Assembly: GCA_965219445.1 (NCBI GenBank)
Contig: CBDCNQ010000003.1
Coordinates: 64,001-128,000, forward strand
From: Longimicrobiales bacterium
GTDB lineage: Bacteria > Gemmatimonadota > Gemmatimonadetes > Longimicrobiales > Gaopeijiaceae
DNA length: 64,000 nt
Reading direction: 5' to 3'
The stretch's first letter is position 1; the number at the start of each line of letters is the position of its first letter. The position numbers and the translations under genes were made by a program. The notes beneath the pieces are model-generated. The model did no database searches and was not told where the DNA came from. It saw only the letters and a list, made by a program, of their open reading frames with translations. Of the stretch, positions 1 to 64,000 are shown one piece after another.

Positions 1-234
1 GGAATAGGTTGAATGCCATGACTCCACTATAGGCCCTAGACCGCTCACGGGTATAGGCTTTAGACTGCTCGCGGTGGAGGGCATCCAAGATCCCATATCC
101 GTATGCACCCGGTCGAACGAGGCGTCCCGCAAAGCGCGGTAAAGTTGAACAATGAATCATTTATGCGTATTGATAGTCGCTGAATCACAAGACATCGGGG
201 CATCACCGATCCACGTTACGGAGCTTGTCCGATC

Positions 235-1359
235 ATGCGCAATTCAAGACCTCTAGTGGTTTCAATGCTCGTCGGTTTACTCGCCGTGTTCCTTCCCGGA
301 CCAGCTTCGTCTCAGGATCTTGGACCGGTTGGCCCCAGCCCTTATGACGTCGTCGAAGGGTGGCAGAAGCCATTCGCCAAGCAGGGCTTCGCGTTCGGCG
401 GTAATTCGGGTGTATTCGCCGAATCGCCAGATCGCATCTTCATCTCACAGCGTGGCGAAACCAGATTGCCCATCCCGATTCCCCCAGAATTCGCGGGATA
501 TGCGGGATCCCTCGGGATCAACACTTTACGGGCTACCGATCTGCGCACGTGGCAGAACTGCCTGTATACAATGGATGGTGATGGCAATGTGATCGACGTC
601 TGGGACCAGTGGGACTACTTGTGTGCCGGGTCAGAAGGACCTGGACCCCACAGGCTTCGCATAAACCCTTACGATCCCGAGCGTCGTGTGTGGCTCGTCA
701 ACGAGACCTTTCACCAGATTTACGTGTTCTCCAACGACGGCAGCGAACTGCTGATGACGCTGGGTGAGAAAGACACCCCAGGAGACGACGAGACCCATTT
801 CGGCAGGCCGCAGGACGTGGCTTTTTTACCGGACGGAAGAGTTCTGGTGGCTGATGGGCTGGACAATCATCGCGTCATCATCCTGGATAACGAGGGAAAC
901 TATCTGTCAGAGTTTGGAGGGTACGGAGACGGGCCCGGTCAATTCAATGGCATTCACGCGATAGGTATCGGGCCCGATGGTCTGATCTTCGCCCTCGATC
1001 GCTCGGGGGGTCGAGTCAACGTGTTCAGGACCACAGACGATCCGAAAGAAGTCGAGTTTGTGGATGTTTGGGGCGGTTTTGGCCTGACTTTGGACATCAT
1101 TGTCAACGAGGATAGCATCTGGATAACCACCCTCGGACCGCTCAGGTTCGTCAAGATGGACTTCGAGGGTAATCGGCTATACACGTGGCATGTCCCCAGG
1201 GAACTACCGAATGGGTATCTCGAAGTGCACACGATTACGGTCGACTCCGAGGGTAATCTCTACGGAGGGGACAATCAGTATGGCCGGACTCAAAAGTTCG
1301 TAGCCAAGCCTGACGCAGATCCGGAATTGATCATCGGGCCGCCGTGGGTAGCACGTTGA
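235..1359 (+). CDS. Exported NHL-repeat beta-propeller (PAL-like family)
   Basis: Signal peptide (..PASS-Q); NHL repeats FGRPQDVAF..VADG..NHRV, PGQFNGIHAI, EVHTITVDSEGNLY. Confidence 0.85.
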   Translation: MRNSRPLVVSMLVGLLAVFLPGPASSQDLGPVGPSPYDVVEGWQKPFAKQGFAFGGNSGVFAESPDRIFISQRGETRLPIPIPPEFAGYAGSLGINTLRATDLRTWQNCLYTMDGDGNVIDVWDQWDYLCAGSEGPGPHRLRINPYDPERRVWLVNETFHQIYVFSNDGSELLMTLGEKDTPGDDETHFGRPQDVAFLPDGRVLVADGLDNHRVIILDNEGNYLSEFGGYGDGPGQFNGIHAIGIGPDGLIFALDRSGGRVNVFRTTDDPKEVEFVDVWGGFGLTLDIIVNEDSIWITTLGPLRFVKMDFEGNRLYTWHVPRELPNGYLEVHTITVDSEGNLYGGDNQYGRTQKFVAKPDADPELIIGPPWVAR

Positions 1360-1452
1360 CTACGGCACCGGACATAGCGGACAAGCCGCGTCCAAGGCGC
1401 ACGGGGCTGTAAACACGACTAAGGCCTGTGGGTCTGTAAGCTTTCTCTAAGC

Positions 1453-2382
1453 TTACGGGGTCGCCACTCCGCCACCGAGTCCGTGCTGTGACAGAAAACG
1501 CTGAATCGTCTCGAAGATCGCCACCGTCTGTTCCCGATCGAAGCCACCGTGACGCCCATTGGGAACGGTGTGTAGCACGTTCGGCACGCCGACCGCTTCC
1601 AGCCTCTCGTGCAGCGCGACGGCGTGCTGATACGGGACCGTCGGGTCCGCATCACCGTGGATCGTCAACGTGGGTGGTAGTCCCGCCCGGACGTACTTCA
1701 TCGGGGACACGCGTTCGGCGATCTCGAATCGGTTCGCCAGGCTACCCATCCACTCGACTGCGTAACCCCGGGTATTGGGACCCTCGAGCAAGTCACCGAC
1801 ATCAGTGATCCCATACCAGTTGATGATCGCTGCTACGCGTAGCTCTTCGGAGCCCGGACACTCACGGTCCAGACCCGCCGATGCGGGGATCATGCCGGTC
1901 GTCAAGGCAAGGTGGCCTCCTGCCGAGTTCCCGGTCGTCACGATACGCGACGGATCCAGGTTGTACTCGTCAGCGTTTCGAATGACCCAACGCAGAGCGC
2001 ACAGCCCGTCCTCCACCGCCGCCGGCGCACGCGCCACCGCACCCAGGCGGTACCCGACGTTGACCACAGCCCATCCCATCTCGAGATAGGGCAGGATGCG
2101 AAGCACGTTGGCTTCCTTCGACCCGCCAACCCATCCTCCACCGTGGATGTACATCAAAACGGGTGTTGAACCGCTGGCGCTCCGTGGGACGTACAGGTCG
2201 AGCTTGTTCTCGTGGCCGCTCGCGACGTGATACGTCACGTTGGGCGTCACCCGGTACTGATTGGACACATGAGCCAGGAATGAGCTCGTGTCCCCGAGTT
2301 GGGCATTCGCCTCGTTCGGCGGCGCCGCCACCAGAAGTGCGACACCAAGGAACATGACGAAGGGGCTAGACCGTCTAGACAT
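1453..2382 (-). CDS. Exported alpha/beta hydrolase (esterase/lipase, HGGG type)
   Basis: HGGGW oxyanion motif, GNSAGG nucleophile elbow, HGDAD and GRHG catalytic Asp/His; signal peptide; GGAGGAG RBS. Confidence 0.9.
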   Translation of the reverse strand: MSRRSSPFVMFLGVALLVAAPPNEANAQLGDTSSFLAHVSNQYRVTPNVTYHVASGHENKLDLYVPRSASGSTPVLMYIHGGGWVGGSKEANVLRILPYLEMGWAVVNVGYRLGAVARAPAAVEDGLCALRWVIRNADEYNLDPSRIVTTGNSAGGHLALTTGMIPASAGLDRECPGSEELRVAAIINWYGITDVGDLLEGPNTRGYAVEWMGSLANRFEIAERVSPMKYVRAGLPPTLTIHGDADPTVPYQHAVALHERLEAVGVPNVLHTVPNGRHGGFDREQTVAIFETIQRFLSQHGLGGGVATP

Positions 2383-2489
2383 GTTCTCCTCCCATCAGTT
2401 TTAAACCCTTGCCTGCCAAAGAAACCTACGGGGTGCACTCACCCCCCGAAGGTCTACTCACTCCTCTCGACCTTGGGTCAACTTCCAGC

Positions 2490-4700
2490 TTAGGGTTCGC
2501 CTAACCGGAACACGTAGAGGGCATTGGCCTCAGGACGACTCACGAATTCCGTCGCCAGGAACGTTGCTATGCGCCACGGACTCCCACCATTCCGCGCTGC
2601 CGTCATGGCAATGTACTGCACGCCGTCCACCTCGAAAGTCATCGGGAACCCCTGGACCGAAGTACCGAGCCGGGTCTCCCAGAGCACGTCTCCCGTTTGG
2701 ATGTCATGGGCCCTGAACCATCTGTCATAGGATCCGGCGAACGCGAGTCCACCCGCAGTCGTCAACGCTCCTGTGAGGAAGGGCGCCCTCTGTTCGATAC
2801 TCCACACCTCTTCCAACGTCTCCACATCGAACGCCGCGAGCTTTCCAACCATCCCGTCCGTTCCGGGCATCTCCTTCCACGCGCGCTCCCCCCCACTGCC
2901 GCCCCCTCTACCTGGCTCCAGGACAACTTCGCGTCCGGTCATGTCCATGCAGCTTTGGCTCAGTGGAAGCACGATGAGGCCCGCATCCGGAGAGTAACTG
3001 GACGCCTGCCAGTTTTTCCCCCCAGCCGTAGAGGGGCACACCGACACCCACTCGCCTAACCTCGCGTTCGTGATATCGTCCCTGTATTGCACCGCGCCCG
3101 TTTCGGGATTGATCGAGAGAATGTTCTGGAAGACCGTCTCCTTCATACCCAGGAACGTCCCGTCTCGCCTGTCGAGCTTCCAGAGTACGCCATGTTTGCC
3201 GGTGGTGAGGAGGGAAGGCACGCCGTCGATGTCCGCGAGAACCTGCTCGAATCCTTCGTCCATGTCCAAGGACTCGCCCGGAACGTGCTGGCGGTACCAC
3301 ACAATGCGTCCGGTCTCCACATCGAGGGCCAGGGTCGAGTTCGCGTAGAGCGTCGAGTCGGCGGTGGTGAGCCCTCGGCTAGCGGCCACCCACGGCTTCG
3401 CCTGCGCGGTACCGAAGTAGACCAGGCCTAGATCGGGATCCCAGCTGCCGCCATTCCACAGTTCCCCCCCCGCTCGTAGCTCGAACGGGAGGTCGCCCCA
3501 GGTGTCTCCACCCGGCTCGCCGGGCCGAGTGATCACCTCGGTCTGCCAAAGAAACTCGCCATTACGGACGTCGTGGGCGCTGACAAAGCACTTTTGTTCG
3601 ACGAATCTGCCGCAACCGTTGACCCCGTTGATCACCTTCCCGTCGGCTATGATGGGTCCCGCAGTGTTACTGACCCCCATCTCTGGAGTCTCCCAGCGAA
3701 CGACTCCGGTCGGAGCGTCCAACGCGACGATCGCTCCGTCGGGCGTGGACGCGAGAACGAGATCCCCCCAAAGAGCGACGCTTTGCACCCGTTGACCGAT
3801 GTTGGCGTCCTTTCTGCGGTACTCCCACAGGAGCGTGCCGTCTGTGCCGTCCAGCGCCTGCACGGAGCCACCCGCAGTGGTCAGGAAGAGAATGCCCGAT
3901 CTCTCGAGAGCTGCGGTCCGGTACCGGCTTCCATCGGGCAACGCCCAGACCCAGGCAAGCTGCAGGCGATGGACGTTCTCCGTATTGATCTGCGTCATGG
4001 GGCTGAAACCGGTCGACCCGGGAGAGCCTCGCCAATGCAGCCAGTCTCCATCGGGAGGCGAGGCCAGATCGGCGTCCGTCACCGGAGCAAACCGCTCCGG
4101 CGTGCGAAACGTCTCCGTGACGCTCGTGGCGGTTTCAGATAACGAGCCAAGAAATTCAGGCGGAGCCTGTCTCGTGTCCGGCGAACGGATCGTCCCGACC
4201 CGGCCGGGAATCGGAGGAATACCCCCCACAATCGTGGCTGCGGCCTGCGCACCCGGAATCACCGTTCCGCTGGAAGCCATGCTCAGTTGAGTTCCGCCCG
4301 CCGGTACCTCGTTCGCTCGCAGCAAATACGCCACAACCGAGGAGACCTGCTCGGTGCTCAGAGAGCCGGCAGCTTCGGGCGGCATGGTGGCCGCGATCAG
4401 CTCGAGTAGATCGCCCACCGGCCGGCCACCCCACTGGTTTCGGAAGTTTGGGCCGGCCAGCTCAGGAGCCTCGAACGAGCCCTGGAAATCCGTCAGGTGA
4501 CACACCGAGCACGTGCTCTGATACACAGCCGCCCCGGCCTCGGCCTGGGCGTTCGTGTAGGACCCCGAAGGCTGCTGCCCGGAGGCGGGGGTCGCCCATA
4601 GGATCACCACGCTCAGTGAGAGCGCAGAGAGAATGCACAGGCCGGCCCTTGTTAGATTCTCCGGGTACGAACGAACTAGCATCAAGTTGGGGAAATTCAT
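2490..4700 (-). CDS. PQQ-binding beta-propeller dehydrogenase with N-terminal cytochrome c
   Basis: CSVCH heme motif plus TMPP; PQQ repeats ([42 protein letters not shown]); start moved to ATG 4700 behind GGAGG. Confidence 0.88.
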
Positions 4701-4895
4701 CTGTTTTCCCGCCTCCAGCGGATGGGCAACGGTGGGATCGCGCGCTGAGCGGCGCATCCATAAATAACCGAGCTCCGACTCAGAAGCCCCCCGAGATGCG
4801 CGTCGGACACTGGCACATTGAGGGTTGTCATACCCTTTCGTCAATGGCACCAGAGGGTTTGGCTCAGATCTCAGTGATCCACGACAAAGTGAATC

Positions 4896-7751
4896 TCAGG
4901 GATTCAACCAGTAGCTGACCTTGAGCATGAAGATGTTGTCGGGCTGCAGGCCGAACAGAGCACGTGCGTCCCGTCCAAGCTTGAACTCACCGACGCCGTC
5001 CTCCAGCCTACCCCCGCCTGTGCGTAACAGCTCCTGTGAGCGAGTTTGCTGCCACACGAGAAACAGGGTGCTCCCGGGGCGCCACTGCCATCGGAGCACG
5101 GCGTTACCGAGGAGTGACCGGAAGTTGAAGTCGAGAGGACTGACCTGGAAGGTCCCGGAGCCGGTGCCGTCGGGATCGACTGTGAACCCACCGTCATTAT
5201 TGCGGGTCACCGTGCCGACGTCCCGACCGTAGCGAAGGAAATCGAAGCTTCGCGGTGCGGTGAGCTCCATGAGTCCGGAGTAGTCCCCACTTGAAACGAA
5301 GGGCTGTGCGTACAGCTCGAAGGTGAGGTCAGGACTGAACGTAACGTTCAGCCGGGTCTCCACACCGACGGTGGTTTGGTCGAGAGGGGCGAACACGTAG
5401 CGCCGGCCAAAAGTTTGAGTGGCCGCCGGATCCGAGACGGTCGTGACATATTGAGCCGCCGCGCGAGTACGGCTCACATTCGTCCCGACCTGGAGCTCGT
5501 AGATCTCCAGGAATCGAACCCCCAGCGTGAGATTTCCACCTCGGCTCCTGCCCCCCTCGTCGTCCTCCGCCAACTCAAAGCCTGCCTGAAGCTGCCAGAT
5601 TTTGCGCCGATCGGTGTTGAAACCGACGCTCCCAGAATAACCGGAGGGCTGACGGGTCAGCGGACCGCCTCGGGTCAGCCTGTCGTTCCAGACCCCGAAC
5701 TGACGCGCGACGCGGGCATTGATTTGGTTGAAGCTCACGTGCTGTGCCCGAAGAGAGAGACTGGTCTCGGCCGCAACCACCTCGCCGCCGAAGTTGAGCC
5801 TACCGATCGTGCCTGCGTTGACACTCAACGTGCGAAAATGCCGCCCAGCGGTAGGCTGCTCGTACCCGAAACTCGACCTCATTTCCATCCGGTCGGCCCA
5901 GCTCTGAAAACCCAGGTCGTTTACTTCGTAGCCTGGACTGATCGCCGTCACCCCTAGGTCGCCCTGCCAAGTCCCCGCCTGCTTGACCAGGTCGAGCTTG
6001 CCGTAGAGGCCGTTGAGCGATGTGGCCGACGGGTCGAACTGGAGATGGGTCGCGTCCGGCCGGTCCAGGTAGCGTGCCGAACTCTCCTGCGCACGTGTGA
6101 TCGCATCGATGCTCCCGTTCACGCTGCTCCCCGATAGCTTCCCGGCGAGCAGCCATTTCTGGCTGTTCCATTCGATCCGGCCGTCCATCCCGATCGAATA
6201 CGCTGACGACCTCAACCGTGCCTCCAGCTCTTTGCTGCCGAGAGCACGATTCACGCTGGTCGCCACCAGCCCGAACGAACCCGTCCCTTGACGAATGTCG
6301 CGTCTCAGGCGCGCCGCCAGGTAGTTCGCCCGCGGCTCGACTTCCGTCCCCGCCTTCACGCCAGCCACATCCACCCAGGGGGCGCGCACCCGATCAGTCA
6401 CTGCATCCAGGATTCCCACCGACCAGCCGTTCGCCGTTTTTCCGGAGATCTTCATCGCCCCGAGAATGGTCGTTGAACCGGGAACGTCCATGTACTCCGC
6501 CTCGCCCGGCAGGACCCCTTGCGGAGGCCTTCCGATGCGCCTGGAGTAGACTAATTGCACCTCCGATCCGCCTGGCCGGCCCCCAAGGTCCCCAAAGCGG
6601 AAAATCTCGGCGCCCTCCACGAAGAAGGGCCGCTTCTCCTCGAACCGCGTCTCGAACGCCGTCAGGTTGATCACTGCCGGGTCCAGCTCGACCTGGCCGA
6701 AGTCGGGGTTGACCGTCGCGTCCAGCGTGAGGTTCGTTCCGAGCCGGTATTTCAGATCCAGTCCCGCGTTCCCGAAGAAGTCCGATCCGCTTCGGAACGG
6801 GTTGTCGAACCCCGCGGCCTCGCTACGCGGAATCTGCAAGTACTCTGCACGACCCGTGACGTAAGGAAGAATCTCCAGACGCTTTCCCTGCCCGATCCCC
6901 TCGATCCCGTCCAGATGGCCGAAGCGGGGTACCCCGCCGGGCTCACTGCGGGGAGTGAACGCCCAGGTGACGTCTTCGCCCTTACGCCTCAGCTTGCGCT
7001 CGGTCTGAAATCCCCAATGCTGAACTTCGTCCGCCCGGTATCGAAGCTGGCTGAACGGAATCCTCATCTCCACGAACCAGCCCTCGTCGGTGGTCATAGT
7101 TTCGACGTCCCAAACCGGGTCCCACGAGGTGTCCCCGAGCCCTCCTCCCGCCACTTGGATTTGATCTTTCTGGACTCCCGACGGCCACGTACCGAATCGA
7201 TAGGCGGTACGATGATCGTGATAGCTGTCAAACAAGACCACGAAGAAGTCTGAGTCGGGCACCCCCGCATCCCTCCGTGCCATACGGCTGAACACCTCTC
7301 CTTCGTCCCACAACCAGGCACCGACATAAATTGCATCGTCGTCATAGAGAAGACGGACCTCCGTCTCCTCGCTGACTGGCTGACCCTCGTCGGGAATCGT
7401 CTGACGGAAGTCGGTGATCGCGGGCGCGGTCATCCATACGACCTCGTCCAACAGCCCGTCGATCACAATCGGTCGGTCCGTTCGAACGGCCTGTGCCCGG
7501 GGTGCCAGCCCGTCGTGAGAATACGCCGCCGGGGCCTCGCTCTGTGTACCCGTATCCTCCGCGTCCAGCTCGGTGTCCTGGGCCAGCACCACTCGGGGGG
7601 CCCAGAGGAGCACGGAGCCCGCGACCGCGGCAGCGACACGCCGAGGCCGAGGCCTGATGCCCCGACGGCGGTGAGAAGGTACCCGAGAGCACTGGTGCGT
7701 GGGAACTCGGTCCTCGAGGGCTGTGTTGAGGCGGGCGACGGTGTCGGGCAT
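4896..7751 (-). CDS. DUF5916 / CBM9-like domain outer-membrane protein
   Basis: IDGLLDE..W, EMRIPFSQLRY, TVNPDFGQVELD, EKRPFFVEG, C-terminal WRPGSTLFLVW..KVSYW. Confidence 0.85.
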   Translation of the reverse strand: MPDTVARLNTALEDRVPTHQCSRVPSHRRRGIRPRPRRVAAAVAGSVLLWAPRVVLAQDTELDAEDTGTQSEAPAAYSHDGLAPRAQAVRTDRPIVIDGLLDEVVWMTAPAITDFRQTIPDEGQPVSEETEVRLLYDDDAIYVGAWLWDEGEVFSRMARRDAGVPDSDFFVVLFDSYHDHRTAYRFGTWPSGVQKDQIQVAGGGLGDTSWDPVWDVETMTTDEGWFVEMRIPFSQLRYRADEVQHWGFQTERKLRRKGEDVTWAFTPRSEPGGVPRFGHLDGIEGIGQGKRLEILPYVTGRAEYLQIPRSEAAGFDNPFRSGSDFFGNAGLDLKYRLGTNLTLDATVNPDFGQVELDPAVINLTAFETRFEEKRPFFVEGAEIFRFGDLGGRPGGSEVQLVYSRRIGRPPQGVLPGEAEYMDVPGSTTILGAMKISGKTANGWSVGILDAVTDRVRAPWVDVAGVKAGTEVEPRANYLAARLRRDIRQGTGSFGLVATSVNRALGSKELEARLRSSAYSIGMDGRIEWNSQKWLLAGKLSGSSVNGSIDAITRAQESSARYLDRPDATHLQFDPSATSLNGLYGKLDLVKQAGTWQGDLGVTAISPGYEVNDLGFQSWADRMEMRSSFGYEQPTAGRHFRTLSVNAGTIGRLNFGGEVVAAETSLSLRAQHVSFNQINARVARQFGVWNDRLTRGGPLTRQPSGYSGSVGFNTDRRKIWQLQAGFELAEDDEGGRSRGGNLTLGVRFLEIYELQVGTNVSRTRAAAQYVTTVSDPAATQTFGRRYVFAPLDQTTVGVETRLNVTFSPDLTFELYAQPFVSSGDYSGLMELTAPRSFDFLRYGRDVGTVTRNNDGGFTVDPDGTGSGTFQVSPLDFNFRSLLGNAVLRWQWRPGSTLFLVWQQTRSQELLRTGGGRLEDGVGEFKLGRDARALFGLQPDNIFMLKVSYWLNP

Positions 7752-7927
7752 GGCGCACAAGATGAGTCCGAGAGGTGTGGGGCTGCAAGCACCTTCTCAG
7801 CAGATCTAGCTCGCCTTTTCAGCAGTTGGCTCGCCAGCTACTTTGCCCCGGCCAGCCTCAGGCGGGCCGGTCGCCGTTCTTTACGGTGAGCCTGACATCG
7901 TCCACGGAACGAAAAGTGAGGGCCGAC

Positions 7928-8821
7928 ATGACACGCAAAAAGGCGAGCGACTTCGATCAGGGGCTTCTCGATCTGTTCGATAAGTACGTTCACGGTTTCA
8001 TCAACCGCCGTCAGTTTCTCGACCGTGCCTCGGCCTTCGCCGTAGGGGGTGTTTCCGCCGCCTCCCTGCTGGAGAGCCTGAGCCCCAACTACGACGATCG
8101 CCAGCAAGTGAGGAGTGACGACGCGCAGGTGAGCGGAGAGTACGTCGAGTACTCCTCGCCGCGGGGCGCCGGCACGATGCGCGGATACTTGGTGCGACCG
8201 GCGGGTTCGGACGGTGACTTGCCAGGCGTGGTCGTGGTTCATGAGAATCGAGGCCTCAACCCGTACATCGAGGATGTCGCACGCCGTGCAGCGCTCGCCG
8301 GATTCCTGGCGTTCGCGCCCGACGCGCTTACGCCGCTCGGCGGCTACCCCGGCAACGATGACGACGGTCGTACGCTTCAGGGCCAGCGGGATCGCGCCGA
8401 GATGCAAGAGGATTTCGTTGCGGCCGGAGGCTTCCTGAAATCCCACGAAGAGTGCACCGGGAACATCGGCGTGGTGGGCTTCTGCTACGGTGGTGGGATC
8501 TGCAACATGATGGCCGTGCGCATCCCTGACCTCGGGGCTTCGGTTCCCTTTTACGGAAGTCAACCCGCGGGAGAGGACGTAGACAGAATCAACGCGCCGC
8601 TGCTCATCCACTACGCGGGTCTGGACGAGCGAATCAACGCCGGATGGCCCACCTATGAGGCCGCGCTACAGGCCCACGACAAGACGTACACGATGCACAT
8701 GTACGAGGGCGTCAATCACGGATTCCACAACGACACGACGCCCCGTTACGACGAAGCAGCGGCCACGTTGGCATGGCGGCGGACCATCGACTTCTTCAAC
8801 CGGACGTTGCGCGGAATGTAA
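7928..8821 (+). CDS. yghX: Dienelactone hydrolase family protein (YghX-like)
   Basis: [17 protein letters not shown]-terminus, [14 protein letters not shown] nucleophile Cys, [11 protein letters not shown]. Confidence 0.88.
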
Positions 8822-8867
8822 GTCGCTTGCCCCATTGACCTCCGCAGCCGAGAGAGCGGTTGGTCCG

Positions 8868-8909
8868 CCGAGGGTTTTGGGGTCCCAAGTGGGACCCCAA
8901 AACCCTCGG
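8868..8909. terminator. Perfect 20-bp inverted repeat between convergent genes (possible bidirectional terminator or REP-like element)
   Basis: ccgagggttttggggtccca-ag-tgggaccccaaaaccctcgg; no flanking U-tract, so function is uncertain. Confidence 0.5.
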
Positions 8910-8964
8910 GTTACGTGCCGCCCGACGTTCCCTTAGATCGGCGTCAGCTTCTGATCGGGCACAG

Positions 8965-10215
8965 TCACCAAGCCACACGCAGCTGCCGTCCCACGATCTT
9001 CGCAGGGTCGGCGCCGGGCCTCGGGACGAACTTTTGTACCCGGCCGGCGAACACTTCCGAAATGTACAGGTTGCCGTCCCGATCGGTCGTGATCGAGTGC
9101 GGGCCGTTGAAGTGCCCGTAACCGTCGCCCGGGGTGCCCCAGCCATAGATGTAATTTCCCGCCAGATCGTACTTCAGCATTCGGCCTGAACTGCCGTCCG
9201 CTACCCAAAGGAAGTCCTCTCCTGTCGGATCCTGGAGAATCTCGATCGCGTACGGGAGAGACTCCCCCCGCATGCCAGTCGGGAACATGAACTGGTAGTT
9301 CCCGTTCTCGTCGAACACCTGGATCCGCGCGTGAGCCCGATCCGACACATAGATCAACCGGTCCGCACTGATCGTGATGGCGTGGACGGTGTTGAACTCG
9401 TTGGGACCCGGGTTGGCGGGATCGGCCGGGGCCTCGCCCCAATCCATGATGAAGTTGTCGTTGGCGTCGAACTTCGCTACGCGCGTTCCGACGTAGCCGT
9501 CACTGATGAAGTACGTCCCGTCGGGCAGCCAGGCGATGTCCGTCGGGCGCGCGAAATTGTTCGGCCCGCGTCCGGGCATACTCCGCTCTCCATGTGTGAG
9601 CACCAGCTCCCCGTCGTAGGTGAACTTGTGGATCTGATGGAGGTTGTCGTCGACGACCCAGATGTGCTTCTCCGGGTCGTAGGGGTTCATCTTGATCTTG
9701 TGCGGTCCGCGCCCGCCCCGTACGTCGAAGAGTTGGTCGTGCTGCGGCCAATATTCGACAAGCTCTCCTTCGGAATTCACAGCGATCATGACGTGCAGGT
9801 ACCGCCGCTCATACCCGCGAACTCCGTTATCGTCGTTGGGCGACGAGTTCCCGCGGGAGGGGTCCAGGAGGGCGTAGGGTGTCCACGGATCCGCCCCTTC
9901 CGGGAGCGGGAGCTCTCCGCGCATGGCGATCCAGATTCGGTCTGTGCTCTCGGCAAAGACCGCCCCCATGGACCCCCAGGTCCAACCGTCGTGGGAGTGG
10001 TCGTCGTCCGGCAGAGGCTGCGGGAACGGCTCAGGTCGGCTGTAGTGGCCGAACAGCTCCTGCCCGTCATGCACCAGCATGCCTTCCTGCATGCTGCTCA
10101 TGGCCATGACTTCGCCTCCTGACCCGGTCTCCTGCGGTGTACAACCCGCAGTCAAGACGACCCCAAGGACCGCAACCAACGTCAGCAGCTTGGAACACCG
10201 ATACGATGAACTCAT
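8965..10215 (-). CDS. NHL-repeat lipoprotein, peptidyl-alpha-hydroxyglycine lyase (PAL)-like
   Basis: Lipobox LTAGC; GPH, PTDIAW..ISDGY, VHAI, VSDRAHARIQ, GPHSI; GGAGGAGG RBS before ATG 10215. Confidence 0.85.
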   Translation of the reverse strand: MSSSYRCSKLLTLVAVLGVVLTAGCTPQETGSGGEVMAMSSMQEGMLVHDGQELFGHYSRPEPFPQPLPDDDHSHDGWTWGSMGAVFAESTDRIWIAMRGELPLPEGADPWTPYALLDPSRGNSSPNDDNGVRGYERRYLHVMIAVNSEGELVEYWPQHDQLFDVRGGRGPHKIKMNPYDPEKHIWVVDDNLHQIHKFTYDGELVLTHGERSMPGRGPNNFARPTDIAWLPDGTYFISDGYVGTRVAKFDANDNFIMDWGEAPADPANPGPNEFNTVHAITISADRLIYVSDRAHARIQVFDENGNYQFMFPTGMRGESLPYAIEILQDPTGEDFLWVADGSSGRMLKYDLAGNYIYGWGTPGDGYGHFNGPHSITTDRDGNLYISEVFAGRVQKFVPRPGADPAKIVGRQLRVAW

Positions 10216-10374
10216 AATGCCCTCCTCCCGGGGTGGTACTCCGGTATGCGACGGTTCGTAATCAAACACCTTTCCATGGTGTTACCCGCTGACCACCGGC
10301 CAGCGGAGTCTCAATCAAACGATCAGAATCCACTCTTTGTCCCCCACGCGCCAGTCCTCCTGGGCTTTTGCTCC

Positions 10375-12075
10375 CTAGTACACCACCGCCATCCCGTCCT
10401 TGTGCGGCGTCGACCCGCCGATCATCGCACCGGTGAGCCGATCGAACATGATCAGCTGAGCGCCTCCTACACCTCCGCGGGTCGTTCTCCGTTGGACCAC
10501 GTGACCCATCGCTTCGAGCCGGGTCAATACCGCCTCGTCGATGCCGGGTTCGACGGTCACTTCGAGCCCGCTGCCGTGATTGATCCGAGGGATCTCGACG
10601 GCTTGCTGGGCGTTCATTCCGAATTCGACGACGTTCAGGAAGATCTGCGCGTGCTGTTGGGGCTGAACCGCGCCACCCATGGCCCCGAACGTCATGAAAA
10701 ACTCACCGTCCTTGAACGCCATCGCCGGGATGATCGTGTGGAATGGGCGCTTGTGCGGCTCGACGACGTTGATGTGGCCGGGCTGGCGCGAGAAGAGTGC
10801 GGCCCGGTTCTGCAGCGGAAAGCCGGTTCCCGGAGCCACGAGTCCCGAGCCGAAGCCCGAGTAGATACTGTAGATGAACGAGACGGCGTTGTGGTCCTTG
10901 TCCATGACCTCGAGGAGGACCGTGTCTCCGTTGCCGAAGATGCCCGATTCGGGTCGCTCCATGGCCCTCTTCGAGTCGATGCGCTCGAACTGCTGCCGAG
11001 CGTACTCGGTGGAGATGATCTGCTGGGTCGGGAGATTGTTGAACTCCGGATCCCCGTTCCATTTCTGAATGTCTGCGTAGGCGAGCTTCTTCGCCTCGAT
11101 GATGTGATGGAGGTACTCCGCGGAGTTGTGGCCCATCGCGGCGAGGTCGACGTTTTCGAGGATCTGGATCATCTCGAGCGCGGCGATGCCCTGACCGTTG
11201 GGCGGCAGCTCGTAGAGCCGGTAGTTCTTGTAGTCGGCGAAGATCGGCTCGACCCACGTCGAGGTGTGATCCTCGAAGTCCTTCATGGTGAGGAAGCCGT
11301 CATGCTGGTCGGAGTACGCCACGATCGCTTCGGCGATCGGGCCTTTGTAGAAGGCGTCCCGGCCGTGCTCGGCGAGCAGCCTGAACGAGTGAGCCAAATC
11401 CGGGTTACGGAACACATCGCCGGCCCTGGGCGCACGCTCGCCGTCGAGGAGCAGCGCGGCCCTCGTCGACGACTCTTCATTCCGCTCGAGCCCCCGCCAG
11501 GAGCCAGCGATGATGGGCGAGACGGGGAAGCCATTCTCGGCGTAGTAGATCGCGGGCTCGAGAACGTCGGCCATGGTCATGGTCCCGTACTGCTCGAGCA
11601 CCTCGAACCATCCGTCGACCGCCCCGGGCACCGAGACGGAGTAGATGCCACGGATGCGATCCATGTCATGCTTGTCCAGCCTCGTGTTCAGCGCGTCGAG
11701 CGTCATCGAGTATGGAGCCCGCCCGCTCGCATTGATACCGACGAGCTTATCCTCTTCTGCCATGTAGATCATGATGAACGCGTCACCGCCGATGCTCGTG
11801 CTGTTGGGTTCGACCACAGTCAGCACGGCCGCGGTAGCGACGGCGGCGTCGATCGCGTTGCCGCCCTTCTTCAGGATGTCGAGTCCGGCGTTCGAGGCGA
11901 GCGGTTGGCTCGTGGCCACGACCCCGCGGAGCCCCATGGCCGGGGAACGCAGCGTCTCGTATGGGAATCCCTCGTCGTCCTGTGCCTCGCCGGGTTGTGT
12001 GCCTGGACCGACGAAGAGGGCGGGAAGCAGCAGGATGAGGGCCGTGGGCAGGTGCTCGACGGTGGTGCTCAGCAT
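10375..12075 (-). CDS. ggt: Gamma-glutamyltransferase
   Basis: GGNAIDAAVA, IGGDAF, VPGAVDGW, PPNGQG, GDT nucleophile Thr, KRPFHT, GAMGG; RBS GAGGAG. Confidence 0.93.
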   Translation of the reverse strand: MLSTTVEHLPTALILLLPALFVGPGTQPGEAQDDEGFPYETLRSPAMGLRGVVATSQPLASNAGLDILKKGGNAIDAAVATAAVLTVVEPNSTSIGGDAFIMIYMAEEDKLVGINASGRAPYSMTLDALNTRLDKHDMDRIRGIYSVSVPGAVDGWFEVLEQYGTMTMADVLEPAIYYAENGFPVSPIIAGSWRGLERNEESSTRAALLLDGERAPRAGDVFRNPDLAHSFRLLAEHGRDAFYKGPIAEAIVAYSDQHDGFLTMKDFEDHTSTWVEPIFADYKNYRLYELPPNGQGIAALEMIQILENVDLAAMGHNSAEYLHHIIEAKKLAYADIQKWNGDPEFNNLPTQQIISTEYARQQFERIDSKRAMERPESGIFGNGDTVLLEVMDKDHNAVSFIYSIYSGFGSGLVAPGTGFPLQNRAALFSRQPGHINVVEPHKRPFHTIIPAMAFKDGEFFMTFGAMGGAVQPQQHAQIFLNVVEFGMNAQQAVEIPRINHGSGLEVTVEPGIDEAVLTRLEAMGHVVQRRTTRGGVGGAQLIMFDRLTGAMIGGSTPHKDGMAVVY

Positions 12076-12347
12076 GGTTCTCCTCTCGGTATCAGTTGTC
12101 CTGCATACTACTCGCGCTCGATGTGTCCGTCGAGATCCGCACGGTCGGGATAGCCAACCCAAAAGCCCCTTGACGGGTGGGGAGAACGTGAGGGGCGGGA
12201 CCGAAGCGGTCAACGGCGTTACGGATCGACGAAATCGGGGTCGACATCGTATGAGTGGGCCGGTGGCCGAAAGCACGGTGCTGATCGCTTTTCGAGTGTG
12301 CGTGCGTTACATCTGTATACGATTCCCATCGGCTAGGAGAACGGGAG

Positions 12348-13388
12348 ATGAGCACACGATCTTCGACTACGCTTCTGGGGCTCTGCCTCGCGACGGCTGC
12401 GGCAGCGCTGCTGTCGCCCGCAGCGGCTCAGCAGTGGGTGATGCTCCGGACCCCCGACGGTCATCCGGATCTCCAGGGAAAGTGGAACAACGGGACCATG
12501 ACGCCCTTCCAGCGTAGAGGAGACCGTGGGCCGGTCTTCACCCCGGAGGAGGTTGCCGAGATGGAGCAGGGACATGCGGACCGTCTCGTCCGTGGCGCCC
12601 TGCCAAGCGACCCGAACCGTCCGGCCCCACCAACGGGTCAGGGAGTTGGTAGCTACAACGTGGTCTGGTTCGAGCAAGGCGATCGGGTGGCAGTCGTCAA
12701 CGGTGAGCCCCGGACCTCGCTCATCACCTATCCTTCCAACGGCCGGATTCCTGCGCTCACGGCCGAGGGCCAGGAGCGGAAGGACGAATACCATGGGTTC
12801 CGGTCGCAGTTCGGCCAGTACGACCATCCGGAGCTTCGGCCGATGGCGGAACGTTGCGTCGTCTATTACGGGTTGAGCCCCACCGGCCTCCTCGGGCCTC
12901 CGATGACGCCCACAGGGGGATACAACAACAACTTCCACGTCATCCAGACGGCGGACTACGTCGTGATCTACGCGGAGATGATCCACGACATCCGGATCAT
13001 CCGGCTCGGCGAGCCGAATCGGCTGCCAAGTCACGTGCGGCCCTGGTTCGGCGACTCCTGGGGCCGCTGGGAGGGCAACACGCTGGTGGTCGAGACCACC
13101 AACATCCACCCCGACATGGGCTACGATGAGCAAGCCGACAAGATCCCTAATTCAGAGGATCTGAGAGTGATCGAGCGCTTCACCCGAGTCGACGAAGACA
13201 ACATGCTCTACGAGTTCGAGATTCACGACCCGAGGACCTACACCGAGGTGTGGGGCGGGCAGGTGCCCTGGCGGAGGTTCGACGAGCAGATCTACGAATA
13301 CGCCTGTCACGAGGGCAACTACGCGCTCGCGAACGTCTTGAGTGGTGCGCGCTACCAGGAAAGGCAGGCGGCGGAAAGTCGGCCCTAG
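12348..13388 (+). CDS. Conserved exported hypothetical protein (PDLQG.W ... EYACHEGNY family)
   Basis: Signal peptide; GC-rich codon usage; motifs GDSWGRWEGNTLVVETTN, IERFTR, YEYACHEGNY. Confidence 0.8.
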   Translation: MSTRSSTTLLGLCLATAAAALLSPAAAQQWVMLRTPDGHPDLQGKWNNGTMTPFQRRGDRGPVFTPEEVAEMEQGHADRLVRGALPSDPNRPAPPTGQGVGSYNVVWFEQGDRVAVVNGEPRTSLITYPSNGRIPALTAEGQERKDEYHGFRSQFGQYDHPELRPMAERCVVYYGLSPTGLLGPPMTPTGGYNNNFHVIQTADYVVIYAEMIHDIRIIRLGEPNRLPSHVRPWFGDSWGRWEGNTLVVETTNIHPDMGYDEQADKIPNSEDLRVIERFTRVDEDNMLYEFEIHDPRTYTEVWGGQVPWRRFDEQIYEYACHEGNYALANVLSGARYQERQAAESRP

Positions 13389-13829
13389 TCGGGGTGTCAA
13401 ATGCCGCCGGGCGCGTCCCACTCCCAAGTCTTGGAGACGAGTGTTCCGCGCATGCTGAACGAGCAATCCCTTGTTGGTTCGGTTTATCGAATAAGCTGAA
13501 CTAAGATGGTGCTTTGGTTCAGGCTCGCAAGCATCAAATACTGACCCGCAAGGGTCAGGCGGTGCGTCCCACCGCAAGTTAGAGGCATCGGACATCGAGC
13601 AGTCCGTGGATGGGCCGATCAAACACCAGTGCCCTCCCCTTGCTGATCATTGTTCGACTCCGTAGCGTCGGACTTGGCGCAGCTTCCTGCAACCGACAGC
13701 ACCTGACCACATGCACCGAACCGTTCGAAGAAAAGCTTGCATCAAAGGGGGCGTCCATAGACGACAGCACCTGACCACATGCACCGAACCGGAACCTGTC
13801 AACGCCAGTGAGACACTCTTGGAAATCAA

Positions 13830-14837
13830 TTAGAGAGCAATCTCCTGTGTCGTGAGGGATGGGGTGGGAGGATTGATCCAGACGGCCTCCGGGAGTGGTT
13901 TAGGCTTCGGCTCACCGGAGACGAAGCGCTCGGGATGAGCGGCCCATGCCTCACGGAGCACGGCCTTCCTGCAGGCGATGATCCGATCGGCGTGACCGAA
14001 GTGGACCTGTTCGGGGGTCAGCATCGAGATGCCGCCATGGCGGTGCTCGGCATTATACCAACGGAAGAACGAGCGACAGAAGGTCTTGGCTTGCCCCTGA
14101 TCCCCGAACCGGCCGGGAAACGAGGGATGGTACTTCAAGGTCTTGAACTGAGCCTCGGAGAACGGATTGTCATCCGAGACCTGGGGTCGGCCCAACGAGC
14201 GGGTCACGCCGAGATCGGCGAGTAGTTGAGCCGTGCATTGGCTCGTCATCGGAGCCCCTCGATCGGAATGCAGGGTCAGGAGGTGGGGCTGGACGCCATG
14301 CTTCAAGCAACTCTGCTGGATCAGCCGGCTGGCCAGGGCAGAGTTCTCCCGATCCGCCACCATCCATCCCACGACGTAGCGGCTGAAGATGTCCAGGATC
14401 ACGTAGAGGTAGAAGTAACTCCACTTCTTCGGCCCCAGCAGCCGGGTGATATCCCAGGACCAGACCTGGTTCGGGCCCCTCGCCATCAACTCGGGCTTCT
14501 GGTATTTGGGATGACTCCGCTGCGCTCGACGCTCCTGAACCGGCACCTGGGAAGCCAGAACGCGATACATCGTACGCTCGCTGCACAGGTAGACGTCCTC
14601 GTCGAGCAGCGTCGCCACCACCTCGGCTGGGGACCGGTCCACGAACCGCTCCGAACACAGGGTGTCGAAAATCTTGTCCCGCTCCCTCTCACTTAAGGCC
14701 CGGGCGGGGGTCGGGCGGGGCTGCTGATGCCCGGTCGATGCACTCCGACGACGGTAGAACGTGGCTCGCGGCACCCTGAGCGCATCGCACGCGGGCTTCA
14801 CCCCTACGTGCTTGGCTAGCTCCTGGGTCGCCTTCAT
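13830..14837 (-). CDS. IS3-family transposase OrfB (DDE integrase core)
   Basis: PNQVWSWDIT, LHSDRG, DNPFSEAQFKTLK, WYNAEHRH; ATGA overlap with the orfA stop at 14834-14837. Confidence 0.93.
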   Translation of the reverse strand: MKATQELAKHVGVKPACDALRVPRATFYRRRSASTGHQQPRPTPARALSERERDKIFDTLCSERFVDRSPAEVVATLLDEDVYLCSERTMYRVLASQVPVQERRAQRSHPKYQKPELMARGPNQVWSWDITRLLGPKKWSYFYLYVILDIFSRYVVGWMVADRENSALASRLIQQSCLKHGVQPHLLTLHSDRGAPMTSQCTAQLLADLGVTRSLGRPQVSDDNPFSEAQFKTLKYHPSFPGRFGDQGQAKTFCRSFFRWYNAEHRHGGISMLTPEQVHFGHADRIIACRKAVLREAWAAHPERFVSGEPKPKPLPEAVWINPPTPSLTTQEIAL

Positions 14838-15283
14838 GAGTTCGTCCCGTCCTCGAGGCTCAATCCCAGCAGCCCTGCAACTTTTCCCTGGACGTCGATG
14901 ATCAAGTGCGCCTTCTGGAGCTCCTTCTCGAGGCGAGTGTTCTCGCGCTCCAGCTTGCGCACCTTCTCCTCCAGCGGATTGCGCTCGCGCTTACGGCCTC
15001 GTTTCTTCGACAGCGCTTTCAGGGACCCGCTATGCGCCGCCTTGCGCCATGTCGTCAGGTGCGACGAGTACAAGCCCTCCCGCCGTAGGAGTCGGCCAAC
15101 CTCTCCGGGCTCCGTGCACCGGTCCGCTTCTTCGACGATCCGCAGCTTGTACGACGGAGCGAACCGCCGGCGCAGCGGCCTATCTACCACCTCCGAGTCC
15201 GCAGGAGCTGCCGCGCTTCGCTTACCGTCCCAGGTTGGTGGGGCTATTCCATTCTCTTTCATTCTCTCTCGGTGTCTCAGCAT
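14834..15283 (-). CDS. IS3-family transposase OrfA (HTH plus coiled coil)
   Basis: RRRFAPSYKLRIVEEAD..LLRREGLYSSHLTTWR followed by a heptad coiled coil. Confidence 0.88.
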   Translation of the reverse strand: MLRHRERMKENGIAPPTWDGKRSAAAPADSEVVDRPLRRRFAPSYKLRIVEEADRCTEPGEVGRLLRREGLYSSHLTTWRKAAHSGSLKALSKKRGRKRERNPLEEKVRKLERENTRLEKELQKAHLIIDVQGKVAGLLGLSLEDGTNS

Positions 15284-15575
15284 CCTCGGTTTCTCTGCCT
15301 TCGCCCTACTCTAATTCCTTAGCTGCTCCGTGTCTCACGTAAGTTGGCAGAGAGGGAACCGTTCGAAGAAAAGCTTGCATCAAAGGGGGCGTCCATAGAC
15401 GACAGCACCTGACCACATGCACCGAACCGTTCGAAGAAAAGCTTGCATCAAAGGGGGCGTCCATAGACGTTCGTTCGACACTTGAGCCGAGGAAAGATTG
15501 GGGACGCAGAGTGCGGCCAAGAGCAGGGAGAGATGGCGCCTGATTGGTTCGAATCCTCCTGCGCTGCGGGGACGG

Positions 15576-17053
15576 TCAGCGGAGTTCGCGCACGCCGACG
15601 TAGAAGTTGGGGTCCACCCGGGTCCGACCCCCCGACGCCACCGATTGCCACTCCGTTATTGGGAATAGCCGTGTGTATCCGTCGCCATCCAGCGATACCC
15701 CAATAGGCATGTCGAAATCGGCCACGACGTTGTTCCATCGGTAGGAGATCGAGTCCCCATCCGTCCGATACTCGAAAGTCGGGATCATGGTTGTTCGTAG
15801 GTACTGATCGAACACTTTCGACAGGTCAACGCCCACCCGTTCGCTGATGTATCGCTCGACGTCCTCGCCGGTCACGATGGAATGCCGGAAGGTTGTGTTG
15901 AGGCCACGCAGAATGTCCCGCCAGAGAACGTCATCATCCACGACTTGGCGGAGGGTGTGCAGTAGATTGGCGCCCTTGTTGTACATGTCGTCGGACCCGT
16001 CGCTGTTGACCCCGAAGCTCCCGACCACGGGCAGTTGGTTGGTGATCCTCGTGCGCGTGCCGATCACGTATTCGGAGGCGCGTTCCTCGCTCCCGGTGAG
16101 ACACTCGACGTAGAGGTTCTCCGCATAGGTTGCGAAGCCCTCGTGGATCCAGTTTTCCGCCACGTCTGCGGCCGTGATGTTGTTCCCCCACCACTCGTGC
16201 GCCGACTCGTGTACGATGATGTAATCCCACGTGAGGCCTTGGCCCGTTCCGGACAGATCGTTGCCGAGGTACCCATTCTGGTAGCCGTTCCCGTAAGCCA
16301 CCGCGCTCTGGTGTTCCATACCGAGGTGCGGCGTTTCAATGAGCTTGAAACCGTCCTCGTACCAGGGGAACGGTCCGAACCATTCCTCGAAGCAGCGAAG
16401 GGTGGGGTGTGCCTGCGCCCACTGCCTCCGCGCAGCCGCCTCGTCTCCGCGAGTGGCCAGAAGTCCATCGTCAACGTGCCGAGTTCGCCCTGGTACTCCT
16501 CTTCCCAGTGGGCGTACTCGCCCATGCTCACGGTGATGTTGTAGCTGTTGATCGGATTGGCGACGAACCACTCGTACGTCGTGGTGCCATCACCATTCCT
16601 CGTCGTCGAGCGCAACCGGCCGTTCGAGACGTCCACGTAGGGATCGGGCACGGTGATGGCGATGCGTTGACTGTCGGGCTCGGCGGATTGCAGGTCCTTG
16701 GTCGGCCACCACACGCTGGCTCCGAGTCCCTGGTTGGCGGTGGCCACCCAGGGATTTCCGCTGCGGTCCTCCCGCCAGATGAAACCCCCATCCCACGGGG
16801 GGTTCTCTGCTGCCCTCGGGATGCCGTGGTAGTACGCGGTGACCTCCTTGGTCAGTCCGGCCGCCTGGTCGGATCGAAGCGCCACGAAGAACGCGTTGCC
16901 ATCCCTGCGGTACTCGATCGCCCGGCCGTCCTGCACGATGCTGTCGATCTCCATCGGCATCTGCAGGTCGATTTGCATTTCTGTGGCCGGCTCGAGCACC
17001 CGGTAGGTGATCCGGTTCCACCCCTCTATTCGCTCGTTCGCTGAGTCGATCGT
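15576..17053 (-). pseudogene. M1-family aminopeptidase, 3' part (5' end displaced to 25074-25220; 1-bp deletion near 16444)
   Basis: GMEHQS, HESAHEWWGN..WIHEGF (HEXXH-X18-E), YNKGA; split over ORFs 16064-16999 and 15576-16571; no signal peptide or start in situ. Confidence 0.9.
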
Positions 17054-18089
17054 GAATCAACTCCTCAGCGGAAAGACGGCTTTGGGCCACGGTGATCTGG
17101 TCCAAGCGGACCCGGAGGCCTATACCCTCCTCGAGGAGGGTCTTCACCATTCGAGAGATTTCCTCTCTCGGCATTCCCTCCGTCGCCAGCACGTGAATCC
17201 GAAGCCCTTCAACGCTGTCGACGACGATACGTGCGGAAGCGATGGCCCTCGCCGACTCCAGAAGCGATTCGCCCCGTTCACGTAGTATCGCCCGCGGGTC
17301 AGCCCCGCCACCTGACTCGATCAGTTCCGTCGCCTCCCAGGCCGGTCGACCTCCCTTCATCGACAACCGGGTCACCCTGCGAGCCGTGGCCTCGAGTGTT
17401 GCACGAACAACGGCGGGGCCGGAGTCCCCCGTCAACGGCCAGGCGGCGATGAGCGGCACCGCATGTTCAGACATCGTGACCACCACCACCACCGCCACGC
17501 GCGAGCCACCAAGGGAAAATTCGGATACGCTCTCGAGCGCGAGGGTCGGCCCGTCGCCGCCCTCAGATGCGAAACGAATGTAAGAGCCGACAGCGCTCAG
17601 TGTGGCCAGGGCAGGTAACCGATCGCTGCCTGGAGAGTTGGCCTTCCCTGACGCGCCCCCGGCATAGCGACGGCCCCCGACGCTGAGGGTCAACTCGACT
17701 CCGACGACCCCCGGGCTGACGTCATGCACCTGGTGAGCTATGAGTCTGAAGCCCCCCGTTTCGGGCGTATCTGGTGTGGCCGTAACAGGGTCTTCGTGGG
17801 GCTCATCCCGGACCTGGAGGGACCCGTCGCCCACCGACGTAACCTGGATACGGAATAAGGCTCCTAGCGCGGGCTCGTCGGCGTTCGCCTGGAGAGCAGT
17901 ACGAACCGCCTCGAGCGTTTCCGAAACGGGCGGATCTCCCTCGACCAGAAGGCGCACCTCAGGCGCATTGGCCAGGTCACCCTCTAGGGAGGCGGAAAGC
18001 ACCCCCGGTAAAGCCTCCAGGAGGCGCTCCGCCCCATGCATCCACGTCGAAAATTTCTCCACTCGGGAGGCCCCCAACGCAATATCCAA
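17054..18089 (-). pseudogene. Hypothetical protein, 5' part (~345 codons; continues at 25220-25987)
   Basis: Natural-looking sequence up to QITVAQSRLSAEELI, then reads out of frame through the M1 gene; start codon uncertain. Confidence 0.75.
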
Positions 18090-18285
18090 AGGCAGGAGGT
18101 ACTGATTCTTGGGATAGAGTCGGGTTTGTGCAAGTTCCGTCGAGTGGAGATTCCACCAAGGACGCCTGGCACGCCTGTAATCTCACTCGGGTTGCAGTTT
18201 ACGGCTCGACTCGGCATGGTGATCCCCTAGCAGGGCCGGAGGCACACATCGAGTGCCGGAGACACTTCACGAGGAGGTGACCTGG

Positions 18286-19197
18286 ATGCCGTCCGTCCAG
18301 ACGCGGGTGAAAGGAGCCGTACTCGCGGTCGCCCTCGGCGTGTGGGTCGGCGGGGGCGCGGCCCAGGATAGCGACGTTTCACTCGCCGGCGCCATCGATT
18401 TTCACGTGCACTCCGGCCCCGACTCCCGCCCGCGATCGATGACCGATCTGGAAGTGGCCCGTATGACGAGACGTGCCGGTCTGCGCGGCATCGTGCTGAA
18501 GAACCACTTCACCATGACGGCCGACCGAGCGGAGCTGGCGATGAGGCAGGTCGAGGGTCTCGAGATATTCGGCGGGGTCGTCTTGAACCGGGCCGTCGGC
18601 GGGCTCAACGCCGAAGCGGTGCGCCAGATGGTGCAGTTCGACGGCCGGCGGGGGAAGGTGGTCTGGCTGCCGACGTTCGACGCGGAGTATCCCGTCACCG
18701 CGCAGGGCGGGGCGGGTCCTTTCGTGTCGGTGACACAGGCGGGGGCGCCGGTCCGCGAGCTCGCGGAGATCTTCAGACTCGTGGCCGAGCACGACCTCGT
18801 GCTCGCCATGGGGCATTCGGCACCCGAGGAAGTGCTGGTCCTCATCCCCGAGGCGCGCCGCCACGGTGTCGAGCAGATCCTCGTGACGCACGCGTTCTCA
18901 CAGAACCCCTCACGCGCACAGATGCAGCAGATGGCGGACGCCGGCGCGCTTCTCGAGATCGACTGGCACGCGGTGGATCTTGGAAACCAGACCCTGGCCA
19001 CGTATGTCTCGGCCATCGAGGAGATCGGCGCGGAGCATTTCGTGATGTCGTCGGATCTCGGACAGGCAATTGGCCCGTCGCATGTCGATGGCCTGCGCGC
19101 CTACGTCACCGCGCTTCGCGGTGCTGGCGTCACCGACGACGAGATCGACCTGATGTTGCGACGGAATCCGGCGCGGTTGCTGGGTTTGGAGCCCTAG
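18286..19197 (+). CDS. Exported amidohydrolase-superfamily protein (DUF6282-like)
   Basis: IDFHVHSGPD, VLKNH, MGH, VTH, MSSDLGQ; GAGGAGG RBS; signal peptide. Confidence 0.82.
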   Translation: MPSVQTRVKGAVLAVALGVWVGGGAAQDSDVSLAGAIDFHVHSGPDSRPRSMTDLEVARMTRRAGLRGIVLKNHFTMTADRAELAMRQVEGLEIFGGVVLNRAVGGLNAEAVRQMVQFDGRRGKVVWLPTFDAEYPVTAQGGAGPFVSVTQAGAPVRELAEIFRLVAEHDLVLAMGHSAPEEVLVLIPEARRHGVEQILVTHAFSQNPSRAQMQQMADAGALLEIDWHAVDLGNQTLATYVSAIEEIGAEHFVMSSDLGQAIGPSHVDGLRAYVTALRGAGVTDDEIDLMLRRNPARLLGLEP

Positions 19198-19267
19198 GAT
19201 AACTGGAGAGCCGCACCGATACGCGGGCCTCCGCATCCTCGGCTCGGGCCACCTCAACGAGCGATCC

Positions 19268-20065
19268 ATGACCCCGGCAACCCATCCCACCCCTCTGCAC
19301 CGCAACGGCCTCCGGCTGCTCATCGCCCTCGCGGCAGCTTCTCCCCTGCCCATGTCTGCCCAGGTCAATGTAGAGGCGCTCCGGAGTGACGATCCACCGC
19401 TCGGATACTCGGGCACTTTCGGTGGGGATTTGACCCTGCGGACCGGAAACGTGGACTTGGTTCAGCTCGGTCTGAACGCACGCCTCTACAACGTGACGGA
19501 ATCGGTAACCCGGCTCATCGTAGGAAACGGGGGACTCGGTTTTCTCGGCGGGAGCCGCTTCTCATCGTCAGGTCTGTTGCACTATCGCCAAACCTACCGG
19601 TACGACGGCCTCGTCTCGCCAGAGTGGTGGGGGCAATTGAACTACGACCAGCCTCAACTCCTCGACTTCAGAATGATCACGGGGGGCGGAGTGCGGATCT
19701 CCTTCGCCAGCGGAGATTGGGGGCAGTTCGGTATGGGCGCTGCTCTCATGTTGGAACACGAGCGACTGGACCTCCCCGTTACCGCAGTGCACGATGATCG
19801 CACCACCAACATCCGGGGGAGCTACTTCCTCGCGCTGCGTCTGGTACCAACCGAGAACCTCGTGATCACGTCTACGACTTATCTACAGCCCGCCGTCAGC
19901 GACTGGGGTGACACGCGGACGCTCGCGAATCTTCGTATCGCGACCTCCGTGACGGATGCGTTGGACCTCACGGTATCGTTCGATCTCCGCTACGACGGAG
20001 GACCGCCCGACGGCATCAGCGCGCTGGATACGAGCTTGAGAACCGGGCTCAGATATTCCTACTGA
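19268..20065 (+). CDS. DUF481-like outer-membrane beta-barrel
   Basis: Signal peptide then QVNVEALR; amphipathic strands; C-terminal GLRYSY. Confidence 0.75.
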   Translation: MTPATHPTPLHRNGLRLLIALAAASPLPMSAQVNVEALRSDDPPLGYSGTFGGDLTLRTGNVDLVQLGLNARLYNVTESVTRLIVGNGGLGFLGGSRFSSSGLLHYRQTYRYDGLVSPEWWGQLNYDQPQLLDFRMITGGGVRISFASGDWGQFGMGAALMLEHERLDLPVTAVHDDRTTNIRGSYFLALRLVPTENLVITSTTYLQPAVSDWGDTRTLANLRIATSVTDALDLTVSFDLRYDGGPPDGISALDTSLRTGLRYSY

Positions 20066-20083
20066 GCGCCGCGGTGACAACCG

Positions 20084-21643
20084 CTATGCTTGCTCCAATG
20101 ACCCCGACTCGGACGGCTCCGCCGCCTGATGCAGTTTCATGTTAAGCATGCGCAGTGTCGCACCGACACCGGCGAGCACCTGGTTGGGGCTGACACCGCG
20201 CGTTCTCACTGTGCGTGGGCCATCCCGCCAGGTGATGAACACCTCGGTCAGCGCGCTGGTGCTGCCGCCCTTGGGGATGAGCAACTCGTAGTCCACCAGC
20301 TCCGGGAATTCGAAGCCGAGCGGAAAGACCTTCCGGATCGCGTCGACGAAGGCGTCAAATCCGCCGTTTCCCGATCCAGACGCGTCGTGGACCTCGTCGT
20401 TCACCTTCACCCGGATGCTCACGCTGGATGCGTGGTCCAGCTCACTGGTGATTGAACAGTCCAAGAGCTCGATGTGGCGGAAGTCCTTGCGCTCCAACAC
20501 GTCGGCGATGATGAACGGTAGATCCTCTGCCGTGATGGTTTCCTTCGAATCCCCCAGACTCACGATCCGTTTCAGCACTTCCGCCTGGTCTTCGGGAGAC
20601 AGGCTGATGCCCAGCTCCTCGAGGTTCTTCTTCAGCGACGCCTTTCCGCTCATTTTGCCGAGCGCGTAGCTGCGCCTACGATCGAAACGCTCTGGGCTCA
20701 ATGGCGTTTGATAAAGCCCCGCTTTGTGATCGCCGTCCGCGTGTATGCCGCTGGTCTGTGTGAACACGTCGGCGCCGATCACGGGGGCGTTGTCGGCGAC
20801 TCGCTTGCCCGAGAAGTTCTCCACCATCCGGCTGAGGGCGAGGATCTTGGTCTCGTCGATCGACAGGGTCATTCCCATCTTGTCGCGAACCGCGACCGCG
20901 ACTTCGGCGAGGGACACGTTGCCCGCCCGCTCCCCAAGGCAGTTCACCGTGCAGTGAATGGTGCGGATTCCGGCCTCGACCGCCCTCATGGCGTTGGCAG
21001 TCGCCAGCCCATAGTCGTTGTGCGGATGAAAGTCGAACGTCTCCTCGGGGAACCTCGCGATCATGTCGGACAGGCTCGCATGAACTTCATCCGGCGTCAT
21101 CACACCGAGCGTATCGGGCAACATGACATGCGCGACTCCCGTTCCCCGCAGTCCCTCCACGAGTCTGTAGACGTAATCGCGGCTGTCCCGATACCCGTTG
21201 GACCAATCCTCCAAGTACACGTTGACTGTAAGCCCCTGCTCACGTGCATATTCAACCGTGCGAAGAATGTCTTCGAGATGTTGTTCGAGGGTTCGCCGCA
21301 ACTGCATGCGGCAGTGCCGCTCGCTGCCCTTGGTGAGCAGGTTCATCACATGCGCGCCGGTCGATACGATCCAGTCCGCACTTCGGCGTTCGTCGACGAA
21401 TCCCAGGATCTCGACCCGGTCTAGGCAGCCTCCGGCAGCCGCCCAATCCGCGATCCGGGTGACGGCTTCTTTTTCACCTGCGGACACGGCGGCCGAGGCG
21501 ACCTCGATACGATCGACCTGCAGCGAGCCGAGCAAGGCCCCGGCGATGCTGACCTTTTCCGACGTGGAGAACGAAACGTCGCGGGTCTGCTCGCCGTCCC
21601 GCAGTGTGGTGTCCATCAACTCAACGTGATCGCTGGTATTCAT
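20084..21643 (-). CDS. cimA: Citramalate synthase / 2-isopropylmalate synthase family enzyme with regulatory domain
   Basis: DTTLRDGEQT, YLEDWSNG, LPDTLG, HPHND, GERAGN, GIHADGD, YALGK; resembles the Leptospira/Bacteroidota CimA type. Confidence 0.82.
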   Translation of the reverse strand: MNTSDHVELMDTTLRDGEQTRDVSFSTSEKVSIAGALLGSLQVDRIEVASAAVSAGEKEAVTRIADWAAAGGCLDRVEILGFVDERRSADWIVSTGAHVMNLLTKGSERHCRMQLRRTLEQHLEDILRTVEYAREQGLTVNVYLEDWSNGYRDSRDYVYRLVEGLRGTGVAHVMLPDTLGVMTPDEVHASLSDMIARFPEETFDFHPHNDYGLATANAMRAVEAGIRTIHCTVNCLGERAGNVSLAEVAVAVRDKMGMTLSIDETKILALSRMVENFSGKRVADNAPVIGADVFTQTSGIHADGDHKAGLYQTPLSPERFDRRRSYALGKMSGKASLKKNLEELGISLSPEDQAEVLKRIVSLGDSKETITAEDLPFIIADVLERKDFRHIELLDCSITSELDHASSVSIRVKVNDEVHDASGSGNGGFDAFVDAIRKVFPLGFEFPELVDYELLIPKGGSTSALTEVFITWRDGPRTVRTRGVSPNQVLAGVGATLRMLNMKLHQAAEPSESGSLEQA

Positions 21644-21869
21644 GCTTGTCTGGCCATCGTCCGGCCGGTCTCTCCGTGTCGTCGAAAAATCACCGAAGAA
21701 ACGGACTCTAACGGTTCAGGGATAGGCATCAAAGAGGGATGGTGACGGCGCCGGGTAGGGGAACCTCCTTGTCGGCCGCTGGGCACAATCGTACCATGCC
21801 TCTCAGCTCCGGTGGTCGGTTGGATCACCTATCCATGAGGTGTTCAAGTACTGCAAAAAGGGGGCTGTC

Positions 21870-22625
21870 ATGAGGTATCTGCTTGCCGTCGTCGCGTTGC
21901 TCCTGTCGAGCGGGACCGCGCTGGCCCAGTCGACGTCCGTGATGATCGACGACCTTACGACGACCGAGGTGCAGGCGGCGATCGACGCCGGCAAGACCAC
22001 GGCCATTTACTACGTTGGGGGGACCCATCAGAGTGGCCCGGCGGTGGCGCTCGGGAAGCACAATCTGCTCAGCGCGCACCTCTCCCGGCGCGTCGCAGAG
22101 ACGCTGGGTAACGCGCTCGCATATCCGCCGAATCCCTACGCCCCGGCCGGCGACCCGATCGAGAAAACCGGGCACATGCGCTTCGCCGGGACCATCAGCG
22201 TATCGCACGAGACGCTCGCGGCGGTTTCTCGCGATGTCGCCGTCAGCGCGCTGGCGGTCGGCTTCACCCATGTCGTTATGTTGGGCGACCATGCCGAGAC
22301 GCAGGGGGTCATCAGAGAGGTCGCCACAGAGCTAGACGCCGAGTGGCGGGCGATGGGCGGTCGCGTGTTCTTTATCCCGGTCTATGAGGAAGGTGAGGGA
22401 CGGATGCGGGAGATCCTGGCAGCGCGCAACGTGCCCACCAACCGGATGACGCCGATCGACGATGCCAGCGAAATGATGGCGCTCAGCGCGGACGGCCGGT
22501 GGGTGCGCCCGGACCAGCTCGCAGACGACATCGCCGCGGTCGCTTCGGAGGAGCTCGGCAGACGGTTCATCGACGGCAAAGTCGAGGTGGCGGTGGCGAG
22601 TATTCGGGAATTGGTAGGCCGATAG
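21870..22625 (+). CDS. Exported creatininase-family protein
   Basis: DLTTTEV, GGTHQSGPAVALGKHN, FAGTISV, LGDH; signal peptide. Confidence 0.75.
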   Translation: MRYLLAVVALLLSSGTALAQSTSVMIDDLTTTEVQAAIDAGKTTAIYYVGGTHQSGPAVALGKHNLLSAHLSRRVAETLGNALAYPPNPYAPAGDPIEKTGHMRFAGTISVSHETLAAVSRDVAVSALAVGFTHVVMLGDHAETQGVIREVATELDAEWRAMGGRVFFIPVYEEGEGRMREILAARNVPTNRMTPIDDASEMMALSADGRWVRPDQLADDIAAVASEELGRRFIDGKVEVAVASIRELVGR

Positions 22626-22660
22626 ACGCGGCTGGCACTCCGGGAACTACGTGGCGCCCA

Positions 22661-23326
22661 TCAGGACCCCTTCTCCCGGAAGCCGATCCGGTGGTAAGGG
22701 TTCACGACGCTCGTCGCCACGTTCTTGAGGTGCGCGCTGACCCGTTTCAGATACCGCAGGTAGAGTGCCACGGTGGTCGCATGCCCCGACCGTCCCGACA
22801 ACGCCTCACCCGAGCACAAGGCCCGCACGTGCTCGTCCACCTGGGATGCGATGATGGTGTGAGACCCTATGATGCCCCTGGCCTTGGCTTCGTCGGATTC
22901 CTCGAGGCATGGCGCGATGTCGTCGAACATCCGAACCATGGACTTCTCGATCTCAGCCACTTCGCTGTGTAGCTCGAGCCCGTTGAACGGCCCCGGAACC
23001 GCACCCGCCAACTCCACGATGTTCTTGGTGTAGTCGCCGATTCGCTCGATATCGATGACGATCGCGGTAAGCACCAGCCCCAGGTTGATGTCCGGCTTGG
23101 ACGACACGGACATGTGCGTCACGATCTTCCGACGAACTCTCCGTTCGTACTTGTTGATCTGCTGATCACGCTTGTAGATGTCGGTCTCCAAGGCGCCCTC
23201 CGCGTGGAGCTGCTCGACGGCGTGGTCGAACATGTCGTGGGAGGCCCGAAGCATCAGAAGGGCCTCGTCGTACGCCTCCTGCAGCGGGCCTTGAGACCTG
23301 AACAGCGTGACAATTTCCTTCCACAT
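22661..23326 (-). CDS. PhoU-domain protein
   Basis: DQQINKYE, DIERIGDYTKNI, LKRVSAHLKN; follows the Na/Pi symporter. Confidence 0.88.
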   Translation of the reverse strand: MWKEIVTLFRSQGPLQEAYDEALLMLRASHDMFDHAVEQLHAEGALETDIYKRDQQINKYERRVRRKIVTHMSVSSKPDINLGLVLTAIVIDIERIGDYTKNIVELAGAVPGPFNGLELHSEVAEIEKSMVRMFDDIAPCLEESDEAKARGIIGSHTIIASQVDEHVRALCSGEALSGRSGHATTVALYLRYLKRVSAHLKNVATSVVNPYHRIGFREKGS

Positions 23327-23344
23327 GGCTTGCTAACCTTTCGG

Positions 23345-24457
23345 CTACAGAATGAAGTAGAGAATTGGGATGATGTGGAGCAAAACGTATATCGTCATCA
23401 CACCCGCCGAGCTGATCCTGGTCCGAGCCGCATACGCGCCGACCTTCTGTGCCATCCAGATGGGAGCCGCTCGCAGCGGATAGAAGATTGCGATCCCCAG
23501 CAGATTGAAGCAGAGGTGGGCAAGAGCCACGGTCACCGCAGCGGGGCTAGCTGTCGAGAATGAAGCCAGAATCGCGGTAATCGTCGTTCCGATATTGGCT
23601 CCGAGCGTGTAGGGGAAGATCTGCCTGAGCGACAGAACCCCGGTCCCTGCCAGCGGGACGATCAGCGAAGTCGTCGCTGAGCTGCTCTGCACCGCCGCGG
23701 TCGTCACGATACCGAGACCGAAGCTGGCGACGTCGTTCCGAAAGAGGACCCGATCGAAGAGTGCTGCCATCCTTTCCAGGAACACGCCCCGCATGAGGCG
23801 CATCAGCCGCTGAAGGGCAACGAAGAGGATGAGGAGCGCGATGCCGATGAGCGGCAACTCATAGGGAACCGCCCCGGCCACCCAATCGGAGAGCGGCCTC
23901 ACGGCGGCGTTGAGCGGGCTGGCGAGACTCATCCCACCGGCGCCCGCGAAGAGACCCTGTAGGATCACCGCCATCCTTTCTACCGGATGGAAGAAAACCT
24001 CCACCGGCAAGATGACCGCCGCCGCGAGGACATTGAAGAAGTCGTGCACCGTCGATGCCGCGAACGCCCGCTCGAATTCCGTAGGACGCGTGATGTGCCC
24101 CATGGAGACGAGCGTATTCGTGGTCGTGGTTCCGATGTTCGCGCCCATGAGCATGGGCACCGCCAGGCCGATCGTGAGCGCCTGTGATGCGACCAGGCCG
24201 ACGATGATGGTCGTGGTGGTGGACGAGCTCTGGATCAGGCTCGTCGCCAGAAACCCGATGAAGAGACCCGCCACCGGATCCGAGGCTGTGTTCAGAATCT
24301 GTTCTGCGAAGCCACGGCCGCCCATCCCGAACGCCGTGCTCATCAGCTCTATGCTGAAGAAGAACAGGTAGAGCAGAGCGAGAAAGTAGCCGACGAGGCC
24401 GATCGTTCGGGCCGGGCTGGTCTCTGGTGGGGGGTGCAAAGTGGTCAGTTCGGGCAC
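23345..24457 (-). CDS. Na+/phosphate symporter (SLC34/NptA family)
   Basis: Two QSSS motifs, two GANIGTT motifs, HDFFN; start uncertain (GTG 24457 chosen). Confidence 0.9.
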   Translation of the reverse strand: MPELTTLHPPPETSPARTIGLVGYFLALLYLFFFSIELMSTAFGMGGRGFAEQILNTASDPVAGLFIGFLATSLIQSSSTTTTIIVGLVASQALTIGLAVPMLMGANIGTTTTNTLVSMGHITRPTEFERAFAASTVHDFFNVLAAAVILPVEVFFHPVERMAVILQGLFAGAGGMSLASPLNAAVRPLSDWVAGAVPYELPLIGIALLILFVALQRLMRLMRGVFLERMAALFDRVLFRNDVASFGLGIVTTAAVQSSSATTSLIVPLAGTGVLSLRQIFPYTLGANIGTTITAILASFSTASPAAVTVALAHLCFNLLGIAIFYPLRAAPIWMAQKVGAYAARTRISSAGVMTIYVLLHIIPILYFIL

Positions 24458-24613
24458 CAGGGGCAGGTCCTCTTGTAAGGGCAGCGACGACACGGTGAGC
24501 GAGACGCGGAGAAAGTACAGGATTTCCACCACCCGGAAAGACCGCCCGTGATCGCTACACCGAGTCCGTGAGATCCTTGCAGCCTCAGGCGCCCTAGACG
24601 CATCTTGTGCGCC

Positions 24614-25081
24614 ATGTCTGACGCCTTCGAACGAAGCCCCCGGCAGCACATTCTGTTCCTTTGTGTCGCGAATTCCGCACGGAGCCAAATGGCCGAGGGC
24701 CTCGCCCGGCAGATTCTCGGCGAACGGGCCGAAGTGTCGAGCGCTGGCTCGAATCCCGCTTCGTTAAGTTCTCATGCGGTGGAGGCGATGGCCGAGATCG
24801 ATATCGACATCACTGGTCACTTTTCAAAGTCCGTGGACACGATCGATCTATCTGGCCTCGACCTGGTGGTGACGCTTTGCGCCGAGGAGGTCTGCCCGAT
24901 CCTGCCGGCACGAGTTCGGCGGCTGCACTGGCCGATCCCCGACCCCGCCGCACAAGACCGCGGTGAACCGAAAGCACATTTCCGCGCCGCCCGCGAGGTG
25001 ATCCAAGAGAAGATCGAGGCTCTGGCGGAGACGCTCGAGGACTCCGCGAAGACCTCGACGACCGACTCCAGCCATGTATAG
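24614..25081 (+). CDS. arsC: Arsenate reductase (LMW-PTP fold)
   Basis: [14 protein letters not shown]-loop, [15 protein letters not shown]. Confidence 0.88.
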
Positions 25082-25220
25082 AATCATCTTCCCCGTCGTC
25101 ATCTCGCTGGCCGCAGGGCTCCAGGCCCAGGCAGTCCAGTTCACTCACGCGGACACGCTACGCGGCTCGGACGGGCCGGCCCGTTCCTGGTGGGACGTGA
25201 CGTTCTACGATCTGCACGTC
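25074..25220 (+). pseudogene. M1 aminopeptidase 5' fragment (signal peptide plus first residues, 49 codons)
   Basis: [49 protein letters not shown]; start overlaps the arsC stop. Confidence 0.85.
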
Positions 25221-25987
25221 GTGTTCTTGGCCGTAAGGCACCGAGTACGTCCTCCACTGAGGACATGACCCGCAGCTCGCCGGTGACCAGCGCGGATCCT
25301 TCGGTGGTCGTGCCCCGCCTCACGCTCGTGGACTTTCACATTGTGTCCAACAAGATGGGAGGGGAGCAGGAGGTCGGCGTACGGATCACGCGGGCCAGCA
25401 GCTCCGTTGACGGTCACTGCCGGGCGCCTGGAGGGGGTGCGGCACTCTTGCGGCCGTTCGCGGAAGCGACCCTGGACGCCGTCGGTCGGCTTACCCAGCG
25501 GGGCCGAAGGCGATTATCCCTCGTGCTCAGGGATGTGCGACGCTTCAGGAGGCGGGGTGATGAGGGGGTAGTGGTGCTCGTTGAGGCGAAAGTGGACGGT
25601 CGCAAGACGCTATGGTCGGGTGCGGCGTTCTCCGCTGATTCGTTCGAACGGGCATCCGTCGCGGCGGTTCTCCAGGCTACGAACGCGTTCGTGGCGGGTG
25701 ACCTGGAAATCACACAAGCGGACCGCCCCCCGACCGGTCCGGCGGCTCCCCAGGACCGATCCCCTCAGGAGCCATCGGACTCACCCAAGCCGTCAGACTC
25801 CACCATACCTTCCGACTCGCCAAGGCCATCGGACTCGTCGAGATCATGGGATTCGTCGAGGGGATCGGATTCGCCAACGACGGTGGACTCGCCGAAGGCA
25901 CCGGCTCCGGACGACTATGTAAGTGAGGTGCTGTCGCGAATTCAGTCTACCCGTAGGCGGGACCCGGCGCGGCCCTCATCAGGCTGA
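25220..25987 (+). pseudogene. Hypothetical protein, 3' part
   Basis: RLTLVDF..VGVRI..FAEATLDAV..VLQATN parallels the first-half domain of 17054-18089; no good start of its own. Confidence 0.75.
25772..25897 (+). repeat. Seven degenerate 18-bp (6-aa, PSDSPK-like) coding repeats
   Basis: PSDSPK PSDSTI PSDSPR PSDSSR SWDSSR GSDSPT TVDSPK. Confidence 0.85.
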
Positions 25988-26880
25988 CTATCGATAGGCT
26001 GACTTCGATTTTGCAGAGCGCGACCCACGAGGACCGTGATGTTGTCGCTGCCCCCATCGTCCAGAGCGTCCCGTAGTAGGTCTTCGCACACCTGCTTGGC
26101 GGAGGTCATGGATCGTAGCCGCTCGGCGATCAGTTCATCCGGTACGTGCTTGGTCAGTCCATCGCTGCAAAAGAGGTGTACGTAGTCCCAATCCTGGTCG
26201 ATTCCAGTGACAACGGGGGTCGCTTCCGAACCCCCGATGGCACTCGCGAGCACGTTGGAAAGCGGCGACTTGGACGCCTCGGTCCGAGAGAATACGTCGT
26301 CGTCGACCAGCACCTGAGCCAGCGTCTGATCCCTGGAGATCTGCGTCAGCTCACCGTCCCTCAGGATGTAGTATCGGCTGTCCCCAACCTGGAGGAGGTA
26401 GGCGCGCGGCCACACGAAGAGCATGAGCGTGAGCGTCGTGGCCATCGCCTTTCCCGACTCGGCGACGCGACGCTCGCGAAGATCCTCGTGGCAGTGGAGT
26501 GCCGCGTCGGCGAGGGCCTGGGTAAAGGCCTGATCGTCGGTAGGATCGGCCGTGTAATAGCAGTCCATGCTCCCAGCGGCGTACTGGCTCACGGCCTCCA
26601 GCGCCCGCCGGCTCGCGGCCTCACCCTCCGGTCCGCCTCCGACCCCATCGGCAATCAACATCAAGAAGGCGAGGCGCTCCGTCTCTCCGTGCAGCCTATT
26701 CGTGTCGGGCAGGCTGGTCTGATGCACCTCCATGCGTTTCTGGAGCGAGGAAATGAGAAAGTGGTCCTGATTCTCCTTTCGCACCTTCCCCGGGTGGGTG
26801 AGACCGTAGACGTCGATCTGGTCGTCGGTGGGCTTTCGGCCGACGGCCCGAGCCTTTTGCACATTTTCGATCACGGTCAT
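25942..26880 (-). CDS. PP2C-family Ser/Thr protein phosphatase
   Basis: GKVRKENQD, IADGVGG, QVGDSR, SRDQT, CSDGL, GGSDNIT. Confidence 0.93.
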   Translation of the reverse strand: MTVIENVQKARAVGRKPTDDQIDVYGLTHPGKVRKENQDHFLISSLQKRMEVHQTSLPDTNRLHGETERLAFLMLIADGVGGGPEGEAASRRALEAVSQYAAGSMDCYYTADPTDDQAFTQALADAALHCHEDLRERRVAESGKAMATTLTLMLFVWPRAYLLQVGDSRYYILRDGELTQISRDQTLAQVLVDDDVFSRTEASKSPLSNVLASAIGGSEATPVVTGIDQDWDYVHLFCSDGLTKHVPDELIAERLRSMTSAKQVCEDLLRDALDDGGSDNITVLVGRALQNRSQPIDSQPDEGRAGSRLRVD

Positions 26881-27046
26881 TGGCCCCCCTTGGCGGCGCT
26901 CGAACTTGGCGGCAGATGGGCCATCCGGCCCCCATGCACGGTACCCTCACGGGGCTGGGGATTATGGGTGCCGGCATCCCACGCAGCAAGAGCGAGGCGG
27001 TGCCCGCTTTTTGTCATCCACGGGCCAGAGCCGGTAGAATGACCCC

Positions 27047-27965
27047 ATGCCTACGATCCACTCCCTTCCGGACGACCGCGACATCGAGGTCGCCGACGGC
27101 GAAACCATCCTCGCCGCCTCGCTGCGGGCCGATATTCCGCACGCCCATGCGTGTGGAGGTCAAGCTCGTTGTTCGACATGTCGGGTACTCGTACTCGAAG
27201 GCGTCGAGATGTGCGGTTCCCGTACGGAGCGCGAGGAGAGGCTCGCCGAGCAGTTACGCTTCGGTGAGAACGTGCGTCTGGCGTGCCAAACGACCGTGCA
27301 CGGGGACCTATCGATCCGACGGCCAGTCGTGGATAGGGTCGATCTTGCGCTGGCCAATCTTCTGGATCGGAGCCAGGCCACCGAACAGGTGGGGGAAGAA
27401 ATGCGTCTGGCGGTCCTGTTCGCGGACATCAGCCACTACACTTCATTCGCGGAACGCTTGCTGCCGTACGATGTGACCCATGTGCTGAACCGGTATTTCT
27501 TTCTTATGGCCGAAGTCATTCAGTCCCACGGTGGGCACGTCAGTGACTACATCGGGGACGGCCTGATGGCCCTGTTCGGCATCCATGGTGACGGCGACCA
27601 GGCGGCTCGCGCGGTCCGGGCAGGCCTAGGCATAGTTCGAGGTGCTGGGCGAACTCAACCCCTACGTCCAGACAATGTACGGACGAGAACTCGACATTCG
27701 GGTGGGCATCCACGTGGGGGACGCCGTAGTGGGCACGATCGGCATCGCTCCCATGGAGAAGCTGGCGGCCATCGGCGATGCGGTGAACTTTGCCAGCCGG
27801 ATCGAGGCAGCGAACAAAGAAGTCGAGACCCGCTTTCTCGTGTCGGAGGACACAGTGGCCCAGCTGGACGAGAGTTTCCAGATCGGTCGCAGCTTCGAAC
27901 TGCCCGTCAAGGGCAAGTCGGGGACGCACATGCTGTACGAAGTGGTGGGGCTCGGCTCCGACTGA
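27047..27965 (+). pseudogene. [2Fe-2S] ferredoxin-fused class III adenylate/guanylate cyclase, frameshifted near 27634
   Basis: CGGQARCSTC..RLACQ; LFADI, YIGDGLMA in the first frame; RVGIHVG, IGDAVNFASRIE, VKGK in the second frame. Confidence 0.88.
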
Positions 27966-27989
27966 TGCCTCGGGCGCCGCGACAGGGAC

Positions 27990-29597
<1,608 letters not shown>

Positions 29598-29804
29598 GAC
29601 GACTCCTGGGTATGGCGGAGAAAACTCGATGTGGAGCAAACGTTAGGCTCCGGCGTCCGATTCCCGCTTCTGCCGCGTGTCCAAGATGCGGAACGCGAGC
29701 GAAGTGTGCGACCCTAGCCGGTCGTCATCACGGCCGACGTGCGTTGGTGCGCATTCGACTGAACGTGAAGGGTGTAGACTTCTAGGATCCGTGCGGCAGA
29801 TCTT

Positions 29805-31220
29805 TCAGCGGGCGGCTTCAAAAGCCAGAAAATCCAGCACCGAGTCGTAGGTCGGGGCATCCCCGGCCGCCTGACCATCCAGGTTGGTTGCATTGACGTC
29901 AATGCCCAACTCCACCGCCAACTGTACGGCTTCGAGAGTGAGAGCCTCCAGCTCGTCCGGATCCGGATTGACGAAGGTACGCACTCTCCTCGAGCCACCC
30001 ATCCCGACTGCTGCCATGAGGGCAGTCGTCGCCTCGGTCCTGCCGCCGGCCCCAAGCGTCCCAGAGGAAGCCACATAGTTGACTTGATGCACGAAAAGAG
30101 GATCCGCCCCGTGCTCCACGAGAAGGCGCATGACCCCGGGTTGGCTGAACCGCGCCGCGAGCCAAAACGGTGTCGCTCCGATCAGAGCCGGGTGAAAGTG
30201 CCAATCGGCCGATGCACGGCGCGTGGGAGTCCAATTCGTGACTCGAGCGTTCGCATCGGCCCCATGCTCAAGAAGCGAACGCACCAGGTTCTCGTCTCGA
30301 CGCATGATCGCCGCATGGAGCGCAGAGAACCCAGCCCCAGCCGCGTTCGGGTCGGCGCCCTCGTCGAGCATGAATTCTACCAGATCGTTAAATGCGGAAT
30401 GGGCGGCCAGAACCGTGACACTGGCGCCCCGCGCATCGACATCATTTACGTCCGCACCCGCATTCACGAGCATCCTTGCGGAGGCGAAATCGCCCACCCG
30501 AGCCGCGAACGTCAGCGCCGTGTTGGCTCCGTGGGGGACGTCCTGCTGATTCCCCGTATGGGGGGGGACGGCCATGACCATGCTCCACGTCTCCGACCGC
30601 GCGTGCACGTCCGCTCCGTATTCGAGCAACACGCCCACCACATCGGAATGCCCTTGGGAGGCCGCCCACATGAGCGCGGTCTGGCCGCGCGTTGCGCTGA
30701 TGTTCGGGTCGGCGCCCGCGGCGAGTAGCTGCTCCACCACCTGGGGATTGCCCGTGCGAGACGCTGTCATGATGGGGGCCTCGCCGGAGAGGAGAGCCAC
30801 GTTCGGGTCCGCTCCGGCCGCGAGCAGGCTCCGAACCATCCGCGCACTTCCGTTCAAGCTCGCAATCCAGAGGGGCGTTGCGCCGAGCTCATTCGCCGCG
30901 CTTACGTAGGCGTTCGCTCGGATCAGGAGTTCGGCGGTCTCGACATCGTCCCAGTAGCTGGCCCAGTGAAGGGCGGTCGCTCCGTCCGGGGCGGTGGCCG
31001 TGACGTCCGCGCCCTGCTCGACCAAAGCCCGGACCGTCTCCCAGTCCCCATCCTTCGCCGCCTCGATCAAGGGCGGCGGGTCGGCGACACCGGCTCCCAC
31101 GAGAACCAGCGCCAAGCCCAAGGGAATCAACACGGCTATCCCTCTTCGTTCCAGCTTACGGGATCGTGGGCTCTGGCGCTCCCGGTGTCTATCAATCATC
31201 GGTACACTCCACGTACTCAT
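29805..31220 (-). CDS. Exported ankyrin-repeat protein
   Basis: Multiple GATALHWA / GQTALMWA / LLxxGADxN repeats; N-terminal hydrophobic segment. Confidence 0.92.
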   Translation of the reverse strand: MSTWSVPMIDRHRERQSPRSRKLERRGIAVLIPLGLALVLVGAGVADPPPLIEAAKDGDWETVRALVEQGADVTATAPDGATALHWASYWDDVETAELLIRANAYVSAANELGATPLWIASLNGSARMVRSLLAAGADPNVALLSGEAPIMTASRTGNPQVVEQLLAAGADPNISATRGQTALMWAASQGHSDVVGVLLEYGADVHARSETWSMVMAVPPHTGNQQDVPHGANTALTFAARVGDFASARMLVNAGADVNDVDARGASVTVLAAHSAFNDLVEFMLDEGADPNAAGAGFSALHAAIMRRDENLVRSLLEHGADANARVTNWTPTRRASADWHFHPALIGATPFWLAARFSQPGVMRLLVEHGADPLFVHQVNYVASSGTLGAGGRTEATTALMAAVGMGGSRRVRTFVNPDPDELEALTLEAVQLAVELGIDVNATNLDGQAAGDAPTYDSVLDFLAFEAAR

Positions 31221-31226
31221 GGGAGA

Positions 31227-32570
31227 TCAGATCCCCGGGAGTGCATCGATCTGAAGCGCTCCGGTGCTCGCTCCGATCCTATCCACCGGCAGACCCTGCT
31301 TGTCCATGAGCGTGACAAGAAGATTGGCCATCCCCGGCTCATCGGAATACGTGAGATGTTGACCGCCTCGGAGGGTTCCCGCGCCACCTCCCATCACGAG
31401 GATTGGAAGGTTCTGGCCGGAGTGCCGCGTGCTATTGGAGATCCCCGCGCCATACAGGATGGTCATGTTGTCCAGCAGCGTTCCGTCCCCGTCGGGGGTC
31501 GCCCGAAGCTTGGCCAAATACCGGGAGAAGAGCTCGGTGTGGTAGCGGTTGATTCTCGACATGCGCTCGACCAGCTCCGGCTGGTTGTTGTGATGCGAAA
31601 GCGGATGGTGAGCGTCAGGTACGTCGATCTGCGGGTAGGGCCGCGGGCTCTGCTCTTTGCCGATCATGAACGTGATGACCCGCGTCAAATCGGCCTGGAG
31701 GGCCAGAACCTTCAAGTCCGTCATCAACTCCAGGTGGTCTTCGAACACGTGCGGCGCACCCTCGGGTTGCTCGAAGTTGGGCAGCTCGATATCGATCTGC
31801 TCCTCGGCCCTCTGAATTCGCCGCTCGACATCTCGGATGGCCTCCGTGTATTGCTCCACCTTTATCTGATCCTGTGACCCGAGCTCCCGGCTGAGGGCGC
31901 CTATCTTGTCGGTCACGGAGTCGAGTATGCTTTTCTGCTGCGTCAACCTCTCCTCCCGAGCCCCGCGCTCCGTGGAGCCGGCGTCGCCGAACAGTCGCTC
32001 GAACACGACCCGCGGATTGTACTCCGTCGGCAGGGGCTGCGTGGGGCCGCGCCACGAGAGCGTATGCGTATAGACGCAGCTGAGGTTGCTGCTGCAGGCT
32101 CCCGCGTTCGCCGAGGCGTCCATGGAGAGCTCCAACGAGGCCAGCTGGGTCTCCCGGCCAAATTCTCGCGCCAGGAGCTGATCCATCGAAACGTCGGCGA
32201 AGATTTCAGTCTCGGTGCGCCCGCCCTGAGGAATGCCAGTCAGGAACGATCCGGAAGCACCTGCGTGGATCTGGACCCAGTTCGCTCTGACTCCCGAAAG
32301 AACCAGCATCTGATCCCGAAATGGCTCCAGGGGCTCGAGAATCGGTGTGAGACCGAAATCTCGCCCCTCCCCCTTGGGAGACCAGTACTCCATCGCCATC
32401 CCGTTCGGTACGTAGAACGTCTGGAACCGATGTACACGCTCGGGCACGGCCTGTCCGCGGAGCCCGAAGGCGGGGAACATCGAGTCGAGGAACGGTAGCG
32501 CCAAACTCGCGCCGACGCCCTTTAGAACGGTTCGTCGCGGGAGCGTTTTCCCAGCCAAGATATTCAACAT
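31227..32570 (-). CDS. DUF1552 family protein (Tat-like signal)
   Basis: PRRTVLKGVGASLALPFLDSM, YVPNG, SMDQ, NPRVVFERLFG, HHPLSHH. Confidence 0.92.
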   Translation of the reverse strand: MLNILAGKTLPRRTVLKGVGASLALPFLDSMFPAFGLRGQAVPERVHRFQTFYVPNGMAMEYWSPKGEGRDFGLTPILEPLEPFRDQMLVLSGVRANWVQIHAGASGSFLTGIPQGGRTETEIFADVSMDQLLAREFGRETQLASLELSMDASANAGACSSNLSCVYTHTLSWRGPTQPLPTEYNPRVVFERLFGDAGSTERGAREERLTQQKSILDSVTDKIGALSRELGSQDQIKVEQYTEAIRDVERRIQRAEEQIDIELPNFEQPEGAPHVFEDHLELMTDLKVLALQADLTRVITFMIGKEQSPRPYPQIDVPDAHHPLSHHNNQPELVERMSRINRYHTELFSRYLAKLRATPDGDGTLLDNMTILYGAGISNSTRHSGQNLPILVMGGGAGTLRGGQHLTYSDEPGMANLLVTLMDKQGLPVDRIGASTGALQIDALPGI

Positions 32571-32601
32571 ACGTGCCCTCCAAGTGTGTTCTGTTTCCGC
32601 C

Positions 32602-35163
32602 TCAGATCGCTTCTGCGGACCGGCGCATGAGAAAAGCCGGGCTCTTTGCGATTCCAATTACGATCGATGACCAACGGTAGTCGTTGTCTTCGGCGTCGCG
32701 TACAATCTGCCGCACGGTTGGCATATCGAAGTACTCGAGTGGACGCCCCAGCGCGTATGACATGAGCTTCTCGGTTACCGTGCCGACGAACTGCTCATCA
32801 TAGTCGAGTAGGAGTGCCCTCAGCGACCGCACCCCATTCAGCTCTACACCGCTCGGCCAGGTTCCAGCGTTATCCACCGGACCACCTCTCTCATCGGTGA
32901 CCCGCCACTGTCCCACGGCATCGAACTCCTCTAGGGCGAACCCAAGGGGATCCATAAGCGTATGGCAGCTGGCGCATAAAGGATCGGCTCGGTGCTGTTC
33001 CAGTCGCGCCCGGATGCCAAGAGCCTCCGCGTCCGCACTCTGGTCCAGGCTGGTGTCCACGTTGGCCGGCGGCGGTGGCGGATCCGCGCCCAGGATATTG
33101 TCCAGAAGCCACTTGCCTCTCAACACGGGCGACGTGCGGTCCGGGTACGCGGTTATGGCCATCAGCCCCCCGTGCGCGAGCAGTCCGCCCCGCTGATCGG
33201 GATTCGGAAGCGTGATTCGGCGAGGGCGGCTACCGTATACACCCGGGATCCCGTAGAACCTCGCTAATCGCTCATTTGCGTACGTGTAGTCAGCGCTCAA
33301 CAGCTCCGGAATGGGCCGATCCTCCCTCAGACTGTTGGCGATGAACATTTCGGTCTCCTGTTGGAATGCTTCCAGGAGACTGTCGTCGAAATCGGGATAT
33401 TTGAGGGGATCGGCGAGCTTCTCGGGAAGTAGGCGAAGGTTGAGCCACTGAGCTGCAAACCCGTCGACGAGCGCGTCGACGGCTCGTGGATCCGCCAACA
33501 TCCTTCGAACCTGTTCCTCGAGCACCGCGGGGTCGGTCAAGCGCCCCTCTTCCGCCAACTCGAGCAAGCCCTCGTCGGGGATACTGCTCCACAGGAAGAA
33601 GGACAGCCGGGAGGCAACTGTCACATCGTCGAGAGCATAGACTTCACCGGGCTCGATTCCGGTCGGCGCAGGATAGATACGGAAGATAAACTCAGGATCG
33701 ACCACGAGTCGCTCCAACGCGAGCTGGATCCCGGAGTCGAAGCTCCCCCCCTCCGAGCGACCCTGGCGGAAGAACTGGAGCAGTACCTCCAGGTCCTGGT
33801 CTTTGGTGGGACGGCGATAGGCCCGCCGGGCCATCCGCGAGAGGATCTGCGTGGCACAGGCCTCTTCTTCCGCGCCTGGCTCGGGACGGCACACGAAAAT
33901 TTCGTTCCGGCTGGGGGTGTCCGCGGCAGTGCCGGTGATCGCATAGGGGCCCGCGATCTGAACCGACTCTACGCTGGCCTGGTCCATGTAGATCTGATCG
34001 TTCGTCAGAACCCTCCCTCTCTGACGCGGCTGCGGAAGCAATTCCGGCTCCCACTGCTCTCTGACGAACGAAACGCCGACCACGTGAGGTCCGGCCGAGA
34101 CCGTGAGGCGGACCTCCAGATGGGCGTCTCCGGTCGTCTGCATATATTCTTCCCACTCGGGAGCACCCGCTGAACCCGGCTCCCCCGCGCCGGCGTAGCT
34201 GGCGGGCGCGGGCCTGAACTCGGTGGCTCCCCCGCCCACGGTGAACCTATCGAGGAGAGCTTCGTCGAGCCTGACGTCCAGCTGTTGCTGCCATCCCATG
34301 CCCATCAGGTAGTCTTGGTACTGCCTGCGGAGCAGGATCTTGATCAGGTATTCTCCATCAGCAGGAAAATCGTAGCGAACGGCAATGCCGCCCCGTGACC
34401 CGAAAGGGAGGTTTTCACTTTGACGCTGGTCCTGCACGACGTGGAGCGGGACCCTGAAGGTTTCCACGCCTGGAGCCGTGGGAGGGAGGCCCGTCGCAAG
34501 ACGGGTCACCTGCCGCGCCAGGGACATGTATCGCTCCATATGCGTCGTCGTGATGGAGAGGGCGTCGGCGTAATTGTCGAAGCTGCCGTCCGCCGTCTCG
34601 TCACCCGGAAGAAGCGACCTTACATCCAAGTCGAGCCCGAATAGGTCGTTGATGGCGTTGTTGTACTCCAGGCGGTTGAGACGGTGGATCGGATTGGTCC
34701 TGCCCGGGTGGGGCCCGGCCTCCGAGGCCGCCTTGTCGAGTTCCGTCTCCAGCCAGCTCGCCGCGAAGTCATACTCGGCCTGCTCGGGCCTCCGCACGCC
34801 ACCCGGTGGCATCGTGCCGGTTCGCAGCTTACGGATTACCGCCTCCCAAGTACTGGCCGCCGCGCCGGGGTTTTCGACGTCCACTACGTCGAGCGCCAGT
34901 CCACCGGTGACACGCCTCTCGTTGTGACATCTGACGCAGTACGTGTCCAGGATCTCACGGAGCTCCTCCGGGTCCGCCTGAGCCGGGTTGGACCGAGCCG
35001 GGTTCCATGTAGCCGGAGCGGTGAACGCAAGGTCGGCCGAAGTAGTGTGCGCGCCGATCACTGTCATCGCGCCCCCACCCACGAGAAGGAGCGCGGCCAG
35101 CGAGGCGTGCCCGGCCCTGGAGGATCTACGGGGGGTGGGAAGCATGTTACTCGTCATGATCAC
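32602..35163 (-). CDS. DUF1587/1592/1595/1588/1585 multi-domain diheme cytochrome c protein
   Basis: YCVRCH..MPP, HRLNRLEYNN, ASRLSFFLWSSIPD, RTSPVLRGKW, CASCH..MDPLGFALE; start may be ATG 35157. Confidence 0.92.
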   Translation of the reverse strand: MIMTSNMLPTPRRSSRAGHASLAALLLVGGGAMTVIGAHTTSADLAFTAPATWNPARSNPAQADPEELREILDTYCVRCHNERRVTGGLALDVVDVENPGAAASTWEAVIRKLRTGTMPPGGVRRPEQAEYDFAASWLETELDKAASEAGPHPGRTNPIHRLNRLEYNNAINDLFGLDLDVRSLLPGDETADGSFDNYADALSITTTHMERYMSLARQVTRLATGLPPTAPGVETFRVPLHVVQDQRQSENLPFGSRGGIAVRYDFPADGEYLIKILLRRQYQDYLMGMGWQQQLDVRLDEALLDRFTVGGGATEFRPAPASYAGAGEPGSAGAPEWEEYMQTTGDAHLEVRLTVSAGPHVVGVSFVREQWEPELLPQPRQRGRVLTNDQIYMDQASVESVQIAGPYAITGTAADTPSRNEIFVCRPEPGAEEEACATQILSRMARRAYRRPTKDQDLEVLLQFFRQGRSEGGSFDSGIQLALERLVVDPEFIFRIYPAPTGIEPGEVYALDDVTVASRLSFFLWSSIPDEGLLELAEEGRLTDPAVLEEQVRRMLADPRAVDALVDGFAAQWLNLRLLPEKLADPLKYPDFDDSLLEAFQQETEMFIANSLREDRPIPELLSADYTYANERLARFYGIPGVYGSRPRRITLPNPDQRGGLLAHGGLMAITAYPDRTSPVLRGKWLLDNILGADPPPPPANVDTSLDQSADAEALGIRARLEQHRADPLCASCHTLMDPLGFALEEFDAVGQWRVTDERGGPVDNAGTWPSGVELNGVRSLRALLLDYDEQFVGTVTEKLMSYALGRPLEYFDMPTVRQIVRDAEDNDYRWSSIVIGIAKSPAFLMRRSAEAI

Positions 35164-35407
35164 GAGCGTGTGATTCGATTCGCTTCACTTCTTCGTGGGC
35201 GTGATCCAGCCTCAGCGCTCGATTCCTCGCTCGGATATCACCGGTGGCGCGACTCCGTGTTTGGTCCGAACTCACGGAGGATATCGACATGAGCTTTTCG
35301 ACGTCTTGGCTGCCGCACGAGGGACATTCAGAGACAGGCGATGAATTCAGCACAAGAACCTCGAACTCATCCCTGCAAGCTGAACAACGAAACTCGAAAA
35401 TCGGCAT
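35147..35407 (-). CDS. FmdB-family zinc-ribbon protein
   Basis: MPIFEFRCSAC..FE..CPSCGS..KLMS; GGAGG RBS. Confidence 0.9.
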   Translation of the reverse strand: MPIFEFRCSACRDEFEVLVLNSSPVSECPSCGSQDVEKLMSISSVSSDQTRSRATGDIRARNRALRLDHAHEEVKRIESHARDHDE

Positions 35408-35638
35408 CCTACCTCCAGGTGCCCTCTTTGCCCCAAAATAACGGCCGAGACCCCCATGTTCCAAAAAGTCGGTCCCCGCTCCCGTCCCTGACCGTGCGGA
35501 TCGACGGGAAGATGCGGCCAATCGGGATGCGATATCATACGTCAACCTACGCGGCAAGCAAGTGCAGACGTATGGTCGACTTAAGCCCCCCCGCGCATGT
35601 ACGCGAGCCCCCCCCACGCGTGTACGCGCGCGCGCCCT

Positions 35639-35667
35639 TTGCTCTTTCTACGACGTCGTGATATTCT
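35639..35667 (+). promoter_or_regulatory. Candidate sigma70 promoter for the copper monooxygenase gene
   Basis: TTGCTC-17 nt-TATTCT with extended -10 TG at 35659-60; RBS AGGAGGGAG at 35701. Confidence 0.55.
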
Positions 35668-35716
35668 ACGGGTTGAAGTTGTGGCTCACCTGTAACGGGT
35701 AGGAGGGAGTGGCATC

Positions 35717-37264
35717 ATGAGCAGAAATCGTATGCAGACCAGGCTCGGAGCGTTGCTACGACGGGGTCTCGGGGTGTTGCCGATGTTGGCTGCGGTCGGC
35801 CTTATTTCTCTGGTCCCCGCCTCGGTCTCTGCGTGGGACGCGAGCCCTCAAGTGCCCGACGCGTTCACCCAAACGCGCACCGGGGCCGAATATCCGGTGA
35901 CGGTGACTCTGGTTCCCAATCCGAGGACGGACCTCACGTACGCAAGGGACGTAGCGCCGATCATCCAGCAGAGCTGCGAGAGATGCCATATGCCGGGCAA
36001 TGTGTCCCCGATGGTGCTCCAGACTTACGAGCAGGTGAAGCTATACGCGCCGCTAATCCGCGACCGGGTGATCAGGCGGCAGATGCCGCCCTGGCCCATC
36101 GACAGGACGGTCGGGATCATGGAGTTCAAGAACGACCCGTCCCTGAGTGACGAGGAGATCAGGACGATCGTGGATTGGGTGGATGCGGGCGCGCCGCTCG
36201 GCGATCCGGCGGACCTGCCCGAGCCGATGGTGTGGCCCGATGGAGTAGAGTGGGAGTTCAAGGCGGACCTGGGGCCGCCGGACATGGTGCTCCAGTCGCC
36301 CTTATACAAGGTGGTGGCCAACGGGATGGACCAGTGGCCCACTCCGATCACGCCGCTCGAAGAGGTGCAGATTGAAGGAGAGCCTCTCACCCAGGATCGG
36401 TGGATCAAGGCCGTTGAGGTCCGACCGCACAACGTCGAGGCTCGGTATGTCTTCCACCACGCCAATCCCGGCCTCATCATGCCCGGGGAGATCGTTGATC
36501 CGATGGAACCGGAGTCGGGGAGGGTCAAGTTCATCGATTCAGCGGTCGGGACCACGGGCCGGATCTTTCCCGACAACCAGGGCCGGATGATCCGGCCGGG
36601 ATCGAGCGTTAGTTGGAGCCTGCATTACTTTCCGTACACCCACGACATCGATGCCGCGCTACAAGTCGCTGTCTGGTACTACCCTGTGGGGTATGAGCCG
36701 GAGTTCTACAGCATGGGCGACGTCAATATGCAGACCAGCATGACCTCGTACACCGGTGAATTCAGTCCACGAAGCGGAGCGCGGGACAGTAGCGGTCGGC
36801 TCCACAGTCACTCGGATATTCTCATTCCCCCGAACAGCGTCACCACCCTGAAGGGGGTCCACAAGTTGGACCGGCCCGCCATGATGCACAGCATCCGGGG
36901 GCATATGCACTTGCTCGGGAAGTATCAGATTGTCGAAGCGATCTATCCCGACGGCAGGTGGGAACTCATCAGCAAGCTCAATTGGGATCACAGCTGGCAC
37001 ACGCTGTTCCTGTACGAGGACCACGTGGCGCCGTTGTTCCCCACGGGAACCGTGCTTCTTCTGAGCTCGACGTTCGACAACACGGTCGAAAACCCGCACA
37101 ATCAAGACCCGGATCAGTGGATCACCGGGGGAGACCGGAGCGTCGACGAGATGGGACATATCCGCCTCGGCCTCACATATTTTGAGAGCGAGGAGGACTT
37201 CCAGAGGATGGTCGAGGAACGGGAGCGTACTCTGGCTACGATGCCCACGGTCGATCAGCCGTAG
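35717..37264 (+). CDS. Exported cytochrome c-fused copper monooxygenase (PHM/DBH-like fold)
   Basis: CERCH..MPPW; HH (VFHHAN), LHY, GHMHLLGK, DEM. Confidence 0.82.
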   Translation: MSRNRMQTRLGALLRRGLGVLPMLAAVGLISLVPASVSAWDASPQVPDAFTQTRTGAEYPVTVTLVPNPRTDLTYARDVAPIIQQSCERCHMPGNVSPMVLQTYEQVKLYAPLIRDRVIRRQMPPWPIDRTVGIMEFKNDPSLSDEEIRTIVDWVDAGAPLGDPADLPEPMVWPDGVEWEFKADLGPPDMVLQSPLYKVVANGMDQWPTPITPLEEVQIEGEPLTQDRWIKAVEVRPHNVEARYVFHHANPGLIMPGEIVDPMEPESGRVKFIDSAVGTTGRIFPDNQGRMIRPGSSVSWSLHYFPYTHDIDAALQVAVWYYPVGYEPEFYSMGDVNMQTSMTSYTGEFSPRSGARDSSGRLHSHSDILIPPNSVTTLKGVHKLDRPAMMHSIRGHMHLLGKYQIVEAIYPDGRWELISKLNWDHSWHTLFLYEDHVAPLFPTGTVLLLSSTFDNTVENPHNQDPDQWITGGDRSVDEMGHIRLGLTYFESEEDFQRMVEERERTLATMPTVDQP

Positions 37265-37295
37265 TCGAAGAACCGTAGTAGGTAGTGGTAGGAGA

Positions 37296-37331
37296 GCCCG
37301 GCCTGCGCCCCGCACGGGGCGCAGGCCGGGC
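37296..37331. other. Perfect 17-bp GC-rich inverted repeat in the intercistronic region
   Basis: gcccggcctgcgccccg-ca-cggggcgcaggccgggc; no U-tract. Confidence 0.7.
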
Positions 37332-37396
37332 ACAGCTTGGGGAACGAGGGACCCTCACGCCGAATAGAGTACGCCGAATAAAGGACGAGGCAGCCG

Positions 37397-38329
37397 ATGA
37401 GATCGCGACACTTTTCCCCGACAGGAGTCCTGCTCGCTGGGATGTTTGTGCTTGGCTCGATGTCTCTCGAGGCGCAGCAGTGGGAAGAAAAAATTCCGGG
37501 CAATGCGGGTGAGTGGAACGTACGGATGCTGCGCCCCACGGGGCAGCCCGTGATCCCCATTTTTGACGGCTGGGTTTCCGAGGACGACGGCTCGGCAACC
37601 CTGTGCCTCGGATACTTCAACATGAATTTCGACGAAGCCCTGGAAATTCCGCTCGGGCCGAACAACTACATCGAGCCCGCCCGCTTCAACGGAATTCAAC
37701 CGACGTATTTCAATCCCGTGCCGATGCGTGCCGGCAACAAGCAGCGACACTATTGTGTCATGACCGTGAACGTGTTCCAGGGGGACGCTGAGCCCATCGT
37801 CTGGCACCTTGGACGTGACTATAAGGACTACTCGGTTCCCGCCCACTCGGGAGCGCAGCATTTCCGCGTCAACGACATTTTCTTCCCCACGGATCGAGCT
37901 GATCGGGGAGGATCCATGGCACCGCTCGTCCGGTTCGTCGAGCCGGCGGGGCCGGAGGGAATAGGCAAGGGCCTTCTTGGCGGGAAAAGGGTCGGGCCTG
38001 TCAACGCTACGGTCGGCGAGCCGCTGCCCCTCACCCTGGCCGTGAGCCAGCCGAGCCCAGAGGACTACCCCGAGGTCGCGCCCTACACGGGTGAGCCAAA
38101 GAGCTTCGAGGTAACTTGGCAGAAGTACTCTGGACCTCCTGACATCCTTGGAATCGTGACCTTCAGCGAGAACGTGTTCGAGGTCGGGCCGGGGGAAGGG
38201 ATCGCCGAGACGACCGCTCTGTTCCGGGAACCCGGCGACTACGTGCTACTTGTGCAGGTTCTCGGCGGCGGATACGACAACCAGTGTTGCTGGACGAACG
38301 GTTATGTGGAGGTGACGGTCTCCCCGTAG
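37397..38329 (+). CDS. Exported hypothetical protein with C-terminal Ig/PKD-like domain and CCWTN motif
   Basis: Signal peptide; GQPVIPIFDGW..CLGYFNMN..IPLGPNNYIEP; WQKYSGP..VTFS..FREPGDYVL..CCWTNGY. Confidence 0.82.
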   Translation: MRSRHFSPTGVLLAGMFVLGSMSLEAQQWEEKIPGNAGEWNVRMLRPTGQPVIPIFDGWVSEDDGSATLCLGYFNMNFDEALEIPLGPNNYIEPARFNGIQPTYFNPVPMRAGNKQRHYCVMTVNVFQGDAEPIVWHLGRDYKDYSVPAHSGAQHFRVNDIFFPTDRADRGGSMAPLVRFVEPAGPEGIGKGLLGGKRVGPVNATVGEPLPLTLAVSQPSPEDYPEVAPYTGEPKSFEVTWQKYSGPPDILGIVTFSENVFEVGPGEGIAETTALFREPGDYVLLVQVLGGGYDNQCCWTNGYVEVTVSP

Positions 38330-38385
38330 CGCGAAGTCGTTCTTACTCGGTCGCGGCCCTCAACCCCCGGCGCGCTTCCGTCGGC

Positions 38386-38502
38386 TCACATCCCAGAGAC
38401 CGGCACCATTCCCGTCATAGTGAACTTCTGGGCTCGAGCGCCCACGTTGACTTCCGCCGTGTACAGGTTGCCGTCCGGATCAGCGACCATGTCATGTAGG
38501 AT
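38386..38502 (-). pseudogene. 3'-end remnant of an NHL-repeat gene
   Basis: LHDMVADPDGNLYTAEVNVGARAQKF resembles the last blade of 43744-45240; upstream sequence is unrelated. Confidence 0.7.
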
Positions 38503-38722
38503 GTGAGGGCAACGTGTACATGATCCACGACCGTGGCGAAGGCCAAGCTGGGCTGGACACTCGTTTCTCCCTTGACGCTCTCTTGGCACGGCTCCTATTC
38601 TGTTGGACCGCGTCCGGGAGATGATCGAAGTCGTGATCGCAATGGCTTCTCTACGTGAAGTGGTGAGGACGATTTTGTGAGGATGAGGAACATTTTTTGA
38701 GGGTATAGTCCCTTCTGATCTC

Positions 38723-40801
38723 ATGAGGAATGAAATGGAGATGGCCAGACGTAATGCACCGCGGCTCAGGCAGAGAGCGAACGGATTGTATCGTGCCCTG
38801 GGGTTCAGCGTTCTGCTGGCGGCACCGGCATCCCTCGTCGCGCAGAGTGCACCTGGGACGGCGAACGGAGAGTGGCGATATCTGGGTGGGGACGCCGCCC
38901 ATACCCGGTATTCGCCCCTGGACCAGATCGACGCCAGTAACTTCGAGGATCTGGAGATCGCGTGGATCTGGCGGGCGGACAACTTCGGCCCCACGGTCGA
39001 CTATGCGTTCAAGTCCACACCAAGCTTCGTCGACGGGATGCTCTTCACTGCGGTGAGCGAGCGGCGGCAGGTGGCTGCCATCGATCCTGCTACGGGTGAA
39101 ACCCTTTGGGTCTTCCGCGAGCCCAACACGTTGCGGTGGGAACGCTCCATGCGGCAGAACTATGGAAAGGGAGTGACGTACGCAGAGGTCGATGGCCGCG
39201 GGGTCGTCTATATCACCACGCCCGGTTTCTTCCTTCACGCGCTCGACGCCAAGACGGGGCGGCCGCTGGAAGGATTCGGAAGGCCCGTTCCGATCGAAGG
39301 CTTTCCTGAGACGGGGGTTGTGGATCCCCTGGAAGATCTCGTGAGGGACTGGCTACCCTTTGAGGAGCTCGGCCAGCAGTTCGACCATTATGCGGGAATT
39401 CCCCGGGAAATTGGAATGATCACCGCTTCGGCGCCGCCCATCGTGGTGAACGACGTGATCGTGGTGGGTAATTCCCACGAGCAGGGTTACAACCAGACAC
39501 GGGTCGAGAACGTGCCGGGTGACATCATGGGCTACGATGCCCGGACCGGTGAGTTTCTGTGGAAATTCCACGTCATCCCGAGGCCCGGCGAATTCGGGCA
39601 CGAAACGTGGGAGAACGGCTCATGGCTTACCGCTGGGGACGTCTCGTCGTGGGCCCCCATGTCGGCGGATCCCGAGCGGGGCCTCGTATATATCCCCACC
39701 AATCCACCGACAATAGACTTTTATGGCGGCTTCCGCCCGGGAGACAACCTCTTCGGCACTAGTGTCATCGCCCTGGACGTCCAGACCGGGGAACGGGTAT
39801 GGCATTTCCAGACTGTTCATCACGACATCTGGAATTTCGACAATCCCACGGCCCCGATCCTGCTGGACGTGACGATAGACGGAGAGCCGACTCCGATCGT
39901 CGTCCAGACCACGAAGCAGGGCTGGGCCTACACCTTCAACCGGGAGACCGGCGAGCCGATTTGGCCCATCGAGGAACGCCCGGTGCCGCAGTCTGAGGTT
40001 CCGGGTGAGCAACTGTCTCCTACTCAGCCATTTCCCACGTGGCCGCTGGCGTACGAAGAGCAGGGGCTCACCGAGGACGACCTGATCGATTTCACGCCCG
40101 AGCTCCGTTTAGATGCACTGGGGATCATTCAGAACTACCGGATCGGACCCATCTTCAACCCGCCGATCCAGATGGGCCATCCGTCCGGCCTGCGCTCGTT
40201 CGTCAGCTGCCCGTCGGGTGCGACCAACATCCCCGGTCCGACGTCCGCCGATCCGGAGACCGGGATTCTCTATGTGTCGTCCAACAAGGGGTGTCGGTCC
40301 GAGAGGCTCGTTCCCGGCCGCGATATCGATGAACCCGACGACATCATGACCACTGGCTCGACCTACTCGGACTTTGCCGTCCTCGATCGTGGAGACTTCA
40401 GGGGCCCTCAAGGCCTCCCGATCCACAAGCCTCCTTACGGCCGGATCACGGCCATCGACATGAACACAGGGGAGCACCTGTGGTGGATCCCCAACGGGGA
40501 CACACCCGAGCGAATCAGGAACCACCCTGCGCTGCAGGGGGTGGACCTGCCCAACACCGGCCAGACTTCGAAAGCCATCACGATGGTCACGAGGACGCTG
40601 CTCTTCACTGCCGAGGGTGGTGGAGGCGAGCCCCGTCTCCATGCCGTGGACAAGCAGACTGGCGAACGACTGGGGACCGTCGATCTGCCGGCCGCGGGCC
40701 AATACGGCATGATGACCTACATGCACGAAGGGAAGCAGTACGTTGTGGTGCAGACCGGCGGAAGGACCCCTGGAGCACTGGTGGCACTGCGGCTGCCGTA
40801 A
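38723..40801 (+). CDS. PQQ-dependent dehydrogenase (soluble glucose/quinate DH-like), no cytochrome
   Basis: RYSPLDQIDASNF, SADPERGLVYIPT, VWHFQTVHHDIWNFD, PIWPIEERPVP, KPPYGRITAIDM; exact start uncertain. Confidence 0.88.
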   Translation: MRNEMEMARRNAPRLRQRANGLYRALGFSVLLAAPASLVAQSAPGTANGEWRYLGGDAAHTRYSPLDQIDASNFEDLEIAWIWRADNFGPTVDYAFKSTPSFVDGMLFTAVSERRQVAAIDPATGETLWVFREPNTLRWERSMRQNYGKGVTYAEVDGRGVVYITTPGFFLHALDAKTGRPLEGFGRPVPIEGFPETGVVDPLEDLVRDWLPFEELGQQFDHYAGIPREIGMITASAPPIVVNDVIVVGNSHEQGYNQTRVENVPGDIMGYDARTGEFLWKFHVIPRPGEFGHETWENGSWLTAGDVSSWAPMSADPERGLVYIPTNPPTIDFYGGFRPGDNLFGTSVIALDVQTGERVWHFQTVHHDIWNFDNPTAPILLDVTIDGEPTPIVVQTTKQGWAYTFNRETGEPIWPIEERPVPQSEVPGEQLSPTQPFPTWPLAYEEQGLTEDDLIDFTPELRLDALGIIQNYRIGPIFNPPIQMGHPSGLRSFVSCPSGATNIPGPTSADPETGILYVSSNKGCRSERLVPGRDIDEPDDIMTTGSTYSDFAVLDRGDFRGPQGLPIHKPPYGRITAIDMNTGEHLWWIPNGDTPERIRNHPALQGVDLPNTGQTSKAITMVTRTLLFTAEGGGGEPRLHAVDKQTGERLGTVDLPAAGQYGMMTYMHEGKQYVVVQTGGRTPGALVALRLP

Positions 40802-40821
40802 TTGTCATAGTTCGTCTCGGC

Positions 40822-40923
40822 GTCCTGCGTGTGCGAGTGGATAACTTCAACCCCCTCGACAGCACGCCCGGAGACCGGTGTTGCTGGACGAACGGGTACT
40901 TGAGCGTAACCGTATCTCGTTAG
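40822..40923 (+). pseudogene. 3'-end remnant of a CCWTN-family gene
   Basis: VLRVRVDNFNPLDSTPGDRCCWTNGYLSVTVSR-stop. Confidence 0.78.
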
Positions 40924-40988
40924 CGGACGTTCAGAAGCCGTGCCAATGGCTCACTAGCGGACGTTCAGAAGCCGAGCCAATAACTCAC
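40921..40988. repeat. 34-bp tandem duplication of the DUF5916 gene 3' end (31/34 identical)
   Basis: tagcggacgttcagaagccgtgccaatggctcac / tagcggacgttcagaagccgagccaataactcac. Confidence 0.9.
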
Positions 40989-43691
40989 TTTGAGCGCGAA
41001 AAAATTGTCGCCGGAAGTCGCGAATGAACCGAACAGGTCACCCGGGCTAGCGCGGTCGCCGACCTCTTTGAGACCCGATCGATCCTGCTGCCAAACGACG
41101 AAGAGGGTGCTCCCAGGGCGCCACTCCCAGCGGATGACGGTGGTGCTGCGGAAAGAGCGCAGGTTGAAGTTCGGATTTGTGAGGACGAAGGTGTCGGCAC
41201 CGTCGTTGACCCGGTAATCCCCGTCCGGCAGACGCGCGATCGTCGTACCGTCCGTGCCGTACGTTCGGAGCATCCGGCTGCGTGGCTTAGGTAGCTCCCC
41301 AAGGTCGTAATAGCGCCCGCTGGCCGCGAACGGCTGGGCGTAAAGATCCAGGGTGAGATCCGGCTTGAGCGTGTAGCTCACCCGTGCCTCCATGGCGAGC
41401 GTCGTACGATCGATGAAGCCGAAGATGTACCGGCTGCCGAACGTGACAGGCGCCCCGCCCGCCCGCGTCGTCACATACTGTCTCGCATTCACCTCACGTT
41501 CGTATGAGGGTCTGAATGACAGCTGCCAGCGTGGACCCGGGACCATAGCGACGCTTCCTTCGACGCTCCCCGTCCACCCTCCCCAGTCGTCCCGTCCGTA
41601 CTGTAAAGCCCCACTCCACCGGGTCCGGTCCGTGGAGCTGTTTTCGAGGTCGATCGACGCCGACCATCCCTGCTCTGTTCCAACCGACGGACCTCCCCTC
41701 GTGAGGCGATGATCCTGAGCACGTGTGCTGAACTGTGCCGATACGCGTGTCGTCCAGAAGTTGGTCCACGTCAGTGCGGCACTGGAGTTCAATCTCGTGT
41801 TTTGGCGCTCGCCACCATAATTCCATTCGAAGCTCGGACCGACCCTGAAACGATAGCTTCTGAGCAGTGCTCCAGGTTGGGTCTCACGATACGTCAGTCC
41901 CCCCGAGGCCGTGATCCCATCGCCCGCGCCCAGACGCCCCATGTCGTTTAAAGCGAGTTCGGGCGTTTCGGAGTCGGAGGAGATATCCCAAAGCCAGTGC
42001 GTGCCGCTGATCTTTCGGGCCAGCAGCGTGGTCTTGGCTCCGAACATGCTCCGTCGGCTCGGGTCCACTTCCACATGAGTGGCGTCGGGCCGTTGAAGAT
42101 AACGCTCTCTCCCGCGCTGAGCGCTCAGGATGGCTTCTTTGCTTCCATCGATGCGGGTGACACCTCCGCTGATGGAAACTTCGTACGCACCTCCGCCGAG
42201 CCGCAACAGGGCCTCGCCCCCCACCATAAACGCATGGCGGCGCAGAAGTCCTGTCAAAGGATCACCGCGTTCGAGGTCGCGTTGAACGCCCGTCGCCATG
42301 AGGCTCGCTGTCGATCCAGCGGCCCCGAACTCCTGTTGGATCCGTACAAGGCCGTACAGGGTTCGAGGTGTGACACGTACTTCATCGAACGTTCCGGATG
42401 CGAGGTCGAAGGTTTGCGCGTACTCCGCCCCTGTGACTGCTCCCAAAACGCCCAACGACGTACCGGAGGGGAGTCGGCCGGTCAGCTTGGCAGCTCCCAG
42501 GATGGTCGTAACGCCTGGGACCTTGGCGAAGTCGCCCGCCGCCGTCCCTTGCGGAGGTGCTCCGATCCGCCGCGAATGGAAATAATTGGTCGTTGGACCG
42601 TTGATCAGACCGCTTCCTTCGATGAAGAACGGACGTCGCTCGGGAAAGATAGTCTCGCGGTCGGTCAGGTTGACGACGGCTGGATCCACCTCGACCTGTC
42701 CGAAGTCCGGTGTCACCGTGGCATCCAGCGTCAGATTGGGCCCGACTCCCATCTTGAAGTCTGCCCCGATGCGCCCCTCCAGGTTGAGCTCGTCGACAAA
42801 TGGATTCGCAGGGTCAGTATTGCCCCGGAGCGTTGAGCCGCCGGCGACGTAGGGCAGCACCTCGAGTCGGCCGCTCTGGTCGATCGCCTGGATTCCCCGA
42901 AGTTCGCCAAAGCGTGAAGCCCAAAAGTCCTCCGTTCGAGGCACGACCACCCAGTAGTCGTCCTCGTTCTGAGACGGAATCCAGCGGTGGATGTTCAAGC
43001 CCCAGGTCTGCTCGCGCCCCTCATTGAATCGCAGTTGTGTAAATGGAATCCACATCTCGGCGGTCCATCCCTGCGAATCGATCGTCACCGACGCCTCCCA
43101 AACCGGATCGAATCGCTGATCGATGGTCGCTTCAGTGTCGGAGAGGTGATAGTGGTCGAGCCGTACCCCCGAGGCCGTCACGCCAAACGTGTACGCCGTG
43201 CGACGGTCGAGGTACGTATCCAGCGAGATGAGGATGTACTCGGCGAGCTGCGCATCGCTTTGCCGACTCGTAACGAATGGCCCGCCGCGACGATCATTGC
43301 CGCCACCTTGAGCACCGGATCGTCGTTGCGCAGTATAGGGGCTATCTCGCCGGCCGAGTGGCGCCCGGATGCCTGAGGGGCCCGCGCCGCTGTACATGCG
43401 GGCACCGACATAGAGCGCGTCGTCGTCGTAGACGAACCGGACTTCGGTGCGATCGGTTGGAGGCGCTCCTTCAATCGGTTCCTTTTGGACGAAGTCGCCA
43501 ACCGGGGTAGCCAAGGCCCACACACCTTCATCGAGACGTCCGTCGACCCGAATCGAATCCGAGGGCACGCGGGTGGCCGTCGCTTGCTTGCGGTCGTCCA
43601 CGGACGCCACTTGGGCGGCCGTGGACGAAGCCGTTACGAGCGAAGCGGACAGGATCAAGGCGAAACGACGCGCAGCAACTAACTCGTTCAA
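40965..43691 (-). CDS. DUF5916 / CBM9-like domain outer-membrane protein (paralog of 4896-7751)
   Basis: VDGRLDE..W, EMWIPFTQLRF, PDFGQVEVD, ERRPFFIEG, WRPGSTLFVVW..KVSYW. Confidence 0.87.
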   Translation of the reverse strand: MNELVAARRFALILSASLVTASSTAAQVASVDDRKQATATRVPSDSIRVDGRLDEGVWALATPVGDFVQKEPIEGAPPTDRTEVRFVYDDDALYVGARMYSGAGPSGIRAPLGRRDSPYTAQRRSGAQGGGNDRRGGPFVTSRQSDAQLAEYILISLDTYLDRRTAYTFGVTASGVRLDHYHLSDTEATIDQRFDPVWEASVTIDSQGWTAEMWIPFTQLRFNEGREQTWGLNIHRWIPSQNEDDYWVVVPRTEDFWASRFGELRGIQAIDQSGRLEVLPYVAGGSTLRGNTDPANPFVDELNLEGRIGADFKMGVGPNLTLDATVTPDFGQVEVDPAVVNLTDRETIFPERRPFFIEGSGLINGPTTNYFHSRRIGAPPQGTAAGDFAKVPGVTTILGAAKLTGRLPSGTSLGVLGAVTGAEYAQTFDLASGTFDEVRVTPRTLYGLVRIQQEFGAAGSTASLMATGVQRDLERGDPLTGLLRRHAFMVGGEALLRLGGGAYEVSISGGVTRIDGSKEAILSAQRGRERYLQRPDATHVEVDPSRRSMFGAKTTLLARKISGTHWLWDISSDSETPELALNDMGRLGAGDGITASGGLTYRETQPGALLRSYRFRVGPSFEWNYGGERQNTRLNSSAALTWTNFWTTRVSAQFSTRAQDHRLTRGGPSVGTEQGWSASIDLENSSTDRTRWSGALQYGRDDWGGWTGSVEGSVAMVPGPRWQLSFRPSYEREVNARQYVTTRAGGAPVTFGSRYIFGFIDRTTLAMEARVSYTLKPDLTLDLYAQPFAASGRYYDLGELPKPRSRMLRTYGTDGTTIARLPDGDYRVNDGADTFVLTNPNFNLRSFRSTTVIRWEWRPGSTLFVVWQQDRSGLKEVGDRASPGDLFGSFATSGDNFFALKVSYWLGF

Positions 43692-43743
43692 GACAGCGAC
43701 TGCACTCGCCCCAGCCCGATTCGGTGGGCCTGTCGCGAAAGCA

Positions 43744-45240
43744 TCATCGATTCAGGCTATACAAACCCACATCCGCGTTACCGGTGCCACTGCATCCTGT
43801 CTCTTCCCCATAACGCAGGAACTTCTGGATCCGCTGGCCCGTGTCGACCTCTCCGGTATAGAGGTTCCCCTGCGAATCGATGCTGACGACATGGACCCAG
43901 TGGAATTCGCCGATCTGGCGGCCCGAGCGTCCGATACGGTCCAGTTCGTGCAGGTTTTCCCGGTTGAGGATGTAGATCGTGCCGTTAGCCAGGTCTTCCA
44001 CGTAGAGGCAGGTCTGCCCTGGATCGGTGGAGAAGTTCACCGCCCCCGAAGTGCCACTCGCCGTATGCGGCGCAATGTGGACCTCACCGACGAAGCCGCA
44101 CACGCCGGGCTCCGCGTTGGGGTTGCTGCACACTTCGCCGACTTGGTTCACGTCGAATATCTGCACACGGTTGTTGCCCCGATCGCAGGCATACAACAGT
44201 CCGTCGACGCTGAGTTTCGCACAGTGGAGCGGGCTCCGGAAAAACCGTGGCTTCATGTTGCCGGACTGATAGTCGGCACTCCACGGGCCGGCGTCGTAGG
44301 GGTCGATATCCGTGCCATCGGGATCATCCACTGGGTTCTGACCATACGCGCCGAAGTGACCCACGTATTGGCCCGTCTCTGCCTCGACGATCAAAATGCG
44401 TCGATTTCCATAGCCGTCCGCGATGTAAAGGAGATTCGTCTCCGGGTCGACCGTCATGTCCGCCACCAGATAAGGCTGCGGAGTCCCGTTGGGTCCGCCA
44501 CTGATGTTCTCGCTGTCCGGACCTTCCATTCCGGCATGGCCGATCTGATAAATAAACTCGCCGTCTGCCGTAAACTTCAAGACGTGTGAATCGTCCCCGA
44601 AGGTTGCCGCCCACGGAAAGTCGCCAAAGAAATTCTGCCCATTTCCAGAGATGTAGACGAAATCATTGTGGTCTACGAAGATGCCGTGCTCGCGGGCCGG
44701 CCAGGAACAGCCATCCTCCTCGCGGCAATTCTCTTCGAGAAAGCCTGGGTCGGCCGGGCCACCCCACGCGTCCAGCAGATTCCCCGCCGGGTCGAACTTG
44801 AGGACCGAAGGTGCCGGAACGCAGCAGCCGGCACGTTGGTCGGCAAAAGGCCTGGGATGTCCCAAACCGCTCACCGGGACGCCGTTTTCGTTCATACCAG
44901 CGATGCCCAAGCCGGCGGCGGCGCTTGCGTCGAGCGCTCGAGGCCGGTGGTACACCCAGATGTTGTCGTGCTGATCGACGAACAGACCACCGATTTGGCT
45001 CACTCGCCAGTTGTTCGGCAGGGGCTTTGGCCAGCCCGCATCCACGACGAAGCTCGGGGCAGATCCGCCCTCGGGAACACGGGGGGTCGTCCGTTGTGCC
45101 AGGCGCTCAAATGCGCCGCTCATATCGAGTGCGGCCACCGCGTCGACCGCGCCATCCATTCCACGTTCCGAGTCGGCGCACCCGGTTGAAAGAGCACAGC
45201 CCAGTAGGGTGGCCATGGCTGCGTATTTGAGGTGCTTCAT
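43744..45240 (-). CDS. NHL-repeat lipoprotein, PAL-like
   Basis: Lipobox LSTGC; VDAGWPKPLPNNW, EHGIFVD, IADGYGNRRI, PLHC, CDRGNNRVQ, WVHVV. Confidence 0.87.
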   Translation of the reverse strand: MKHLKYAAMATLLGCALSTGCADSERGMDGAVDAVAALDMSGAFERLAQRTTPRVPEGGSAPSFVVDAGWPKPLPNNWRVSQIGGLFVDQHDNIWVYHRPRALDASAAAGLGIAGMNENGVPVSGLGHPRPFADQRAGCCVPAPSVLKFDPAGNLLDAWGGPADPGFLEENCREEDGCSWPAREHGIFVDHNDFVYISGNGQNFFGDFPWAATFGDDSHVLKFTADGEFIYQIGHAGMEGPDSENISGGPNGTPQPYLVADMTVDPETNLLYIADGYGNRRILIVEAETGQYVGHFGAYGQNPVDDPDGTDIDPYDAGPWSADYQSGNMKPRFFRSPLHCAKLSVDGLLYACDRGNNRVQIFDVNQVGEVCSNPNAEPGVCGFVGEVHIAPHTASGTSGAVNFSTDPGQTCLYVEDLANGTIYILNRENLHELDRIGRSGRQIGEFHWVHVVSIDSQGNLYTGEVDTGQRIQKFLRYGEETGCSGTGNADVGLYSLNR

Positions 45241-45481
45241 ATTTCCCCCGCTGTGTTCGATCGTCGTCTATTGGACTTCTTCGAAGAAGTCGTCTGCCGT
45301 CGCTAGCGCACGAAAACCTGTCATCATGGCCGGGTCGCCCTTCTCTCGCAACACTCCCCGGCCCTGCTGCGATGCGTTAGAAATCACCTCCCACAACCTG
45401 GACCGTGTGGTCAGTCCGGCTAAGTTTCTCAACGATTGACTTCCTCAACGATCCACACGTTCGAATGCGGGAGGGCCCGTA

Positions 45482-45961
45482 ATGAGTAGTGTGAATTTGA
45501 ATCATTCTTTGGTTACGGTCTCGCTCCCGCTGGTCTGGGCTCTCGCCCTGACGGCGTGTGGCTCGGTCCAGCAGCCGGAGACTATTGCCCCTTCTCCCGG
45601 CTCGTCACAGCCCGAGGTTGCCACGCCTGCCGGCACCTCGGTATTGGACGGTGTCTTCACGGAACGGCAAGCCACTCGGGGCGAGACGAGGTTCGGGCAA
45701 GTGTGTGCGGGCTGCCACAGAATCAACGAATTCGCTGGCGGCAGGTTTAGAGTCGTTTGGGTGGGCCGCACGGTAGGGGACCTCTTTCAGACGATTTCGA
45801 CACTGATGCCCGAAGACAACCCGGGTAGCTTGAGCCCCGAGGAATATGCCGCCATCGTCGGATACATATTGAGGGAGAACCGCTATCCGGCGGGCGATGC
45901 AGACCTGGCGGCCGACGCGTCTGCGCTACAAGACATACCCATCGAGGCACCCGGCGCGTAG
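45482..45961 (+). CDS. Monoheme cytochrome c lipoprotein
   Basis: Lipobox LTAC; GVFTERQATRG..CAGCH..LMPEDNPGSL; same fold as the N-terminal domains of the PQQ enzymes. Confidence 0.88.
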   Translation: MSSVNLNHSLVTVSLPLVWALALTACGSVQQPETIAPSPGSSQPEVATPAGTSVLDGVFTERQATRGETRFGQVCAGCHRINEFAGGRFRVVWVGRTVGDLFQTISTLMPEDNPGSLSPEEYAAIVGYILRENRYPAGDADLAADASALQDIPIEAPGA

Positions 45962-46011
45962 CGTCCGCACGAGAAGTCCACCTCGCCTCCGCCGTCGATA
46001 CGTCCGACTCC

Positions 46012-46050
46012 CTAACGGGTGACGGTCACCTCAACGTAGCCGTCAACCCA
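46012..46050 (-). pseudogene. Possible short 3'-end remnant of a CCWTN-family gene
   Basis: WVDGYVEVTVTR-stop versus WTNGYVEVTVSP-stop of 37397-38329. Confidence 0.5.
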
Positions 46051-46156
46051 CCCTCGAGTTGCCGGTCCCGGCACAGTAAGGCATGATGACGCACTCGCAC
46101 GAAGGCGACGACGGGCCGTGCGCGCGTAATGGCCCGAACCTGGGTAAGGAGAGATC

Positions 46157-46732
46157 ATGAAAACAGTAATGTTATTGGTCCCGGCGTTTGCCGGGACCTT
46201 CATCCTCGGTCGTTTGGTGGGGCAGGAGGTACAGACATTTTGCGACGAATGTGAGTCGACGTATGTCGGCGTCGAGGAAATCCGAGAGTACCTCGAGGTC
46301 GCGAGTGCCGATCAACAGGTTCGATCGGTGGACGTCGGGGAGGCACAGGTGCAGGTCGCCATTTCCCATCGGGGGAGATTGACGGAACCGGGAGGCGTCG
46401 CCGAGCACGACCTCGTCACCGAGGTCTACTATGTGATCAGCGGATCCGGGACGAACGTGACGGGTTCCGATCTGGTCAATGCAAGGCCGAGACCCCCTGA
46501 TAACCGTGCCGTGCAATTTCTTAACGGACCGGGCCACAACGCCACCGAGATCCGGAATGGCACGACCAACGAGCTAAAGGCGGGTGACATCCTTGTAATC
46601 CCTGCCGGTACCGGTCACCAGTTCACAAGGATCGATGATCACATCAGGTACGTGATGATCCGGGTCGATCCCCGCAAGGTGGTTCCGTTGATGGACGAGG
46701 CGGATTCGAGAGCATACCTGAGGAACCGTTAG
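46157..46732 (+). CDS. Exported cupin-domain protein
   Basis: EHDLVTEVYYVISGSG and GDILVIPAGTGHQF cupin motifs; AGGAG RBS. Confidence 0.87.
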   Translation: MKTVMLLVPAFAGTFILGRLVGQEVQTFCDECESTYVGVEEIREYLEVASADQQVRSVDVGEAQVQVAISHRGRLTEPGGVAEHDLVTEVYYVISGSGTNVTGSDLVNARPRPPDNRAVQFLNGPGHNATEIRNGTTNELKAGDILVIPAGTGHQFTRIDDHIRYVMIRVDPRKVVPLMDEADSRAYLRNR

Positions 46733-46777
46733 CTATCCCCTCGCCCTCGTGCTTGGGGTGCCCGTGGAACGGTGGGC

Positions 46778-47254
46778 CTATGGCCTGAACCGCTCGTACT
46801 TCGACACGCTCTGCCGGGAAAGGTCGTTGGCGTAAATGTTGCCCTCGAAATCCACGCCCACGAACTCGATGCCGGCGCCCCCCGCCGACGCGTAGTTGGG
46901 TATGAAGGCGGTCACCCACCCGCTTTTCGCGTCGCCGATTCGTATACCCTGCTCCCATCCAGGGTTGTCTCGCCATGCGGGGCGCTCCAACCCCGACAAG
47001 CCGTCGACCACATAGAGGACATCGTCACGATCGATGAAGAGGCCGCTCGGCTTTCCGAATTGCGTCCATATCGTGAGGAGATTGCCTCCCTGGTCGAAGA
47101 TCTGTATCCGACTGTTGCCTCGATCCGCGACGAAGAGCCGGCCCGCGGAGTCCATCGCAAGGCCATGCGGATCATCAAACCGGCCCGCTTCCTTGCTTTC
47201 TGAACCGACACCCCCACCCACCTGGAGAAGAAACTTGCCGTCGGGCGAGAACAT
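46778..47254 (-). pseudogene. 5'-truncated NHL-repeat gene
   Basis: Begins mid-blade (FSPDGKFLL..PHGLAMD..VADRGNSRIQ); in-frame TAG 12 codons upstream; no signal peptide. Confidence 0.72.
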
Positions 47255-47340
47255 GAGCTGCTTCCACCCTTCGTGCAGATACCTGATCTACGAGAAATTC
47301 GCAACGGGTGGCGCCGCGACCAGCGGAGCAGCGGGCCCGC

Positions 47341-48933
47341 CTACTGTAGGCCGGTGCTCTCCAGGAAGCTACGTGCCTCTTGGAACCCGGCGAACGACTC
47401 GCGGCCTGCCCACACGTCGGTCAGCTTCTCGTAGGCCTCGGCAGCCATCTCATGGTTACCGGTCTTGGCGTATGCCCGAGCGAGACCGAGCAATGACCGC
47501 GGACGGTTCGGCATGCGAACGAGTGAAGTCTCGAATTTCTCGATCGCATCGGCGGGCCGGTCCAAGTCGAGCAGGATCTCACCGTAAAGCTCATGGACGG
47601 GTTTCACCGGTGAGGCGGCACCTCGCGGAGCTGGTCCCTCCTCGACAATCGCCTGCGCCTCGTCCATGAGGCGGGTTGCCACGCTTCCATGTCCCATATC
47701 GGCATGGAGCAACGCACCGACCTCCTTCGCCATGATGTTGGCGTTCCGGTCTCCATTCGGACCCCGCTCAGCCATCTCCTTGAGCGCGGCTTCGGCCTGC
47801 GCAACAGTCGCCTGGTCACCCGTACGCGCGGCGCTCATCCCCGTCGCAAGAAGCTCGTGCATCGACGATTCGCCCGTGATCGGGCGAACCTCCCACTCCT
47901 CCGTCTCGACGATGTAGCGAGCCTTCACCAGCGGGACCGTGTTGGACGCTCGGGCCTGGCCCGGTGCCCCTCTCGGGCCGCCCTCGAGGAAGCCTCCCTC
48001 GAAGGCCATGCTCTCGAGCCGATCGATCCACTTTCTCGCCTTGGCGTAATCCCCGAGCTGCAGGTCTCCGTACTGGCCCCAGTCCAGCGGGTGAACCGCA
48101 TCTCCCATGGGGTCGTCCGGCCTCCACAACTCTCTCGCGGCGGTGTAGGCGGACTCGTTGTTGCCCGAGACCCGGTCCCACATGCCGTGCTGAATGAAGA
48201 TGTGCGTCGGCATGTGCCTCGCGTGGGCAACCGCGGGAGCGATCTCGGAAAAGCGGTACGCGGCCTCCAGCGAGAGCGGAGCGAGCATGGGATTGTCGAA
48301 GGCGTGGATCGTATAATGAGCGGCACCCGGATGGTCCGGGTTGTGCTCGAACAGATTCAAGGAGATGGTGCCGGCCCTTACGTTGAGCCGCTGCGTCAGG
48401 TCGCGCGTCGCGGTGGAGGCGCTCAGCGTCGAGAGCGCGTAGAACGCCGCTACCTCGGTATCGTCGGGGTACCGCTCGTACAGCCGGCTCATCGCGTCCA
48501 TGTAGCCTACCGTGCGGTCTGCTCGGTCACCCTCTCCCCAGAGGATCTCCACGGCGCTCAGAAAGCCCTTCTCACGCGCGGTGGGCGCCTTGGCCAGTCG
48601 CTCGACTCGGGTGGGAGCCAACCGCTCGAGGGCTCTTCGCGGGTTCGCCGGGTCCATCTGCGAGTTCAGGGGGTGGTTGTACGCGAGGGACTCGCCCCAG
48701 TACGCCATCGCGAAGTCCGGGTGGCTCTCCTGAGCCGCATGGAACTCGTCGCGGGCCTGTATCCAACCGAAGCTGTGCAGAAAGGCTACCCCCCGGAGGA
48801 AGTGTTGCTGCGCTTCACCCGATACGGATGTAGGGAACTCGAATGAGCCCACGTTCTCGAACTGTGCTTGGGCGGGTCTCGCACCCGGCACGAGTAGACC
48901 TGCGATCAGCAGAAGGGCGGGTGCACGAGTCAT
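47341..48933 (-). CDS. Exported TPR-repeat protein
   Basis: AQQHFLRGVAFLHSF, FAMAYWG, HPGAAHYTIHAFD, HARHMPTHIF, C-terminal TPR. Confidence 0.87.
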   Translation of the reverse strand: MTRAPALLLIAGLLVPGARPAQAQFENVGSFEFPTSVSGEAQQHFLRGVAFLHSFGWIQARDEFHAAQESHPDFAMAYWGESLAYNHPLNSQMDPANPRRALERLAPTRVERLAKAPTAREKGFLSAVEILWGEGDRADRTVGYMDAMSRLYERYPDDTEVAAFYALSTLSASTATRDLTQRLNVRAGTISLNLFEHNPDHPGAAHYTIHAFDNPMLAPLSLEAAYRFSEIAPAVAHARHMPTHIFIQHGMWDRVSGNNESAYTAARELWRPDDPMGDAVHPLDWGQYGDLQLGDYAKARKWIDRLESMAFEGGFLEGGPRGAPGQARASNTVPLVKARYIVETEEWEVRPITGESSMHELLATGMSAARTGDQATVAQAEAALKEMAERGPNGDRNANIMAKEVGALLHADMGHGSVATRLMDEAQAIVEEGPAPRGAASPVKPVHELYGEILLDLDRPADAIEKFETSLVRMPNRPRSLLGLARAYAKTGNHEMAAEAYEKLTDVWAGRESFAGFQEARSFLESTGLQ

Positions 48934-48961
48934 CAGTCTCTCCTCAGAAAATGAGTTCTAG

Positions 48962-49966
48962 CTAGTTCTGGAGCTTTTGAAGCATCCGCTCGGAGGTGCG
49001 CTGGAACGAGGAATGCACGAAGGGGCTAGAGAGCTGTTCCTGGGCGGTTTCGAGCGCTCGGCTGAAGGACTCGATGGCGGCTACCGAGTCCCGCGGGGCA
49101 TCTCCGCCAAGGAAGTCTAGCCCGTAGTAAGCTTGCAGGCCGCCGAGCACGTCGAGCCCGGCGTCTGAAAAGAACTCGGGATCCAGATCGTACCCGGAGC
49201 CGAGGTTCGAGAACCACTCCCGAGCGTCGTCGTCGTCCTCCTCGACGCCCTCTCCGATTGCGTGGATCATCCCTAGTCGCAAGACAGCCCAGGAGCTGTC
49301 TCCACCATCCGCGGCCAGCCGATACAATTCGATGCTGTCGCCGTAGCGCGATCGATCGTCCGTGTCCGTGTATAGGTCGGCGAGTGCCTCCGCCGAAAGA
49401 TGGTGTCCCTGGGCCAGGCCCAACTCGAACCAGCGACGGGCCGCTTCGCGATCCAAGTCGATCCCCGCTAGCGGGAGGAAAATCCTCCCGGATAAGACCT
49501 GCCCCGCTCTCCATTGCGCTTCAGCTGCTCCGAGCTCCGCCGCCCGCATGACCAGCCGCATGGCTTCACTCGGGTCCGTGCTGAGCATCAGGGTGGATAG
49601 CGAGAGCATGGAGGGGATGTGATCCTGTTCCGCCGCACGCGCGTACCACTCCATGGCTATCTGGTAATCAACGGGGACATCATCAGCACCAACCACGTGC
49701 AGTCGACCATACTCGTACTGCGCGTCCGCGTCGCCCTGGTCCGCGGCAGCGGCCAACGCCTCGATACGTGCCGAGGAAGCCCCGGCTTGGGCAATCAGGG
49801 GGAGAGTCCACAGCCCGGAGGCGAGTAAGGATGCCGAGAGCGTGCAGCCCAGTATTAGGATTTTCAGAAGCCGGTCACTCCTGGGCCCGGAGTCGTTGCC
49901 TCTCCGCTCCGTCAGGGGTGCTTCCAGCGCGGCGGGCTTTCCAGGCGACCTGGTCACGCGTCCCAA
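48962..49966 (-). CDS. Sel1-repeat protein
   Basis: AADQGDADAQYEYG, WYARAAEQ, LGMIHAIGEGV; start uncertain. Confidence 0.82.
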   Translation of the reverse strand: MGRVTRSPGKPAALEAPLTERRGNDSGPRSDRLLKILILGCTLSASLLASGLWTLPLIAQAGASSARIEALAAAADQGDADAQYEYGRLHVVGADDVPVDYQIAMEWYARAAEQDHIPSMLSLSTLMLSTDPSEAMRLVMRAAELGAAEAQWRAGQVLSGRIFLPLAGIDLDREAARRWFELGLAQGHHLSAEALADLYTDTDDRSRYGDSIELYRLAADGGDSSWAVLRLGMIHAIGEGVEEDDDDAREWFSNLGSGYDLDPEFFSDAGLDVLGGLQAYYGLDFLGGDAPRDSVAAIESFSRALETAQEQLSSPFVHSSFQRTSERMLQKLQN

Positions 49967-51180
49967 ACGAAATTGCGAGTGAGATCGATGCTCCTTTGAT
50001 AGAGGCTCGCATCCACATTTCTGCCGTAGCAGATGATGGGCACCGTTGCTTCGTGCCTCGAGCCGTGTGAGCGGATATCCACTTCGTCGCGGATCACTCC
50101 CCCAAGGTCGCCAAAGACCACGTCTCGTTCGCCAAGGAGAAAGATGTCGCCGATGCGATCGGGGTGGAGGTGGAACTGGTTGGCCGCCTCGCGCTTATTG
50201 TAAATCTCTTCCACTCCTGAGACTCCCCTCAGAAGCGCGAACGCGTCTTCAAGGATGCCCTCGTGCTCTAGGTAGACGTAGCCGGCACCTCCGAGGTTTT
50301 GGTGGTGGACGACGTAGCGATCTCTGATGATCGGTACGACCTCAGCCTCGATGCCGTTCGAGGCCAGAAGGAGACCGATGTCGATGGCGGTCCGTTTAGG
50401 CGACATGCCATGATCCGCCGTCAGATAAACCTCTAGGTCTGAGTGGTCATTCAAGATCTGGCCTAGCAAATCATCCAGACTATTAAGGTGGGCCAGCGAA
50501 CGCTCGTCCGAGGGCGGGTAGGTGTGCATCATGTAGTCCGTTGTCACCAAGTAGACCAGTTGACACTCGCCCTCCTTTAGGAAATGGCGCGCGGCTCGAA
50601 AGGTCCAGAAATTGATGTCAGGAGAGTAGACATCTTGTTGGGGCCCGATCGGGTCCAGTAACTCCCGAGTCGGGCGCTCAGCAGCGACGGCCAGGTCGGC
50701 GCTTCGAGATAAGAACATCAACTTCTCCTTGGAAGTCACGAAGCCGGTCTTGATCCCCCGACTCTTGGCCTTGTCAAAGATCGTGGGGCGGAGCAAGAAC
50801 TCCTCGGACTCCATGAAAGTCCCAGCGCGCGAGGCTCGGTCATAGAAGTAGTTCCCAGTAATGCCATGGTCCTCCGGCAATGACTCCGTCAGGATGGACG
50901 TGTTATTCACGTTGGTCACCGAAGGGATGATACCCGCTCCTTCAACGTACAGGCCGGCTTCTATCATTCGCTTCAGATTCGGCATGTCACTCTGCTGCAG
51001 ATAGTCAGGGCCGAAGCCGTCGAGGCAGACGAACAGGACCTTGCGGTCCTCGGGCCAGGGGGCGGCCTGGTCTAGGTCCCATAGAGGAGAAAAGTCTCCC
51101 GCACCGGCCGTCAGAAGGCACCCGGCAGATCCCCTCAGAAACGCTCTCCGGTCGATTCGGTTCTGATTTTTCCGGCTCAT
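49954..51180 (-). CDS. phnA: Phosphonoacetate hydrolase-like alkaline phosphatase superfamily enzyme with Tat signal
   Basis: CLDG, PSVTNVNN, HGITGNYF, TTDYMMH, TADHGM, DRIGD, RSHG; DRRAFL Tat motif; AGGTG RBS. Confidence 0.75.
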   Translation of the reverse strand: MSRKNQNRIDRRAFLRGSAGCLLTAGAGDFSPLWDLDQAAPWPEDRKVLFVCLDGFGPDYLQQSDMPNLKRMIEAGLYVEGAGIIPSVTNVNNTSILTESLPEDHGITGNYFYDRASRAGTFMESEEFLLRPTIFDKAKSRGIKTGFVTSKEKLMFLSRSADLAVAAERPTRELLDPIGPQQDVYSPDINFWTFRAARHFLKEGECQLVYLVTTDYMMHTYPPSDERSLAHLNSLDDLLGQILNDHSDLEVYLTADHGMSPKRTAIDIGLLLASNGIEAEVVPIIRDRYVVHHQNLGGAGYVYLEHEGILEDAFALLRGVSGVEEIYNKREAANQFHLHPDRIGDIFLLGERDVVFGDLGGVIRDEVDIRSHGSRHEATVPIICYGRNVDASLYQRSIDLTRNFVWDA

Positions 51181-51205
51181 GGTGTTACACCTCGTGTTTG
51201 GGGTC

Positions 51206-52564
51206 CTAGGCAGGTGACAGCATCGCTGTGTTCAGGGTCACTGAATATAGTTCGCGGCCCGCCGCATTCTGAAACTGGGCGACGAGAGTCGCGGGCGTCA
51301 AAGTCGTATCCACGGTGATGAGGAGAAAAGCGTGCGGCTCACCCGAGTCGTGTACCAATGCCGGATGTGGCGCATTCGCGGTGTCGATCACGCCCCCATG
51401 CACGGGCGACGTGACGAGTTCCGTGAGTGGATATCCGGCGATCTCAGTCGTCTCATATCGTAGGACACGGGTCCGATGAATATCTCCCCCGGCCAGCACG
51501 ACCCCGGGGATTCTCTCTTCTCCAATAAAGCGAAAAAGTGCTTCTCGCTCGTGCGGATAGGTTCCCCAGTGATCAAGTTTACCGGGTCGCACTGCCCCAT
51601 TCCATATCATCCCGGACACCAACAATTTGAAGGGGGCCGTCGATGCGCTCAGTTCCTGGCGCAGCCAATCCCACTGTCGCCTACCGAGCAACGTGGGTTG
51701 GCCAGACGCAAATGGCGAGGGCTCGGTAGCTGCAAAATATCGAGCGTCGAGCAGGAACACTTCGATGCCGCCCCGCCGAAACTTGGTGTAGATTCCCTGG
51801 TTGTCCTCTCCGTACGACGGATTGGCGTGATACTCGATGAAGGCCCGGCGCGAATTATCCTTTCCGTCGAGTCGCCCGTTGGTGTCATTCGCTCCGAAAT
51901 CGTGGTCGTCCCATGTGGCATAGAGGGGCCTTGTTCGCAGCAGACTGGCGAAGTCGGGGACCGCCGCGAATTCGCTGTATCGGGTTCGCTGAACGTCCAG
52001 CACCGTCGAATCGATATAGGGTGTATCCCCCAAGAGCACGACGGCGTCGGGGTCCGAGGCGGACATTCGACGCCACACCGCGGACGACCCGGGATCCTCG
52101 CGTGCACACGATCCCAGCGCCAACCTGGTAAGCGTCGGCGCTTCCTGGCTCGAGGGGGTCACAAAGAAAGTGTCCTCGTCGCCCAAAATCGACTGTCCCT
52201 GAAAGGTGATCTCGTAACTGTATCTCCTTTCGGCCTGAAGCCCGCTCACTCGCCAGACGACGCACCGATCGTTTTCGGCTACTGCCTCTGCCGTCGCGCC
52301 GAACTCCTCGCCCTCATCGATTCCACGAGCAGTGAGGCGATAGGTCCCCGGCATTGAACACTTGGCCCACACCCTAGCGCTGGTCGGGGTCAGGTCGCCG
52401 ACGAACGGCCCGTGGGAAAGGCCAGATTGGGCGGAACGGGTCGTTTTGGTGGCCCCGTAGGCGGCCACCGACCCACCGGTCAGGGCGGCTGCGATGCGCC
52501 GGCCCATAGCGGAAACGCCCGCCACGGCTGAACCGAGGAGAAAACCTCTTCGTGTCGGAGTCAT
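51206..52564 (-). CDS. phoD: PhoD-family alkaline phosphatase (Tat)
   Basis: TRRGFL; LGSC, LGDTPYID, WDDHDFGAND, LDARYF, LLGRRQWDWL, GGDIH. Confidence 0.88.
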   Translation of the reverse strand: MTPTRRGFLLGSAVAGVSAMGRRIAAALTGGSVAAYGATKTTRSAQSGLSHGPFVGDLTPTSARVWAKCSMPGTYRLTARGIDEGEEFGATAEAVAENDRCVVWRVSGLQAERRYSYEITFQGQSILGDEDTFFVTPSSQEAPTLTRLALGSCAREDPGSSAVWRRMSASDPDAVVLLGDTPYIDSTVLDVQRTRYSEFAAVPDFASLLRTRPLYATWDDHDFGANDTNGRLDGKDNSRRAFIEYHANPSYGEDNQGIYTKFRRGGIEVFLLDARYFAATEPSPFASGQPTLLGRRQWDWLRQELSASTAPFKLLVSGMIWNGAVRPGKLDHWGTYPHEREALFRFIGEERIPGVVLAGGDIHRTRVLRYETTEIAGYPLTELVTSPVHGGVIDTANAPHPALVHDSGEPHAFLLITVDTTLTPATLVAQFQNAAGRELYSVTLNTAMLSPA

Positions 52565-52590
52565 GGAAAAACCCTCCTAGATTGATCTGG

Positions 52591-54033
52591 TTAACCTGCC
52601 GCTTGGCACTGGGCCTCCCAACGGGCCCGCATCGCGGGCCGGTCGATCTCATCACCTCTGAGGTAGACCCGGGAGATCCTCCGAGTATTCCGGATGTCGT
52701 CCAGCGGATTGGCATCGAGCACGACGAAGTCCGCGGACTTTCCTTCCGCCACGGAGCCGAGGTCATCACGCCCCAGCAACTGGGCGCCCGCACTGGTCGC
52801 TGCCACGATCGCTTCGTGGGGGGTCATCCCGACCCATTTCACGTAGGACTCCAGCTCCATGTGGCTTCCCCATCCCAGGATCCGGTTCCCCCCGGCATCG
52901 TGGCTTCCCAGCGCGAAACGCACCCCCGCCTCGAAAAAGGTCCTCGCATTTTCGCCGCGGATTCCGCCCGTGGGAGACGACCCCGTCCCGCGGCTCTCGA
53001 ACTGCCGGCCCCAGCTGTCGAGAAACGCGGGGCACTTGATCGCCTGGAGGAGTGGATCGTCGAGCCAATCCGGACGCTGTCCCGCGCCCCGCTGTCCCGC
53101 GCCGCCTCTGCCGGCCGGAGTGAGGACGGGGAGGTACCAGAGATCAGGCCGTTCCTCGAGTAACGTCAACAGCTCCTCGTCGGCGGGCACATCCGCGATC
53201 GGGTGGGTCCACATGTCCACCCCAGCACGTAGGAGGTCTTTCAACTCCGGCACGGTCTTGACGTGGGCCATGATGCGCAGGCCGTGCCTGTGAGCCTCGG
53301 CGACGGCGGCTTTGGAGATGTCCGGAGTCAGTACGAAGGGTCCCTTGCGTCCGGGGACCTGGAAGCCGTCCCGGTCCTCGACCCAGAGCTTCACGAAGGG
53401 GACGTCGTGCTCGGCCAGTTCCCGGACAGCCACCTCGGCCATCCACGGAGTGAAGATGGCATAGGGAGTATCATTTCTCGCGGCCACGATAGGTCCGGTC
53501 CCCGGCCAGGCCAAGCCCCGACCGACTGTCTCGAATCGAGCCCCGGTAAAAGACGGCTGTTCCGAATCCTCTCGCATATGCCACACCCACTCATCCGGCG
53601 GATCGGACCCGAGGCTTACCGTGATGGCATGTCCCGTGTACGCATACCGTTCCAGGTGGTCGATGAGGTTCGCGCGCGTGTAGTTCTCCTTCAACTGGGT
53701 GTTTTCCGGCACCCTCTCGTACCCGACGTGGCTGTGGATATCGACGAACGTCGGCATGACCGTCTTGCCGGTCAGGTCGATGCGGACCGCGCCGTCTGGA
53801 GCCTCGATCTCGCCCGCCCTGCCGACCATCGCGAACCTGGTCCCCTCGACGAGGAACGCGGAGTTCTCGACTGGCGTGCTGCCGTCGCCTACGACGAGTC
53901 GGGCGCCCTCGAACAACGTCACGCTCTCTCTGCCGGAGAGCTGGCTCTCACCGCTTTCCAGTGAGCAGGCCACCACCAGGCCTGCGAGGGCGGCTGTCAA
54001 AAGACTCCGGGGCGCGTTTGTCGGACGGCACAT
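52591..54033 (-). CDS. Amidohydrolase-family lipoprotein
   Basis: Lipobox VVAC; DLTGKTVMPTFVDIHSH, VKLWVEDR, GKSADFVVLDANPL; GGAGG RBS before ATG 54033. Confidence 0.88.
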   Translation of the reverse strand: MCRPTNAPRSLLTAALAGLVVACSLESGESQLSGRESVTLFEGARLVVGDGSTPVENSAFLVEGTRFAMVGRAGEIEAPDGAVRIDLTGKTVMPTFVDIHSHVGYERVPENTQLKENYTRANLIDHLERYAYTGHAITVSLGSDPPDEWVWHMREDSEQPSFTGARFETVGRGLAWPGTGPIVAARNDTPYAIFTPWMAEVAVRELAEHDVPFVKLWVEDRDGFQVPGRKGPFVLTPDISKAAVAEAHRHGLRIMAHVKTVPELKDLLRAGVDMWTHPIADVPADEELLTLLEERPDLWYLPVLTPAGRGGAGQRGAGQRPDWLDDPLLQAIKCPAFLDSWGRQFESRGTGSSPTGGIRGENARTFFEAGVRFALGSHDAGGNRILGWGSHMELESYVKWVGMTPHEAIVAATSAGAQLLGRDDLGSVAEGKSADFVVLDANPLDDIRNTRRISRVYLRGDEIDRPAMRARWEAQCQAAG

Positions 54034-54129
54034 GCGAACCTCCCAAGTCATCAATCTGATCATGCTCCAGCCGCCCATATCATAGATTCCGGCGATGTTA
54101 TCGTCTAGTGGTTCCACCGCCACAGTCCG

Positions 54130-55486
54130 TTACATAGAGCCGGCCATGAACGTGGCCCTCAGCGCCTCGCGATCGACTTCCTCTCCCCTCAGATACACCT
54201 GAGAGATCTCCCGTGTGTTGTTGATGTCGTCCAGAGGGTTGGCGTCCAGTACCACGAAATCGGCACTCTTTCCCGGTGCCACCATCCCGAGCTGATCGAG
54301 CCCGAGAATCTCGGCATTGGTCCGAGTCGCCGCGACAATCGCCTCCATAGGACTGAGCCCACAGCTCACCATGTCCCTCAACTCTGTGTGTGCGGTCCAG
54401 GCGACGCTCGTTCCCGAGTCCGTCCCCATCCCGATGATCATACCCGCTTCGTGATTCCTCCCCAGGTTGCGGCACTGAAGCTGAAAATTATCGTTCAGCC
54501 CGCCGGCTCCCGAAGCCGCCCTTCTCTCGATCTGGTCCCGCATCCTCTCGATCTCGTCCGGCAGCAGTGACTCGCTCAGCCACGGGAGGTCTTCCAGGAT
54601 CAAGGGGTTGCCCGGCAGATTCGGGATGGTCCAGACTTCGGGGTATTGCCTGACCAACGTCATGTATTCCTCATCGATGTCCCTATCACGCACCGTGTGG
54701 GCAAAGCCGTCGACGCCGGCCCGCAGGATGTCCTTGGCGTCCGCGAGGGCGCTCGTTGTTCCGACGTGCGCGACGACCCGCATTCCGTTCGCGTGCGCTT
54801 GGTCGACGATCGCCCGTAGCACGTTCGGCTCAACTTTCGGTACTCGGCCCCCTCTGTCGTCGACCCACACCTTCACGAGATCCACGTTGTTGGCATGCAG
54901 CTCCTGGACGGCGGCCCTGCCCTCAGCTTCGGTCATCGCGCCCCGAGGAATCCCGAGACGATACTCTGACGGGGGGCCCGCCATTGGGGTCCCAGCGATC
55001 CCGCGACCGGACGTCAGAAAGAGCGCCGCGTTCGGGATCACCTCTTCGCGTAACTCGAACGCGAGCTCCTCATCATACTCGAGGCCCAGGCTCATCGAGG
55101 CTGCCACGCCGTGGTACGCTGACCGTTCCAGATGATCGATGAGGTTCTCACGCGTGTAATTGTCTTTACTGTTCGTGCGTTCCCTTACGTTCGTGAGCCC
55201 GATGTGGTTGTGAGCATCGATCAATGCCGGGATCACTGTTTTGCCCGTCAGGTCCACCTGAACCGAACCTTCAGGGGGCTCGGCCTCACCCTGTCGGCCG
55301 ACCCAGGTGAACCGGTCGCCCTCGAGAAGGAATGCAGCATTCTCGATGGGTGCGTTGCCATCACCGACGATGAGCCGCGCACCTTCGAACCAGAGCGCAC
55401 CGGTGGTGTCCGACGGCCCGGCGTCCGGAGGAACAGGCCACGGAAAACACCAGCAAGCTGTACGAGAGAATCCTCGAATGTGACAC
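54130..55486 (-). CDS. Amidohydrolase-family lipoprotein (tandem paralog), probable +1 frameshift near 55425-55432
   Basis: LIDAHNH, GTDSG, GKSADFVVLDANPL; the signal peptide VSHSRILSYSLLVFSVAC is in a different frame from the body. Confidence 0.8.
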
Positions 55487-55736
55487 GATACCCTTCCCTT
55501 GGACGAACGGCGTGGGGCACGGCGAACATAGGACGTCGCGTCTCGTTTCCACAACTCGCCTCACGTCCTACGCCGATCCGTGTCTGGCATGGGCGTCAGG
55601 CGCGGCCTATACTTCTGATCCGCCGTACCACGGAAGACTCTCCCGCCGCGGGCCGGGCGCGCCCTTCGCCGGGTGGCCCTCCGGGTGACGAGGACATCCA
55701 TTCCGTCATGGGCACCAGAGCCCAGAGGAGCGAACC

Positions 55737-56180
55737 ATGGCAGCCAGGAAGAAGTTCTTATTCGCTTGCGTGGCGACCGTTTTTGGAGCGGGTTTCATGG
55801 TGGGAAGCACGGTGCGAGGCACACAAGCTGTTCAAGCACAGTCCGCCATGCGCGTCTTCGAGCTGAGAACCTATACGGCTCCCGAGGGCAAGCTGGTCAA
55901 CCTTCAAGCCCGGTTCCGCGATCACACGACGCGCCTGTTCGAACGACACGGGATAACGAACATCGGTTACTGGACCCCACAGGACGCACCGACATCGTCG
56001 AATACCCTGGTCTACATTATCTCGCACAGGAGCCGCGAAGCGGCCGAGGCGAGCTGGGCGAACTTCCGAAACGACCCTGAGTGGCAGCGGGTCAGCCGCG
56101 AGTCCCAGGTGGACGGGCGGATCGTAAGCAATGTGGAGTCAATATTCCTCGATCCGACGGACTATTCCCCCATGAAGTGA
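55737..56180 (+). CDS. NIPSNAP-family protein, exported
   Basis: VFELRTY..GKL..RFRDHT..HGITNIGYW..FRNDPEW..PTDYSPMK. Confidence 0.9.
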   Translation: MAARKKFLFACVATVFGAGFMVGSTVRGTQAVQAQSAMRVFELRTYTAPEGKLVNLQARFRDHTTRLFERHGITNIGYWTPQDAPTSSNTLVYIISHRSREAAEASWANFRNDPEWQRVSRESQVDGRIVSNVESIFLDPTDYSPMK

Positions 56181-56244
56181 TGCGGGCTGACACCCGCATA
56201 GAATCCCAGGACACGAACGGTAAATCCCCGGAAAGGAGCAGACG

Positions 56245-57060
56245 ATGACCCGCTTTGGCAAGATTCTATCGACCCTCACGTTCGCGGGAGTGGCATTGGC
56301 GTTGGGGTGCGGGACGGAGGGCGCTCGGGATGTCTCGGACGCCAACGCCGCGCAGGCCTCCGGGTCGATGTCGGCTCAGCAAACTGGCGGCGGTCCGTAC
56401 CCGGCCGCGCCCTATCTCTCGGAGCTGGAGGGGACCCTTCTCTTCGGGGACATCTGGGAGCGTCCCGGACTCTCCCGACGTGACCGCAGTCTGGTGACGG
56501 TAGCGGTAACACAGGCTCTCTACCGCACTGAGGAATTACGGGAGTATTTGGGCCGGGCGCTCGACAACGGCGTGACTCGAGAGGAGATCGCCGAGCTCAT
56601 GACTCACGTAACCATGTACTCCGGTTGGCCGACGGGATCCAATGCATCTCGTGTGGCGATCGATGTGTACGAAAGGCGTGGTCTGGACTTTCCCCCGCCG
56701 GCCGATCCGGTGACCCTAGACGTAGACCTGCGTGGGCGGCGCCCCGGGTATCCAGCTATCCCCTATCTCTCGGCCCTGACCAGGACCGTCCTGTTTGACG
56801 AGTCGGACGGCGTTTGGACTCGTCCAGGCTTGTCACCAAGGGACCGCAGCATGATCACGATCTCGGTAGGCCAGGCGCTGTACGCAACGGACCAACTGCG
56901 GGGACACCTGGGACGGGCACTGAACAACGGGCTGACACAGGAGGAAATCCAAGAGGTCATTACGCACGTCACCTTCTACGCGGGGTGGCCAACGGGATCC
57001 AACGCCGCTCGGGTCGCAGCGGAGGTGTTTGAGGAGCGCGGTCTGCCCCTTGGGCAATAA
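56245..57060 (+). CDS. Tandem carboxymuconolactone decarboxylase (CMD)-domain lipoprotein
   Basis: Two copies of W.RPGLS.RDRS..T...RAL.NG.T.EEI.E..THVT.Y.GWP; lipobox LALGC. Confidence 0.87.
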   Translation: MTRFGKILSTLTFAGVALALGCGTEGARDVSDANAAQASGSMSAQQTGGGPYPAAPYLSELEGTLLFGDIWERPGLSRRDRSLVTVAVTQALYRTEELREYLGRALDNGVTREEIAELMTHVTMYSGWPTGSNASRVAIDVYERRGLDFPPPADPVTLDVDLRGRRPGYPAIPYLSALTRTVLFDESDGVWTRPGLSPRDRSMITISVGQALYATDQLRGHLGRALNNGLTQEEIQEVITHVTFYAGWPTGSNAARVAAEVFEERGLPLGQ

Positions 57061-57094
57061 GAGCGCCCTTCTAGACCACCGTCAGGAGGCATGA

Positions 57095-59329
57095 ATGGAT
57101 CACATTCGGAAGAGGTGGGAGACTGCCCGCAGCGGCGGCCGGGCGCTCACCCTCCTTTCTTTGGGTCTCGCCTTGTCCCCAAATAGCGCCACGGCGCAGG
57201 GGGTGAGTAGCGCACGCCAAGCCCCGTATACCCTGGAGCAGGCAGCGACGGGTGCGCAGGTCTACGAGACGGCGTGCGCGGCATGTCACCTTTCGGGTCT
57301 GCAGGGTTCGTCCGAGGCTCCGGAACTGGCAGGCCGAAACTTCCGGAACCAATGGGGAGACCGTCCGGTAGGGGACCTTCTTACGTACGCAAGGCGGACG
57401 ATGCCCCCAGCAGCTCCCGGGTCCATCAGTGATGAAGAGTACGTGGCTGTGGTGGCGTACCTTATGCGATCCAATGGCGCGAGCCAGGACGAGGAATCCT
57501 TAACTTTCTCCACGCAGGGCCTGGCTCTTCGGGCGGAGGGCACGTTGGCCGGCGCTGGGGATGCTCCGGGGGCGGCCGGCATCCGGCCGGCCCCCGGTCG
57601 CCTCGGCACGATCCCCTCCGCTCAGGGCGTGGCGCGAGCGCCCGAGGTGATCGGCCGACTCTACGAGACTCCAACCTCCAGGACCGAGACGTTTGTTTCA
57701 GTAGATAGGTTCGATCCGGTTTCGGATGCTGAACTCCTTTCCCCACCTCCCGGTGATTGGCTTCACTGGCGCGGGAATCCAAGCTCCTGGGGATACAGCC
57801 GTCTCGACCAGATCAATACACAGAACGTCCAAGATCTCCAGCTCGCTTGGGTCTGGCAGATGGAGGTCGACGAACTGAGGGGTTGGCAGGGTCCTTTGGT
57901 CCGGGACGGGATCCTCTTCCTGAGCAATCCAAGGAACGTCGTCCAAGCGCTCGACGCGACGGACGGAACCCTGCTCTGGGAGTATCAGCGCCGATTTCCG
58001 GATGCCGACAGCGGGATAAACCTCCGGACTCTCGCGATCTGGGAAGACCTGATCTTCGTTGCGACTCGCGACGCCCACATGGTGGCTCTGGATGCGCGGA
58101 CGGGGGGGCTGCGCTGGGAGACACGGCTTGCCGACTCGCGTCAGGGATACACGAACAGCACCGGGCCGATTGTCGCGGGCGGAAAGGTGATCAACGGGAT
58201 AAATGGGTGCCAACGCTACTTCGAAGAGACCTGCTTCATCACAGCCCATGACGCCCGAACCGGCGTGGAGCTCTGGCGCACTCATACAGTGGCCCGTCCG
58301 GGCGAGCCGGGGGGGGACACCTGGGGTGACCTCCGCACGGGGTTGCGGGGTGGGGGAGACGTCTGGAACGGGGGGAGCTGGGATCCGAATCTGAATCTCG
58401 TGTACTTCGGCGTGGCCCAAGCCAAGCCCTGGGTTGCGGCGAGCCGGGGACTCACGGCGGCCGACTCGGCCCTCTACACCAACTCGACGCTGGCGCTCGA
58501 CGCCGACGACGGGCGGATCGTGTGGTACCGCCAGCACGTGCCGGGCGAAAGCCTAGACCTGGATGAAGGGATGGATCAGGTGTTGGTGGACGTCGAGGGG
58601 GTGCCGACGTTGCTGACGATGGGGAAGTACGGGATCCTATGGAAGCTCGACCGGAGGGACGGGTCGTTCTTGGGGCTCAAGGATTCCGGCATCCAGAACG
58701 CTTTTGCAGACGTGGACCCTGAGACGGGGGCTGTGCGCTACCGGGACGATATTCAACGTGCGCGCACCGGCGACTGGATCTCTGTGTGCCCCTCGACGGC
58801 CGGTGCTCACAACTGGCACTCCAGCTCCTATCACCCGGACACGCGCCTGCTGGTAATCCCGATGGGCCAGAGCTGCATGGAGATCGCCGGCCGAGAGGCC
58901 GTGCTCGAAGAGGGCTTGGGTGGCGCGGGAGCGAGCAGGGTCTACATGGAGATGCCGGGCACGAACGGGCGCTTCGGGAAGCTCGCGGCCTACCACGTAG
59001 AGACCATGGAGGAAGTTTGGAGTGTGGAGCAAAGGGCACCGTTCCTTACCGCTGCTCTCACGACGGCCGGCGGGCTCGCGTTCGCCGGGGGTTACGACCG
59101 GTGGATTCGCGCCTACGACGTGGAGGCTGGGCGGGTCCTGTGGGAAAGCCGATTGGGCAGCCCGGTGGGAGGTTATCCGATCACGTACGAGGTGGACGGG
59201 GTACAGTACCTGGCAGTGGCTACGGCTACGGGCGGGGGCACGGCCCATCGGATCGGCATCTTCCTCACTCCTGAGTTTCGGATCCGCGAGAATAACGCGC
59301 TCTACGTCTTTAGATTGGGTGCGCCCTGA
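57095..59329 (+). CDS. PQQ-binding beta-propeller dehydrogenase with N-terminal cytochrome c (paralog of 2490-4700)
   Basis: CAACH..TMPP; shared blocks such as [20 protein letters not shown] and [12 protein letters not shown]. Confidence 0.9.
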
Positions 59330-59517
59330 GCCGTGAGCCTAAGTGGGCTACCTCCATTGGGATGGTTGGGTGCCGGGTCCGGCGGGTGTAGGGGCTCGCC
59401 ATACAGCATCTTGTGAATACATGACGTGTCCTTATAGTATGGGTTTGTGCTTAGTAGTATGGGTAGATAAGCGGAGATGATTCTCACCGTTCGACGGAGA
59501 GCAAGGAGGCCAGGGCC

Positions 59518-60984
59518 ATGAAGAGCGGAATCGGCAGGTTCCAGCGGAGTTCGAGGGCGCTCGGGGGGTTAGGATTGTTTACGTTGGTCATCGGGGCCGT
59601 TATGGCCGCCTATCCTGGGCCTGCTTCTGGACAGCACTCCGACGGCCTCGTCACCTTCACGAGAGACGTGGCGCCGATCCTCCAGAATAAGTGCCAGACA
59701 TGCCATCGCGACGGTTCGATCGGGCCGAGGCCATGGACCACCTTTGAGGAGGTTCGCCCCTTCGCAGCGTTGATCAAGCACCGGGTGGTCACGCGGCAGA
59801 TGCCGCCCTGGCCGATGGACAAGACCGTTGGGATCCAGGAATTCAAGAACGACATCTCCCTAAGTGAAGAAGAGATCGGGACGATTGCTGAATGGGTTGA
59901 TTCCGGAGCGCCGATGGGGGATCCGGCGGACATGCCGGCACCGATCGATTGGGCGGCCTTTGAGGACTCTTGGCGGTACGAAGAGCATTTCGGTCGCCCG
60001 CCGGATATCGTGGTTGCTTCACCCAGGTATTTGGTGCCCGCGAACGAGTTGGATCACTGGCCTAGCCTCACGACGGACATACCGGGGCTTACGGATGCTC
60101 GGTGGATTCAGGGCGTTGAACTCAGGCCAGCGGACGCTGAAACACGGTATGTCTTTCACCACGCCAATCCCTCCATCATACAGGATGGGGGGAACGTTTC
60201 CACCGGGCATTCGGCGGCGGGAACGGTGGGATATATCTTCCCCGACGATACCGGACAGCGCCTTCTTCCGGATGCGAAACTCCGATTCGGTATGCACCTC
60301 TTCCCGATCGACAGGGACGTGAATGCCTCTTTGGTCCTCGGATTTTGGCTATATCCGGAGGGCGAGGTCCCGGAGTTTGCGACCCCAGGCGAAGTCCTAC
60401 ACGAGGCTAGCCAGAGTACGGGGTTCGGCCACGAGGTCACCTCAACGATGGGATTTGGCCCCGATCGTGGGAATGGGGGAGGAAGAGGCGGCGCGAGTAG
60501 CGATCCCCAATTCCCGCGTCAGGTGGATCTCCTGATCCCTCCGCACAGCACGGCAACCTTCCGCGGGGTTTACGTCATGGACAGGCCCGCCCGGATTCAC
60601 AGCCTCCGCGGGCATATGCACCTGCGAGGAAAGTACCAGATAATTGAGGCGATATACCCAGACGGTCGGTGGGAGGTGATCAACAAGCTCAATTGGCACC
60701 ACGGGTGGCAGACCGCCTTCCTCTACGAAGATCACGTGATGCCCCTGCTGCCCAAGGGCACCGTGCTCATGGTCACCAACGTGTTCGACAACACCGCGGA
60801 CAATCCGCACAATCCTGACCCCAATCAATGGGTCGTAAGGGGGGACCGAACGGTCGACGAAATGACCCACTCTCGAATCGGCATGACCTACTTCGATAAT
60901 GAAGAGGACTTCGAGAGACTGGTCCGAGAGCGGGCACAGCTCTTGGCCGAAAGAGAGAGCCAGGGGCCACTAGCGGGGGGGTAG
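59518..60984 (+). CDS. Exported cytochrome c-fused copper monooxygenase (paralog of 35717-37264)
   Basis: CQTCH..MPPW; VFHHAN, MHL, GHMHLRGK, DEM. Confidence 0.82.
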   Translation: MKSGIGRFQRSSRALGGLGLFTLVIGAVMAAYPGPASGQHSDGLVTFTRDVAPILQNKCQTCHRDGSIGPRPWTTFEEVRPFAALIKHRVVTRQMPPWPMDKTVGIQEFKNDISLSEEEIGTIAEWVDSGAPMGDPADMPAPIDWAAFEDSWRYEEHFGRPPDIVVASPRYLVPANELDHWPSLTTDIPGLTDARWIQGVELRPADAETRYVFHHANPSIIQDGGNVSTGHSAAGTVGYIFPDDTGQRLLPDAKLRFGMHLFPIDRDVNASLVLGFWLYPEGEVPEFATPGEVLHEASQSTGFGHEVTSTMGFGPDRGNGGGRGGASSDPQFPRQVDLLIPPHSTATFRGVYVMDRPARIHSLRGHMHLRGKYQIIEAIYPDGRWEVINKLNWHHGWQTAFLYEDHVMPLLPKGTVLMVTNVFDNTADNPHNPDPNQWVVRGDRTVDEMTHSRIGMTYFDNEEDFERLVRERAQLLAERESQGPLAGG

Positions 60985-60993
60985 AGCGACCTG

Positions 60994-61881
60994 ATGGGAT
61001 CGAGGTGTTTGGTGGGGGTTACCGTTCTCGCTGTTGGGCTGTCCGCAGCGGGGCCGCAACCTCTGGATGCGCAGGACAACCCGGCGTATGAGCCCGTGCA
61101 GGACCGGGTTCCGGGCACGGCCGGGGATTTGATGCTACGGAACCTGCGGCCATCCGGCCAGCCCATCATCCCTCTCTTTGATGGTTGGTTCCGGAACCCT
61201 GACGCTACCGTGGACTTGTGCTTCGGATACCACAATCTGAACACGGCTGAGGACGTTCAGATTCCACTGGGGTCCGACAACTTCATCGAGCCAGCTCGCT
61301 TCGACGCTGTTCAGCCGACCCACTTCGATCAGGTACCGGACATATACAGACGGCGCTTCTGCGTCTTCACGGTGCATCTGGACGACCTTGCCGACGCACC
61401 CGACGTGGTATGGACACTCCGGATTGGAGGCCGGGCCTACTCTGTTCCCGGGTCCAGCTCACAGCTCTACCGAATGGACGAGATCCAGCAGTCTTCCAGG
61501 GGGAATAGCGCACCCTTGGTCCGATTTGACGATGAGGGGCACAGAGGCCGAGCGACGATGATGGATGGGGAGACCGCCACCGCGAGGGTGGGCGATCCGC
61601 TGCCGCTGTCCATTTCGGTGAGTGATCCAGAGGGGATCCCGCTCGGGAGAACGCGGATTATCTGGGCCAAACATCAAGGGCCTGGCAACGTGACGTTCAG
61701 CGAGGAAGAGATCGAGGTGGTCGAGGAGGGGGTGCGCTTCACGCTCACCAGCACCGCGACCTTCAGCGAGGCCGGGGATTATGTGATCCGCGTGCAAGCT
61801 GTCGACTGGGATCTGGGCAACGCGTTTGGCTTCCACTGCTGCTGGACGAACCGCTACTTGAGCGTCTCTGTTACCGAGTAG
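60994..61881 (+). CDS. Exported CCWTN-motif hypothetical protein (paralog of 37397-38329)
   Basis: GQPIIPLFDGW..CFGYHNLN..IPLGSDNFIEP; WAKHQGPGNVTFS..FSEAGDYVIR..CCWTNRY. Confidence 0.84.
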   Translation: MGSRCLVGVTVLAVGLSAAGPQPLDAQDNPAYEPVQDRVPGTAGDLMLRNLRPSGQPIIPLFDGWFRNPDATVDLCFGYHNLNTAEDVQIPLGSDNFIEPARFDAVQPTHFDQVPDIYRRRFCVFTVHLDDLADAPDVVWTLRIGGRAYSVPGSSSQLYRMDEIQQSSRGNSAPLVRFDDEGHRGRATMMDGETATARVGDPLPLSISVSDPEGIPLGRTRIIWAKHQGPGNVTFSEEEIEVVEEGVRFTLTSTATFSEAGDYVIRVQAVDWDLGNAFGFHCCWTNRYLSVSVTE

Positions 61882-61941
61882 TTGGCCGTACATCGCGCCT
61901 CGTGTGCCGCCGTCCAGCCTTTCGGGCGTCGAGGGGCGGGA

Positions 61942-63003
61942 TCAAAGCACGGCCCCTTCGGCCTGTTCCTTTTCGAGCCGGAGCTGCGCTGCCCGGGCGC
62001 ATCCCTGCATGACCTGGAAGTAGCGCTGCACCCACTCCTCCCCGACTTCATAGGGGTGGGGGCCGTCCCCACGCGCGGCGAGCATCCGGTTCCGGTTGAC
62101 CGCGTTGTCGAACTCGGAGTGGTTCGAGAGGAGCACGGTCGCCCCAGTGGCGGCGGCCTGCTCGGCGATATGCTGCTGTGACTCTATATAGCTCTGGAAG
62201 TTTTCGATGCCCGGATCCGGCGTGTTATTCACGAAGTTGAAAGCGGTGCCGCCCGAGTAGGCCACGTTCACCGGGCTACCCTCGTCGAAGACGGTGAATG
62301 TGTACGACAGGGTGCCGGGCGTGTGTCCAGGGGTCTCCCAGATCGTGACGGTGGTGTTGCCGAGCGTGAGCTCCATGCCGTCGGTCCCCGCGATCCCACG
62401 CGTCGGGGCCATGGTGGCATAACGGTTCGGGTAGGTCTCTACGAGGTCCCAGTCCGCACCGCCCATGACCACCTGGGCACCGTACCGGTCCTGCAGGATT
62501 TGAGCACCACCGATGTGGTCACCATGGGCGTGGGAGATGATGACGTATCGGATGTCTTCGGGATCGAGGCCGAGCCGTTCCAGCCCGCCGATGATCAATT
62601 CCTCGGAGTTATACGGGTAGACCGTGTCGATGATGATGATGCCTTCGCTCGTAGTCAGGGCCCACGACGTGTGAATCTTGCCGCCGACGAAGTAGAGATT
62701 GTCGAAGACTTTGGCGGCGTCCGCGTACCAGAGCTCGCACGCGGGAATGTTGGTGGGGTCTCTGACGTAACGTGGCAGGTTGTCGCTGGTGTTTACACCG
62801 CCACTCGCCGGAAGCAGACAGATCCGGTTCAGTGTCCCGAGGAACTCGAAACCCGCCGCACTCTTGGCCGATCGTAGTGCGGCTTCAATCTCCGTGTCGA
62901 AGTCCCTTGGAGGTGGGTTGTTCTGCGCGACCCCTCTTGTAGGAGCTGAGCCGGCGATGATCGAGATGGTTACAAGGGTCCTCACCATACGCAAACTCAT
63001 CAT
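61942..63003 (-). CDS. Exported MBL-fold metallo-hydrolase (B3 beta-lactamase-like)
   Basis: KVFDNLYFVG, SHAHGDH, TPGHTPG, LSNH; GAGGAG RBS before ATG 63003. Confidence 0.87.
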   Translation of the reverse strand: MMSLRMVRTLVTISIIAGSAPTRGVAQNNPPPRDFDTEIEAALRSAKSAAGFEFLGTLNRICLLPASGGVNTSDNLPRYVRDPTNIPACELWYADAAKVFDNLYFVGGKIHTSWALTTSEGIIIIDTVYPYNSEELIIGGLERLGLDPEDIRYVIISHAHGDHIGGAQILQDRYGAQVVMGGADWDLVETYPNRYATMAPTRGIAGTDGMELTLGNTTVTIWETPGHTPGTLSYTFTVFDEGSPVNVAYSGGTAFNFVNNTPDPGIENFQSYIESQQHIAEQAAATGATVLLSNHSEFDNAVNRNRMLAARGDGPHPYEVGEEWVQRYFQVMQGCARAAQLRLEKEQAEGAVL

Positions 63004-63267
63004 GCTTCTCCTCGACATCGCCCACGCCAACTGTGTTTGGCTCCGACGTCAACCTCGTGGGCCAGCTCGCTCCCAGCAAGATCGATCGCGGTCAGCTCCT
63101 CCCGTCTTTGAGAGGCCCGGATTCGAGTTGACAACGAGGAAAGCTACCCCAACAATCCATCGCTCGAATCAACCCACTTTGGAGATCCCCATGACGCTGC
63201 AGCCAATGTAGCAGCGGCCGCCCGAGGGCGCGTTGAAAGGCTTGCCCTGGCGGTATTGAAGGACAGC

Positions 63268-63519
63268 ATGGTGAACTTCGACATTTTCGGAACGCAAGAT
63301 GAGCTGGATGGCCACTTGGGCCCTGAGCTTAGTGACACGGAGTGGGTCTTCTGCCCGTACTGCGGGGAGTCGAGCGAGTTGCTAGTCGATCGGGCCGGCG
63401 GCGCGGTTCAGGAGTACGTCCATGACTGCGAGGTCTGCTGTCAGCCCTGGCTCGTGCGCGTGAAGGTCGACGGGGAAGGCTATGCCTCCGTTTCGGTGAC
63501 AACGCTCGACGACGAGTAG
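63268..63519 (+). CDS. CPXCG-motif cysteine-rich protein
   Basis: CPYCGE..QEYVHDCEVCCQPW. Confidence 0.88.
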   Translation: MVNFDIFGTQDELDGHLGPELSDTEWVFCPYCGESSELLVDRAGGAVQEYVHDCEVCCQPWLVRVKVDGEGYASVSVTTLDDE

Positions 63520-63535
63520 CCGCACGCCAGTCGAA

Positions 63536-64000
63536 CTAGTCGGCCTCCAGTAGTCGATCCACGTCCTTTTCCGCCTCCAGGCGAAGCGCCTCGTCTGTGA
63601 GCCGCTGCAACTGCTCATCCCGGTCGTAGAGGGTCTCCAGCCACTCGGAGACGTCGTCGGACGGGATCTCATCAACGATCGCGGAATCGTCCGCGAACGA
63701 CGAGATATCGGCGAGGGCGTTCGCGGTCCGTCTCGCACTGATCCACTCCCGAATGCGGATGATGGTCACCGCGAGTCGAAACACCGACGGGTCCATCGCC
63801 TTCGTCTTTGCGGTGAAGAGCCCTTCGTACCCCGGCATGCCCGCCTTCCATCGCTTGTTCAGCGCCGAGCCAGCCCTCGTGTATCGGTAGAGCTCCTGGT
63901 CGATGGCCGCCAGCTGGGCATCATTGAGGTTCTCGTCTGCAAGACGCAGGGCAACCGGAACCCAGCCGTTCTGCCAACGCGCGACTTCGATTTCTTTCAA
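63536..64000 (-). CDS. Hypothetical protein, 3' part (runs off the window edge)
   Basis: Open frame to the window edge with natural helical composition. Confidence 0.6.
   Translation of the reverse strand: MKEIEVARWQNGWVPVALRLADENLNDAQLAAIDQELYRYTRAGSALNKRWKAGMPGYEGLFTAKTKAMDPSVFRLAVTIIRIREWISARRTANALADISSFADDSAIVDEIPSDDVSEWLETLYDRDEQLQRLTDEALRLEAEKDVDRLLEAD

Follow-up and report, generated by a model that had tools for sequence, protein, structure and literature searches.

Switches of the Hin/Gin serine-invertase type recombine at a 2-bp core, and where an inversion has a 2-bp overlap but neither repeats nor base loss, an unseen serine recombinase is usually held responsible. Enzymes of a different kind, the type IIG/IIL restriction-modification proteins of the DrdV and TaqII/TaqIII/TspGWI class, recognise an asymmetric site of 6-7 bp, cut 11/9 from the methylated adenine and leave a 2-nt 3' overhang. 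The site of DrdV is 7 bp long, its sixth base being the methylated A, and the enzyme cuts 10/8 with a 2-base 3' overhang (bioRxiv 10.1101/2021.01.06.425610); Thermus-family enzymes cut 11/9 from the methylated A. This class has been described biochemically, as cutting foreign DNA. Mobile restriction-modification (RM) genes have been associated with insertions, deletions and inversions that adjoin the RM genes in the cases described in the available part of one report (PMC2853133). According to the main text of another, in which cuts were engineered in Sinorhizobium and the word "inversion" does not appear, Ku/LigD end joining (NHEJ) repaired compatible 3' overhangs faithfully (98%), and a chromosomal break took up a cassette whose ends were compatible (PMC6379672). 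Exact inversions with break points within genes are known as intragenic invertons (PMC10028968).

The window analysed here is a stretch of 64,000 nucleotides (G000:C3:64001-128000, where G000 is the source genome) that contains an inverted segment of 8,167 bp. The locus resembles the DrdV/TaqII class in its word, cutting distance and overlap, and the genome encodes homologous single-chain RM proteins; it differs in that we propose a self-cleavage footprint in a wild chromosome, at a predicted site. Unlike the RM-linked rearrangements covered by the available part of PMC2853133, the RM gene lies on another contig, and the evidence is that both break points lie at the cut distance from a recognition word. 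The exactness of the inversion and its break points within genes are shared with invertons; in contrast to these and to serine-invertase switches, the original sites share no inverted repeat, the searches gave no serine recombinase, one of the two target genes is decayed, and contigs at depth 4-10 give no sign of both forms in one sample.

An exact inversion that breaks two genes

Comparison of block order with G005 and with contig C39 of G008 indicates that one segment of the window has been turned round. The same block is unflipped on C39, with breaks at window positions 17055/17061 and 25219/25220.

17054..25220, no strand: inverted segment of 8,167 bp, counted with the 2-bp overlap at both ends; defined by block order against G008 C39 and G005 and by rejoined junctions without gaps
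17054..17055, + strand: left 2-bp core, GA, predicted 2-nt 3' overhang
25219..25220, + strand: right 2-bp core, TC, reverse complement of the left core
25074..25220, + strand: 5' piece of the M1 metallopeptidase gene, 49 codons, which now continues in the wrong frame and gives a product of 64 aa; matches G008 8587-8730, where it is contiguous with the body
15576..17055, - strand: body of the M1 metallopeptidase (PF01433), severed from its start and frameshifted near 16443
17054..18089, - strand: 5' half of a conserved hypothetical gene, about 345 codons, now fused to the out-of-frame peptidase tail (499-aa ORF, 16590-18089)
25219..25987, + strand: 3' half of the hypothetical gene
18253..25081, no strand: intact passenger genes, namely DUF6282 amidohydrolase, DUF481, cimA-like synthase, creatininase-like, PhoU, Na/Pi cotransporter and arsC-like

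GA at 17054-17055 and TC at 25219-25220 form a 2-bp inverted overlap, and flipping at any point inside it restores the junctions HVTID and LIRVL. Alignments of 51 nt around each junction are free of gaps, both for the rejoined peptidase against G005, G008 and G011 and for the rejoined hypothetical gene against G005, G008, G007 and G004; hence zero bases were gained or lost. The inversion is real and exact, and two genes are broken by it. An earlier note made from the letters of the window had given these coordinates, the TC/GA geometry and in-frame junctions without base change, and had proposed homolog continuity and synteny in relatives as checks; the continuous alignments and the unflipped order in G008 bear it out on all of these. 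It had also stated that there is no long inverted repeat, and searching 14,000-28,000 for repeats brought up no long one at either junction; to this we add that the left junction has a short inverted repeat in register, CGCTGAG/CTCAGCG.

The peptidase halves face opposite ways, as the note had said, although its reading of the body as a single frame fails at a 1-bp loss near 16443. Rejoined with one added base, the peptidase has 541 aa and 80-83% identity to three congeners. The rejoined hypothetical protein (600 aa) aligns over its full length to four congeners at 55-62%; Pfam gives nothing for either half in the window and NCBIfam nothing for the G008 ortholog (597 aa), and matches in the ESM Atlas are below 0.9 and to unnamed clusters. 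PhoU, the Na/Pi cotransporter and the arsC-like gene were correctly named as cargo, whereas the supposed cimA is only cimA-like, since its best NCBIfam match (NF042433, 601 bits) is below the cut-off of 950. Both broken genes are probably bystanders, their loss being incidental.

A seven-base word at both break points

At the left junction the sequence is CGCTGAG-N8-[GA]-N8-CTCAGCG, which holds the word twice, once on each strand.

17039..17045, + strand: CGCTGAG, separated from the core by 8 nt; predicted to have served a type IIG enzyme as recognition site for the original break in the peptidase
17064..17070, - strand: CGCTGAG, again at 8 nt from the core; in the unflipped order this copy preceded the second break point by 8 nt and pointed the same way as the first copy

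In the original order both break points have CGCTGAG exactly 8 bases ahead of the 2-bp core, the matching arms of the two sites being in direct orientation. The remaining arm pairs show in-register runs of 3 or less, so that each site has the motif on one arm only. Among random site pairs, an in-register run of at least 7 was found in 0.0031-0.0084 of 200,000 draws per arm length; an identical 7-mer with an A placed 11/9 from the cut was found in 6.8e-5 of 1,000,000 draws, or 2.7e-4 for any of four cutter geometries, and all of these values are optimistic because the motif was found after the junctions had been inspected for several patterns. The region 5,000-37,000 of the window, in the original order, has eight CGCTGAG sites, and the observed pair alone could cross-join by its predicted overhangs. 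The word is not avoided in the source genome (observed/expected 0.985) and shows no link with repeat ends (21 of 966 sites, against a genome fraction of 2.2%), nor are the motif and its flanks at the break points conserved in congeners. Off-register palindromes at the junctions were set aside in favour of the in-register 7-mer.

The cutting positions of DrdV (10/8) and of Thermus-family enzymes (11/9 from the methylated A) are the same geometry as the spacing from motif to core. Of the features expected for a type IIG cut and religation, the same asymmetric word, an adenine 11/9 from the cut, a 2-nt overlap and a full-length enzyme are present. As both break points are equidistant from the same 7-mer, the cell's own restriction enzyme is likely to have cut the segment out. 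We therefore regard one-off self-restriction at two CGCTGAG sites, followed by flipped religation, as the probable origin of the inversion, with a specificity predicted from the sequence. A type IIG enzyme of the cell would have cut at two sites 8.2 kb apart while host sites were transiently unmethylated, perhaps after arrival of an enzyme-bearing element, and the complementary 2-nt overhangs would have been rejoined in flipped orientation and sealed by Ku-LigD or an ordinary ligase. Since GA/TC overhangs fit either their old partners or each other inverted, the product would be reciprocal without gain or loss. A one-off event was among the options of the earlier note and is supported, but not as pseudo-site recombination by a serine recombinase, as the evidence points to a restriction cut with 2-nt overhangs. 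The inversion is likely recent and one-off.

If this is a restriction scar, it provides base-level evidence, from a wild bacterium, of chromosome rearrangement by an RM system newly taken up by the host, a simple signature for screening across strain pairs, and a predicted recognition site for an uncharacterised enzyme of a large family that one methylome could test. Searches of the literature gave no natural precedent for a restriction-cut inversion. More tentatively, arriving mobile type IIG enzymes that methylate a single strand might act as natural Golden Gate editors of host chromosomes: distant cuts with variable 2-nt overhangs would direct reassembly, chance-compatible pairs would give scarless inversions, and the word-N8-core footprint would disclose the specificity through genome comparison.

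A search for further cases covered 2.37 of 4.66 Mb of G005, with 1.27 Mb of the source genome aligned to it. It yielded no second clean case, the observed inversion being the sole reciprocal intragenic one in the 1.27 Mb. Repeats gave 187 break points, at which the exact motif occurred once at 8 nt, a case that has another explanation, and once at 27 nt. Generic 6-mers 8-10 nt from repeat break points, repeated elements aside, show no excess over those at 20-22 nt. The truncation at C4:761375 was rejected as support; by eye, it adjoins a tRNA-like attachment fragment with a 12-nt repeat.

Candidate enzymes and end joining in the genome

The source genome contains three full-length open frames, 1128-1134 aa long; among PDB entries DrdV (7LO5) matches them best, and PADLOC assigns them to type IIG. 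Read by eye, they have PD..EVK-like and NPPY motifs, and their identity to TaqII/TaqIII is about 29-33%. The family occupies seven places in the genome and none in the 11 congeners (E<=1e-40). One copy, C5:974635-978039, is by eye near an integrase-like ORF, with a PF00589 match at C5:980561. The genes for Ku and LigD are side by side.

At TaqII positions 686/776/777/779/817 the C5:974635-978039 enzyme has K/D/E/R/N in all three MAFFT modes. The published code pairs Lys at LlaGI-1226 with C in motif position 2; LlaBIII reads T in position 3 through Asn at LlaGI-1368 and G in position 1 through Asp at 1326. The authors of the code deny that a simple one exists, and in their prediction Glu at 1327, which this enzyme carries, could favour A over G at position 1. 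CGCTGAG has G, C and T at positions 1, 2 and 3. The residues thus appear to fit the word at positions 2 and 3 and are contested at position 1. The enzyme has Ser, not Lys, at 1131, and the code gives no prediction for positions 4 and 6; the C at position 0 may be read by Glu on chemical grounds. By our own arithmetic, three enzymes would give a two-position match by chance in about 18% and a three-position match in about 5%. The other two full-length paralogs misfit (Q/D-R/His or gap; T/D-E/Asp). No print source was found for a site of the pDrdII enzyme, which was therefore set aside as a validation of the code. The C5:974635-978039 enzyme or a paralog may read CGCT(G)A(G) and cut 10/8.

Other explanations and the orientation in samples

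Two sequence-independent double-strand breaks, joined by Ku/LigD at a 2-bp microhomology with the 7-mer there by chance, are an unlikely origin of the inversion that has several points in its favour: Ku and LigD are present, the event is single, the motif is not avoided, and an IS copy at G000:C5:124020-125233 has internal pieces swapped with an added base at the joints, which suggests that end joining scrambles DNA here. Such breakage requires, however, a 0.3-0.8% coincidence, far less at the exact cutter geometry, and both junctions are lossless, whereas in PMC6379672 bacterial NHEJ of incompatible ends left mutations at both ends.

One-off pseudo-site recombination with CGCTGAG as half-site, whether by a serine recombinase from an element that was only passing through or is unassembled, or by an IS110 or tyrosine recombinase of the genome itself, is also improbable, and ranks after breakage. 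A 2-bp core and exact reciprocity, as observed, are the products expected of serine recombinases, and the source genome has 66 PF00589 matches and 38-40 IS110 matches. The search for serine recombinases that the earlier note had proposed came back empty, with no match to PF00239, PF07508, NF033518 or IS607 while positive controls matched; a recombinase may be missing because the genome is 92% complete. The one-arm motif also argues against a recombinase, and 15-mers around the cores (<=2 mismatches) reach repeat ends in 1 of 61 matches, which is chance level. No IS110-like target or donor was found around the cores, and by eye the target and ends of a 22-copy IS110 are unlike either site; single-copy families could still fit. 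Tyrosine recombinases normally require 6-8 bp of shared overlap, and here it is only 2 bp.

A programmed, reversible intragenic switch that silences two genes together is very improbable. In its favour, the species seems to include both orientations, with a near-identical strain from a third sample that appears unflipped, and intragenic invertons are known (PMC10028968). The 2-bp core and exact reciprocal exchange of serine-invertible switches are present, but related quasi-symmetric inverted crossover sites are absent, and neither motif nor flanks are conserved. In run X3, unbroken contigs of 3,083 and 4,211 nt span both junctions with no branch listed, although a minor orientation may be missed because depth is about 4; contigs of four of the eight listed runs show a single orientation per sample, at depth 4-10, at which contigs drop rare forms. 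An exact 30-nt search of JGI metagenome contigs gave 0 matches. The peptidase is also frameshifted in the flipped strain, therefore a flip back would not restore the gene. The invertible switch that the earlier note had offered is thus not sustained, for want of a serine recombinase match, of recombinase-type site symmetry and of an intact peptidase.

An assembly or library artefact, to which the note's misassembly option amounts, is scarcely credible even if X3 may be the source sample of the genome and 19 of 570 orthologous ORFs of G000 are frameshifted, since no repeat at the junctions could mislead an assembler and independently assembled run contigs have the window orientation: those of X3 match both flipped junctions with 0 differences, and X8, from a different sample, spans the left one with 0 differences.

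Exactness and ancestral order of the inversion

The 8.17-kb inversion in the window (positions 64001-128000 of contig C3 in the 4.56-Mb source genome, G000, which has five contigs and is 92% complete) is real, recent and one-off. It is bounded by a 2-bp inverted overlap, GA at 17054-17055 and TC at 25219-25220. Turning the 8,167-bp segment back in a sequence reconstruction restored the M1 peptidase gene and the conserved hypothetical gene, as expected from the precise reciprocal inversion proposed in the earlier note. The continuous alignment of homologs across the rejoined junctions, set there as a test, was found for both genes: around the junctions, gap-free alignments were obtained with congener genomes G005, G008 and G011 for the peptidase and with G004, G005, G007 and G008 for the hypothetical gene. 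The synteny check in relatives agreed, with the block and its flanks in unflipped order on contig C39 of G008. Based on these alignments and on the order in C39, the unflipped order is the ancestral state and the event lost no base.

A shared word and a candidate restriction enzyme

The left junction (17039-17070) consists of CGCTGAG, 8 nt, GA, 8 nt and CTCAGCG. Before the flip, CGCTGAG therefore lay 8 nt upstream of the core at both break points, in the same direction, and the remaining arms had nothing in common. A run of such length was obtained in 0.3-0.8% of draws between random site pairs, and the chance is 6.8e-5 with the cutter geometry fixed and 2.7e-4 over four cutter geometries, figures that are optimistic because they were computed post hoc. 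The word is not conserved in the congeners, and no depletion of it was found in G000. Its adenine is the sixth base and the core occupies exactly positions 9-10. This is the geometry of DrdV, which, according to the available part of its description (bioRxiv 10.1101/2021.01.06.425610), recognises 7 bp, the sixth base being the methylated adenine, and cuts 10 and 8 bp downstream, leaving a 2-base 3' overhang; TaqII-class enzymes cut 11/9 counted from the adenine (PMC5587805, available part).

Three full-length enzymes encoded in G000 have DrdV as their best solved relative and are called type IIG by PADLOC:

C5:954782-958180, full-length nuclease-methylase-recognition protein
C5:974635-978039, full-length nuclease-methylase-recognition protein, the main candidate
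C5:1182718-1186104, full-length nuclease-methylase-recognition protein

Broken copies are also encoded. The family had no match at E<=1e-40 in any of 11 congeners, several with incomplete genomes, and at least one copy lies, as read by eye, amid integrase-like and defence-like genes, which suggests recent arrival. Family members (C5:954782, 974635, 1182718, 66689, 383512 and 1609405; 79-91% identical) differ mainly in short recognition-loop cassettes shuffled among homologs, and among the 120 homologs listed the loops are a few interchangeable cassettes.

Recognition residues were read from alignments, made in three MAFFT modes, that included TaqII, TaqIII and ten further plasmid proteins. At TaqII positions 686, 776, 777, 779 and 817 the C5:974635 enzyme carries K, D, E, R and N. 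In the available part of PMC4872093, the type ISP code ties C at position 2 to Lys1226 and, in LlaBIII, G at position 1 to Asp1326 and T at position 3 to Asn at the 1368 position. Positions 1-3 of CGCTGAG are G, C and T. Speaking against this fit, Glu1327, also present here, is predicted possibly to favour A at position 1, and the authors caution that a simple code does not exist; the published predictions in that part cover positions 1-3 and not 0, 4 and 6. By the same code the truncated copy C5:66689 fits the word, unlike the full-length paralogs at C5:954782 and C5:1182718. We infer that the C5:974635 enzyme is a candidate reader of CGCTGAG, its specificity being predicted from sequence.

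A restriction cut followed by flipped religation probably explains the inversion; we infer the steps from enzyme specificity onward. DrdV-type enzymes methylate a single strand and cleave as multimers on several sites (bioRxiv 10.1101/2021.01.06.425610, available part). Unprotected host sites would be cut, leaving as overhangs whichever two bases lie there. For the eight CGCTGAG sites at 5,000-37,000, in original order, the predicted overhangs are GA, TT, GC, TC, CA, CG, TA and AC, of which only GA and TC can be joined to each other, and only through inversion of the block; the four sites within it could re-seal only in their original form. The GA/TC ends would be sealed by Ku-LigD, a pathway that joins compatible 3' ends faithfully in Sinorhizobium (PMC6379672, available part), or equally by an ordinary ligase. 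Ku and LigD are both encoded in G000, which also favours unspecific end joining; that explanation would leave the word shared by both break points to chance (0.3-0.8% between random site pairs) and is rather unlikely.

The restriction-footprint claim rests on a single event, since our search found no other clean case. This was the sole reciprocal inversion inside genes in the screened comparison with G005 (2.37 of its 4.66 Mb, in 620 unique blocks, and 1.27 Mb of G000). Among 187 repeat break points, the exact word occurred in one case at a distance of 8 nt (C4:761375) and in one at 27 nt. At C4:761375 an IS copy is truncated 8 nt after CGCTGAG and followed by three extra bases, a tRNA-like attachment fragment and a 12-nt repeat of IS sequence; the adjoining fragment offers a rival explanation and the case was set aside. 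Genome rearrangements linked to restriction-modification (PMC2853133) and intragenic invertons flanked by inverted repeats (PMC10028968) are already known from the available parts of these reports. In the literature outside subscription papers, our searches gave no natural inversion whose two ends both lie at the cut distance from a type IIG word.

Recombinases, mobile elements and the switch reading

A recombinase acting at pseudo-sites could draw on the 66 tyrosine recombinase matches in G000, many within near-identical multi-copy elements, and on 38-40 IS110 matches, repeats making up about 14% of the genome. Searches of G000 with PF00239, PF07508 and IS607 profiles, with positive controls, gave no serine recombinase match in this 92% complete assembly; of the earlier suggestion of a one-off pseudo-site event, the one-off event is supported. 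The 15-mers around the cores showed no link to repeat ends (1 of 61 matches), and neither target nor ends of the main IS110 resemble either break site when compared by eye. We consider this explanation unlikely.

The commonest IS110 (C2:272168-273961 and about 21 other places) occupies one fixed site in a second IS, which looks IS256-like by eye and whose left end lies just outside the insertion. It appears to spread as a passenger of this host, of which copies without IS110 exist. In the IS110 copy at C5:124020-125233, from an element in 22 copies, two adjacent internal pieces of about 81 and 93 nt are swapped in order, with CT preceding each break and an extra T at two joints.

A programmed reversible intragenic switch, also raised in the earlier note, is very improbable: the peptidase gene is frameshifted in the flipped strain, which excludes reversible switching of the peptidase there, and the searches gave no serine recombinase. 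The frameshift is real in sequencing run X3, runs X4 and X5 carry an extra T behind 16443, and the rejoined peptidase with one added base encodes 541 aa. Relative to G005, 19 of 570 orthologous ORFs of G000 are frameshifted. The decay of the peptidase is compatible with a dead gene and may have preceded or followed the inversion. A ferredoxin-adenylate/guanylate cyclase gene (27047-27965) is also split over two frames, near 27640; this shift appears real, since an X3 contig reaches 27725 without a gap.

Flipped and unflipped strains

The stretch is present in eight runs, and contigs of four (X3, X4, X5 and X8) were compared with the window. Contigs of X3 (sample S2) at 15444-18526 and 23515-27725 span both junctions in window orientation with 0 differences, and in X8 (sample S4, same study) the left junction is spanned in that orientation by 16932-17373. 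With these contigs the misassembly considered earlier, or a library artefact, is hardly credible. X3 may be the source sample of the genome.

Sample S3, from another study, gave runs X4 and X5, where a contig matches the window from its letter 368 on, at 17056. The depths of this contig (10.2 and 8.9) are also those of a 3-nt gap at 25348. Most likely, then, the 367 letters before the match belong at 25219 onward and represent the unflipped hypothetical-gene junction. Over about 4.4 kb, the X4 pieces listed differ from the window in a single substitution and a single 3-nt gap; the flipped and unflipped forms therefore belong to very closely related strains, and the inversion happened recently. 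The hypothetical gene of the S3 strain lacks 3 nt at 17479 and at 25348, both in-frame differences. An IS3-type element (rve and HTH_Tnp_1; 13790-15356, 1,567 bp) lies in the window between the two copies of a 74-bp direct duplication, and over a dozen further copies of the element are 100% identical to it; in X4/X5, the contig that extends to 15468 continues leftward into 398 letters of other sequence, so the S3 strain differs at this locus.

Follow-up and report, generated by a model that had tools for sequence, protein, structure and literature searches.

Heme-fused bacterial homologues of PHM and DBH and their predicted Ig-like partner proteins in a Longimicrobiales genome

Introduction

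Peptidylglycine alpha-hydroxylating monooxygenase (PHM) and dopamine beta-hydroxylase (DBH), with which animals produce amidated hormones and noradrenaline, are usually regarded as eukaryotic, ascorbate-fed enzymes. In a 64,000-nucleotide stretch of a Longimicrobiales genome (contig CBDCNQ010000003.1, positions 64,001 to 128,000; hereafter the window), two genes carry a heme c motif followed by what resembles the copper ligand set of these enzymes. A first-pass annotation of the window had read each gene as part of one fixed system, present twice, in which a PQQ dehydrogenase passes electrons through cytochrome c to copper and PAL-like NHL lyases cleave the product. The locus thus raises the question of whether the copper core is truly related to PHM, which of the neighbouring genes belong to it, and which way electrons may move through its heme.

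Results

Two enzyme genes with heme and copper motifs

The two enzymes and their downstream neighbours are as follows.

35717..37264, + strand: MO1, enzyme paralogue 1 (515 aa, 51% identical to MO2), in the order signal peptide, class I-type cytochrome c, CuH domain, variable loop (about 330-368), CuM domain
37397..38329, + strand: CC1, partner 1, secreted, two predicted Ig-like beta-sandwich domains (fold taken from CC2)
59518..60984, + strand: MO2, enzyme paralogue 2 (488 aa), with cytochrome c, CuH and CuM domains
60994..61881, + strand: CC2, partner 2, secreted, two predicted Ig-like domains

Both enzymes begin with signal-peptide-like segments (read by eye), which are followed by CxxCH (C87/C90/H91 in MO1; C59/C62/H63 in MO2), the Met of MPPW (M123; M95), a CuH-type HH (H247/H248; H214/H215) with a third His (H303; H260), and a CuM-type HxH (H396/H398; H366/H368) with the Met of DEM (M479; M449). 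An Arg stands before HxH (R394; R364) and a His after the DEM Met (H481; H451). All of the motifs previously read in the two ORFs were thus located, and in an alignment of 118 homologues all 118 keep CxxCH, MPPW, HH, the third His, HxH and DEM unchanged. The paralogues had been said to differ most in a loop between the copper domains; the loop is indeed the most divergent part (15% identity at residues 330-368 in MO1 numbering, compared with 40-67% in the domains), but it lies inside the CuM domain, as an insertion after the first predicted strand, and not in the inter-domain linker.

The copper core is homologous to PHM and DBH

The AlphaFold model of MO2 (pLDDT 89.3) found 1PHM as its best Foldseek match (E 2.4e-12). 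Superposition on PHM, proposed earlier as a check, places the model on the tandem two-domain beta-sandwich fold (VIA Z 19.2, rmsd 3.2 over 243 residues with 1SDW; Z 20.1, rmsd 2.6 with 6ALA, the closed PHM form), and the match to DBH chain A (4ZEL) reaches Z 20.9 with 293 residues aligned, while the next unrelated fold scores Z 7.8. PDB searches with single sequences or close profiles missed PHM; only a divergent profile of 56 sequences reached it (E 9e-7, and 2e-5 for DBH), and in this alignment HH, the third His, HxH and DEM are in register with PHM, which upholds the earlier ligand assignment. Neither MO1 nor MO2 reaches the cut-off of Pfam Cu2_monooxygen or Cu2_monoox_C, and one of 19 scanned paralogue sequences passes the latter (23.3, cut-off 23). 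Fold comparison (Z about 19-21) and the profile search both identify MO1 and MO2 as PHM/DBH homologues.

In the profile alignment, PHM Arg240 falls two residues ahead of the first HxH His. An Arg is found there in MO1, MO2, all 118 close homologues and 12 of the 20 ligand-bearing paralogues of the genome, which comprise Arg-, Gln- and Glu-types. Across the wider family, Gln is more frequent (32/75) than Arg (9/75), so a glycine-peptide substrate is not assured. We consider it quite possible, at somewhat less than even odds, that the Arg-type paralogues, including MO1 and MO2, anchor a carboxylate while the Gln- and Glu-types take other substrates such as amines. At the positions of PHM Asn316 and Tyr318, which we take to have a role in peptide binding, both window enzymes carry His and Arg (Met+2 and Met+4). 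In PHM itself, Arg240 forms a salt bridge with the substrate carboxylate (PMC12164859).

The window enzymes thus resemble PHM in the two-domain fold, the ligands and the Arg240 equivalent, but identity to it is about 16%, and they differ from it in their fused cytochrome c and in being bacterial, multicopy, separate from any PAL domain and accompanied by a separate Ig-like protein. Neither has a Cys after the heme motif, so the core is not disulfide-stapled. With DBH and tyramine beta-monooxygenase they share the catalytic core as well as the presence of a further domain at the N-terminus and of accessory structure surrounding the core; in contrast to DBH, the N-terminal domain is a helical c-type cytochrome rather than DOMON and there is no dimerisation domain, and unlike both enzymes they carry Arg at the PHM-240 position. 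In copper type II monooxygenases, the class of PHM and DBH, the two Cu sites face a cleft and lie 4-14 A apart. In the window enzymes, copper probably sits at HH/H and at HxH/M, with O2 activated at CuM and the heme giving single electrons to CuH.

The fused heme as a putative electron entry

The heme domain of the MO2 model matches PccH (Z 7.3), and both class I cytochrome c features, CxxCH and the distal Met, are present in MO1 and MO2. The genome also has ccm maturation genes, including CcmE and Cytochrom_C_asm. A redoxin domain, typically an electron supplier, occurs in 4 of 35 long relatives. The fused heme c domain, as previously proposed, is likely the electron entry of the copper enzyme, the direction of flow being assumed. 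An analogy is the LPMO reduced by cellobiose dehydrogenase, in which a heme protein also reduces a copper oxygenase outside the cytoplasm; the LPMO fold is unrelated and its site mononuclear, whereas the present oxygenase carries the heme within the same polypeptide. For PHM-type enzymes, it is still debated whether long-range transfer or domain closure delivers electrons to the copper that activates O2 (PMC12164859).

The opposite direction, in which the heme is an exit and the copper core dehydrogenates, desaturates or oxidatively deaminates its substrate and feeds the respiratory chain, would suit the abundance of genes for periplasmic dehydrogenase-type proteins and cytochromes c in this genome (37 PQQ-type propellers), the many dehydrogenases with a fused heme that share these gene islands, and the lack of a constant donor gene beside the pair. 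N-terminal class I cytochrome domains act as electron exits in quinohemoproteins. However, the His2Met CuM and CuH sites are complete and invariant, and the known use of such sites is O2 activation; with the redoxin-bearing relatives also pointing to entry, we regard an exit role as doubtful.

A constant partner protein

The CCWTN gene reported directly after each enzyme gene is indeed there, with gaps of 132 bp (first pair) and 9 bp (second pair), and RNA-library contigs bridge MO2 and CC2. A co-oriented enzyme gene abuts the partner in 15 of 15 in-genome copies and in 75 of 79 GTDB loci, in either gene order. Pairwise identities of enzymes and partners rise and fall together (rho 0.85 for this genome's 12 paralogue pairs, with 0 of 5000 permutations reaching it; rho 0.70 in 111 pairs). 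In addition, natural enzyme-partner fusions were found in 5 of 35 long representatives, one of which places the enzyme between the partner's two domains; apparent fusions in the GTDB loci were rejected as overlapping-ORF artefacts. Adjacency, parallel divergence and fusion together support the CCWTN protein as a constant, true partner of the enzyme. Six enzyme paralogues of the genome have no adjacent full partner, so the partner is not required by every member.

Searches of Pfam, NCBIfam and PDB sequences returned no family for the partner, and the CC2 fold matches are generic Ig-like ones (best Z 10.3, with the N-terminal domain barely covered). CC1 has four Cys including a vicinal pair. A catalytic or metal-binding role for this pair is weakened by its absence from 3 of 15 paralogues and from fusions P0275, P0279 and P0367; replacement by a CxxC tail on the enzyme fits three paralogues but fails for these fusions. 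By analogy with the extra domains of DBH, the partner very probably binds the enzyme as a non-catalytic structural or gating subunit.

An expanded family

The system is not merely present twice: 21 paralogues of the enzyme and 15 of the partner were counted in the genome. Every ligand is kept in 19 of the 21 enzymes, and one has lost all copper ligands while keeping the heme. Of 8000 clusters scored, 4239 belong to the family at E<=1e-10, and its members carry no annotation beyond 'cytochrome c' or 'hypothetical'. No published study of it was found in the literature searched, which covered few subscription journals.

The paralogue that retains only its heme, together with a cupredoxin/P460 gene adjoining one pair, would fit a non-catalytic or detoxifying role on a PHM-derived scaffold, such as copper buffering, redox sensing or removal of superoxide or peroxide. 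The existence of about 20 diverged paralogues, in which the cleft loops are hypervariable and a substrate-type Arg is invariant, fits diversification of substrates instead and makes such a role very improbable.

PQQ-type genes are recurrent but dispensable neighbours

A PQQ-type gene had been noted next to each pair, and both are present. The features around them are the following.

38386..38505, - strand: 3' remnant of an NHL (PAL-like) gene (76% over 37 aa to C5:714137-715465)
38723..40801, + strand: PQ1, PQQ-type beta-propeller dehydrogenase homologue, no heme
40823..40926, + strand: 3' remnant of a second CCWTN partner gene (last ~30 codons; 82% over 104 nt)
45482..45961, + strand: small cytochrome c, found directly after the PQ1 orthologue in three same-genus genomes
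57095..59329, + strand: PQ2, heme-bearing quinoprotein homologue, N-terminal cytochrome c (one CxxCH) plus propeller

PQ1 and PQ2 pass Pfam PQQ, which gives them PQQ-type eight-bladed propeller homology, and fall below all NCBIfam cut-offs; PQ2 aligns over its full length with 4CVB (E 7e-90). The propellers are like those of PQQ alcohol and sorbose dehydrogenases (4CVB, 7WMD, 4MH1) and of type II quinohemoprotein alcohol dehydrogenase (1KV9), from which PQ2 differs in its N-terminal cytochrome. In solved enzymes the active-site Trp is followed by an Asp, presumably catalytic; PQ2 retains this Asp (D488) but has Leu in place of the Trp, and PQ1 has Asn at the Asp position.

In the same-genus genome G006, an intact enzyme-partner-enzyme block stands after the PQ1 orthologue at the position of the CCWTN remnant, in the co-oriented order NHL, PQ1, enzyme, partner, enzyme. 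Since NHL and CCWTN remnants flank PQ1, a deletion seems to have brought it next to the first pair. PQ1 does not look natively tied to MO1 and CC1, whose orthologues have no PQQ neighbour, but appears to adjoin what is left of a different, deleted pair; the small cytochrome c is likely its own acceptor. Neither G006 nor one RNA-run contig has PQ2 at the corresponding position.

No pqqB, pqqC or pqqE passes its cut-off in this genome (92% complete), as in the 'acido-empty-quinoprotein' group. PQQ biosynthesis genes were not found in 11 same-genus genomes either (pqqC 0/11), and pqqC is over cut-off in 0 of 50 family genomes, with two order-level positives as control. A TenA/PqqC-like pair by a radical SAM gene was set aside as thiaminase II-like genes with a MoaA-like gene (by eye) and not PQQ synthesis. 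Uptake of external PQQ by the host is possible.

Of 66 loci, 14 have a co-oriented heme-quinoprotein, 55-76% identical to PQ2, next to the pair; they come from both Gemmatimonadota and Acidobacteriota, and their enzymes fall into at least four clades. This recurrence in two phyla makes the heme-quinoprotein a plausible optional donor. In this genome, 6 of 17 units have a PQQ-type gene no more than 1 kb away, compared with 3% of random genes; compared with the island family DUF5916 (4/27), the difference is not significant (p 0.15).

NHL genes and the wider neighbourhood

PAL-like lyases had been expected at both loci. One was found near the first pair only:

43744..45240, - strand: NHL six-bladed propeller lipoprotein, PAL-like, 6.5 kb from MO1; a loose neighbour

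It is on the opposite strand to MO1 and has DGY, DR and three His motifs. At the second locus, the nearest NHL is a 158-aa piece ~12 kb off. The NHL profile from these loci matches rat PAL (3FVZ) end to end as one colinear stretch (E 4e-54), and generic NHL proteins score equally high. PAL (peptidyl-alpha-hydroxyglycine lyase) has a catalytic dyad of Tyr and Arg, and His residues that bind Zn; at the presumed position of the catalytic Tyr, 10 of 24 aligned NHLs have Tyr. Unlike PAL in PAM, these genes are neither fused to the enzyme (none of 35 long enzyme representatives has an NHL domain) nor fixed beside it, with an NHL within 1 kb of the pair in only 5 of 66 loci.

These counts bear on the fixed four-part pathway, in which a bacterial PAM operon would carry out N-dealkylation or amidation, with the adjacent PQQ dehydrogenase dedicated to electron supply and the adjacent NHL protein to the PAL step. 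In its favour are the recurring heme-quinoprotein, the order in G006, the excess of PQQ-type genes over random genes, the PAL match, and a partner-enzyme-quinoprotein-NHL block that recurs in five loci (L016, L018, L023, L053, L054). However, the NHLs of this block have His at the presumed Tyr position, 52 of 66 loci lack a co-oriented heme-quinoprotein, and the missing PQ2, the PQQ-free MO1 orthologues, the DUF5916 comparison and the lack of pqq genes all speak against a fixed arrangement, which we consider unlikely. Of the conserved neighbourhood first proposed, the enzyme and CCWTN genes hold, while the PQQ-type and NHL genes do not. A suggested link to amidohydrolases also failed, with none within 1 kb of the 17 units, no better than island clustering.

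The recurrent neighbours are instead TonB receptors, DUF5916, DUF1552/1592 cytochromes and hydrolases; among ORFs above 80-90 aa, no recurrent precursor, NRPS or exporter family was found. This makes it improbable that the enzymes act on secreted peptides, whether made by the bacterium itself or by an animal host, to amidate or hydroxylate them, although the kept Arg240 equivalent, the 40 NHL proteins of the genome (17 with DGY), the homologues in Candidatus Palauibacter and Vicinamibacterales records, and one 200-nt exact match in an RNA run labelled sponge metagenome would agree with it. RNA-run contigs show neither level nor strand, and the runs were selected with this stretch, so that uncovered parts carry no information.

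Discussion

The reading that we prefer, at a probability of about 0.55, is that MO1/CC1 and MO2/CC2 are exported two-subunit, heme-fused two-copper hydroxylase pairs of the PHM/DBH type, fed by their own heme. The joining of a cytochrome c to a PHM/DBH-related two-copper core makes heme-fed, ascorbate-free hydroxylation of small molecules outside the cytoplasm likely. Each unit would be a two-gene pair whose product is likely exported and likely two-subunit. The enzyme would use O2 to hydroxylate a C-H bond of a substrate that most likely bears a carboxylate, such as an N-acyl amino acid or a peptide C-terminus, with electrons arriving through the predicted His/Met heme and not from ascorbate. 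Electrons to restore the reduced heme would come from the cytochrome pool of the periplasm, to which the heme-bearing quinoprotein may be a recurrent but dispensable donor. A carbinolamide product may decay unaided or be cleaved by any of the many PAL-like NHL proteins of the genome. With their variable cleft loops, the 20 or so paralogues would then form a catabolic toolkit, diversified in substrate, for organic matter that contains nitrogen.

If the reading is true, a soluble bacterial PHM-type enzyme with its own heme would offer a built-in optical probe of the electron-transfer step, and the family would provide new catalysts for C-H hydroxylation or amidation with no need for ascorbate. 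More tentatively, there may be a large class of PHM-type oxygenases in prokaryotes, self-wired and in no need of ascorbate (cytochrome-CuH-CuM with an Ig-like subunit), with at least twenty specificities per genome in marine Gemmatimonadota and Acidobacteriota, that provides a periplasmic hydroxylate-then-cleave route for the N-acyl compounds and amines of dissolved organic matter. One branch would be powered by heme-quinoproteins with scavenged PQQ or another cofactor, and the class may be the bacterial source of animal PAM/DBH chemistry. Since the family is large, is strongly expanded in these lineages and has no annotation beyond cytochrome c or hypothetical, it could point to a route of organic-nitrogen turnover that has gone unrecognised.

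Identity of the heme-fused enzymes

The ORFs of the window were checked, and all six named by the first-pass annotation, which had proposed a PAM-like system (copper monooxygenase, CCWTN protein, PQQ dehydrogenase and PAL-like lyases), were recovered in place. The enzyme genes, the PQQ-type genes beside them and other genes of the window are as follows.

35717-37264: MO1, heme-fused PHM-like enzyme, with CCWTN partner CC1
38723-40801: PQ1, PQQ-type propeller without heme
57095-59329: PQ2, PQQ-type propeller with one heme motif
59518-60984: MO2, paralogue of MO1, with CCWTN partner CC2
13830-15283, minus strand: IS3-like transposase and integrase pair within the island
27990-35163, minus strand: DUF1592/DUF1588 cytochrome, DUF1552 (HXXSHH), ankyrin protein and AMP-binding enzyme in one run
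35147-35410, minus strand: FmdB-family zinc ribbon gene, divergent from MO1
56245-57060, plus strand: tandem CMD/AhpD-like lipoprotein gene, upstream of MO2
61942-63030, minus strand: secreted metallo-beta-lactamase-fold protein, subclass B3-like, far under every curated cut-off

Both enzymes have the CxxCH, MPPW, HH, third His, HxH and DEM motifs claimed for them, and they are 51% identical. Pfam gave a weak cytochrome c match and nothing else for MO1 and MO2, no match for the CCWTN proteins of the window, and the PQQ-type assignments of the genes at 38723 and 57095. Many secreted proteins of the window seem, when read by eye, to begin with Gln after the signal peptide.

Mature MO2 was modelled with AlphaFold (pLDDT 89.3, pTM 0.86), and PHM and DBH held the top ranks in Foldseek. 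Superposition on PHM, the check that had been proposed, gave a VIA Z of 19.2 to 1SDW, with the next unrelated fold at 7.8, and the N-terminal domain matched the monoheme cytochrome PccH (VIA Z 7.3). In a second structure comparison the top rows were DBH chain A (Z 20.9), 5WJA (20.4) and 6ALA (20.1, rmsd 2.6), about 1 Z unit over the open PHM forms; 6ALA is described in PMC12164859 as a closed conformer, and there is a hint that the MO2 model may lie nearer the closed than the open form. A profile built from 56 divergent members hit PHM (E 9e-7) and DBH (2e-5), and every ligand motif was in register. In the ESM Atlas, Cu2_monoox_C clusters were found at 0.92, with Cu2_monoox_C on 18-23% of members. 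Unlike the disulfide-bonded core of PHM, the core of MO1 and MO2 has no cysteines. Cytochrome c maturation genes were found in the whole genome (G000). The enzyme belongs to the PHM/DBH structural family, outside both the PHM and DBH subfamilies.

Substrate-site residues and the variable segment

PMC12164859 describes a salt bridge from PHM Arg240 to the substrate carboxylate. By profile alignment this position lies two residues ahead of the first His of HxH, and it is Arg in MO1, MO2 and 118/118 close homologues, as well as in 77/111 paired enzymes (11 unparsed). The 20 ligand-bearing paralogues of G000 have Arg (12), Gln (2), Glu (3) or other residues (3), and among 75 distant representatives Gln was commoner than Arg (32 against 9). 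The positions of PHM Asn316 and Tyr318 are His and Arg in the window enzymes. In three Glu-type paralogues (contigs C3:153347-158499 and C5:1390693-1393145) Asn also precedes the CuM Met and a CxxC tail forms the C-terminus, while the vicinal Cys pair is missing from their partners; they are a distinct subtype, possibly one that acts on amine substrates.

MO1 and MO2 are most alike in the CuM domain (67% identity) and the cytochrome (60%), less so in the CuH domain (40%) and least in MO1 residues 330-368 (15%). The paralogues had been said to differ most in a loop between the copper domains; the loop is indeed the least conserved segment, but its place after the first predicted CuM-domain strand makes it a cleft-side insertion and not an inter-domain linker. 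Its length ranges from 10 to 53 aa among paralogues, and it is partly disordered in the predicted model.

Elsewhere in the genome (C2:651853-658110), three near-identical enzymes and two partners stand in tandem. The enzymes differ at 11 amino-acid positions, all within 189-313 (CuH domain and variable loop), and 4/6 synonymous changes fall in the same region, so that all differences lie in residues 182-313 except two silent sites; the two partners are identical in DNA. This is a further hint of specificity tuning, with strain mixing in the assembly a possible alternative.

The probable partner subunit

The predicted CC2 model has two beta-sandwich domains (pLDDT 89.8) with generic Ig-like matches to known structures and nothing else. 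A co-oriented enzyme lies within 1 kb of 15/15 G000 partners. Enzyme and partner are adjacent in 75/79 GTDB loci (39 in one order, 36 in the other), which come from the best 80 of 506 confirmed matches and are thus non-independent and biased to close relatives. Enzyme and partner identities are correlated across 12 unambiguous G000 paralogue pairs (rho 0.85; 0/5000 permutations) and across 111 pairs (0.70). Among 148 representatives examined, 5 of the 35 proteins of at least 400 aa combine enzyme and partner in one chain, with both orders represented, and in the P0367 fusion the enzyme is placed between the partner's two domains; 4 further long proteins carry a redoxin domain. RNA-library contigs of close strains span MO2 and CC2 in two studies, which indicates presence and not one transcript. 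With adjacency, co-divergence and five fusions, the proposed role of the CCWTN protein as partner stands, and a two-gene core of enzyme and partner is well supported. Directly 3' of one pair (L008:8351-9343) is a cytochrome P460-like domain fused to a cupredoxin, possibly another electron carrier.

Copy number and distribution

Rather than being present twice, the families have 21 enzyme paralogues and 15 partners in G000 (4.56 Mb, 92% complete). All heme and copper ligands are kept in 19/21 enzymes; one exception is truncated at a contig end, and the other (C3:50268-51428) keeps the cytochrome and scaffold with all copper ligands gone. The genome also has 37 PQQ-type propellers, and DUF5916 (27 copies) and NHL proteins (40 copies) are likewise strongly expanded, in the same islands as the pairs. 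The DUF1592-DUF1552-ankyrin trio recurs near pairs of other genomes.

Both families were found in 11/11 same-genus genomes searched, with up to 28 partner matches, and the partner in 35/201 genomes drawn from the phylum. Named homologues are from Gemmatimonadota (Longimicrobiales, Candidatus Palauibacter) and Acidobacteriota (Vicinamibacterales, Thermoanaerobaculia, Terriglobia), with one Acidimicrobiia record, which makes a Gemmatimonadota genome the likely source of the window. Homologue searches gave 4239 clusters of 8000 scored for MO2 and 463 of 3526 for CC2. No study of this heme-fused enzyme/partner family was found in a search of the available literature.

PQQ-type and NHL neighbours

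For neighbours, 66 loci whose flanks exceed 1.5 kb were compared. Of these, 23 have a PQQ-type gene no more than 1 kb away; it is co-oriented in 17 of them, and in 14 it is both co-oriented and heme-bearing. The 14 heme-quinoproteins are of one subfamily, found in two phyla and beside enzymes of several clades, and their recurrence beside the pair is a genuine signal. A heme-bearing quinoprotein is a plausible optional donor, but the link of PQ2 to its pair is dispensable: in a same-genus genome (G006) the MO2 orthologue directly follows a CMD-like gene, with no PQ2 there, and an RNA-run contig likewise skips PQ2 (57066 to 59454). The CMD/AhpD-like gene is more constant than PQ2 upstream of MO2 orthologues (L014, L015, L093 and the RNA-run contig). 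None of the five closest MO1 orthologues has a PQQ neighbour. PQ1 lies between the 3' remnants of two genes, one NHL and one CCWTN, the latter immediately followed by a short direct repeat (40915-40980) that is probably a deletion scar. Downstream of the PQ1 orthologue, G006 has another enzyme-partner-enzyme block, which is intact; in three other genomes the next gene is the small cytochrome c that the window has at 45482. In G000, 6/17 units have a PQQ-type gene within 1 kb, compared with 3% of random genes and 4/27 DUF5916 genes (p 0.15); because DUF5916 genes show it as well, much of this closeness comes from the islands of secreted-enzyme cassettes.

No pqqB, pqqC or pqqE over cut-off was found in G000. 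The PQQ-type proteins must scavenge their cofactor, use a different one or have none. For pqqC, the counts over cut-off were 0/11 same-genus genomes and 2/151 of the order. The 37 PQQ-type homologues (in the window, 2490-4850, 38723-40801 and 57095-59329) occur in a genome, genus and family without detectable PQQ synthesis. Several of them, PQ1 included, have Asn for the Asp that follows the active-site Trp, and many of the 37 have an acidic residue two places on; the homologues may use scavenged PQQ or another cofactor.

PMC10303134 attributes PAL catalysis to a Tyr/Arg dyad. A profile made of 24 NHLs of these loci aligned with rat PAL in one colinear stretch (E 4e-54), with generic NHL proteins scoring similarly. 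The window's NHL at 43744-45240 carries DGY, DR and His motifs in what we take to be the positions of the PAL dyad and zinc site. Tyr occupies the presumed catalytic position in 10/24 aligned NHLs, and His in the three aligned ones that come from the conserved quinoprotein block. With an NHL gene within 1 kb in 5/66 loci and the heme-quinoprotein in 14/66, the four-gene pathway as a fixed system is not supported.

Proposed mechanism

Each pair is most likely an exported two-subunit monooxygenase, whose catalytic steps we infer as follows. CuH would receive electrons from the His/Met heme, CuM would be the site of O2 activation, and hydroxylation would take place at a C-H bond adjacent to nitrogen in a carboxylate-anchored substrate. 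PHM, as outlined in PMC5461114, performs the same hydroxylation on glycine-extended peptides, after which PAL releases glyoxylate. Electrons would probably come from the periplasmic cytochrome pool at large, and some lineages would have recruited heme-quinoproteins as donors. What is new in this family is the fusion to a heme domain, together with the Ig-like subunit.
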